A DNA stretch of 54,394 nt, the filler included, from Jimgerdemannia flammicorona (taxonomy: Eukaryota), in assembly GCA_003990765.1 (NCBI GenBank). It is 3 parts of 3 records of this genome, joined end to end, with 100 filler letters (N's around TTAATTAATTAA, not from the genome) between each part and the next. Parts side by side here need not be neighbours in the genome. Positions count along the whole stretch, not along the records: positions 36,337 to 54,394 come from RBNJ01002316.1; 2 more parts are not named here. The stretch is one strand, 5' to 3'. Below are positions 1-54,394 of the stretch, in pieces. Position 1 is the stretch's first letter. Every line of letters starts with the position of its first letter. The notes under the pieces are model-generated. The model did not search any database and was not told the DNA's origin. It saw only the letters and a list, made by a program, of their open reading frames with translations. Made by a program: the position numbers and the translations under genes.

Positions 1-487
1 AAAAAGGAAAGACTACGCCTGATTTAGACACGCCTTAGACAAACAACGGCGTTGAAACATTTTGGGCGCTATACGCCCAAGACCTTCCTGCATTCATTGA
101 CCTGTGGTCTCGAGCGAGCCCCCTCATGGATCCGCTATCTTCGTCGGGTCCAGCAACATTCACCATATACTGGTTATTCCGCATCTCGTTTCAAAGTAAT
201 TGTCGGTATACTACTATTCGCCGTGTTTTGCCGATACCGTTTATTGTTTCGTTTTGAAATCGCCCACACCCACACATTCTCCGCTGGCGTTTCTCCGTTG
301 TCTTGGCGTCCCGCCCTTTACCCCCAATATTCTGTACAGCCTCAGTCTAATATTTATTAACGTTGACCTCTTTTCGTAGGTTTACCACTGCAATCCCTTC
401 GCACACTTACCACACCAACGCCGTAATCAAGGTGACGCTCTCGGCTTGCCTCCAATTTGTAAAAGTATATTATATACTGAACACCTC

Positions 488-522
<35 letters not shown>

Positions 523-541
523 TTCTTGCTAGCAGGAAACA

Positions 542-3500
542 ATGGCCAAATCACCCACCATTTGGTATCGGCTCAATATTCCGGATCGTGAGCCCGACTG
601 CATAAGTGTGCCTATTCCAAATGTCACTACGCTACGCCAAGAGCTTCAATCTAGGAATTCCACTGATATCACATGTAGTGCTAGTGCGTTGCGCCTTGAA
701 ATTGTAGTCCCAGATATCAAAACTATTATTAAGCTGGACGAACGTCAGCTCAAGGATTGCAACGGTAGTTTTAAGGCTCTGATCGACAAATATAAGATTG
801 ATGATGAAAATCCGATTATTGTACAAGTACCTGGTAAGTTGTAGGTTTGCTTGAAGGGTTGGTTTTATCTAAAAAAATCTAATGAATTGAAATCAATTGA
901 GATGTTGAATATTTTTTATTGCTCTCAAATATTCCTCTGAGGTTTCTATGCCTTATGTGATCTGGTGATTAGTGGAGTGTTGTAAATGCACCTTAATGCC
1001 TTTCATCCTCACCGTCATTTCGTTTCTGACCACCCTTATTACATTCTTCATGACTATCAGTCTATCTCCATTGTAAGGATTTCATTGCCCTTTCATTTTG
1101 CTATTATCGGCGCTCTTTCGGATTGAATGTTGTGCGAGCTGCATCAAGAGATATGCCCAAATTTGTTAAAGGATGTTTTTAAGCTGGTCCTATTAAGCAT
1201 TTTTTTAACAGCCCGCTGCTCTTTCTTTACATATATTATTTTCCACTCGCATTACCTATCACCGGGCGACTCAACGTTACAAAAGGTACCGATTTATTTT
1301 GATATTTTTATTGCTCGTTAAATCGTGTCTTTGGCATTCACGATTCGTTTTCGATCTTAATATCATCCGGCAGGCATATATCAACCTTACTCATTCGTTT
1401 CCATCCATCAATCCATTCCCTTGTCCCTACTCATATTCCATATCCCCTACTCAAGGTATGACTTCTTGCTACGAAGTTATCACATACATCTTGATTCGTT
1501 TCTATATTAAAGCTTTACTCGTTCTTTTATTTCTTTTGCCTCGTTCGTGAATTGCCCATTGTCACCATCAGCAGCTCAAGGTATGTATTTCGTTGTTCCT
1601 TCTTTTGCAATTCTCCTTGGTTTCCATGCATACTTTGACATCGACGGACTCATCGAATTTAACCAATCTCTTACTGTTTCATTTCTTTCCCGTTCCACGC
1701 TCGCACAAATGATACACTTCTTCCTCGACATTTCATTTTTTAATCGTTCACTCTTGCTCCTTTCTAACTTTTGCCTCGCTCTCCATTACCAACTAAGGTA
1801 CGCATTTGCATATATCTACTTTCTATTTATTTCATCAAACATGCAAACCTCATTTTCTTAACGGTCCACTTCTATTTCGTTTTTTATTTGCGTTTCGCTC
1901 GTCTCTCCGTCCATCTACTCCGACTATTCCAGGTAATATATTTCCTTTTTGCTTAATTTTATATTTATTTCGAGAAAGACTACTTTTTGAACGGTCAGCG
2001 AACGGCCTACTGCTTATTATATTTATTTATTTATTTATTTTGACGCCGTTTCTCGAAAAAGGGAGAAACAGAAAAAAAAAGGAAAAAGAAAAAATCTTTA
2101 ATACTCAGCGCTACGGGGGAATCTAGCGTTGTATTGGGTTTTCGGGGATAAAAATCGTAGGAAATGAAAGGACGGCGTTCAATAATCATCCACTCATCCT
2201 ACTCCTTCCGTCCATAATCACTGTCCATAATCACTTCAGGCTTACCATCCGAATTGAAGAAGAAGCGGATTCCACCTAGTAAGTTCAATTTTATTTTATT
2301 TTACATTGTTGTCACCGAAATTTTGTTTCTTATTCGCATATTCATTTCTGACTTTCGCTCTTCTCTCAACTGTCCTCCGTGCCTCCATTTCGTAAACACT
2401 CTCGCCTAGCTTCGCGAGGTATGAATTACTTTATATTATTGTTTCCTTATTTTCAATCCTGGCTTTGTTGATTTCTCTATTTCCAATTGTTTTTTACGGC
2501 CACAACCGTGAGATTGACAAGAAAAAATTGAATAGAAGAAATTAATTTTCACCTCGTTTCGTTTCCCTCTTTCTTTATAGGCACCTTTCCGACTGATTTC
2601 CTTGACAAGATTATAGATATCTTGTTCAGAGATCCGGATATTACAGATCAACTCAAGAAGCTGTCACTTCCAGACGCAACCAGGCACGTCCACGGCCACC
2701 GACTGGTAAAGAACAATGTTATTCCCATTGGCCCCGACCACAAAGCCGATATGAGATTTTATCCCAAGAAACTCCGAGGTTAGTGTCGAAGATTGTCTGT
2801 CATACACAGTGGTGACCAATAAACTTCCGCTATGCTGATTTAATATGGAATTGATTCCTTTAACGGCATTGTGCAGGTCAACGTGCGCAAAGGGACTTTG
2901 ACAAACTGAAATGCATGATACATGACAAGGGTGCAACCAAAAAAATTGCGGCCCTCCTTGGTGTCTCTGGTGCGTGCTAGACCGAATCAATACGACCTGA
3001 CGTCTGAATTATATTCATCACCTTAACTCATCGACCCGAATGCCCCTTTTTATAGGCTGTGGAAAAACGGCAACCGTCTTCGAAATTGGCAGCGAAGACT
3101 TCATCACCTTCTTTGTAATCCCAAGCGATTTATCCGAAAATTTTCAAACCAGCTGCCGTGACATGAGGCAGATGCTCCTCCATATAGATAAAATTTTGTG
3201 TACACAGCAACACTCCATCGAAAACAATTTCTTGTCAAAGCGGATCGCCATCGACACCTTGAAGGAAATGTTACTCCTCGAGAAGAAAGTCCTCCGTTGC
3301 ATCGAGACTCTGCTCGTGGCTCGTCGCATTTCGTGGTCCCTCCTCTATCGACATTTTGACAACAAACTTACACCCACCGCGTGGCTGTACTGTCAAGAGA
3401 TAGAAAAATTTGGCCTCTTTTTTCAATATGTTTTCAACCGCATGATCGACTACGACTTGGACAACGGTGAACTCCTACGTTGTGACAGCGCGGTGCATAG

Positions 3501-5739
3501 TCATTTCCTAGAAGTAACAGAGGAACGCCAGCGGTTCGTCGTAGCGATTGACGAGTGCCACCGTTTGACTCGATATTACCGTAAGAGGTTTTTACCTCGT
3601 GTCCCTGATCTAGTGTTCAGCGATGGTACCCTAACCGAAAGCGGCCGCTATTTCGTAGAACTTAAGTGCGAACAGGACCCTTTTAATCCCTCGGTCATAA
3701 CGTCCCCTCCGCAATGCTTCACGACTTGGTCATATCGATCAGTTTTCCCTCTCGTGGTTCAAGGATTCACAAATACGGCTGCCGCGGCGTTGATGATACT
3801 TGGCACGAACCTGGAGTTAAGCAACTTGGTGGATTTGGAGTCCACGGTGGGCAAGTACAAAGAAGAAGTTGAAGTTATGGAAATGACGGAGTTCCACACC
3901 TTTACGTCGGACGATGTTATCTCCATCTCCGCGACTGCTTGAATCAACAAGGTGTGAAGTTGCCCGTCGTCAAAATAATCGCAAATGAGCTGGAAGGTAA
4001 ATACATATTTCTGCAATGGAGATAAAAATTTCTTTTCACCGGATCAACTTCCGCTAATCCGAATGCATGCAAATATAGGACGTGCACGTTTTACATTGGG
4101 ATTCCTGGAATATGTCGCCAACGTGATTATACCCGAAGAAAAACCGAAACTTGAGACCTTGAAGATGCTCAAGGACGCACACGTGAACAAAATTGTGAAC
4201 TCGCAGAGCAACATCGGATTGCAAAGACACATCGGCAGTATTATTACCAACCCCCAGAGTACGTATAGCACGGAATTGACAGAACTTGTTGATGTGATCA
4301 AATATTAGCACAGCCAACTGTAACATATGCTATTTATACCATCCAGACCCGGTTTCAATCCCCCAACGCCCCGGTATTTGCGTTGTGTCTGGAAAAATCT
4401 TATACGCTCTGAAGTTTTTACAAGACATTGTACGTATAGTAGCCTTCGTATCCTCCTATACATAATAATTGTGGACAATGTTAAATATAATGTTTGTTCA
4501 CTATTTTAGTTGATGGCGTCCATGTTCACGCGAGGTCAGATGCTGTTCCCGTCATCAGAGCCGATCAAGTTCGTTCGACACGGCCTTTGCCACCTGACAT
4601 GCAGTGAGACGCCATGGTTAGACGACGTGTATGAGAGTAACGAGCTAGACCAAAACACCGTCGATGTGGTATATCAGAATACCAAAAATTTGACACTTCA
4701 AGTAAGTCAAGAAACCCAAGAAAACCAAGAACCAGAACAACCCAAAGAAACCCAAGAAACCCAAGAAACCGAAGAAAATCATTATTCGGAACGGTCTCTC
4801 TCGCCGGGGTGTTCGGATGAGGATAACGAAGATAGGCTGTCCAACATTAGTCTATTCTTTGAGTCCGACGTTCCTGATCGCAAGAATCTTCGGTGCACGC
4901 TGGCGGAACCATTTGTTCGCCGCGCTCTGATGTTCTACTTCCAGCAATATTTGCATACGCATTCGATCTACATGGCGTACCTCACAGAAATCATGACCTC
5001 TCCGGCTCTGACGGCCGCTGCTCGTGGTAGTCTCCTTGAATGGACCATAATGACCAAAATCAAAGAAAATTGGATTGGCAAGTCTCTGCGAAATATTCTC
5101 GAGAAATCCCTCCAATTGCAAGATTGCAAACCGTTACCTTTGTGGCTAAACAATTCGCTAAAAGTCCAACCATTTGAAGAAATACACGACGAATCCACAG
5201 TATCAGCTGAAGATGACACACTCCCGACCTTCCTCTCCGGCCAACAAGACCAACGTCCTAACAGAGCCCTCCTTCCATCTGCGATGGCCGGTCCGGACGG
5301 GGTATGTGCCACCACTATGAAAGGTGTCTTCGTGATCTTCGCATCAGCGCTAAGCACAAAGCATAACATCAAAGGTGAGAAATGCAGCAAGAATATTAAG
5401 ACGACGGATGTGGAGATGTTCTACACGAAATCCGACGGGCAGCCTTATAAATTTCCGCAGAACAAAAAAGCACAATATCATTCCATGCGTGGCCGTAATG
5501 AAAGGATCCGGCAGTTACGGAGGGATGGCGTGCTCCAAGGGTTCCTGCGTATTCATTTCAACATACCGAAGGCGGCCGGGAATGTTCGACAATACGACGT
5601 GGTGAAAAAGGATGGCCGAACCGATCTTATCCTCAATGTCGACCTGCAATTTGCCCAGGCCATTCATCTGTTGGATGGCCCCATTGCCGACGTCCTAGAA
5701 ACCCTTTGTGTCAAAGATAACAAGGGGGATATTGAATGA
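542..5739 (+). pseudogene. Crinkler (CRN)-type gene: N-terminal ubiquitin-like header, P-loop NTPase and C-terminal restriction-endonuclease-like domain; one apparent 1-nt frameshift near 3918
   Basis: GT-AG exons with consistent phases: 542-833, 2240-2278, 2410-2418, 2581-2778, 2877-2969, 3056-3996, 4079-4258, 4347-4429, 4510-5739. Exon 1 ends in IIVQVP, equivalent to the CRN HVLVxxP motif. Walker A (GVSG/CGKT) is split by intron 2970-3055. Walker B-like FVVAIDE is present. LEGRARF is restored across intron 3997-4078, and AGPDGV lies in the last exon. Exon 3056-3996 is 941 nt, one short of frame. It could be a real gene with a sequencing error. Confidence 0.75.
4706..4778 (+). repeat. In-frame 9-nt CAAGAAACC-type tandem repeat (QET/QEN/QEP linker) in the CRN gene
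   Basis: Repeated caagaaacc/caagaaaac units translate as QETQENQEPEQPKETQETQETEE. Confidence 0.8.
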
Positions 5740-6030
5740 AGCAGGCATACGTTTCTTTGGTCCAGGATGTCAAGTTAATATTTGGATTTTTTTTTTAAAA
5801 TAAATAAAAAAAAAAAAAAAAACAAAATGTCTTGCACGCGAGGGTTTGCAGAGTGTGTAGAGTAAATGTATGGTGGATTATAAAATAAATGAAAGTACGG
5901 TGAAAAGGAGAAATTGAAAGTGTTAAGCAAAAACCAGAATACAGATGTGGGTTTGGGCTTTTCAAGGCCCGCCATTCGCGTACATATGCGAAGGGGCCAA
6001 CACCGCGGGCCTGGGAAGTGGGCGAGGCTC

Positions 6031-7063
6031 CTAAACGTAGTTTTGGTGCCGCTGACCACTTGTGGGCACCTTTAGACCACCACCGACCAAACCCACGGCC
6101 CGCCGAAAATCGGGTAGGGGCAGGGTTGCCAGAGTTGCCGCCGTCTGAGGCAAAATGCAGTCAAGCTGCCAAATGTAACGCAGGAAAGCCGTGGACTTCC
6201 AACGACCAGCGAGTTGAATAACATGGTCCGGGTAACCTGCAGATGCAAGAAGGGTGGCGCCACCGATGCGAAAGGAGTGGCCATAAATGCCAGTAGCCAA
6301 AGAAGTACCAGCTGACAGACCCTGAATAGTGTCGATGAACGTCGAGCGACACAAAGGCTGGGAGGGACCAATGCAGAAAACCGGGTTATCCAGATCAGAG
6401 GGGCAGATACAAACCATGTTATCGATCACTGAACAGGGACAATCAAAGGCACCAGAATAGCCCAAAAACACGTCGCCAGAGATGCCAGTTTTGGTCCGAG
6501 GTAGATGTAGAGACCAAAATGGCCGAGAGAGTGTAGAGTCCCAGTGCCACTGAAGATGGCACTGGCAAGCCAGCCAGGGTGAAAGGGGTGAAGCACTGTC
6601 AGGAGATGTCAATTCACCGATCCGCATGAGGCCATAGAATGCTGTGCATGTGGCTGCCCAAATCATAGCACCAAATGGTGTTTAGAGGGGAAGAGCAGCG
6701 CGGATAGATTGTAGATGTTGACGAGTGACCGGGTAGTGCTCAAGAGAGTGAAAGGGTGTGGGGGGGGTGGCTCTGAATCAATTTCAAAACCAGGTCGAAC
6801 GAGGGTAAAGATGCGCGAAGGAGAGGATGGCCCCACCAGTGGGCTAATTGATAAGTGGCAATGTCATGGAAGTAGTTCTTGACAGTGGCATATGGTTTCC
6901 GATCATTGGCCAGCCATAAGGCCCAGTAACTGAGAAGGTCGTCATGAAGAGGAAATACGTCAGCATTGGTGATGCCACAGATCCTTAGAAAATGGTAGAA
7001 GGAGTTGGTGCCGGGTTGGAGCTTGCCAGTCCAGGTGTGTGAGCACTGATAGAGGCAGGACAC
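6031..7063 (-). pseudogene. Tyrosine recombinase of the Ngaro/DIRS element
   Basis: Motifs AFYGLMRIGEL, RTKT, GHSFRIGGAT and GRWKSTAFLRYI match the R-K-HxxR-W-Y catalytic set. The N-terminal part (ORF 6740-7063, YATVKNY) is separated from the rest by a disruption. Confidence 0.85.
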
Positions 7064-8560
7064 AAATTGATGGCAAAGCCAAAGAGGGATGTAACTGATG
7101 AAGGGAGGGATTCCTGAGGGTGAGTGAGAAGATGAAGAAGATGGGAAAGGGAATCAGTGGGGTTAGAGGTAGAAGGAATATAATGAGCTTGGATGTTGAA
7201 ATCCATATTGAGACATAAGATGATAATATGATGTAAAAGGTCATTGTTGAGCCCAACCAGGTTAAAAACTAAACATAGGGTTGGCTATTGCACCATAAAA
7301 TAATATGTTGATACTGAAAGAAGGAAGCCCATAATGACAGTGAGACCCAAATGGCAAACATCTCCTTCCAGAAAATATCATAGCCATTCTACCCACAAAA
7401 TGATGGGGCCCACCAAATGCTCCACCAGTATTGGCCAAAGAGGCCACTGGTGCCAATGGTCCCAGACGCATCTGTATATAGATCACAGTTCAACCACTCA
7501 GAGTGGAAAAGCAGGCAATGACCTGTCCATGAGTATAAGATGTCCTGCCACCATTGAAGATTGGTAACTAGGCAGAAAGATATATAATGATGTCCCACAT
7601 AGAGCAGTTTCCAAGCAGATGTGAACCAAATGACAGAATCACAGAATACTTTCTCTTTGGGAAGAACTTGTACAATATGTATAAGATAGCCCAAGAGAGA
7701 TTGGGCTTTGTGGTAAGACTGGGAACAAGGGCAAGAATGGTGAGGATAATGTGATGATAAAAGCCAATTAGCTAGCAGAGAGAGAATACATGTATGTTTG
7801 TCAGTAGAGAGACTAATGGTCATGTTTCGTGTGTTAAGGAGGAAACCCACACACTCTATTATAGGTATAGGCAGAATGTCCTTGGCCTCCTTAAGAGGGA
7901 GACCAAACTGAGTGACAATAGTGTGAAACCTTACATAAGTGGAAAATGTGGTAGAGGGCAATATAACATAGATAAAATCATCCACAAAATGGCCCAAATT
8001 CAGAAGGTGATATTGGTGAATGCAGATCCACATGAACAAGTCCATAAGCAATGTAAATATGAATAATACAGAGTGAAGTCCAAATAGAAGACCATGTTAA
8101 GGAAAAAGAGACCAAGCTAGCAAATACCTTGCATGACCCAGTCAGACTGATGGACTGAAATAGTATGGAAGGCTTTGGTGACATCTGCCTTCCAAAAGAG
8201 CATAGTGGGGCCCAGCTGCAAAAGCAGCTGAATGACAAACTAGACACACTGATACTGAAATGAAAACTCCTCAGGATTAATGTCATTGTTGACTGAGGCC
8301 CCTTCAGGGAAGGATAGGTACTGAATTGTGCAAAATTTGGTAGAGTTTTTCTTTGGTACAATATCTAAAAGGGCATTGCAAAAGAGATGGAACTCAGACA
8401 GTAAGGCTGAGAGAGATGAAAAGAGGCCTAGATAATGGCCTGCTTGCTGTTCTGTGAGAATGTTCACAGTATGGATATCTTGATGACCAAATGCTGAAGC
8501 CAGATTATCAGAGATACATCAATGCAGAGCTCAGAATAGGAGTAGTTGCTATGAAGAATA
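7064..8560 (-). pseudogene. RT-RNase H (pol) of the Ngaro/DIRS element, interrupted by stops and frameshifts
   Basis: Fragments IVPKKNSTKF..I..LSFPEGASVN, HFVDDF, LQWW and LYTDASGTIG are typical of DIRS-type RT/RNase H. Confidence 0.8.
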
Positions 8561-10388
8561 GCTCTGGTGGAGGCTCATTAGGTGGTACTGAAGGGACTAG
8601 TCGGGATGAGAATAGAGAGCACCTATCTACTAGGCAAGATGGTAAGGGCTTGCAGGAGGATGAGATGCCAGTGGAGGGACAAGCTTAGCTATAGCAAGTA
8701 GTACATTCTATGCCTAGATGTGAGCCATAGCAGAAGGGACAAACGTGAGAGTGGTTGCAATTGCTGCCATAGCTGATACTGTTGTAGTCATGACAAATAG
8801 AGCTGGCAGCACCATCAGTGATGATAGTATCATCAGGTATGATGGAAAACATGAGTTGTGAAAGTAGGGTTTAGATGAAGGTAGTCAACATATGCTCCAC
8901 ACCCCATACTGAAAGTACAAGAAAGGACAAGATAAGGTTATCTTAGAGCCAACTATAGGAGAGGGGGCTATATAGATAGGCTGATATATAGGTTGATAGG
9001 TAAGTGGTGCAGATGTAGACTGGCTGGCAATTGTCTTGAACATATGCCAAACTGTATCTGGATTGCCAATATCAAGTTCTATGAAAGAAGTCTTCAACAT
9101 GTAGACCTGCTAGTCGAAATGCTGAAGAGCAGCCCAATCATAATGATCATTAATAGTCTTGATAATGAAGATAATATGCATGAGGAGCTGTATGGTATAA
9201 GCAGTATAAGAAGCAGCCCAGATGATACCTAGTGATAATAATATACTCCAAATATTGAATATAGCCTCCAGCCAAAGCAGCAAATCAAGATTGTGGTCCA
9301 GTGAGCAAGTATCTGGTTTCTTCTAATTACTTGAATAAGACAGAAGAGTGTTGCCCATCTACTTCACCAAAATTTGGTATTTCCTAGATTCAAGTGAAGT
9401 CAATAGCTCTAGTAGTATCCAATCTCAATATAAGACTATATCAAAAACAAATGGAGAGATAGACAACTCACTATTAAGAGAGATAGGTGACAAAGAAGAT
9501 TGTAAGGATGATGGAATTGGTAGTAGTAGAAGAGGGGGAATTGCTGATAGTGAGCCTGGTGCTGAGATGGAGAGAAGATGATGTTAGCACTAGTAGACAT
9601 TGGAGTTAAGACTGGTAGTCTGTTGAGATAAGTGGCAAGTATGGAAAGAAGTAGTTTGATCAGCATATCTATGGCTTAACCATTGGGAAGAGATATAAGA
9701 GCCTGCCTTAAGGGCTCTGGAACCAATGAGTCTAGGTGTGGTTGATTAGTATTAAGATATGTAACCAAGACCACCTTTTGACCCTCAATTGAAAGATCAT
9801 ATTCACAGCAAAGTGCAATCAGTTGGTCCTTGTACAGAGCATATAAGCCAGATAAGTTGAGAATTTTTGGATATAAGTAAGGGGCAATAGAAGCAGAGGA
9901 ACCAGAGAGTAGGCCTTGCAACTAATAAATAGGTGGTATAATGATAGATAATATGTATAAATCGATTGAAGATACAAAAATATCATAGAAATATCTGCTT
10001 AATGAAGAGTATGCTCAAAGGTAAAGTAATGAATACTGAAGGAAGGAAGCACATTATAGCTGCTGAAACTGGTATACTTGAAACTAGACTAAATTAGACT
10101 GAAAGAGGGGCTAAGAATATAAGTAAAACTGAGCTAGAGTGAATTACATAACTGCACTGCTGAAATAAATATTGCTAGAGTGATTTGCAAGACTGCATTA
10201 CTAAAATAAATATTGCATAGTTCATACCACTTTGCTGTAGTTTGAACTTTATTTATAACTCTATAAAATACTATTTATTTAATATTACTCTTCTCTCTTT
10301 ACTTTTTGCATTTCACTCTTTACTTTTTCCTTTTCACTATTTGCTTTTTTACTTTTCGCCTTTTGCTCTTCACTTTTCACTTTTCACT

Positions 10389-10473
10389 TTTTGCTATTTA
10401 CTTTTCACTTTTTTTTTTTTTTTTTTTTTTTTTTATTTTTTGTTTTTGTTTTTTTTTTTTTTTTTTTTTTTTT

Positions 10474-10570
<97 letters not shown>
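10389..10570. repeat. Poly(T) low-complexity tract
   Basis: More than 150 nt of near-pure T. Confidence 0.95.
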
Positions 10571-10929
10571 CAAAGAAGGAGATGGGGTTTTAATATGGTA
10601 CTTCTAATATAAACTATTAATTGCAGTTATGTTATTCTTCTGCATCTTGTCATAATAAAGTAATACAGTATTCTAACTGATTCTCAGATATTTTCAAAGC
10701 CTCAATTAATTAACTTTCTTTAGCCACCAAGGATGATATTTCTCCAGATAGTGTGAATAACTTCTACTGCTATAAGATTGATGGAGAATCAGACAACATT
10801 ACAAATTCCTTGTGGGAACACTTTCTTTATAAAATTTTGAACTTAGAGATTGGTAGAGAGATCAGAAATAGAGTTCAGACAAAGGCACTATCTTGAATAA
10901 ATATTATATATGAATAGAAATAGAATACT

Positions 10930-11197
10930 ATCTGGCTGGTAGCAGGAGTTGGGCCCTCAGAGTGGTTGTCATTGGTGCCTGGTAGAAGAGATTTTTGGAA
11001 AGAGTAATAGGTGGGTTGAGGTTGTTAATGATACAGTTATTTTTGACAGAGTGGGGGTAGAGGGGAGAGAGTGTGTTGGGATAGAGTAGGGTACAGTAGA
11101 GTAATTGGGGCTGCCAGTGTGGTATGAGAATTATATGTTTGTTATAGATTAGTTAATATAGAGGCCTAGTACTTGTAAAAAAAAAAAAAAAAAAAAA
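10930..11197 (+). mobile_element. 5'-truncated L1/Tx1-like LINE 3' fragment with poly(A) tail and TSD
   Basis: Ends in poly(A) at 11177-11197. Flanked by AGAAATAGAATACT at 10916-10929 and 11199-11212. Translates LSGW*QELG...LVEEIFGKS..WV, similar to the ORF2 C-terminus at ~17940-18070. A homologue lies on the minus strand at ~24370-24600. Confidence 0.8.
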
Positions 11198-12289
11198 CAG
11201 AAATAGAATACTTTAAAATATGATTCACCCTTATTGATATAATATTATAAATAAGAATAGACATAGAGAGAGGCAGAGATATTGAAGAGATAGAGTAAAG
11301 ATATTTATATAACTTAGACTCTGAGTAAACTAAGTTAATAGCTTTATAGATTCAAACTATTTGAGTAATAATATATCAATTATATTTTAGCAAAGACTAA
11401 TAAAATGAAATTTACAATAAATATCTATTTTATATAGTAATATTTATTATATTATATAAGTATAATAAATTTTTATATATCTATAAGTTACCAGAAATTT
11501 TAACAGAATTTTGGTAAAAATTTCTATAGATATTTCTATATAATTTTCAAATAACAGTTATAGATACAGAATATAGTATAACTATATAAAGATATATCCT
11601 GTATATTATATTTGATCATAGCCCCAAATCTGTATAAATACTCTCTATACTGAGTGTGTTATAATCTCAGCTGTCACTTTTCTAAATATAAAAATAAAGT
11701 AGTATTCTTATAAAAGAACTCTCAGATTCAACTTATTAATATTTTCAAGTCTGATCAACTTAGAATACAAGTATAGTACCTCTGCCATCTGGACAAGAAT
11801 CCAAAAGTAATACTTGGATTATATTAATAGAATAGATAATTGAAACTTAGTATATTTTCAAAAGAACTCAGAACTTAAAGCTGATAGTTATTATGATTAT
11901 CTGTAATATATTAATTCTATCAGTATTGTCATGTAGTGGTTGCTGAGTCCTTCAAATATGCCAGATTCTCTTCAAGGTGTATCTCTTAGACTAACTCAAG
12001 TTTGTTATAAGCAAGTTCTTATTAGAGTGCCTTCCCAAGGTCTTATAGTCTTCAAAATTCTTATCTTTAAACTGTCTTGTTATCTCTTAAATTGCTTGCA
12101 AGGAAGTGTGTATATTGCACTGAGAGGAACTGACTTTATTTCAAAGGAAATAAGAGGAGTATTTATACAAAATATAATTCAATGGTTGCTAAGATATAAA
12201 CCTAAATATAAATTCCAATAACTAAAACTACTAAGTTCCTGGGTCGGCACTGATGGTTGTACATGTTCAGGATGCTGGTATTATTTAGT

Positions 12290-12398
12290 GTCACATCAAA
12301 ATGCCAGTGCTGGAACAACTTCACGTCACCTCAGAATACCAGTACTGGCATTATCCAGTGTTACATGAGAATACCAGTGCTGGCATTACCTAGTATAA
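12290..12398. repeat. Degenerate ~30-bp tandem repeat with palindromic core CCAGT(G/A)CTGG
   Basis: About three units of the form gaataccagtgctggcattatccagtgttacat. Confidence 0.55.
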
Positions 12399-12414
12399 CA
12401 AAGAACTTAGAGCA

Positions 12415-15400
12415 CAGACCTTTCACCGGTAACATTCAGGTGACACAAGATTTGGACAACACTTTCTGTGAAGTTTTTGGTAAAAAGCTACTATCAACAT
12501 GGTGAGCAACGAGCATACTGGTGGTCGTGGCGGCCAGGGGGACAGCAGTGCCTTCAGCTGGCAGCAGGTCGGGAGGAAATATGGAGATGGTTTGGGGATG
12601 CCAGGGCCATCAGTGGCTGGCAGTAGCGCTGGAGGTAGAGGAAGAGGTGGACTGAGGCAGCAAGGTGGGGGGAGGACGACCTTTGCTGACAAGGTCAGGA
12701 TGGGGAAGATGGTGGCAGGGCTGGATGGTTGGTTGGGTCTGGGGAAGGCAATGCCGGTTTCAGGTGGAGGACAGGGAGGACCCCTCATGGGAGCATCGGT
12801 CGGTATGGGGGGAGGGGGAGTAGGGGTTGGAGATGTGACTGCTGATGGGGTTGTGACGGGGAATCTGGAAAAAAATCCAGATGTGACGGGGGTTGGTGGA
12901 TCAGGACAGAAGGAGGGCACGAGGACCGGGGACCTGGCTGATGGAGTGACAGGCATGGTGTCAGCACAGTTACTCAAAAAGTCGAGTTCAGCATTCGCTG
13001 TCACGTTATGTTTCCGAGGCTTAGTGGTGACTGCGAGGATGATTCTGGGGCTGGTGGCACAGGAGGTGAAGGGAGCAGCTATGGTCAAGTTCCTGAAGGG
13101 GAAGGAAGAGATTGAGGTTGGGTTTGAAGAAGAGGTGTCGATGCTAGAGGCTGTGGAGAAAGGGGTAGTAGTGGGTGGAGTGGTGGTCCCTATGGCAAGG
13201 TGCATGCACTGGGACCCACGAGTGGTGCAGCTGACAGTGCTGGATCTTCCGATGATGTCACAGGAGAGGGTCAGGGAGTTGATTGTGGAGGTGGTCAAGG
13301 AGTACGGAGATATCATCGATGTTGGGTTCAAAGTCTGAGAGGGTATGGAACTTAGGACTGGAGATGTTGATATAAGGGTGCGCTTGTTTGGTCGGGAGAA
13401 CACAGGGAAGGCAAGGGACTGGCCGGCGACACTTAAGTGGGATCCAGTTGAGTGCAGGGTCTCTCGGGTAAAAGGGACGCTGGAGGAAGAGGAGGATTTG
13501 CTGGAGGTGCTTGAGGATCTGTCAGGAGCTGTCAAGAGGAGACAATTGGCTTGGAAGGAGTATGAGGCAAAGACGGTGGTGGAAATTGTGGAAGGGAAGA
13601 AGATCAGAATGGACCGAGGAACCTGGGAGAAGATGCAGGGGAGGTGAATTCAGAGAGAGCTGCTAGAGAAATTGGGAGGAGGCACTGTGGGATGTGGAGA
13701 GGGTGGAGGTGGAGTAGGGTCGAGGGAAAGTGACTGGGCCGGAGAGTCCAGAGCAGTTCCAAGGGTGGCCCAAGGGGTCAGTGGTGAGGGAAGGCAGGGC
13801 GGCGTGGTGGAGGACACTGAAATGAGCGTAGAAGTACAGCCACAGTATGGGGTTCCAGGAGGGGCTGGAGGTGAGGAGGAACTTCTTGACATCCTGGAGG
13901 AGGGGTGGGATGAGTCAGGGAGGAAGATCGCATCGGTGGACCTGGTGGTTGAGGTGAAAGGGAGTGCCCAGGGTGTTGAGGCAGAGGTGGAAGAGGAGAA
14001 GTAGTTGTGTGAAGACTCTGGAGGGGGTGGCAGTGGAGGAACTGGGAGGTGAGGACTTCCAAGTAATGAGTGATAGGCACTGGGTGGAAATTCTGCGTGG
14101 GGAGGAGGTGCCAAAGAAGGTCCGGAATAAGATTCTGGCTGTGCTCCTGGAGTTGGTGGAGTATCAAGTTGATGATCAGAGAGAGGAAGAACTTCGAGTG
14201 ATTGCGAATGATCGAGCTGCTTACTTGTGGACCTCGAAGAAAGGATTGGAGAAGTGGGGAGTAGTGTGCAAGGAGTATAGGATGGAATTGGAAGTGGTTG
14301 ATGGGGCAGAGTGTCAGGAAATCTTGGAGGCACTGGATGCGCAGGAGGAGATGGAGGAGGAGTTGGAGGCTGTGCGGTGCCTGGATCTGGAGGGAGACAG
14401 GAGGAGCATGGAATTCCAGATTGTGATATCTCTACCAAACATTATTCAATATGAACAGTACAACTAGAATCCTTTCTTTGAACGTCAATGGGCAAAGGGG
14501 GGCATCATGGCGTAGAAATATCTTTGGCTGGTTGAAGGGTCTGGAGGCAGATCTCTTCCTATTGCAGAATGTACGGTATGAGTCGGATGTGGACCTACTG
14601 GACTGGACTCCAGAATGGGGTGGGGCGGCGATATGGACTGGGCAGGTGGGCATCCTGGTTCGAAAATAGATGGGGGACATTGGGGACAATGGACATTGGG
14701 GGAGTAGGCTGGTATGGGGAGTGTGGAGGAGGCCTGGCTGGAACACTTTGACTGTTGGATTGTGTTATTGCCTGGCTGAGAGAGGGGAATGCATAGATTG
14801 GATCAGGGACTTATGAGAGGCTGGGATCTTGGGGGAAGCTGGAATAGACTGCCTGGGAGGTGACTTTAACATGGTGCGTGATAATGAGGTAGATAGGACT
14901 GATGGGGGGAGAGGACTGCGAGGTAAAAGTGGAGGGCTGGAGGATTGGATGGAGATGGAGAGGTTGAGTTCATTGGTGGATTCGGGGCAACAGTTCTGGG
15001 CAGATCGCCAAATCTATACTCACTGGGTGGCAGGACTAGGATCCAGGATCGACTGGGTGCTAATGGCGGAGTGCTGGGGAGAGGATGTCTGGGCTACACT
15101 GGAGGTGGTTTGGTGCCCGTGGTCTGATTACTGGGGAATAATAGGGAGTGGGAGGTTTGGGGGCAGTGGGGATGGGCCAGGACACTGGTGGCTCAACTCA
15201 TCTTTATTGAAGGATGGTTCTCTATGGACGGATTGGGAGGTGGAGGCTACCGGGAAGATTATTAGATGGCGAGAGCAGGGACTGGTTATTGGAGACCGAT
15301 GGCAGAGGCTAAAGTCAAGTGCTCAGCGGTTCTGGAGGGAAGCAGGGAAAGGAAAAAGTGCACAAAGGCGGAGGCATGTACAATGGGCTTCACATAGATT

Positions 15401-18073
15401 GGTGGCACTGTTGGAGAAATGGGCGGGGTGGACAGAGGGTGAAGGAGTAGCGGATTTGCGAATTCTGAGGATAAAGAAGGAAATCGAAGAGCTGAAGGAG
15501 GTGCTACAGAGGGAGGAAGAGAATCAGATAGATGGAATGATGGCGAGACTGCGGTGGCAGGGGTTGGAGGAAGGGGAGCGACCTACTAAATTTCTCTCCT
15601 GGCTGCTCCAAGCACAGAGGACCAGGCAGCGGTGGGATAGTATCTTGGATGAGGATGGGGAGATGGTGGTGGGTACGCCAGAAATTCTGGGATTGCTGCA
15701 TAATCACTGGGGATGTTTGTAGAGCGAGGAGGATGGAGGTGAGGATACACTGACCATTGAATGGCAGTTGGAGGACTGGCATCCGGACCTGGCTCTGGGA
15801 CTGGGGACACTGGGGGAGCCAGTACGAGGAGAGGAGGTGTGTAAAGTCCTGGCCACGACAAGTAAAGGGACTGCGCTGGGAGAGGATGGACTTCCCTGGG
15901 ATTTTTGGAAGAGGATGGTCAAGGTGGAAGGGGTCTTGGAGGAGGTGACTGCAATGTGTGATGAAGTTATTCGATCTGGTGTCTGGATTGGGGGTCAGCA
16001 CCTAGGACTGGTCTCCCTGCTCTTTAAGGATAAGGGGAGGAGGGAGGATTGGAAGAATTGGTGACCGATCATGCTCCTTGACATGGACCACAAGTTGGTG
16101 ACAAAGGTCTTGGTGAATAGACTACAGGGGATCACTCAACACGTATTAGGAGTGGAGCAACGAGGATTTGTTGGGGGTCGGTTGATCCGAGATAGCACTG
16201 CATGGGTCCATGGAGTGATTGAAGGAGCTCGGGCAGCTGGGGTTGATGGCCGGTTGGTTTTTCTGGACCAGGAGAAGGCATATGACAGAGTGAGGAGGGT
16301 CTGGCTGGAAGGTGTACTGAGGCGTATTGGAATCCCAATGGATTTTCGGAGGTCATTAATTAGCCTATTGGAGAACAGTCAAGCAGCTTTGGTGGTGAAT
16401 GGGCACAGGGGAATGAACTTCCCGCTAGGCTACGGAGTGCCACAAGGGGATCCTTTGTCACCTATCCTATATGCCCTGTCCTTAGAGCCCCTTCTGGACA
16501 GGATCCAGCATCGTATAGGGGGTTTGGATATTTTGGGGATTAACTGGAAGGTTGGAGCTTTCGCGAATGACATGGTGGTCAGTCTGGGTTCATTTGCTGA
16601 TGTGGAGGAATTGTGTAGGACTGTGGAGTGGTATGAGAGAGGCTCAGGTGTGCGACTCAATTGGTACAAATGTGAAACTATGGTACTAGGAGGGGGAATA
16701 GTTGGCGGTGAAGTCATTGGAACAGTGGTCCCTGCTGGAGAACCGGTCTGGTACTTGGGGATATACTTCTCAGTATATGGGTCTCTCCTGCCTCGTATAT
16801 GGTGGGAACAGCAGCTTATAGTGTGGGGGAACATTCTCTTGAGGTGGGGTGGCTGGCATATTTCCTTAGCAGGAAGGGTGATGGTGCTGAACATGTATTG
16901 GCTGCCAAAGCTGTGGTATATAGGGTATCATCTGGACTTCCCTGCCTGGGTGGTCAAGCGGCTTCTGAAAATGGCAAGTTCGTGGATCTGGGCTGGACGG
17001 CGGAGTCAAATTGGCTGGGAGGTTCTGTCACTACCTGTTGGCAGGGGTGGGCTGGGCTTGGTGGACTTGGCCAAGCATCTACATTGCCTGAGAGCTTGGT
17101 GGCTGAAGAGAGCTAGTGAGTTGCATGGAAGGGAATGGGTGCTACTTATGCAGAGAGTGTGGGAAGTTTGGTACTCCCCTCGTGGCACAACCAGTGATCT
17201 GTTGGCGCTGGTGGCTTTGGATGGTAGTCGAAAGATGCGCTACAAAGGTTTTTGGTGAGGAGTGGTGGACAGTACAAGGCGAATAGGACTTCGATGGAGA
17301 GGCGGTGAGGGGGAGGAGGAATGGGGACCACAGATGTGGAGATGGGACCAGTTGCTGCTGGGTGGTACTTTGGTGGAGGATTATCAACTTGGCGATGGTA
17401 TGGAATGTCTGATGGATCTTGGGGGTGACGTATGGCCCAAGGCTTGGCAGCGAGCTGGGATTGGAGAGGAGTGGGATTGGAATGGGGTCTGGCTTTGGAG
17501 CAAGCAGGTGGCACAGTGGCTTCCCCCCAAGTTCTGGGTGATATGGTGGAGATTCTTGAGGCGGAATGTCATGCTGAACTATCGGTCAGGGCATTTAGTG
17601 CCTGATGGTATGTTTGAGTGTGAGGAATGCTTGAATGTGGGCCAGGAGGGGGGAGTGGTGCAGATGCCTGAACATTGGCTTGGGGAGTGTGAAGTAATTG
17701 GGGGCTTTTGGGACATTATTGCTAGTAGGTTGGGACTCCAGCCTTTGTTGGAAGGGGAGGGAGGGAGATGGGGGAACCTTCGGTGGAGATTAGTAGGTGG
17801 GGTGGGGAATGAATGGTTGACCCTGGGTTGGGCCCTGGCAATCTGGGTAGGGATGGCTGGTCATTGGCTACGTGTCTTTGAGGAGGGCCAGGCAACTACT
17901 GTTGCGGCAAGGGTGGGGTGCTGGGAATGGTTAACACTAGACACTTTGAATGGTTGGTGGCGAGGGTGGGGAGAGGGAGGGGGGAGTCGCCGGAAATTGG
18001 TGGAATGTATCTGCAGGAAGAGCGAGGGGAAAGTTTGGGTGATGGGTGGATGGATTGTCCTTCGGTGGGGCGA
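12415..18073 (+). mobile_element. L1/Tx1-clade non-LTR retrotransposon (ORF1 + APE-RT ORF2), inactivated, 3' end cut by the contig end
   Basis: ORF1 runs 12499 to ~14430 and is similar to the ORF1 at 33727-31860. ORF2 starts at 14451. The sense strand is strongly G-rich and carries several TGA/TAG stops. The 5' boundary is approximate. Confidence 0.92.
14451..18073 (+). pseudogene. LINE ORF2: AP endonuclease, reverse transcriptase and C-terminal CCHC
   Basis: APE motifs ILSLNVNG, GGDFN, SRIDW, SDY(H). RT motifs LDQEKAYD, GVPQGDPLSP, FANDM (mutated FADD) and YLGI. CEEC...EHWLGEC knuckle. Confidence 0.92.
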
Positions 18074-18173
18074 NNNNNNNNNNNNNNNNNNNNNNNNNNN
18101 NNNNNNNNNNNNNNNNNTTAATTAATTAANNNNNNNNNNNNNNNNNNNNNNNNNNNNNNNNNNNNNNNNNNNN
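18074..18173. other. Artificial contig linker (44 N + TTAATTAATTAA + 44 N)
   Basis: Exactly 100 bp, with stops in all six frames; identical to 36237-36336. Confidence 0.98.
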
Positions 18174-19016
18174 GGGGGGGGGGCTGCTCAGTCGGAGTGG
18201 AGTCTGGTGGAAGAGGACGATGTCGAATGGTCTGCTGCAGGAACAAGGCAAGGCAGACTTGTGCGAGAAGAGGGGGGGCGCAAGGACAAGGGCAAAGGGC
18301 AAAGGGGTTGGGGGAGAGAGGGCGGGGATGGACGGGGATGGACACGGGGTTTTGCAAAAAAAAGGGCGAGTGACCCAGCAAGGATTTTGCCTGCGAACAC
18401 AATCGACCGTGTATGGGCATGCCTGGCAATTATTCGTGCCACTTGCCCATTAAGGGTCTCGTGCAACTAAACATGATGGCGTTTGCAGTCCTGCCCTTCC
18501 CTTCCGACCCCCTCCACCCCGTCCAACCCGCCCGAATCGTCCAAACGGGCCCTCCCGCTTGACACCCCGAGAATCGGCTGCCTCCCCCCCCCCGATATTT
18601 GAACAAGGCCCTCCTTGACAGATTGTTGTCATCGGCGGGGTTTCAGCTCGAAATCTCCACGGCTCCCATTTGGTGGGTGGGGCATGCACCACCCACCCTA
18701 TTTCCAAAAAGAAACCCACCGTTTTAGTGAACCTGGTCTAATTTGACTAGTGCCTGGATAAGGCCAAAATACAGGTTTCCCTGTGACTATGACATAGTAG
18801 TCTGGAACAACAAACCAGGCTAGATTTACCCATGAAACCCAGAGCCCGCGATCGCCGCATGTGCTCGTGCTTTGTATGTCTCGACCACCTCACGGAACGC
18901 GAGAGCGACAACAGAAATATTTAGTACGACATTCCCTCTTCCATGTGCCTGTAAAACAGAATCCACTCTTTTCACGAACCCCTTCTTTGCTCAAGTTAGA
19001 TTGGAGGCACTCATCG

Positions 19017-20450
19017 TCAGTCATCACTTGAACTATGCCATTTTCGTCCACAACCCCTCGGCCAGGGCGCACAAAATCTCAGTTGTTTGACAAACCATGC
19101 GCCAAATTTGGCTTCGAGAAGAACGTCAACACGGCCCACAAAGGGTTTTTGTGTGACCGGCGGGTGGAGCTTAATTGCCCAACAGCCGAAGCACAAAAGA
19201 CCAGCCAGCTGATCGAACGTCGTTGTTTCTCTGGTAACATGCATAGGGGGCGGAAGGGGAGGGGGAGGGGTGAAACGTGTCCTGCAATGGCAGAGGGTAA
19301 TTGTTTTGACTAAACTTGCCGCGGAAAACATGAACCACCAACCACTATCACGGAACGGACCGCCACATGCATGAATCCGTGCACTGTGCGTCCAAACAAA
19401 CCCGTATTTCGATTCCGTGAAGTCGGCACGGTCAATCCGTTGCATCGGCTGCCGATCAACTGTCGAGGTGTGAGTGTGATGGATGACTTGCCAATCACGC
19501 TGAAAACGTTGAAGGCCCTTCTCTGCCACTTCGAGGATATTAAAATTATCCATTGTGGATGTGTGCCATAGATTTTTCATAAAGCTGTGGACTATGTCAA
19601 CTCTTTATCCATTATGCAAGAGCTCAATCATGGAAAAGGGAACCACCATCACGATTAGTTTGAAAAGACGAAAATAAAGCAGATATGTGTGTAGTGTGTG
19701 TGGTGGGGTCGACACCATTTTTGGGGCATGAAATTGAGAAAAAAAAAAACGGGGGTCCTCGTTGAAAACGACCATAATTGCAGAAATAACCGTTCCCACA
19801 ACTACCTTACCTTACTTAATATTTTATCTTGAATGAAACAACGGCATGGTACCTGTCATCCATGAAGGTTCTCCCAGTTCCCAGTTCGCATCATCAACAA
19901 TAAACCAAAACTGCTCATTAAATGTATGATTCAGGAATAGCATGTGCCAAGTTCTCATCAAATATGCTGCTATATGCACAATCATATTGAGTCCGCTCGG
20001 GTGAGACGTTGGTTGAATCTTGTAACTTGTGCCCGAAAATGCCCCTTGCAGGATGAAGGGTTTTGATAGGAACTCCGCATAATGTCTCGAAATGGCTCGA
20101 TATTGCTACTTACACCAAGATCGAAGGTAGTTGCTGCTAGTCAATTGGCTCGGTTGTTGCACGACTTCGTGCCTGGTGTCACAAAGATCAACCTCGTCCG
20201 CTTGCTTCACCGTGCTGAAGCGGGAAATAGTGGACGTTTCTAGAAGAGCAATTAGTGTATGGGATTGAGACTGGGAGTATGTTGTAAGATGCTAGGTTGA
20301 GTGTGAAGCATCCTTCACATATGTATTTGGTGACACTCTTCTCCCTTCTTCTCTGAACGTGTGCCAACCAAATCGCTGTCGGTGGCAAACCTTTGGATTT
20401 CACTACTCTCATTTTTCTTTCAGGTCTACGTTGCTGGCACACAAACACGG
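19017..20450 (-). CDS. Possible multi-exon hypothetical gene or pseudogene
   Basis: Minus-strand GT-AG-bounded open segments (TSTISRFSTVKQADEVDLC...YLRSW; WAFSGTSYKIQP; FWFIVDDANWELGEPSW) lie upstream of ORF 19017-19580. No recognisable domain, and the model is incomplete. Confidence 0.3.
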
Positions 20451-22410
20451 AGGACTGTTCTATAGATGATATTCATCATCACTATTACGTGCTCCGTTTC
20501 ATTTCATTTATTTATAAATTAATCTGAGAAAAGCCTGTATGTATTTGGAGGAGGGGGCTAGTTAAAGCGCGCGTTGCCTCCGATGGGATGGCAAATGTAA
20601 TTTTTAACAGGTGAGAAAGCTTCCCTTATTCCTAAACGTGCCTATCGGTGCATGTGTTGGTATGTCTTATCACTGATTGGTTTGTTAGAACTAAATGTAA
20701 AAGTGCGTGAAGAAGTCGGTATTATTTTATTACTCTGTTTTTGCCATCCTCCTTGTCTAGCCTCCTTGAACCCCCTAGTTCCGTCACTCGATTAAAGGAT
20801 TGATTCTTCACGGCAATATCCTTTCATATTCGCGCCTTATGGCAATTCGCAAGTAATTCATCGTGCCTGAGATTGCAATCGGTGGAATTGGAGGCCTGCG
20901 CAGTTGCCAGTACTCAGCGCTGCCGCCTTTGCCCATTTAATTCATAGCCAAAGGAAAGAATCACATCACTGTCCAAGATATGAATATCGAAGAGTGAAGA
21001 CAAATAAACCGTGAATTAAGCAACCCTGCCTATATGTTCATTACACAACTTCCTCTCCGTCTTTATAGACTTTTGGTCCCAACGCATGGCGGCAAGTGGA
21101 TACATGCTCTACCCCAAGGACCCAAAGCACATTGCTGGCGAAACCATCTGGCAATACCGACGGAGGAGAGCTGTCGTGTCTGGACGAATATGGCAAGCAG
21201 TGTCCAAGATCGAAAAAACCGCTTCGCTTCGACATTCCATTAGAGACGGTCGAAGACATGACTTCAGACATCGAAACAACAAAAAATTCCTGGATGCCAT
21301 CAAGCTGATGGGATGACTGTGTTGCCATTAGACTTCCTATCCTGATATACTGGGAGGAAAACTTATACGAAAACGAGAGGAACTTAGCCACACGAATGCC
21401 GTCTGTGTATTTGGTTGGTTTGGTGGTGAGAAACGTTGCGAATTTTGTCAAGAACGCTGTGAAAGCATTTAGTGGATAGGGTAATAATATACATGCGTTC
21501 AAGAATTCTAAGGCGTTACGAATGCTTAACTCCATCGCGCTAGTTGATATTCTTGCGTATTAAATTCAGATTTCGCAGTTAGGTTGAAATCGATCATCGA
21601 TAACCTTTCTGCGAAAATTACAAAATAGAAAACAGACCCACCAGTGAACATCTGAGAAAGCATAATATGGTAATCGAGAACAAAAAGAGAACAGTAGTAC
21701 GCGGGCTTTGTTCATGATGCACCTGCAACCACCTGCAACCTACCAAGAAGTTTGAGATAAGATCAATGCAAGTTAAATGGACAGTCTGCGCAATTTCGTT
21801 GTAATGTACATATTCATGGATGTGCTAAAATTAATAAAATAAAAAATGGGGAAAAAAAAAGGCATACACACTGAGCTAACCTGATTGTCGTTCTAGGTGT
21901 GCGCGGAAGATATCATCGGCGGTGGCTTATTGCTTGTCCAACCTATAACGGTTGTTCCATTTTAAATTTATAAAAGGTCGTGATATGGATGTACATCGCG
22001 GTTCACTATCAAAATAGTTAAGCACTAGATGTTGACAATGTTGATAACATACAAACAGCTATATATAATTATGTATTTTTATTTATTTATTTATTCGTCC
22101 TGTGCAACCTAGTCTACTAATGCACTTCCCACGAGTTGCCATTTATACTTATATCCTGTTGTATTGGTTCGTTTCGCAGGAAATTAGCGGATGAAACACC
22201 CCCTAATTTGACTGGATTAGTAGTGTTCATCGTCGTCGGAACGTCGGAGAGCCAATACCTTTACTAGTTGCCCAATGCGGCTGATCGTCAGTCGGAAAGC
22301 CCCCGTCGTGAAAATTGAGATGTTCGATTGGCGGCCTTTTGTTATAAAATCTCTCATCCCAACGGTCTACGATTCTCAAACTTCTCCCACATTCACCGCA
22401 AGCCATCACA

Positions 22411-22954
22411 ATGAGATTCTTCACCATCGCCGCTGTTGCCGTTTTCGCGTTCGTAGCCTTCACCGAAGGGCGTCCCAAGGGCAAGGATTTCGCAAAAGGC
22501 TGCGATGTATTCCACACCGGTTCGTAAGCATATCTGATCGATTAAATACTAGTGATACACAATTCCGTGCCTATGAAAGTTATTGACCAATGCTCCACCT
22601 TTCTTACATTTATAAGTCATCCATACAGACGGTTGCGACACGGTCTCCAAATATTACTGCATTTTTGAGACGGATCTGTACGCTTGGAATCTTGGTCTCC
22701 ACAAGACTTGTGACAACATGGATGATGGTACCCAAGTCTGTGTACATGTCAAGGGCTACAACTTCACCAGGAAAGATTGCAAACCCCCCAAGACGGATGG
22801 CAAACCCCCCAAGAAGGGTGTCAAACCCCCCAAGAAGGGTGTCAAACCCCCCAAGAAGGGTGGCAAACCTCCCAAGAAGCCCAAGGATCCTACGGAAGAT
22901 GGCGAGCCTCAGGATGACGAGCTTCCCGAGACGAGTTATGACCCAGAGCCCTAG
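22411..22954 (+). CDS. Small secreted LysM-domain protein (candidate chitin-binding effector) with Lys/Pro-rich repeat and acidic tail
   Basis: Exons 22411-22519 and 22617-22954 (GT..AG intron). Signal-peptide-like N-terminus MRFFTIAAVAVFAFVAFTEG. Cys-containing fungal LysM pattern CDVFHTVIHTDGCDTVSKYYCIFETDLYAWNLGLHKTCDNMDDGTQVCV, with the WN motif. Missed as a whole by the ORF track. Confidence 0.85.
22780..22885 (+). repeat. 21-bp coding tandem repeat (KPPKKGV), about 5 units
   Basis: Repeated aaaccccccaagaagggtgtc. Confidence 0.9.
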
Positions 22955-23225
22955 TCGTTGAAATAGTGGAACGGAGGCTGTAGTCAACAATGTAAATTAC
23001 AACACACAATAATAAATATAATATATCAAATCATGATACCGACTGTAAAGTCAAGCCGAACTCTCTTGTACACATGCTCGCTCAACGTCAAGTCTTGCTC
23101 GGTATGTCGTACATTTGCTTGAATTTCATACTATGAGTCCAAACTTCATATAGATGCTTGGGCATTGTTCCACTCCAGCCATGACTACCTATATATGCAC
23201 ATCACGCTGATACTGAATACACAGA

Positions 23226-23612
23226 TTGGACTCCAAGGACCAACATCTGATGCAGCTTATCATGAGGAGCGGTCGGATTGAAGCGAGGTGCGACTTCAAG
23301 GGAACTTTGAAATCAAGTGTCGACAATATCGAAGCGATCGTCGGGAAGCCTATCGCATATATCTATATATTCACTGATCCTCGCCATCCCCATGAGGGAT
23401 ATTTATATACTTTTCCTGATCGATGTGGGCACGAAGCACAATGGACCGTTCTTGATTCTGACGTCGGGCAACAGATTTGGAGATGCGTGGATAACATACA
23501 GAAGACGGGTAACCTGAACGGAGTCAGATTCTATTTTAAGTTGCTTTCGGTCAAGCCAGCGATGCCGCTTCTGACATCGGCAGGTCGACGTTTTCGAGGG
23601 TTTCCGCACTAA
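23226..23612 (+). CDS. Hypothetical protein, probably the last exon of a spliced gene
   Basis: 128-codon ORF with globular composition, preceded by an acceptor-like ACAG. No domain recognised, and the upstream exon is unresolved. Confidence 0.3.
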   Translation: MDSKDQHLMQLIMRSGRIEARCDFKGTLKSSVDNIEAIVGKPIAYIYIFTDPRHPHEGYLYTFPDRCGHEAQWTVLDSDVGQQIWRCVDNIQKTGNLNGVRFYFKLLSVKPAMPLLTSAGRRFRGFPH

Positions 23613-24332
23613 AGGGCATGTTGCTTGCTGTCAGCATTATCCAATGTTGGAAATAATAACAATAATAACTTAATGGGCCAAAACAGCGCGCTTGACAGCA
23701 TGGACGTCGGCGTTATCGATATCCCTCAGTGCCACTTGGCCTTTTCCACCGTTGTACTCTGGGTGATGTCATCTATGAGATCCATTATACCCCAGTACAC
23801 AAGACTACAGGTGCAAAAATGCAACTATCAAAAGCTTTGGGACAAGGACATCAAAAGAAAGTGTACTCAGGAATTACAAAATCCTAGTACCATACACTGA
23901 GTACCATAGAGTATGCCCTATACATTTAAGTATATGTGTACTGTGGTATTATGATATAATCATTAGATGGATTATTTTTATCTCAATAATCAGTCATTTT
24001 TCTAACTAGCTACTTATTCAGCTTTACTTTAATATATTTATTATTTACAATACATTTCTTTCCTCCTTTCTACTGTAATGTGCTGGCTCAATAGAGATAA
24101 ATTACAAGGTGGGGCAACTATATGAATTGGCTTGAGCCCCCAGTTACTTTGTCAAAAAGTAACAAAATGTTCAATAGTTAATCTCAGACAGAATATCTCT
24201 TAATTAGGTAAAGTTCTTCTTTAGAACTTTGATAGCAAATTTTCTAACTTAATCTGGTAAGCAGACTAAAAATAGCAGACTTCTTTATATTAGAATGTAG
24301 ATTAGAGCAGAATTAGATATTAAAGCTCACAA

Positions 24333-24334
<2 letters not shown>

Positions 24335-24369
<35 letters not shown>

Positions 24370-25101
24370 TAATCTATAATAATATATAGTTCTTATACCA
24401 TACCAGTAGCTCCAACCCAACTCACTTCACCCTATTCTACTCTAACATACTTTCTCTCTCCTATTTCTACTTTCTTGAAAATAATCATATTATTAATCAC
24501 TATAACTTATTTTTTACTCTTTCTATAAATCTCTTTCATCAGATACTGATAGTGACTACTCTGAGAGCTCTATCCTCTCTACTAGCTAGATAGTATGTCT
24601 ACTATTAGCTTCTCTCATCTTGCCACCTTCTCTTCTAAGGCAATTTATCTCTTATCCTTAAATATATAGCTAATATCTAGTTAACTCTATCTATACTACT
24701 AATGTCTACTCAACAGTAAGTTACTCATTACTAATATATCCTAACAACTGCTCTCTTAAGACCTCTCACCTACTCTTTACTCCATCTGTATACTACCTCA
24801 GCTTTAGACAGTCTTCAACTCTCTCTTAAAAGTCACTAAGTACTTTATACTCACTTAGGTAATATTTAGACATCTGTATAATCTCCTCCTTTTGCTCTAT
24901 ATTGAAATAATTCTCATACTTGAAACTGTCTCTCACTACTAAGTATTTTGACCTAAAGTTCAATATAAAATTCTTCCTTAAGATATTATCCAGAACTTTA
25001 GAGGAAGTTACTACTATACCTTAGTACTCTAAGGCCATACTTTAGCCTAGTCTTAAGTCTTATCAATATCTGCTATCTGCTAGCCTAATGGCTATAGATT
25101 C
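24335..25101 (-). mobile_element. Heavily mutated LINE 3' portion with poly(A) (poly(T) on +)
   Basis: Poly(T) at 24335-24366. Its reverse complement aligns with 10930-11155, differing mostly by G-to-A changes. Interrupted at 25102 by an LTR copy. Confidence 0.75.
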
Positions 25102-25914
25102 TATAAATAGGTTATTTTATTAGAATATCATTATATAGTTCTGGAAGAGTTTTCTAGAAGTTCTAAATATTCTAAAAGATCATTTTCTTTAAGGTTAAGA
25201 TCAATTTTATATAGAGTACATCCTCTATACTTATTGATTTCAAGATTAGATTGACATCTTAACCAAAGTCCTTTTTTGGACTTGTTCTAGATGTTCAAAA
25301 GGTTCTGTATTTTAGAAAGTTTAAGAAACTAAGGCCAGCTTAATTGAATTAGCATATTATTACAGATAATACCCAATTAGGAAATTTTGTGACTTGGTTA
25401 TAAGTGGGATCTAATGGGATTAAGAGTAGTTTGTAAGTTATTAAATAGATTTATTTGCTATTTATGATATTACTATACTAAGAGTAGTATATGAAGGAAT
25501 ATTATAGAGAAGTGTTCAGAAGTTCTTGTCTTTATATCTATTTATATCTGTTTGAGTCTGAGTTTCTGAGATCTGGAAGAGTAGATATTTATACTAATGA
25601 GAGACTATCTGAACTATACTAAATATGAGTATAGTACTTAGTATTTTAATGAGTCAGAATATAGTCATATAGTATAAGAGTAAACTGATATATTAAGAAA
25701 TTGTCTGACTATTAAGTCAGTATACAGTTACATTATATAAGACTAATTTAATTATATTAATGACTACTAAGCTATAGATTTAGATACTATCTAGATAGTC
25801 TTTAATAAGATCACTATTGATGATATCATCTCTGATGAAGTAGTTATCTAGAAAGAGTAGTTCTTGGATAATATCTCTTTGTTTATTTATATAGTAATAT
25901 GTTAGAACTATGTC
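25102..25914 (-). mobile_element. Partial LTR copy (outermost and oldest LTR of the nest)
   Basis: Aligns directly with 27041-27851 but is more AT-rich. Starts TATAA (mutated TGTAA). Truncated by the LTR starting at 25915. Confidence 0.8.
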
Positions 25915-27040
25915 TATAAGTACACAATCTTTAAGCTACCAAAATCACACATCACTCTTAGAATAAATTCAGAAATCACATGCAAGATTATAAAGCTGAG
26001 TCAAACCAAAGTCACAGAGCACAAAGCTGAGTCAACTTGAAGTTACAGAATATAAGATTTATATAAATAGAATCTTACCAATCAAGACCAAATATATATG
26101 TATATACCAAGTACTTAGATATATCAAAATAGAGAACTATAACAAACTAAATAAATAACCATAACTCTTAAATATATATACAAATATGACCACTGAGATT
26201 TACAACTACATCTATACTGATATTTGGAATATCATTGTCAACTGAGCTACCTCTTCTCTACTTCTCATGAATATCCATAGCCTGGTACCTCTTTACTTTA
26301 TAAAAGCCAATGAAATACTCTGAACATACTCAGCAAAGCTTACTAAATTGGACAAATCTCAAGCTACTACCAGATTGACTGTCTCCTAGAAGATATGATT
26401 GAACACTACTATAATATAGATATTATCTAAATATCTCAAAACCAGAAACTCATTGCTTATAAATACTAAGAACTCTTCTATAAGTACAGTATCTTTATTC
26501 TCCATCTCTGAGTTACTACTACTGAAATAGTTGTCACTCTGTCCTATAGCCAAATTGATGATATAGTATAAGAACTTAACCACAAGTATATCAAGTATAT
26601 CCAGACCACAGATAGAATCTTCTCATATCTCAATGACTACATCCTACAAATGCCCCAAGTTAGTATATTATGAAGAATATCTATGATATAATCTAGTTTA
26701 ATAATAATGAAATAGAAGATCTCTGCTAGCTCTGATTACTCCATCAATCTTGCTAATGAACTTACAATAGTTCATAACTATCTATGAGACCTATTGAGAT
26801 AATAACTACTAGTATGAGTACTAACCTATATTTATGTCTGACTACTTTAACTACAATGAAGAGACTAGAGAACATAACCTATATCTCCAGACAACCCTCA
26901 ATATTGAACCAACAACTCTACTATCTGAGTATAAATAACATGAAGAACAGCTGCTAACTTACTATAACTTAGCAATATATAGTATCATAACCTACAGAAG
27001 ATATACAGATAGTAAATCTAATGAAAGTGAAGATGATATA

Positions 27041-30000
27041 TATAAGAGGGTTGCTTTTTAGGATAACCATTATGTAGTTCTGGAAGGGTTTTCTGGAAGT
27101 TCTGGATATTCTGGAAGACCATTTTCTTATAGTCAAGATCAATTTTGTATGGAGTACATCCTCTATACTTATTGATTTCAAGATTGAGTTGATATCTCAA
27201 CCAAAGTCCTTTTTCAGACTAGTTCTGGATGTTCAGAATTCTCTATATTTCAGAAAGTTTAAGAAACTAAGACCAGCTTAGTTGAATTGGCATATCACTG
27301 CAGATAATACCCAATTAGGTAATTTCGTGACAGGATTAGGAGTGGGACCTAATGGAGAGTGAATTTACTTAAGAGTGGTTTGTGGGTTATTAAATAGGTT
27401 TATTCACTATTTATGATATTGCTATACTAGGAGTAGTTGTGTAAAGGGATATTGTGGGGAAGTATTCAGGAGTATTCTTGGATATCTGGATCTGAGATTC
27501 TGAGGTCTGAGGGAGGGGGTATTTATACTAGTGAGGGGCTATCTGGGCTATGCTGAATATGGATATAGCACTTAGTGCCTTACTGAGTTGGAATACAGTC
27601 ACATAGTTCAAGTGTGATCTGACATATCAAGAGATTATCTGACTACTGAGTCAGTTCACAGTCATGTTGTATAAGGCAAATCTAACTATACTATGACTGC
27701 TAGGCTATTTATAGGTTTAGACACTATCTGGGTAGTCTTCAATGACATCACCAACAATAATATTATCTCTGATGAAGTAGTCATCTAGAAAGAGTGATTT
27801 GTGGATTACTTCTCCTTGTTTGCTGAGGTAATAATATATTGGGACTTTATCACCATCTTACAGGATAGCATCATCTGTCTCATATGCTAGATAAGGCATT
27901 GGTGGGTGAAGGAGGGGTGCATTGTCTTCACTTTCATTGGATTCACTGTCTGTATACCTTCTATAGGTTATAGTACTATGAGTCATGGGGTTGTAGTAAA
28001 CTGGTGGCTGTAGTTCATGTCACTTGTACTTAGGTGGTGGAGTGGTTGGTTCGATCTCAAGGGTTGTCTGGAGGTATAGGTTGTGTTTTTTTTTTTTTTT
28101 TTTTTTTATAGTTACTTAGACTCCTTTATTATGAACTATCTAATACAATATCAACTAACCACAAACCACTACCAACATCACATAACATATATAAGTAGAG
28201 CCCTTCAACCAACTTCAACCAACTCCTTCCTTCCATCTCACCCCTTGATCATCTAAAACCAGATATCCTTGACTCCTCTGTATAATATCCTACACCTTCT
28301 TTAAGGCTCCTAGTTGAAGTTGCTTCCCCTGATACCACCATCCCTGAACTATCTCCTGGAGAAGCCACCTCCACTGCTCCACCATCTTACCAATCCCCAT
28401 CTATGGGTCCTGTTCAAAAATCCACTGCCAATGTACCACCATCAAGACCCAGACTCTTAAAACTTGACCAAGGCCCCCCCATATATCACTAATTTCCCCT
28501 ACCAGCCAGTGCTTGACTACCAGACTGGTCAGATCATCTGCCCTATGCCTCTCTGAGCCCCAGTAACCTTCCAAACTCTGCCAAAATCCTTCCACACCTG
28601 GGCAGGCCCCCAGAACATATTCTGGTATCTAAACAACTCCTCCATCTACCTCATCACACCACTCACAGTCCCGACAGCCATCCACCTCCATCTAACCTGT
28701 CCAATAGCTCAGCATCACATTACATCTCAAAAATCGCCACCAAACCACTCAGTATTTGGGAGGCACCATCTTGTATACTGAGGCTCCCCAATTCCAAATT
28801 TGAGCCCACTCCTAGTCTTCACCAATACCAGCTCTCTGCCACCCAGGTGGCCATCTCTCCAGAGGGCCAGACCTGATCCACTCTATTGCCTCAATTAGAG
28901 AGTACTCCTTCAGACTGTGGCCACCAACACAAAGGTCTCTCAGTTGCTACCACCTCTGCTCAGGGTTCTCACCCACCTTGATCTCTGGGCCTGCCAACCC
29001 CATGGCCAGCCAGGCCTCTACAATACCCCACCAGAACCCCTTAAACCACAGTCGGCCTATACTCCTAACTTGAAGCAAGCCCCGCATATCCTTCCAAACC
29101 TCACCATGATGGCAGAACCAGACCTCCCAATTATCCATAGTCAGTCTGCCCCAACCTTCCTCACCTAGTTCTATCATTCGGCACCCCCACCAGCCCCAAA
29201 GCACCTTCAGCTAGCATCTGAAATCCACCAACCCCAGGCCTCCATCTGAAGTCCTCATTACTAAAGTCTCCCATCCAATCTGTGGACACCTCCCATGCCA
29301 CAACCACCCTTCTACAATCTTCTTCAACTGCTGCACCACCCACCCTGGGAAATCCAGATGATAACCCAGATACCACAGTTTGGATAGCCAATACACATTC
29401 AAGACCACTATCCTGCCAATCAAGGAGAAGCTCCTCCCTGACCAATCTGTCAGAGCACCTTCCAGCCTCTGAATTAAATCACACCACCACTCCTTCGGCA
29501 GGACTGTCCCATATACTGAGAACCAGATACCCAGATATCGAACTGCACTCCCCATGGCTACCAATTGTCTGAATTGTCCAAGACCTCCCAGTCTAGCACC
29601 AAGTTCCATTGTCTCATACTTGCCTCAATTCAACTTCACTCCTGCCAGCCTCTCATACTGTCCAACCCCTTCTTGCAGAGCTTCTACATCCTCCTGACTA
29701 CCCAACTCTACTACCATATCATCTGCAAAGGCACCCAGCTGCCAGACCACATCTCCCATCTTCAGTCCCGAGAGCCACCCCTTCAGCCATGCCAGCAGAG
29801 GCTCTAGAGAAAGTACATAAAGAAGGGGGGAGAGAGGATCCCTTTGTGGTACCCCTTGCCCCAAGGCAAACTCTGGTCTATACCATCCATTCATCATGAC
29901 TGCTGCTCGGCATCCCCATACTAAGCCCATCAGATGCCCTGCCTCTACTACACTAAATCCGGCCCTCCTCAGAACAGCCTCCAGATAACTCCACCGCACT

Positions 30001-33000
30001 CTGTTATAGGTCTTTTCTTGATCCAGAAAGACCATCTGGCCATCCACCTGCTGGCTCCTACAGCTCTCTAAAACATTCTGCACCCAGGCAGTACTATTCC
30101 TGATCTGCCTCCTCTTGACAAAGCCATGCTTCTCTTCTCCAACTAGTGCGCCAACATACTGCTGCATCCTCCCTACTAGAATCTTTGACACCAACTTTCT
30201 ATCTACATTCAGCAGCATGATAGGCTGCCAATTATGCCACACCCATCAATTCCCCTTTTTCTTGTATAGAAGAGAAACTAGCCCCAAGGAGCCATTGCCT
30301 ATCCAGCAACCCTCCTTCAGAATAGCATTGGCCATCTCCACTAACCAGTCACTGAACTCGGCCTTGAACTCCTTCCAAAATTCCCAGAGTAACCCATCCT
30401 CCCCTGGGGACGAACCAGTCTGCATCTTCCTCAATACTTCCAATACTTCATCTAGAGATACCTCCCCCATGACTACTTTCCCTATCTCAGGTATCACTAT
30501 CACTGGCCAACTGTTTACCATATTGTCATTATCCACCTCAAACTCTGTGCCCTCAGCCTACTCCCCACCATCCTGCCAAAGAGCTTGCCATTGGCTAGAT
30601 ACCTCCCCTAACATGTCAGTAATCCCAGAGACCTCTACTCTATCTTTGCACAATACTGAAGCCCAACTATGTCATACTCTCCTGGCCTTCAAGATACCAG
30701 ACAGATATCTTGTCGGCCTCTCTCCTTCTTCTAACCATCTAGCTTGTAGCCTGGCCAGCAGGCCATCTACCACCCTGGTCTCTAACACCTTTAAATCAAC
30801 CTGCAACTCAGCCATCTCTAATGCCAACTGGTGGCACACCTCTCCAGACAAGTTCCCCTTTTCCAAGAGCTTCAATCACCATCTCAGTCCCTTCTCCACT
30901 CTCCTTTCCTTGTCCTTCTGTTCTTTTCCAGCCACTTCTCCAACATTATGCCAGTAAGCACCAGCTAAGTGTTTGAATTTACCCCACCATTTTGCTATCA
31001 ACTGTCCTTTATTCCACCATAGCATAACTTCCTGTTTCATAATGATTACAAAATTGTCCCTCTCCTTCTTCCTCCTGAGTAAGGCTATATTGAGGCACCA
31101 GCATCCACTACCACTGCCTGCCGCTTGGAATCTCCTGCAAACCTCCACTCCCCAGTGATCTGACCAAGGGCACCAGTATACCTCAGCAGTGTCCAGTACA
31201 TTACCCCAGCACTCTGCTACTAGCACCCAGTCTATTCATGTCCCAACTAATACTGTTCCAACTGGGTTCCACTGGGTGAAAGGTCCCACCACATCCCTCT
31301 GCCATTGACGAATACCATCCACCAAGTCCATGTCTCACTCCACCTGAAGCCATTGAGAAAGTCCATGTGATACTGTGACTCCTGCTCCACCATCAGATCT
31401 GTCCAGTGCTTGATCACACACCATATTGAAGTCCCCCCCCAAAATGTCCAAAGCAACTACCTCCTGACCATCCCATGTCTGCCATCCCTTAACCCATTGC
31501 TTTCGCTCTCTGCCAACTGCAGGGAGGTAAACTGATCTAACTGTCAAACCATCACCTGCCCCTCCTTTTAGTCTTCCCCAGATCAGTCTGTCGCCATAGC
31601 TCTCTACCTCCACCAACTTTCCTTTGCCTATACCAATCAAGATGCCTACCTACATATTCCAACCTGCTCCACCATACCATTCTTTACTTCAAATCTCATA
31701 GTCTGACTCGCCATAAGCCCAAACATCCTGTAGAAACATAACATTATACCTCCTGACTTTAAGCCATCTGAACAGCTGCTGTCTTTTAACACTATCTTGC
31801 AATCCATTGACATTGATTAATAAAATACGTAGATTGTTCATCATCATTAAGGAAATTATTTAAAGCTCAGCTGGGACCACTACCACCTTCTCAGCCTTTC
31901 TTCTAATAATCTCTTGCTGGTCCTTACAAATTGTCCTCCAGATTTGATCACCATTTTCACTACTGCAGAACAGGTCCACTCTTTCAGTTGCCACCTTCCT
32001 GATATCAGCTATTCTGCTCTTATCAATATCATACCCTTCATCATCCAGAAGAGCAGCTACCATTGCCATCACCAGCTTAGGCCCCTGCATCGCTACCTTG
32101 AGAAATCCTTCCCATACCTCCTGAGATCCATTAAACATGTCCACTTCCTTGATATCCTCCTCAGCCAGCTCCTCTAGCACCACCTGGTACCAACTCTCTG
32201 CCATCATCACCAGGGGCCCAGGAGTTAAAGGCCTGGGGGTCCTGCTCAACTCTTACAGTTGTTCTCTATCTGCTGACACATCAGAAGCCACATCCACCAG
32301 CTCATCCTCCTCCACCACTTTCTCCAAATGAATTACCTCACCAGCTTCCAGGTACTCCCAATGCATATTTACCACTCCAGCCATATGAGTGTCCTCCACC
32401 TGAGTTTCCAGCACCACTTCAGCATCAACCTCAAAGCCTCCTTCACCAACCTCCTCCTTATCCTCCTACTTTCCTCTCACCAGTGCATATGCTGAGTCCT
32501 CTATACCACCCAGCTGGGAGAAGGACACCTCTGCCACCTCCACTCCTTCTATCTGATTCTTGGCCACCTCTACTCTTGCCTCCTCTTCTACTGCCGCCCT
32601 CTGAAGGGCTGTCTGTAGATGCTCCCAGTTCCCTTTCCTCCACCTCTTCTGCTTGCCATCTGCCTGGATCCAGACTCAATCCTTTGCATACTCCTCCCAC
32701 TTCCTCTTTCACAGCTCCTTGACAGCCTCTTCTCCTTCAGAGCAATTGCTAACTCTTCCTCCTCCTGTTCTGCTCCCTTCCTCCTCCACACCCTGCACTC
32801 TTGCCCCCCAATTCTAATCCCTTCAGATCAATCATGGTCTAGCCCAGTCACCTCCTTGCCTTCCAATTGCAGCATCACCTCACAGTTACCATTCCTCAAC
32901 TTAATGCTCTCCCAGAACATGAATCTGAAGTCCACCATCTCACCATATCCACCCAGTGCCTCTACCATCATCTCCTTGGTCTCCTGCCTGCCTAGAGTAG

Positions 33001-34938
33001 GCAGTCCTTCCACCACCAGCTGAACAGTATGTGGATCCCATCTCAGACACCTTGCCATCCCAATCTGGACACCCTTGACTGTCATCCCTTTCTCCAGTGC
33101 CTTCACTATTGCCTCCTCCTTCACAAATCCAATCTCTACAGCCTCTGCCAAAGGGATGAACTTCAGAGATTCTGCCCCAGCCACCTCCTCCCCCACCAGT
33201 CTCAGAACCTCCCTCGCTGACATCACTAATCCCAGGAAGTTTGCCAAGATTGCCAATGTTGACACTGATTTGTGAAAGAAGGGCCTCACCACCAGCTTGC
33301 TAGTCCCAGCCACCAGAGTCACCTTTCCTTTGGCCCCTGAAATACTAGTAGTTATCTCACCAGGTACAGCTGTGCCACCTACAGTCTTCTCCCCAGCCAC
33401 CTGCTCAGTTACAGAAAAACCAGTCTCCAGCATCATGCCACCAGACCCCTGTCTCCTGCCAGCCACCTGACCTGTCACCTGACTCATCACCTGACCCCTC
33501 CCCCTGTCAACACTATGTCCCCCCTGGCCAACCCCCATGGGTCTAGTTGCAGCCCTCCTATTCTTAACCACCATATGCCAGGCCTCAATCTCTCCAGTTC
33601 TCCCCTGTCCACCTGCCCCTCCAGCCACTACACCAGTCCCTGCAGCAGCTGCAAAGCTCTTGGGGATGCTCAGACTGGGCCTCCTCCTCTTTAGATGCTC
33701 AGAGCTAGAGGAATCTTGACTAGCCATGTCACCAAAACTTGACAGTTTTCCCTGAAACTTGTTGTGTCTTATAGGTAGACTCCCACCACATGATATATAC
33801 TAGTATGTTCGAAATAAAAACTTGAAAATGTGTTGTCTTTTGCTGAAAGATGTCTGTGTAGCTTAGCTCTCTCCAAATGGTTCGAGCAAAAGAAGTTCCT
33901 GATACTCAGTATAGGTTGTGTTCTTTGGTCTCTTCATTGTAGTTGAAGTAATTAGGAGTGAATATGGGTTGGTATTCATACCAGTGGTCATTGTCCTAAT
34001 AGGTCTTGTAGGTGGTTATGAACTGTTGTAAGTTCATTGGCAAGATTGGTAGAGTAATCAGGATTGGCAGAGATTCTTAACTAGAGGTCATGTTAGCATC
34101 AGAGGGATCATTGTCTTCTGCTTCATCTTCATCGAACCAGATTATATCATAGACATCCTTCATAGTGTATCCAACTTGAGGCATTTGTAGGATATGGTCA
34201 TCAGGGTGTGGGAAGGTTCTGTCTGTGGTCTGGATATACTCAAGGTACTTGTGGTTGAGTTCTTATATCATGTCATCAATTTGACCATAAGACAGAGTAG
34301 CAACCATTTTGGTAGTAGTAACTCAGAGGTGGGGAATAAAGGTGCTATACTTGTAAAAGAGTTCTCAGTATTTACAGGCAATGAGTTTCTGGTGTTGAGA
34401 CATCTGGATAATGTCCATGTCATGGAGTGTTCGACTATGTCTTCCAGGAGGTAGCCAATCTGGTAGTAGCTTGAGATTTGTCCAATTTGATGGACCTCAC
34501 TAAGCATGTTTAGGATATTTTATCAGACTTCTACAAAGTAGAGGGGTGCTAGACTATGGATATTCATGACAGACAGAGGGGGGTGTAGCTCGGTTGACAA
34601 TGGCATTCCAAATGTCAGCACAGATACAGTTGTAGATCTTGGTGGTCATGTTTATATATGTTCAGAGGTTGTGGTTGTTGTTTGTTTTGATTCTTTATTT
34701 GATGCATCTTGGTACTTGGTATATATACATTTAGTCCTGATTGGTAAGATTCTGTTTATATGAATCCTGTATTCTATGACTTCATATTGACTCAGCTTTA
34801 TATACTGTGACTTTGGTTTAACTCAGCTTCATGACTGAGCAGGTGATTTCCAGATTTGTTCAGAGGTTGCATGTGATTTCGGTGGCTTGTTCAGAGGGTA
34901 ATATGTGATTTCAGTGACTTGGAGATTGTGCACTTACA
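27041..34938 (-). mobile_element. Solo LTR (~2.06 kb: 27041-28087 + 33923-34938) with 5-bp TSD
   Basis: Ends are TATAAG (TGTAA) and TTACA. Flanks ATATA (27036-27040) and ATGTA (34939-34943) both derive by transitions from ATGCA, the homologous site preserved at ~27918-27922 (reverse complement). Confidence 0.8.
28088..33908 (-). mobile_element. Full-length but inactivated L1/Tx1-clade LINE with poly(A) and 14-bp TSD
   Basis: Poly(T) at 28086-28107. TSD GTATAGGTTGTGTT at 28074-28087 and 33909-33922; the empty site is seen in the LTR copy at ~26850-26900. ORF1 spans 33727-31860. ORF2 starts ~31847 with ILLINVNG, GGDFN, WSDH, LDQEK, GVPQ.DPLSP, FADD and YLGI. Confidence 0.93.
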
Positions 34939-35808
34939 ATGTACCTCTCCTTTGCTCACCAACTCCATACCCAGCATATAAGACAGATGATACTATTCTG
35001 TGAGATAGTGATATAGTCTCAATATATTATTATCTAAGTGAATAGAAAGAAGTAATTCAAAAACCACTCTTCCTAGATAATATTATCAATGGTGATATCA
35101 TCAAAGACTATCCAGACAGTATCTAAATCTATAGATAGTTTAGCAGGTATTAGTATAGTTAGATTAGCTCTATATGATGTGACTGTATACTGACTCAGCA
35201 GTCAGATAATCTCTTGATATATCAGTTCACACTTATACTATATAACTGCATTCTGACTCAGTAAGGCACTAAGTGCTATATTTATATTTAGCATAGTCTA
35301 GATAGCTCCCCATTAGTATAAATACCCTCTCTTTCAGATCTTAGAAACATAGACTTAAATATTCTGAATATACAATAACTTCTGAACACTTCTCTACAAT
35401 ATTCTTTCACATAACTACTCCCAGTATAGCAATATCATAAATAGTGAATAAATCTATTTAATAATCTACAAACTACTCTTAAGTAAAATCTATACTCTAT
35501 TAACTCCCAATCCCACCATATTATAAAATTTCCTAATTGGATATTGTCTGCAGTAATATGCTAATTCAACTAAGCTGGCCTTAGTTGAACTTTCTGAAAT
35601 ATGAAAAATCCTGAACATCTAGAATAAGTCTGAAAAAGAACTTTGGTTGATATATCATCTAATCTTGAAATCAATAAGTATAGAGGATATACTTCAAATA
35701 AAATTGATCTTAACCTTAAAGAAAATGGTCTTCTAGAATATCCTGAACTTTCAGAAAACTCTTCTAGAACTATATAATAGTACTTTTATAAGTAACTCTT
35801 TTACAACT

Positions 35809-35821
35809 TAGTAGTAGCAGT
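35809..35821 (+). promoter_or_regulatory. Mutated primer-binding site, probably tRNA-Leu type
   Basis: TAGTAGTAGCAGT lies 3 nt after the LTR end. It differs from TGGTGGCAGCGGT only by TG>TA, CA>TA and CG>CA transitions. Confidence 0.6.
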
Positions 35822-36236
35822 TTACAATCCAATTCTACTTCAAGATGCTTCCTTATCCCACTATAAAACCTCTATGAGAATTTCTACAAGTTGGTATAAA
35901 GCCCAACCTCTGAACTGAAATTTATTCTGAACTATCTGACAATTTAGAGAGAGTTGAATCTGACATATAAGGACAATTTGACCTCTATACTTATAATAAG
36001 TAAGACAGGCTTCATCTACAAAAAGAAGTACTCTAATTAAATTAGTAAATAGATAAAACTCTTATATCAAACTCCTTACTCTACACTCTGTAAGTCAAGA
36101 TGAAGAAGGTCTTATAAAAGCCTTCTTTACTCTTCTCAATAAGAGTTTTATTAGCTCTATAAATCCAAGTAACTTAGGATAACCAGCAGCTGTCTTTCTA
36201 GTCTTAGTTCTCTATAAAGCCCAAGCCTCTTTTTTT

Positions 36237-36336
36237 NNNNNNNNNNNNNNNNNNNNNNNNNNNNNNNNNNNNNNNNNNNNTTAATTAATTAANNNNNNNN
36301 NNNNNNNNNNNNNNNNNNNNNNNNNNNNNNNNNNNN
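36237..36336. other. Artificial contig linker (44 N + TTAATTAATTAA + 44 N)
   Basis: Identical to 18074-18173. Confidence 0.98.
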
Positions 36337-36964
36337 AAAAAAAAAAAAAAAAAAAAAAAAGAGATGCAGAATGTCGATTCTCTCGAGCAAAAATTGTTTA
36401 TTTTCCTTTCATCAACACGGCCAATCGCAATGGAACCCACCACATATTTTGCCGCTTTGGGCGGGCCAAAGCGGGTAGCTGCCTGAAAGGAGGTGCTTTC
36501 ACTGTGGTGGCGATTTACACGGGTCTGGAATTGTTTTTAGGTTCGGAAATCAAATGAATGTACACGTTCGTTTCTTTCAAGAAACGAAATGGCTATATCA
36601 TATGCTGTGGTGAAAAATACTAAATCATTAACCAAACTAAGGACGTAAAAGCCTGAGCCTCAGAGGCGATCTGTTGTTGAAAATGCTTCATGCTCCTTGC
36701 AGATTCAGGTATTCCAAAGAAAATTCGTCCAGTTCATTACCTTTTTTGTCCGGAAAATGAAATGACGCGTCCGGAAAACGAGCGCAAATGAAAGGACACA
36801 TGGCTGTTTTGTACTTACAAACGCCCCCAACATAATTAGGTGAATGAGGGACAGGGTTTTCTCACAATCTTCTTAAAGGGGCGTTACTGAATGGTGATGC
36901 CGCATATAGAGATCAAGGCCCTGGGGCCGGACTTGCACCTTTGCCGAAAAATGAACGTGAGCCG

Positions 36965-37019
<55 letters not shown>

Positions 37020-37029
<10 letters not shown>

Positions 37030-37362
37030 TAAAGCATAAACTCTAAAATTCGCCAACCCAAAGATTCTTACGATACAAGCACACGATTTCTCAAAAGCGG
37101 TACAAAACACCTTTATCAATTAAACGCAGATAAAATAAACTGAAAACAATACTTGCGAAGGGGGGGTTTTTTTTTTTTTTTCTAGTCAATTTACAGGGTT
37201 TATTATACGGCATGATCTGTTGCTAGGAAATTTTGGTCCGAAAGTCGACTGTGAATTTGTATTTACAAGCTTCTTTTATTCAAGAGATGAAGTCTACGGT
37301 ATTTCGATTTTACTGTATTATTTCTAAACTGATGATCGCAACAGGCAACTACCACACACAAA
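37020..37362 (+). repeat. Non-coding duplicated segment, CpG-intact copy (partner at ~46050-46385)
   Basis: Collinear blocks are shared with the partner, e.g. aataaactgaaaacaata, atttacag, ttgctag.aaatttt, tgaatttgtatt and ctgatgat. Both copies follow an A-tract. Confidence 0.8.
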
Positions 37363-37848
37363 TGTACGGAGAAAACCCCTTGGCTGTCAGCCTTCTAATC
37401 ACCCATGTATTTCGATTACCCGCTCCAGCTTCTATACCAGTACATGTTCGGCTCGGATCATTCGAATTGATTGGGAACCATAACATTCACATCAGTGAAC
37501 ACCAACTTCTATGAAAAAATACATTAAAATGAACTCATCCAATATACCTCTGATGAAATGAAAGGTAATTGTAACGGGGAAAATGAAACAAAAATATATA
37601 AAATAAATGTTTCCGAGTATGTGCAAACCAAAAGGAGAATACCATTCAAGAATGTGATGACGTTTATAAAAGTGGTACCATTGTAAACACAATGAATTAC
37701 AAACCATCAGCGCCGCTGATTTGGAAACACCCTCGGCCAGCACGCACACAATGCCAAATTACCTAATTAATCTCCTTTATATCCTTCGATGCCCAACACT
37801 GGGATGGCTCTAATAATAAAACTTCGTGAAAAGTACTGGCGAAGGGAC

Positions 37849-38397
37849 CTATTTTTTTTTGTCTTCCTTGAACTTGGGTGGGTGCAGAGAGAACATAGGG
37901 TTCTCCTGGTTAGGTTTCTTGTGCACGTAGATGTTCTCGATCGTTTGGCTATGCGACGCGAGATAATATTTGTCGGTGGTCCTCTGGCGCAGCTTGAAGC
38001 GGTCGTCCTTGGTCACGTACGACGATTCATACAAGGAAACGTCGAGGTCCATGTCGGCGCTAGCGTCGCCGTCGTCGCAGGCCATGACCATCTATTCGTC
38101 GTTCGCGTTTGGCATCTCCTTATCGAATAAACGAAGCGAGACCTCGGGCGCCGTCTGTCACGGGCACCTGATTCCGGTAGCTACCATGTAGGTAAAGCTT
38201 GTTGGTCGTGTGCCCCGGGATGAACGCCGGCTGGATGTAGACAGGCAGACGTACTGACCCTGGTTTTGTTGGCCGGCGATTTGACGACCTTCCATACAAT
38301 AGAATTGTCATGTTCACCTGATTGTAACGGGACATGTGGTCACGACCATACCGGTGTATCCCGGCGTCGAGCCGTAGTAGAACGGCTTCCCACTCAC
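37849..38397 (-). pseudogene. MIR-domain (beta-trefoil) protein pseudogene
   Basis: HTTNKLYLHGSY...PVT..[frameshift]EVS...NANDE*MV and YVTKDDRFKLRQRTTDKYYLASHS resemble two MIR repeats (LxHxxTxxYLHSH...EVS...DxNDxW). The conserved Trp codon is TAG. Confidence 0.55.
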
Positions 38398-38475
38398 TGT
38401 TTCGCCGGAATTGTCAAGTGAGAAGCGCGAAAGTGAAAATAGAACAGAGATAGATACAGGTCAGAGATAAGGTTT

Positions 38476-38930
38476 TCACGTTCTAGGGACAACTCTGAAC
38501 GCGGACAGTAACTCCACCCTTCCGGAGTTGGATAAAAACTTACAAGTATAATTGGTTTCGACGCTTCGGATGGTGAGCTCCGGGCTAGTGATTCCCCACA
38601 CCGTTGTGTGGGCCTGCTCTATTACATCCTTTACCTGGGACAGTAAATTTAGTGTTCGGCTAAATATGCTACGGTTCCAATCCGCCAAGGCGAAGAACAG
38701 GAAGGACAGTGAGAGGAGAGTTCAGATGAGGGTGAAAGAGGCGCTTCGTGGGAGTGGAATCTGAATGTACCATCCCTTGGGAGCATGATACCCTTGCTGG
38801 TGTGGGGATCGGGATTTGGATTTCCCTTTCGAGGTGGAGGATGAAAGTCAGGTCGTTGATGTTGATTTCTAATTCGCTATATATGCGGACGGGGGTGCGA
38901 CATACGATCGAAGGCGAGTGATATCAGGAT
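38476..38930 (-). pseudogene. Paralogue 1 of an unknown local gene family, degenerate
   Basis: The reverse complement contains gaaatcaacatcaacgacctgact..atcctccacctcgaaa and ggcggattggaaccg, shared with 39690-40135 and 42827-43534. Confidence 0.65.
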
Positions 38931-39562
38931 AGGTCGGACGAGAGACGAAGGCGAAAATATTGAGATCGAACATTTGTGTAGGTGCTAAAATGAAGACGAG
39001 TATCTGAGGATCCAAGGAGACATGGATATTGGCTTGAGAGAGGGAATGATGCGATTATATATGAAAACACTGAAATGTGCAACTTCTTCACACACTGCGC
39101 AGCCAAATAGCGACCGGCAACCTTTTCGTTCCGTGGGACTGTGGCTGACGTTGCGCCGTCAGTTTTTGGAATTTCGAAATAGATAGACAGGACAACTTGA
39201 AATTATAAACTCCAAGAGCACAGTCATGGTTAGAATGAGCGAAAAGCAAGTGAAATCGAGCAAAGGCGAGATCGCATGCAGTTGAAGGCCAGGGTTGGAA
39301 CATGCACACAAGACTGAGTGTGATCGGGTAACAAAGAAGAATACACACAAAAACACGCGCGCCTGAGTATGTTGGCCCAAGGTCATGTTATTTTACTTAC
39401 GTCACTGTCCTGATCCCCATTTAGGGCTACGTCACACTATACTCAGTTAAAAAACACAAGCTCAAACTCCGAAATATAGGCAAACAGGTTATTAACGAAG
39501 ACTGATGGTATAAACACTTCTATCCAGAAAATTGCAACGACATAGTAGACCATCAAAGCCGC

Positions 39563-40135
39563 GTGCAAAGCATAACCAATGATAATGGCATAGCGCGTAC
39601 CTTTCCGAGATCAAACAAGTCTTCATTTTGGCATCCACACAAACGTTCCTTGAACTTTCTCACCTCTGCTCGTATGCTCCGCCCTGCAATTGTCATCAGC
39701 GAACATCCTGCACCAGGAAGAATCGATCTTTACCCGGACCCAGCGACTTCTTCGTGCACTTCACCCCCACTCGCATACATAATCAACTTCAACGACCTAA
39801 CCTACATCCTCCACCTTGAAAGGGGTGACCGAATCTTAATTCCCCGCAACAGCACGGGTGTCATGCTCCCAAGAGGCGGCACCTTTATTTTCAAGCAGAC
39901 TCCGCCTCCACGAAGCACCCGTTCCCGCCTCGTTTGGACTATTCTCCTGCTGTCCTTCCTGGTGTTGGCCCTCCTCGTCTATAATGCAACAGACACCTCG
40001 GCGGATTGGAACCGCGAGGTTTACTATGTCACTGCAATTTTCTGGATGGAAGTGTTAATGCCACCAGTCTTCGTTAATAACCTGTTATTGACATATCCTA
40101 TGCTTGCAACCGTGATTAGTATTTGGCGAGATTAG
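39563..40135 (+). CDS. Paralogue 2: hypothetical membrane protein (two hydrophobic segments), internally deleted relative to paralogue 3
   Basis: 190-aa ORF. INFNDLTYILHLERGDRILIPR and AIFWMEV.MPPVFVNNLLL.YPMLATV are shared with 42827-43534. Its 5' end is an inverted fragment of the same family. Confidence 0.45.
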   Translation: MQSITNDNGIARTFPRSNKSSFWHPHKRSLNFLTSARMLRPAIVISEHPAPGRIDLYPDPATSSCTSPPLAYIINFNDLTYILHLERGDRILIPRNSTGVMLPRGGTFIFKQTPPPRSTRSRLVWTILLLSFLVLALLVYNATDTSADWNREVYYVTAIFWMEVLMPPVFVNNLLLTYPMLATVISIWRD

Positions 40136-40508
40136 ACCGCTAAATGTTTTTTTTGTTATTTTTTGGGGGGAGTTTGTTTTTTAACTGTACCCAGCATTGA
40201 ATACACTATTTAACTGCACAAAAAATTTGACGACGCTGGTGGAAATGTGAAAGTGGAGACGTCAGGTACCTGTGTCCCGGCGCAGGGTAGTGGCGTGACC
40301 TTGTATATAGTTCATATTGCATGCGTGGGTTTGTCTTTATCTGTGTATCGTGTGTGATCCAATCCTTGCTTTCAATTGCATGCTTTCAATTTCACTTGCT
40401 CTTCACTCTTGTCCTCGCGCTCTCGCTTGCTCACTGTATCCATGGCTGTACTCTTGGAATTTCCAACAGCAAGAGCTTGCTTCCCAAAAGAACCTTGAAT
40501 TGATGATA

Positions 40509-41985
40509 CGGTGACTTCCAAAATGGCCCAACGTTTCATTATTTTTTACTTTTTATTTTTTTAAAATATAAAAAAAATAGATAAAAAATATGAAACTAGA
40601 ATATATTATAGCCCTATATAAGGGGTATCCAAGGATATAAAAATATTTTTATTTAAGCTTTGTTTCACTGTTAATTTTTTTTTTTTTTTTTTTTTTTTTT
40701 TGAAAAAGGGAGCCGCATTGGACCAGTTTTGGCACGTCGTCGTCAATCGACGTTCTTTGTTCTGCAGACAGACAATAAATTGGCGTATATGTATGAGGCT
40801 TTGCACGGTGGTTCATTCAGTGTTTTTCTCCGTCCCCGTACCATTTTTTCGTTCAATATCCTATTCTTTTTATTTTTAAAAAAATAATGAAGAAACTGTC
40901 TATCGATACACGAAACAACGTCGTCAGTATGCTGAATTCGGGCGTATCGACGCGGAAATCGCTGAGCAGACTGGCGTTGGCAAGACAACTGTCATCCGCA
41001 TTAGAAAGGGGAGTTGCAACGTTATCTCGTCGAAAGGAGGTCGTCCAAGAATCCTTTCAGCTCGCGATAGAGCATGGATAGTTCGTCAGGTGACTGGTGG
41101 TAAAGCAGATACCGCCCCAAAAGCCGCAGAACTACTCCGGGAAGGTGGCAAGGCGAATGCATTGAAGGAAGCCCGTAAAGTAAAAGAACCCAAGATTGCT
41201 ACGCCGGCATATTAAAGCTCGATACGACTTCGCATGCAAGTATAAAGAATGGACGGTTGATGATTGGAAACGCGTCGTATTCTCTGACGAGACGAAAATC
41301 AATCGTTTTGGGTCCGACGGGCGGAGAGAACCACGTGACACCGACCCTGAAATTCGGGGCTGCATGGTGTCGGATATGCATGCAAGATCGACGGGACAAT
41401 GGCCTTGGCGAAATCGATCACTTATTTTAAGATTGATAAAAAAAAGGTGATATTTCAGCAAGACAACGATTCCAAGCATACTTCACGTATGGCTCAAGGA
41501 CAACAAAATCGGTCGTTTGGACTGGCCGGCGCAGTCTCCCGATCTCAACCCCATCGAACACCTGTGGGCACATATCAAAAGACAGCTCAATTTATATGAG
41601 GAACATTCGGAGGGGGACATGCCCTTTGGGAACGAGTGGAGCATGAATGGAATGCGGTTCCGGACCAAGTTTGTGCAGATTGAATCGAGAGTATGCCGAG
41701 ACGCGTCGCAGCGGTGTATAAGGCAAAAGGAGGTTACGTAAAGTATTAAAACGTTCACAGCTAACATAGCGCTCCAAAACTGGTCCAATGCGGCTCCTTT
41801 TTTTAAAAAAAATTTTAACAGTGAAATAAAGCTTAAATAAAAATATTTTTATATCCTTGGATACCTCTGATATAGGGCTATAATATATTCTAGTTTCATA
41901 TTTTTATCTATTTTTTTTTTTTTATACTTTTAAAAAAATAAAAATTAAAAATAATACAACATTGGACCAGTTTTGGAAGTCACTG
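40509..41985 (+). mobile_element. Tc1/mariner (DD34E-type) DNA transposon with ~220-bp TIRs and TA TSD; transposase disrupted
   Basis: TIRs at 40509-40732 and 41774-41985, flanked by TA at 40507-40508 and 41986-41987. Transposase fragments in three frames (40887-41748): WKRVVFSDETK, FQQDNDSKH, WPAQSPDLNPIEHLW. Confidence 0.95.
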
Positions 41986-42826
41986 TATCAAATATACTAA
42001 ACCATTGTGTCCCGTACGATGATTTAGGCAGTGGTGGCGGCCAATCTTGTCTATCTATTTTGAAATTGAAAGATGCCGTAGCCGATGGAGCTTTAGCCAA
42101 CGAATCGACGTCATGTCGATTCTGGCAGGCCGCTAATTTCAAATCTCCATCTCCTCGGAGATTCAAAGATCCGAATGTTCGATCTCAACATTTTCGCCAG
42201 GTATAGATTAACCATTCCTTCTGATCTGAAGCTGGAACGAGATATTGAAATACGCAGGAGGTTTGCTCCTTAACGATGTATCCAAACATACATTACGTAC
42301 ATAGCAGTTTCCTACTGCAATCGTCAGTCTAGACAGTAAATCGCGAAATACCGTAACGAAAAGATTCCTTCATCTCTTAAAAAGTTCGATAATAAACCCC
42401 GTAAATCGACTAGAAAAAAAAAAAACCTTCGCATGTATTATTTTCAGCCTATTGTGTTCGAGTTTAATTGATATAAAGATGTTTTGCGTTGCTTTTGAAA
42501 AACTATATGCTTGCATCGATGCTCATTTTTGATGCGTGCAAAAGAATCATGCGGTTACTGTACAATTTTTGGTTATGTAATTAAGTTTATACACTGGAGG
42601 GCGATTTGGCGATAGTTTATGTTGTGTGGTCCTGATATCCTAATATCACTCAATCGTTTCAACAAGTTAAGCGCGAAGATGCAGGTCGGGGGGGACACCG
42701 GACTTGCTACCTTTGCCGAAAAATGAGAAATCGAAATCGGCCCTAAGGTCACGTTATTTTACTACGTCAATGTCCTGCGGTCACGTTCGAGGTCAAACAC
42801 AACAAATATATATATATATGGGCGGT

Positions 42827-43534
42827 CTAATCTAGCCAAATACTAGTCACGGTCGCAAGCATAGGATATATCAATAACAGGTTATTAACGAAGACTGGTG
42901 GCATAAACACTTCCATCCAGAAAATTGCAACGACATAGTAGATCACCAAAGCCGCGTGTAAAGCATAACCAAAGACCCACACGATGCTCCTCTTGATCCA
43001 TCGAAATTGCATAGCGCGCACCTTTTTCCAAGGAAAGAAATAGAGCGGAATGGCCAGAGCAATAGCAGTTCCTTGACGAAGACGTTCGGCAAGGGTTCGG
43101 CCAAACACGGTTCCAATCCGCCGAGGAGTCTGTTGCATTGTAGGCGAGGAGGGCTAAAACCAGGAAGGACAGCAGGAGGATGGTCCAGACGATGCGGGAA
43201 CGGGTGCTTCGCGGGAGCGGAGTCTGCTTGTGCCGCCTCTTGGGAGCATGACGCCCATGCCGGTGCGGGGAATCAGGATTTGGTCGCCCGTTTCGAGGTG
43301 GAGGATGTAAGTCAGGTCGTTGATGTTGATTTCAAATTCTTTATGTATGCGGGCGAGGGTGAGGTGCACAAAGAAGTCGCCGGGTCTGGGGTAAATATCA
43401 ATTCTTCTTTGTGGAGAGTGCTCACTGATGATGCGGACGGCATCGGCAGGACGTGGCATACCAGCAAAGGCGAGAAAGTTGGAGATAGTATCAGAGGGAG
43501 TAATACGAGCGATGAAGGCGAAAAGTTTGAACAT
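42827..43534 (-). pseudogene. Paralogue 3 of the unknown membrane-protein family, split into two ORFs
   Basis: ORFs 43154-43534 and 42827-43138 together match paralogue 2. A 10-nt indel (ctttattttc) after PRGGT changes the frame. Confidence 0.65.
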
Positions 43535-43825
43535 TTGTGTGAGTTAACCATAGTTACAAGGAACTTGTTCTTGCTGTACACAGACTGAATCTCTTGTGAT
43601 TCAGGTTCAAAGGGGTTTCCTTTTTAGATTTATATACTGATTCTCAGTTCTGGCAGAAGTTAGCTAGGCTTCTGGAGTTTAGTCCGAAACACTAGAGTAA
43701 CTTAGGTGTCATTATTAAAGAACTCAGGGGAATATATGTGGAGGGGGGACTTCTTGTGTTTTGTACTTGACTAAGAGCTGGATTATTTCGAATACAGTTG
43801 CTGGAATATTTATACATGTTGGCTA

Positions 43826-43857
<32 letters not shown>

Positions 43858-45486
43858 GGATCAAGTCCTTGTGAATTTTTATTAGAAGGGAACCTAGACT
43901 ATATAGGGCAAAATCCTCCCCCACTTCCTCCCTGAGTGCTACTCCCCCATTATCCTTAGACTATAGAGAGAACCTACAGTTCCATCATTCTAGCTATATA
44001 TGTTAGATATACTAACTCCTACTATATAGACTAGACTTGTCTGTTTACTAGAACTGAATCATCAGATTAATATTATGAGAGCACACCTATACATTAGATC
44101 TAGTAATGCTAAGACTGAACAATATAATCTCTCTGAATCCAAATGAAAGCTAGAGATAAAATAAAAATCCCCCAATCAACCAATAAGAAGCAGAATAGAT
44201 TCATAGTAAGTGAGTAAAGAAGTTATATATAAAATACCCTCAAAAGGACTTATATATGAGCTAAGACCTAAAAAGACCCCAATCCCACTCTCCAAACCTA
44301 TAGGTCTTAATTATATTACTATATCAGCTCCTAAGTATTACTAAATGAGAAAGGTCCTACTCTTCAAGCCTGTGGGTCTTGATTATATTACTATATCAGC
44401 TCTCAGTTTTAGTTAGATATAGTCAGAATACCTATATCACCCCACCCTCTGCTAATCAATCAAAAGACCTTACTGAGATAATATCTATTTAGTACTCTTA
44501 ATAAATTAAATTAAATTAAATTTGACCCAAATTTAATTTAATTCAATTGAATCAAAGGTTTAATTTAATTCAATTTAAATTGAATCAAAGGTCTAATTCA
44601 ATTTGAATTAAATCAAAGGTCTAATTCAATTTGAGATTCAATTCAAACTCTATTTTTTGAAATATAATAACTTGACAAAAATATGTCCAAATTTAAAGAT
44701 CTTTAGCTTTTTAGATTTCTCTATATTAGAGAAATCTAATAAGCTAAAGATTATTAAATTTGGATATGTTTTTATCAAGTTATTATATTTTGAAAAATAG
44801 GGTTCAAATTAGAACTTCAATTTGATTTGAATTCAATTTGATTCAAACTTTATTTAAATTAAAAAATCCCCAATTTAATTCAATTTGAATGATCCTCAAT
44901 TTGATTTGATTTGAATTGATTTGATTTATTTGGGAGTACTATGTCCACCCCAACCCTGATGACTGCCCCCAGTTTAGTACTTAACTAGTTCACTATTATT
45001 ACCTATCTATCTATTTATAATAGCTATCTCCCCTCTCAATCTAACTCTACCTGAAAAACAGTCATCTATACTAGAACTGTACTCACCAAGAAGCTTGCCA
45101 AAGCTCAGAGAGCCCCACTACAGACACTGACAACCTGTAGATAATCTATATATACTAGTACTTAATATCTAAGATTAGCTAACTCTCTACATAGTTTATA
45201 ATATATCATGATAATACCTTATTAATAATAGCAAAAGGAAGAAGATGCTGTACCAAAGTGGGTATATCCCAGATATAGCCAGAGATACCAGAAACTGTGA
45301 AAAAGAGGAAGAAGCACTAATCTGATACTGATAAAGAGATAACTTATTACCATTGTCTCTCTCTCACTATACTCTCACAGGTACAGCAAACCAATCTAAG
45401 ATAGAGGAGGTAAAAGTAGAAAAAAAGAGACTCAGAAGGTTGCTCACCAAAACCTTGTGACTGGTATAGTAGCAGAGAAAGGGGTG
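43826..45486 (-). mobile_element. Poly(A)-tailed retroposon insertion (non-autonomous or decayed LINE), ~1.2 kb excluding the nested MITE
   Basis: Poly(T) at 43826-43853. Perfect 15-bp TSD TATACATGTTGGCTA at 43811-43825 and 45487-45501. Confidence 0.8.
44490..44941. mobile_element. hAT-family MITE, largely palindromic, copy 1
   Basis: Termini TAGTACTC...GAGTACTA. The 8-bp flanks TATCTATT and TGTCCACC differ only by C>T/G>A changes. Central hairpin near 44725; subterminal ATTTG/CAAAT repeats. Confidence 0.8.
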
Positions 45487-45521
45487 TATACATGTTGGCT
45501 AAGTAATGGTTTGGCTAAGTA

Positions 45522-45578
45522 TATGTGACTAATTTGGTATGTGACTAATTTGGTATGTGACTAATTTGGTATGTGACT
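45522..45578. repeat. 16-bp tandem repeat ATGTGACTAATTTGGT x3.5
   Basis: Direct inspection. Confidence 0.9.
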
Positions 45579-45993
45579 GCTTTGGTTGTTCATTCGCAAA
45601 ATGAAAGACCTGTGTTGTACACAGGACAAATGCTTTGGGTCAAGCTGTTTGTACTCAGGACAAACACTTTGGGTAATACATTGGTTAAGTAATACATTTG
45701 CTGCAGCGCGAGCTGCGGCTCCAGTGTTCAGGGGGTTCGGCATGTCATTTTCCGCGCTTTGCTCGTATGTCGCTCGTTCGTGACGTCATCGCAGGGTCAC
45801 GTGATCGCCTTTCGCGCCTCGTCATGTAGTTCTATTACAGGTGGCTGGCCTGCCTTCCGCTAGTCAAAAAGGATAGGGGTGACGTTAGATCTCCATCCAG
45901 AAGCTATACACAATAGCCAATAATAAATATCCATTAACTACACACATGAATTCAAAAGTAAGCAGAAAAAAAAAAAAAAAAAAAAAAAAAAAA

Positions 45994-46049
<56 letters not shown>

Positions 46050-46051
<2 letters not shown>

Positions 46052-46385
46052 ACAAAGAGGCATATATATAAATTTTACCATTTTATCAGCCAAAAGTTCT
46101 TTTATGATTCTTTTATGATACAAACATATTATTTTTCAATAGCAATAAAAAAATAAAAAATAAAACCTTTAAGTAAATCTGATGCAATACAATAAACTGA
46201 AAACAATATCTAAAAATAATTTTCTAATAGATTTACAGAATTTATTAGATGATAAGATCTATTGCTAGAAAATTTTGATTCAAAAAAGATAGCTATGAAT
46301 TTGTATTATTTAAGAGATAAATAGAGCTTTTTGTTGGGGTATTTCAAGCTGATGATTGTAGTAGGAAACTACTATATATAAACTA
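46050..46385 (+). repeat. Hypermutated copy of segment 37020-37362
   Basis: For example actaccacacacaaa becomes actactatatataaa, and tacgatacaagcacacgatt becomes tatgatacaaacatattatt. Confidence 0.8.
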
Positions 46386-47287
46386 TTATATCATTAAGAG
46401 ATCAAACTACTTAGAAGAGAGTTTTCATATTTTCTACTCAATTCTTAAAATAGATTTTAACTGATTTGGCATAAGTCATTACATAATGCACTCTATACTC
46501 TAAAATACAGAGATCTGATATAGAGATCTAATATGATATAAAATATAATCAATACAATATAATAAATTGATGTGATAATTTAATATAAATATTTCTAACT
46601 ATAAATTTATATTAAATTTACTACTTGCTATTAAATATTTAACTTTTTTTTTTAAAAAAAAAATATTTAACTCTTTATCACTCACTCACTTACTCATTAA
46701 GTTATTATACTAATAAAATATAATATATTGATTAATAATAGCATTATCTCTCTCAATACTATTATCTTTCAACTTATATATTCTGAATAATATAATTACT
46801 CTCTGGTAGTTGAAATTTAACTTTATTCTTAAATCTATTAATATAAAACTTCACTTTCTACAATAATTTCCTTATCTCTCTCCAATTATTTCCAATTCAC
46901 TTCTAAATTATATTATAATCTTAATACTAATCTATTCTTCAGTAGTCTGGCCAATATCTCTATTCTGCTCAATAATATTGTAATATTTATTTTTACTAGA
47001 AACTGATCTATTTGAAATTTTTATAAGCTTTAGAAAAAAAATAAGTCATTATAGTATAAATATGTTTACAATCAAGATTATATTTTTTAAAATTATAATA
47101 AATATAAATAAACTACTCATAATTACCAGTTTTATTCATTATTCTTATTCTTGTAATAGAATAATTGAGTTCAGCATTTTGTAACTATATAAGAAAGATA
47201 TTACCAGATATATATATAATCTGTTCTTTTAAAAATTTTTAACTATAGAGCTCTTATTTGTATTAATTATAAATCTATAGTACTATT

Positions 47288-47703
47288 TAGTACTCTTAAA
47301 CAAACCAAATTAATTTAAATCAAATGAAATTTAGAATCATTCAAATTAAATTAAATTGGAGATTTTTTAATTCAAATCACATTTGAATTAAATCAAATTC
47401 AAATCAAATTGAGGGTTTAATTTAAATTCTATTTTTCAAAATATAATAACTTGATGAAAATATATCCAAACTTAATAATATTTAGCTTGTTATATTCCTC
47501 TTATATAGAGAAATTTAATAAGCTAAAGATTATTAAATTTAGATATATTTTTATTGAGTTATTATATTTCCAAAAATAGAGTTTAAATTGAATCTTAAAT
47601 TGAATTAGACCTTTGATTTGATTTAAATTAAATCAAATTGGACTTTTGATTCAATTTGAATTAAATCAAATTAGATCTTTGATTTGATTTATTAGGAGTA
47701 CTA
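47288..47703. mobile_element. hAT-family MITE, copy 2 (inverted relative to copy 1)
   Basis: Termini TAGTACTC...GAGTACTA. 8-bp TSD GTACTATT (47280-47287) and GTACCATT (47704-47711). Confidence 0.85.
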
Positions 47704-47899
47704 GTACCATTCTACTAATACTAAGTTTTTTTTAGTAAGATATCTACATTGTATATTAACTAAAATATAATGAATTAGCAGATAATTAAATCTATCAAGT
47801 CTTCAATTTAATCTTTTTTTAAGATAAAAATATTTGAGCTTTTAGTAAAAAGACTCGATTAAATTATTAGTATCAATTATTGATGAGAATAAGAATGAT

Positions 47900-48840
47900 A
47901 ACAAAGTGTCTTTTGCATAATTGACTAATCAAATATAAACCATAAAAATGTATGTAAAATGTAGATATAGACTATAAAATTGTAAGTAATTATATACTGT
48001 AAACTGGAATAATTGTATGCTGTAAAAGAAGTAATTATATATAAAAATGTAATTGTAACTGAAGTTGATGGGTTTGGCTTATATAGAAGTATATGCTTCC
48101 CTAGGGCCTACTATTTATGTTAGAGTGAAAGGAGTCATTTTATTGAATATAACTATAAGGAATGAGTGGGAGGGATGTGCAAATTGAACTGTGAGATTGC
48201 TAATGATTACTGGTATAGTATATACTTAGTTGCTAAAAGTAGTGAGAGCTGAGATATAATGAATACTCAGTCACTGCATAAAAAAACTATATGGTGTCTA
48301 TCTGAAATTAGCACTAACTAGATTGCTTTTGGTGTAAGAAATCAATTGAAACTAGTGCAGGGGAATATATAAATATTCTATATAATTGTTTTAGCAGCTT
48401 ATTCTGCATGAATGTATGAATATTAAGTGGCTATTCTATATGAGTATTAAGCAGCTAATCCATATGAATATTAAGTGGCTCTGACCACTTTGCTGAAGTT
48501 TGAACTACATTCATAACTATATTAAAGTATCCTTTATATAATTGACTAATCAAATGTAAACCATAAAAATATACATAAAATATAGATATAGACTATAAAA
48601 TTGGAAGTAATTATATACTATAAACTGAAATAATTGTATACTATAAAAGAAGTTATTGTGTAATTGTAACTGAAATTGATAGGTTTGGCTTATATGAAAG
48701 CATATGCTTTCCCAGGGCCCACTATTTGTATTAGAGCAAAAGGAGCCAATACTGTAGGCCTAAGAAGTGAGTTAGACTCCTAAGAGTGCTACAACTCACT
48801 TTGTGAGTAATATTTGACTACTACTAACCAAACCCATAGC
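47900..48840 (-). mobile_element. Hypermutated 3' end of an Ngaro-type element with split direct repeats (B1-A2-B2)
   Basis: A ~215-bp direct repeat occurs at ~47918-48137 and ~48539-48748. The spacer contains accactttgctg.agtttgaact, also found at ~10227 (the 5' end of the contig-1 element). 48742-48840 aligns with 5994-6100, the end of the recombinase region. Confidence 0.7.
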
Positions 48841-48859
48841 TAGTGCTCCGAACGAATGG

Positions 48860-49062
48860 AGTTGATCTAGATGAGATTCGATTCAGATTCATCATGTGAT
48901 GGATTTGAATCAACTCGGATTGGTCTTGTGATCTGATCTGGATTGATCCGGATTGATCCAGATTGATCCATCCAGATTGATCCATCCGGATTGATCCATC
49001 CGGATGATCCATCCAGATGATTCATCTGGATTGACCCATCTGGATTGATCCATTCGGATTGA
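48860..49062. repeat. hAT subterminal repeat array (GGATTGATCC[ATCC])n
   Basis: About 10 degenerate 10-14-bp units immediately inside the terminus. Confidence 0.85.
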
Positions 49063-49338
49063 AATCTTTGGTGACATCACCCTTTCTTTTGTTCATTTTG
49101 CTCTTGTTTTTTTTTTCTGCCGCACTTTGGTGATATCACCCTTTCCTTTGTTCCCTCTCTTTTCTTTGTTCTTTTTCTTTGTTCTTTCCTACTGCATCAC
49201 GAGCAAACAAAACAGCAGCCCTAAATTCGTACGTTGGTCCAGTCTACTCATTTTTCACCCTGCAATGATTGTCAAAAGAGGGAGTATTCAAGGTAGAACG
49301 TACTCTCTGCTGACAATGTTAGATTCTTTCTCATATAG

Positions 49339-51324
49339 ACAGCACACAAGCTGCTCATCGAGAGCCAAAGGGGTGACGGTGGTGGCGGTGGCGGTGGCGA
49401 TAGCGATGGCGATGGCGGGGATGAGGGAGAATTCTGGCAACAACTCATGGCGGCCCTTCGGACCTCGGAATTCACAGACCTCACAGCTATGTACGCAGCA
49501 GCCTTTTTGGAGCAGCCAATAGTAGATATAGGTTGCTCACTTGACTGCCACTTGTTTACTTGTGTTTATTTATTTAAACTTCCCCAACACGACCCAATTC
49601 ACCTCGTGCTTTTCTCAGGGTCCACAGCTCTACGGCGAGATCTGCCGACTTTATTCGCAACATCTGGTCAAGATGAAGAAAGACTGGCGGACATTGTGGG
49701 GCATACCTTTGGTGGCTGAGCTGTTGAGTCAATGCATCGCGTGGCAGAGGTCTCAAAAGGAACAGAAGCAAGCCTTCGTGAGCAATTCTTGTGCAACTTG
49801 TGCAACTCGTCGGTGTGCAACTCATCGGCATGTAACTCGTCGGTATGCAGCTCACTCACTCGCGCTCTTTTTCTGAAATACCCATCTCCGTATTTTATTT
49901 AATTTCATTTTTACGTGGTCTCCCCCTAAAAAATACCCACACCCGCATGCAACCCACATGCAACCCGTCCACATGCAACCCGCCTGCCCACATGCAACCC
50001 GCCCGCATGCAACCCGCCTGCAATCTACCCGCACGCAATCCGCCCACACGCAACCCATCCGCATACTTATCTTGGTCCCTCAGATCAGGGCTCAGTTCCA
50101 GTGGAAAGGAGAGTTCAAAGTTACCCGAGTTCAACCTTGTCCGGCGTCTGATCAAATAGAGAAATTCGAGGGCAAGATGTTCAGCATGAGCAGTACCAGT
50201 ATCGTCATCAAGGCTTGGGGGTCTATATTCGAATCAGAGCCAATCGTACTCGACCAAGGGGTCCATTGGCCAGCAGGAGTAACCAATGATGAAGAGAACC
50301 ATATCTTTATTAATGAACGTGGAGAGGTGGTTGCGATGGTGGTAAGGAATCTCTATGATGATGAGCTTTGCCGCCACATCAACGAGATTTGTGAGGATTG
50401 CATCAAATACCGGGTGGCAGGGAAGAGGGGGCGAAAAAAGCAAGGAGGGGGGGTTTGGACGGGAATTGGGTATACTGCAATACTGGCAAAGGGTGGGTTC
50501 CGAAATCCCCCGCACTCGTCTCCCTTTTTTTTTAACCCCTCCCCAGATAAATCACACTCTTCGCTGATATACTCTTTTTGATACAATTCCAGAGATGCAC
50601 AAGATTCTGTACCCCTACCAGAACTTTAGAAGTGCTGTCGAAGAGCAAACTGTACGTGAGCATAACATGGCCTGTGCGGCAATGGTGGCTATGATCTGGG
50701 GTTCTTTGAGCAGATTGGTAGAGTGTACGGCAGGCCAGCTTGGTGGTGATCTCAGCATGGCTGTACATATGTTCTTGGTGCAATTTAGCATACCGTATGA
50801 GATGAGGAGCTCTGCTTTTTTGGGGTGCTGCAGTCTGGGGGGTTTCTGCGGCCCGGGGGGTTTCTGCCCCCCGAACGCAAAAAGGACTGACCAGTTGCCA
50901 TCCGTTTTGGCAGGTTTTCAAGCCGGGGCTCCCGGGACTGGACCAAGGGCAGGCATCCACCAGCACAGCCTGGCAGTATGAGGTCCTGGGCCAAGGGTTC
51001 ACCCAACCATACGCTCGCGTCACATCAGGATATATTGGGCGCAACCTTTCTCTGCCCATACACACAGATAACAACGTCACCCCGGTAATGTTTTACATCC
51101 CGGAAAGGAAGGGCCCAACCTGGGAGGACAGCAGCGGAGTCTGGTACGACCTCACCTACGGTTTCGGGGTCCTATTTGCAGCCAACACGGCCGTCCTATT
51201 CCAACCACATGACCACCACGGCACCATTGCCTTCAAGGAGAGCTCGGATACAACAGTCGTCGCACTCACAACAGATGACAGGCTCATTAAGGCCTGGGAC
51301 CGGTGGGTGGAGCAGTTTTTGTGA
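49339..51324 (+). CDS. 2-oxoglutarate/Fe(II) dioxygenase, TET/JBP-like, spliced, carried inside the hAT element
   Basis: Phase-consistent GT-AG exons 49339-49521, 49619-49777, 50084-50492, 50593-50717, (optional 6-nt exon 50789-50794) and 50914-51324 give an uninterrupted frame. That is 392 aa from Met 49447, and the true start may be upstream. Motifs: IFINERGEVVAMVVRNLY, KRG...GIGY, N-LSLP-I-HTD-NN (HxD), GVWYDLTYGFGV...AVLFQPHDHHGT (distal His). The usual 2OG-binding Arg after the distal His is not evident. Confidence 0.68.
49790..50064. repeat. Two intronic minisatellite arrays built on TGCAAC(T/C)CG
   Basis: tgcaactcgtcgg units at 49790-49860 and catgcaacccgcc units at 49940-50064, inside intron 49778-50083. 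Confidence 0.85.
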
Positions 51325-51604
51325 GGGTTAGGCAATCTTTCGTGAGGGTTAGGCAGCCATTTTGTATGGGTTGGGCAGTCTTATGTGGGAGGGTTGGGCC
51401 GGGCGCCTCTTATATAGCACTAGCTTAGCTGTTATGCAGGGCTCTACTGGCCCCTCGGCCCTACTCTGTAGTGCCGCCAGTGCGGCGCTGCGGTACAGGG
51501 CCGGGGTGCCCGTGGGACCCGAACCGGTGACTTCGACTGCCGGAAACGCCCTCCGACCACCAGAAGCACCCTCTGACCACCAGAAGCACCCTCCACCCTG
51601 GACT

Positions 51605-51955
51605 CCTTGGTGGCTTGGGGCTGCCCCTATGCCGCTGGCGGAGGGCCACAAATTTTGTGCGCTCCCTCCGCCTGCCCCGCCCGCCAACTGACCCCGCCCA
51701 CTGACCTGGGCACTGACAGCTTGGGGCTGCCCCTCACTGCTGGTGGAGGGCCGCAAATTTTGTGCGCTCCCTCTGCCTCCCCCCCCAACCCAGATACTTG
51801 TGGCTTGGGGCTGCCCCTTGCTGCTGGCGGAGGGCCACAAATTTTGCGCGCTCCCTCTACCGACCTGCCCACCGACCTGCCCACCGATCCACCCACCGAC
51901 CCAGGCACTGGCAGCTTGGGGCTGCCAACCCTGCCCCACTTTGGCCACAAACTCT
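51605..51955. repeat. GC-rich ~90-110-bp tandem repeat (~3.5 copies) between the convergent dioxygenase and transposase genes
   Basis: Repeated gcttggggctgcccc...gctggcggagggccacaaattttgtgcgctccct. Confidence 0.85.
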
Positions 51956-52049
51956 GGGCCGAGTCCTCAGGTTTTTTTCCTTTTTATTAATTTGAAAGGT
52001 ATTAAATATTCCACAAGGCCAATCAACTTATCTGCGGACCCACGGAATT

Positions 52050-54394
52050 TTAGTGGCCCGAGCCCCACCAAGACTTCAGACACATACATGCCCGGATTGT
52101 CTCAGAATTCAGCACACACCTCTTTAGGGCAACAAGGTCCACCCTACCTGAGAACACCCGCTCGATGGGAGCGCTGGAGGCAGAAATTGCCAGATAGTCC
52201 CGAGCCATACCACACAGGCTGGGGAAGTCCATTTGACACAGCTGCACACCCCGGTGGGTAGAGTAGAGCGGTGGTTAGATTGGTGGGTTAAATTGGCCCA
52301 ATGCCCGCCAGACAACCCACCTTCCACCAGTTGAGCACCTCCATGCCCTTCAGCAGGACCACGCAGTCGCTGGCAAGGTAAATGGTAAGTTCGTCTATTG
52401 ACGGCAGCTCTTCCACTGACGGCTCCCTCTTCCTCTTTCTGCTGAAGTAAATGTGGGACAGGAGGGATCCCTTGGCATATTCGTCTGGACTTCAGCCAGA
52501 ACCTTGCGGCAGTGCATAGTTTTTCCAGTACACTTCAATTATGGCCTGCTTGGTTCTCTCAATGAAGTGCTGCTCCCAGCCCTGATCTTTATGATATTGT
52601 AGCTTTAAGCGTGGGTCCAGCACTGTTCGAAGAAAAGGAGAGTGAGTTTTTGCAGGGTTTCCTCTGTTTTGGAAGGGGCAATGGCCACATGCCGACATTG
52701 ACATACCTGTACTGATTGAGTATACAGCAGTATCTGTTTGGGTGTAGTATTTTCTAAGCTTGCTTAGAGCAACCACCATGGTGTCTCTCTGATCCGGGCT
52801 TAACTGTAAATCACCACAACCCTCCAGCCTGTCCTCGAGCTTGTCCTCTAGTCAGTCAATCAGAAGGTTGTATACCGGTATCGCAGAGCTTATTGTCGGG
52901 GTCATTTGTTTGACTATATCCTTTGTACAATCGTCGAAACACTGACAGTTATATGTGGTGAGGTGTTGCACTGTGCAGAGGTAGACCAAATGAGTGTGGA
53001 GCCAGGGCAACCACCACTTACTTCCAAAACTCTGACAACATTCCTAAGTACGTCCCACTTGCTTTCACCTAGAGCCTCAGCCTGTATTTCCTTGTCGGTA
53101 GCCATCGTTGAATCTATTGGCTTTTTTTTTTTTTTAAAAATAAATCTTCCATCATCCGAAACAGTTGCTTCAGCCGACCAAAGAAAAAAAGGATGCATAC
53201 CACAGCAAACTCCAGCGCACGCTGGATCATTGCAAATGTTGAGTTCCAATGCATACAGACATCCAATATAAGCTCTTTTGGGGCTAAACTGATTGCCCTA
53301 TACTGCGCAGCGAATTTGTCTCGTCATTGTGAGGATGATTGGACCGACACAACCAGTTTGTGCAGCTTGGAAATTATACTCAGGGCCCCTCCTCTCTCAG
53401 ATGTTTTGTCTATGTGCATAAGATAGTCCTGAACAGCGAGGTTCAGTACGTGGGCCTGGCATCACACATGACAGCTTTCTGCACTGAAGGCCACGTTTTC
53501 CTATTTGAGACTGGCCACTAAACTTTGGAAAAATGTTGAGTTGTTTGTGACATTGTCCGTCGTAATGGCCAAAATCTGTACTTGAAATATTTGGTTGACA
53601 AATTTATATGAAAATAAGTAACCAATAAAATCTGGTTTGGTTTAGGACCTCCCTCAAAACGCCGACCTGATGGTAAGCCCCCCTTTTTTACCTTGGTGGT
53701 GATCCCAAACTCCCGGATACAACTAATAAAAGTATCTGCGATGTTGTCTCCAGAATGAGGGCCAGCAAGTTTGACGAAGTCAAGGGTGAGAGATTTAAGC
53801 TGCCAATCGAGATCAATCTAATGACCAGTAATGCCCAGAAATGAAATTGCATTGGGGGATGTCCATGTGTCGATCGTAAATGAAATTTTGCCTGCCGAAT
53901 TCTGCTTATTGAATGTGAGATTAAATTGGTGAGCTCTTTTGTATAATTCAGCTTGCAAAGGTCATGGTGCTGCCCTTATTTTACCTGAAGTATCTGGCGG
54001 AGATTATCATGCTCCTTCCTATAGGCCTCCAGGACATCTTTGCGAATAGTATCAGTACTTGGCAAATATAAATCATGCTTGAGGAGGCCAAAGATGCTAT
54101 GCAATTGATCACTCTCGATGGTTGTGAATGGCTGGTCTGTGCACACAATCCAGCGAACGAGCCGATTTCGAAATTCTGCCGAAGAGTATGGCTAAAATTT
54201 TTGATTAAATGGCGTTGTTGGTACAGAAATGGTCAGGCAATCAGATAAACGTACCCACCACAGCTTGGATGTCGATTTTATTTGTCTCCATGTTCTTTTT
54301 GATTTTGTCAGAGTGCTTGTCTTTTATGTGTCGATTCATGTTCGAAGTCGTACCCCCAAGCATTTTGAACTTCTGGCTGGTGCAGTTCATGGGG
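52050..54394 (-). pseudogene. hAT transposase (partial BED finger, DDE core, C-terminal dimerisation domain), multi-exon, with premature stops
   Basis: C...GTTSNMNRHIKDKH (BED), DQPFTTIES, SFTIDTWTS, GPHSG, ITTDN, CQAHVLNL, LDVCMHWNST (xTRWNST), LDPRLK, MARDYLAISASSAPIERVFS. Stops arise at TGG>TAG, CAG>TAG and CGA>TGA positions. Confidence 0.93.

Follow-up and report, generated by a model that had tools for sequence, protein, structure and literature searches.

A putative hAT transposon with a convergent TET/JBP-like dioxygenase gene in Jimgerdemannia flammicorona

Two facing genes and the repeats around them

The window analysed here is a stretch of 54,394 nucleotides of Jimgerdemannia flammicorona DNA. 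Towards its end a dioxygenase gene on the plus strand faces a hAT transposase gene on the minus strand (Table 1), the convergent layout that had been proposed at the outset. The transposase is read as 10 or more separate ORF pieces, owing to introns and/or damage. Its 3' end was likewise placed correctly at 52050, the minus-strand piece 52050-52274 matching Dimer_Tnp_hAT with an E value of 2.3e-11 (matched stretch about 52068-52232); a weak match to zf-BED (E 0.024) lies at 54241-54393.

Table 1. Features of the candidate element and its left flank
Feature	Position	Strand	Remarks
Candidate target-site duplication CCCATAGC	48833-48840		8 bases directly outside the putative left terminus
Putative left terminus of hAT element TAGTGCTCCGAACG	48841-48854	+	Single occurrence in window
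Subterminal direct-repeat array (GGATTGATCC and variants)	48937-49076	+	Spacing 10-14 nt; families D2, D7
Dioxygenase exon 1	49265-49292	+	ATG start; no homologue support
Dioxygenase exon 2	49343-49521	+	Gly/Asp-rich; no homologue support
Dioxygenase exon 3	49619-49777	+	Aligns with N-terminus of P0003
Dioxygenase exon 4	50084-50492	+	Catalytic domain, N-terminal half; 60% identical to P0007
Dioxygenase exon 5	50593-50762	+	Helical insert; donor uncertain, 50763 or 50778
Dioxygenase exon 6	50914-51324	+	Beta-strand core
GC-rich intergenic spacer	51530-51930		84-105-nt tandem repeats; families D3, D9
hAT transposase gene	52050-54394	-	Stop at 52050; 5' end cut by window end

The original prediction of a passenger gene of five or six exons, fully open when spliced, is borne out by a six-exon model (49265-51324) with a stop-free frame of 1356 nt encoding 451 amino acids. 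Its five introns, of 50, 97, 306, 100 and 151 nt, are each bounded by GT...AG. The C-terminal part of the protein contains the quoted HxD...H ending, comprising N-x5-HTD (H365 and D367, at 51061-51069), GVWYDLTYGFGV, VLF and HHGT (H417, at 51217-51219), with the stop codon at 51322-51324. Alignment with the 374-residue homologue P0003 runs uninterrupted across exon junctions 3/4 and 4/5, and the positions of introns 3, 4 and 5 are seen again in a metagenome locus, L001. In L001 the ORF ends at the donor position of exon 3 (between ...KKEF and V), whilst the end of exon 4 after ...AKG is common to P0007 and L001. A GGC/GGT simple repeat in exon 2 (49375-49418) draws unrelated metagenome contigs.

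The end of exon 5 is less regular. Either of its two donors keeps the frame. The stretch 50778-50801 (VQFSIPYE), which the gene model puts in intron 5, has a counterpart retained in the homologues, and no in-phase GT follows it. Since the exon 5/6 junction is at odds with the homologues, the window copy may have a frame defect there.

Extent of the repeat unit

The left end was located with contigs from four sequencing runs, X1-X4, of which three are soil metagenomes and the fourth is a coded organism. The contigs leave no gap in 48880-54394 and cover hardly anything upstream of it. Cover sets in between 48841 and 48880, the depth in X1 being 9.8 in bin 48650-48879 and 272.6 in bin 48880-49109, and the likeness of the AT-rich flank to its upstream copy ends at about 48800. 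With up to 3 mismatches allowed, the terminal 14-mer at 48841 has no second occurrence in the window, whilst of the eight window matches to GGATTGATCC with no more than 1 mismatch, seven fall within 48940-49051, each of them on the plus strand. The motif array and the onset of cover support the hAT terminus with subterminal repeats predicted at 48841, which stays putative.

Run X1 contributes 2167 contigs of 80-100% identity, present in every bin of 48880-54394. Their depths sum to 101-375 across the part with the terminus and the dioxygenase, to 103-159 across the spacer and to 174-337 across the transposase part, but to 0-0.01 at 47730-48419. In runs X2-X4 the dioxygenase and transposase parts are both covered. 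The number of tandem repeats in the spacer differs between copies, contig joints skipping or going back 65-187 nt within 51672-51925. Because cover is gap-free from 48880 to 54394 and almost absent upstream, both genes seem to lie in one repeat unit with its left end near 48841, and it is most likely that the dioxygenase travels with the hAT transposase, as predicted.

A less probable arrangement, to which we give little weight, is that of two adjacent mobile elements, the dioxygenase's own element ending between 51325 and 52050. The dioxygenase would then sit on a non-autonomous hAT derivative or on another carrier (Helitron, IS3EU), and the transposase would come from a hAT lying next to it or nested. 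Between the genes, at 51416-51425, there is indeed a 10-nt stretch, AGCACTAGCT, that matches the left terminus in inverted orientation, but GCTTAGCT, the 8 bases outside 51422, is no repeat of CCCATAGC, and inverted pairs of this size are common, the repeat search having found 102 of at least 10 nt in 6.4 kb. The terminal 14-mer also has a 10/14 match at 52051-52064; this overlaps the transposase stop codon, however, and its orientation is direct rather than inverted. One X4 contig diverges from the window left of 51972, whereas X2 record 11 (51902-52516) continues through that point. No contig among those listed bridges the dioxygenase to the transposase, the right end of the putative element lies past the end of the window, and hAT is not among the carriers of PE-type TETs (see below) named in the abstract of Kojima 2025 (PMC12730594). 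Against two elements, the spacer has no empty bin in the four runs and the depths flanking it are of the same order. Furthermore, the subterminal array has no inverted counterpart anywhere in the window, including between the genes. As to a second terminal inverted repeat between the genes, raised in the original prediction as a sign of separate elements, a second subterminal-motif cluster is absent, but the 10-nt inverted match is present. The reading of a single repeat unit is retained in what follows.

Relatives and fold of the passenger protein

The dioxygenase has few relatives, all from metagenomes. A phmmer search with exon 6 among 1,835,955,588 representatives found four real ones, P0001-P0004 (E 1.1e-71, 1.9e-33, 1.7e-13 and 1.3e-11, respectively); the fifth match, P0005 (E 6.6e-4), is a repeat protein and was rejected. 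Over 307 aligned columns, which run across three exon junctions, the spliced protein and P0003 are 31% identical. In alignment A6 the HxD is present in 8 of 9 rows and the distal His in all 9, and in the dioxygenase alignments the two metal-ligand positions lie 50 residues apart. NgTET1 and JBP1 have an iron-site spacing of about 50 residues, and the HxD...H site so spaced is a feature which the window family has in common with NgTET1 and TET2. Past the distal His an Arg is expected, but it is not conserved in one column, 4 of the 9 rows having R and 5 having S.

Searches with standard profiles gave no assignment. None of five window exon frames (E up to 1) and none of 12 homologue proteins (E up to 10) matched a Pfam 2OG/TET family, and PDB sequence searches returned no match, or chance matches at E of 1 or above. 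Protein-language-model look-ups were made with two queries, P0003 and window exon 6. For P0003 the top cluster, at 0.96 (209/256 features), was from Basidiomycota, with PF20515 in 15% of members, and a Tet_JBP cluster came at rank 11. Window exon 6 matched two 'Tet-like 2OG-Fe(II) oxygenase' clusters at 0.91 and 0.90 (PF20515 in 72% and 100%, respectively) and, at 0.88, a cluster with Tet_JBP in 31% of members.

The fold was addressed with an AlphaFold model of the full-length homologue P0003, rather than of the window protein, which is a low-confidence model (14-row alignment; pLDDT 49.5, pTM 0.50). Aligned structurally to 48,161 solved chains, it ranked human TET2 first (9hxv; Z 13.3, 222 residues, 3.6 A), followed by NgTET1 (5cg8; Z 13.0, 208 residues), CMD1 (Z 11.0) and CcTet (7vpn; Z 10.5, 193 residues), and then by FTO (Z 10.3), OsALKBH1 (9.4) and PHD2 (9.3); CMD1 and CcTet tie with FTO, the difference being less than 1 Z. 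Identity to NgTET1 and TET2 in the structural alignment is only 12-13%, and the window family differs from both in having no Cys-rich domain and in having a helical insert between the two halves. The top rows of a Foldseek search with the same model were mostly 2OG oxygenases (PHD2, E 2.2e-3), all matches having E values above 0.001. An earlier model (7-row alignment, pLDDT 37.8) had matched generic cupins only, with a best Z of 7.2 and TET absent from the best 50 rows. Of the checks proposed beforehand, Pfam matched no family, whilst the homologue model placed TET2, NgTET1, CMD1 and CcTet in ranks 1-4. The fold ranks, the look-ups and the conserved HxD...H, rather than any profile HMM, suggest a TET/JBP-like 2OG/Fe(II) dioxygenase as the most likely identity of the passenger.

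It is also conceivable, though improbable, that the passenger is some other member of the wider 2OG/Fe(II) oxygenase superfamily and acts on something other than 5-methylcytosine, for instance as a base hypermodifier of the CMD1/JBP kind, as an AlkB/FTO-like enzyme repairing alkylated bases or as a hydroxylase of proteins. Anti-silencing by demethylation would then be mistaken, even for a gene borne by a transposon. The failure of Pfam Tet_JBP and PF20515 to match exon frames or homologues would fit such an enzyme, as would the prolyl hydroxylases in the top Foldseek rows, the proximity of FTO and ALKBH1 in the fold ranking and the third rank of CMD1, which glycerylates 5mC; other activities of PU-type and PE-type TETs are left open in Kojima 2025 (PMC12730594). 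TET2 and NgTET1 nevertheless stand about 3 Z above FTO with 208-222 residues covered, and both language-model look-ups name Tet-like clusters. In addition, the protein is collinear by eye with PE-type proteins, whose predicted structures match CMD1, NgTET and CcTET with e-values <1e-5 (PMC12730594). A TET/JBP-like enzyme remains the preferred assignment.

Decay of the copy and comparison with known TET carriers

The window copy is decaying. Its transposase is interrupted by an in-frame TAG (53817-53819) where other copies read TGG: the window has T at 53819, where C makes up 190.7 of the 201.3 depth units in X1 and the whole or almost the whole of the depth in X2-X4. Transitions in both genes are biased towards CpG, such sites making up 13 of the 33 listed window-specific ones, and in the dioxygenase there are non-synonymous CpG transitions; the listed amino-acid changes are R>Q, R>W (twice), M>I and G>D. 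An intact system at this locus, as first envisaged, is not supported in view of these lesions, whilst the proposed erosion of repeats by C-to-T mutation is upheld by CpG-to-TpG decay in the surrounding repeats. Two copies of a related gene, L001 and L002, occur in two other metagenomes, the latter with two in-frame stops, and may reflect a transposon-like life of that gene elsewhere.

Such damage raises the prospect that the passenger is a captured host-gene fragment, now functionless, taken up by the hAT in a way known from many transposons (transduplication), its frame open only since the copies are young. The five listed non-synonymous changes specific to the window copy, the stops in L002 and the misfit of the exon 5/6 junction point that way. 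In Kojima 2025 (PMC12730594), however, the coding regions of such passengers are 'mostly not disrupted'. Moreover, HxD...H and long conserved blocks are kept at 31-37% identity between lineages and intron positions are conserved in the family, and therefore long-term constraint is indicated, making a dead fragment very unlikely.

In 2014 Iyer et al. reportedly linked basidiomycete TET/JBP genes to Kyakuja-Dileera-Zisupton transposons. Those too are multi-copy TET/JBP genes moving with DNA transposons, but of another transposase superfamily, and their proteins match Pfam PF12851/PF20515, unlike the window protein. CcTet, the fourth-ranked fold match, is counted with this group.

A hAT carrier had been thought undescribed. 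This does not hold: in Kojima 2025 (PMC12730594), in print since December 2025, twenty hAT7 families from six species of Puccinia (rust fungi) are described as carrying TET genes, roughly a dozen transposon lineages are credited with such genes, and the same anti-silencing role is proposed. As appears to be the case here, a hAT transposase and a TET/JBP-like gene share one fungal DNA transposon, host repeats are under C-to-T hypermutation and escape from methylation-based silencing is proposed. The hAT7 dioxygenase is nevertheless 'PU-type', with domain sequences unlike the window protein by eye; two hAT7 consensus sequences begin CAACGGTGGGCC and the window element TAGTGCTCC; and hAT7 duplications are 7 bp. 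In contrast to the Pucciniomycotina pattern, the window-specific mutations show no concentration at TCG, to which 1 of the 13 CpG sites belongs.

By sequence, the passenger appears nearest to the 'PE-type' transposon-borne TETs of Pezizomycetes and Agaricales, yet with a canonical HxD. The block order agrees by eye across the whole domain (PMC12730594 Table S1), the common blocks being GE[IV]VAMV.RN, LPR[ML]D..G and GG.F[FY]..YG..V...NT......HGT. Both groups are too divergent for standard profiles and have CMD1, CcTET, NgTET and TET2 as nearest structures, but the PE-type hallmark is HxE, against HxD in 8 of 9 rows of the window family.

Taken together, the locus is probably a copy of a hAT transposon, reaching from 48841 to beyond 54394, with a convergent TET/JBP-like passenger that would counter methylation, the copy itself being in decay. 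Such a fungal hAT-superfamily element would hold a minus-strand transposase and a convergent six-exon plus-strand passenger encoding a divergent TET/JBP-like Fe(II)/2-oxoglutarate dioxygenase. By analogy with TET/JBP enzymology and Kojima 2025 (PMC12730594), the enzyme of active copies would act on the element's own DNA, oxidising 5-methylcytosine or a different modified base there, and this oxidation would offset the CpG methylation and deamination eroding the repeats of the source genome. The new feature is that a PE-like HxD dioxygenase is paired with a hAT differing from hAT7; the element is a new example, rather than a new principle, of a TET-carrying hAT.

The dioxygenase gene and its exons

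The original prediction described a spliced gene of five or six exons, fully open to its end, and the present model agrees with it. Six predicted exons join into a stop-free frame of 1356 nt, encoding 451 amino acids. The five introns of this gene (49265-51324, + strand) measure 50, 97, 306, 100 and 151 nt, and all are bounded by GT and AG. The predicted ending of the protein, N-x5-HTD...HHGT, is likewise present: exon 6 carries N-x5-HTD (H365, D367), GVWYDLTYGFGV, VLF and HHGT (H417).

Exons of the dioxygenase gene model, in coordinates along the whole stretch
Feature	Coordinates	Strand	Remarks
Exon 1	49265-49292	+	without homologue support
Exon 2	49343-49521	+	without homologue support
Exon 3	49619-49777	+	
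Exon 4	50084-50492	+	
Exon 5	50593-50762	+	donor doubtful: 50763, or 50778
Exon 6	50914-51324	+	H365, D367, H417

Several of the joints can be compared with homologues. P0003, a protein of 374 residues from a public sequencing-run assembly, aligns to window residues 102-419 with 31% identity (95 of 307 columns) and crosses the junctions between exons 3 and 4 and between exons 4 and 5 free of gaps. L001, a metagenome locus with a related gene, matches it in three intron positions, one following ...KKEF, one following ...ASG and one close to the LPRLDGG block. The homologue P0007 is a read-through ORF whose similarity to the window protein ends exactly at the exon 4 donor. Exons 1 and 2, which no homologue supports, encode a Gly/Asp-rich N-terminus. 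Most of the 306 nt of intron 3 is filled by arrays of 15-nt repeats (49801-50076), of the form TGCAACTCGTCGG... and then CATGCAACCCGCC... (families D1, D4 and D6).

A stretch matching window positions 50778-50801 is retained in P0003, in the homologue P0006 and in L001. It is lost in the window gene model, because no in-phase GT donor follows it and the model therefore takes the donor at 50763 (50778 also works). The donor point of exon 5 may thus be damaged in the window copy. Read-through of intron 5 was considered and not adopted, this frame being closed unless one base has been lost in a C-run.

Relatives and identity of the passenger enzyme

The dioxygenase belongs to a sparsely represented family. 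With exon 6 as query, five proteins were found at E <= 0.001 among 1.84 billion representatives, and one of these (P0005) is a repeat protein. All of the relatives found come from metagenome or public-run assemblies (ENA, JGI, Logan), and a look-up of their clusters returned no member name beyond 'hypothetical protein'. Word-indexed searches gave no match for exon 4 among longer proteins and, for P0003, only itself and P0006; a profile built from homologue alignment A2 found only P0003 and P0007. A scan of metagenome loci based on alignment A4 returned two, L001 (1-3666) and L002 (1-2870). They are two copies of one AT-rich repeat (34% GC) from two different soil metagenomes, alike along their full length, flanks included. 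Both bear a related dioxygenase gene of three or more exons, that of L002 with two in-frame stops. Their flanks of 0.7-1.7 kb, on contigs too short to judge linkage, yielded no hAT pieces (best E 0.48).

Pfam had been named as the means of deciding between Tet_JBP and other 2OG families, and it decided for none of them. Neither the five exon frames (E up to 1) nor 12 homologue proteins (E up to 10) matched any 2OG or TET family, PF12851 (Tet_JBP) and PF20515 (2OG-FeII_Oxy_6) included, in searches whose HMMER filters discard most matches above E ~0.1. Sequence searches of the PDB returned nothing, or four chance matches at E of at least 1.

In alignment A6 the HxD motif is found in eight of nine rows and the distal His in all nine. 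The exception is P0004, which has HVN. This protein represents a cluster of 28 members, and the near-identical P0013, P0019 and L001 have HVD, so that some copies are without the Asp iron ligand. An Arg after the distal His is expected to bind 2-oxoglutarate. The window residue R438 (+21) is Arg in four rows of A6 and Ser in the other five, and a second Arg at +28 is retained in eight of the nine.

Comparisons by language model and by predicted fold point in a common direction. In a language-model atlas, the nearest cluster to P0003 (0.96) is from Basidiomycota, with PF20515 on 15% of its members, and a Tet_JBP cluster stands at rank 11. Exon 6 falls near clusters named 'Tet-like 2OG-Fe(II) oxygenase' (0.91 and 0.90, with PF20515 on 72% and 100% of members), and near a further cluster at 0.88 with Tet_JBP on 31% of members. 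A second AlphaFold run on P0003, itself 31% identical to the window protein, used a 14-row alignment and gave a model of low confidence (pLDDT 49.5, pTM 0.50). Against 48,161 solved chains, this low-confidence model ranked TET2 first (structural alignment score Z 13.3, 222 residues, 3.6 A). The comparison with Naegleria and Coprinopsis TET that had been proposed placed NgTET1 second (Z 13.0) and CcTet fourth (10.5), with CMD1 between them (11.0), again for a homologue model with a pLDDT of 49.5. FTO (10.3), OsALKBH1 (9.4) and PHD2 (9.3) came next. The first AlphaFold model of P0003 (pLDDT 37.8) recovered generic cupins only, with a best Z of 7.2. A Foldseek search with the P0003 model gave no match at E <= 0.001, its best rows being prolyl hydroxylases at E 2e-3.

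Taken together, the fold ranks, the language-model clusters and the HxD...H layout favour the TET/JBP-like identity of the original prediction, and against it weigh the lack of a Pfam match, the low confidence of a fold model that depicts a homologue, the cupin matches of the first model, the Foldseek outcome and an Arg that is not fixed in one column. That the passenger is a 2OG/Fe(II) dioxygenase of some kind is very likely; that it is a TET/JBP-like one is likely.

The hAT transposase, the extent of the element and its decay

Opposite to the dioxygenase gene, a series of ORF pieces occupies the - strand between the window end and a stop codon at 52050-52052. A C-terminal hAT dimerisation domain (PF05699) is matched on 52050-52274(-) at E 2.3e-11 (43.8 bits, cut-off 21.4), in keeping with the claim of a hAT transposase ending at 52050 and convergent with the dioxygenase gene. 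A zf-BED match on 54241-54393(-), in a piece cut by the window end, remains below its cut-off (E 0.024; 15.1 bits against 20.6). Read by eye, the translated pieces contain in order along the - strand DTWTS, TTDN, C.AH.LNL,.WNST and SAPIERVFS, a series that looks like the blocks of hAT transposases.

On the left side of the element, the 14-mer at 48841 has no second copy in the window, and seven repeats of the GGATTGATCC type lie in one orientation at 48940-49051, with no such cluster elsewhere in the window. The AT-rich left flank itself contains a direct repeat (48000-48137 and 48621-48748 are 86% alike), a likeness which fades at about 48800.

The two genes could belong to one element or to two. 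Contigs of four sequencing runs, X1-X4 (three soil metagenomes and one organism), were placed on 47500-54394 at a likeness of at least 80%, with 2167 contigs from X1. The summed depth of X1 is 0-0.01 at 47730-48419 and 9.8 at 48650-48879. It reaches 273-375 in the subterminal part and 101-238 across the dioxygenase gene; in the spacer it is 103-159, and across the transposase 174-337. From 48880 to 54394 no bin is empty in X1, and both genes are also covered by X2-X4. This gap-free cover, together with the low depth to the left, indicates that 48880-54394 acts as a single repeat unit, bounded on the left near 48841. Among the contigs listed none spans both genes, and one contig of X4 departs from the window sequence to the left of 51972.

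A second terminal inverted repeat between the genes would make them separate elements. Ten nucleotides there, at 51416-51425, do match the terminus in inverted orientation. This match is unlikely to be an internal terminus, having neither a flanking duplication nor subterminal repeats; a repeat search found 102 inverted pairs of at least 10 nt in the 6.4 kb searched. We regard the dioxygenase and the hAT transposase as probably parts of a single element whose right end lies beyond the window. At the level of sequence, what the locus holds is a hAT-type transposase gene and a conserved, intron-bearing gene for a predicted dioxygenase with an iron-binding triad, within one repeated unit.

The spacer at 51530-51930 is GC-rich (60%) and consists of tandem units of 84-105 nt. 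Their number differs between metagenome copies, as seen at joints where contigs jump ahead or step back by 65-187 nt.

Copies differ from one another almost wholly by transitions, as seen in the contigs of X1-X4, and the window copy has its own. Position 53819 is T in the window and C in 190.7 of 201.3 depth units of X1 and in all or nearly all of X2-X4; with the T, the TGG that encodes Trp in the ...GITGHW... block of the - strand frame reads TAG. Window-specific changes listed for the dioxygenase include R9Q, R41W, R96W, M98I and G214D, and the codon of D367 differs only synonymously. The 33 listed window-specific transitions fall at CpG (13, one of them in a TCG context), CpA (11), CpC (6) and CpT (3). 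The element has an observed/expected CpG ratio of 0.59. In two LINE-like elements the ratio is 0.38 and 0.09, and AT-rich stretches have 0-0.06. Erosion of the repeats in this genome is therefore mainly at CpG. This bears out the claim of a genome erasing its repeats by C-to-T mutation. Of the repeats in the window, the hAT element has eroded least, a state that fits either youth or protection. Judged by its sequence, the window copy is unprotected from decay; since it is degraded by CpG-biased transitions, any protection is not absolute.

Other repeats accompany the element. AT-rich stretches at 10000-12000, 24000-27000 and 44000-48800 (18-30% GC, CpG observed/expected 0-0.24) look like repeats worn by CpG-to-TpG transitions. 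The two LINE-like retroelements lie in opposite orientation at 12400-18200 (+) and 28000-34000 (-). RVT_1 is matched in each, on 16065-17258(+) with E 4.9e-22 and on 29625-30245(-) with E 2.8e-15, and Exo_endo_phos weakly on 14817-15722(+). Both elements show very strong GC skew (+0.3 to +0.5 and -0.3 to -0.5), and their CpG depletion is unequal. An ORF at 6031-6681(-) weakly resembles tyrosine recombinases (Phage_integrase, E 1.6e-5; 25.2 bits, slightly short of the cut-off at 27.1) and may belong to a Crypton- or DIRS-like element.

Relation to published TET-carrying transposons

TET/JBP genes have been reported on many DNA-transposon lineages (Kojima 2025, Biology 14:1741; PMC12730594), and among the papers listed on JBP, transposons, fungi and dioxygenases, judged by title and abstract, it is the only one on TET-carrying transposon lineages. 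It distinguishes three types of TET: rusts have PU, Agaricomycetes AG, and Pezizomycetes and Agaricales PE. It describes twenty TET+ families of hAT7 from six species of Puccinia, which make 7-bp duplications and encode PU-type enzymes. HxE is the hallmark of the PE type, which HHpred can scarcely detect and whose nearest structures are CMD1, CcTET, NgTET and TET2. Escape from methylation-based silencing is the role proposed there for transposon TETs. The original prediction had presented the hAT vehicle as undescribed. This claim does not hold: a hAT with a TET-like gene and the anti-silencing hypothesis were both in print by December 2025 (PMC12730594), and the locus thus brings no new principle. 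Overall, the original observation stands and was accurately described; its interpretation was largely right on the identity of the parts and wrong on the novelty of the principle, and the function it gives the enzyme is putative.

Within this framework, the window protein seems by eye to share the order of its conserved blocks with the PE-type domains in Table S1 of PMC12730594, but has HTD, and its family HxD in eight of nine rows of A6, where the PE type has HxE. It is unlike the PU-type domain sequences of that table, also by eye. The consensus starts of hAT7-1_PGr and hAT7-1_PTrit, two of the twenty hAT7 families, differ from the left terminus of the element here, TAGTGCTCC. The pairing of a PE-like HxD enzyme, from a family that is unnamed and found in metagenomes only, with a hAT that has TAG... 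termini appears to be unlisted in the available portion of that paper. A bolder reading, to which we lean slightly less than to its opposite, is that of a fourth TET/JBP-like transposon type: a sister of PE that keeps HxD, invisible to Pfam and with no named records, captured independently by a non-hAT7 hAT in a soil fungus that has very many copies of the element (2167 contigs from a single soil metagenome). If so, hAT would be the sixth carrier of PE-like TETs, and 'TET+' elements would extend to a lineage whose hypermutation is directed at CpG, and not at TCG or CpA.

Active copies would express the passenger gene from the subterminal region that precedes 49265, and the gene product would oxidise 5-methylcytosine on the DNA of the element. 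The mark would then be lost or changed into a different one, by which the transposase would stay expressed and CpG deamination would be lowered. Alternatively, the enzyme may act on another substrate, 6mA or otherwise, or carry out a hypermodification as CMD1 or JBP do.

Transposons with a TET-like enzyme of their own are the clearest candidates for elements that actively erase host methyl marks, and the more transposon superfamilies have captured such an enzyme independently, the stronger is the case for a service to the element rather than to the host. To these the locus would add a hAT that carries a PE-like enzyme whose iron site has the canonical HxD form. It would also offer comparative and biochemical studies a small protein family that had no name before.
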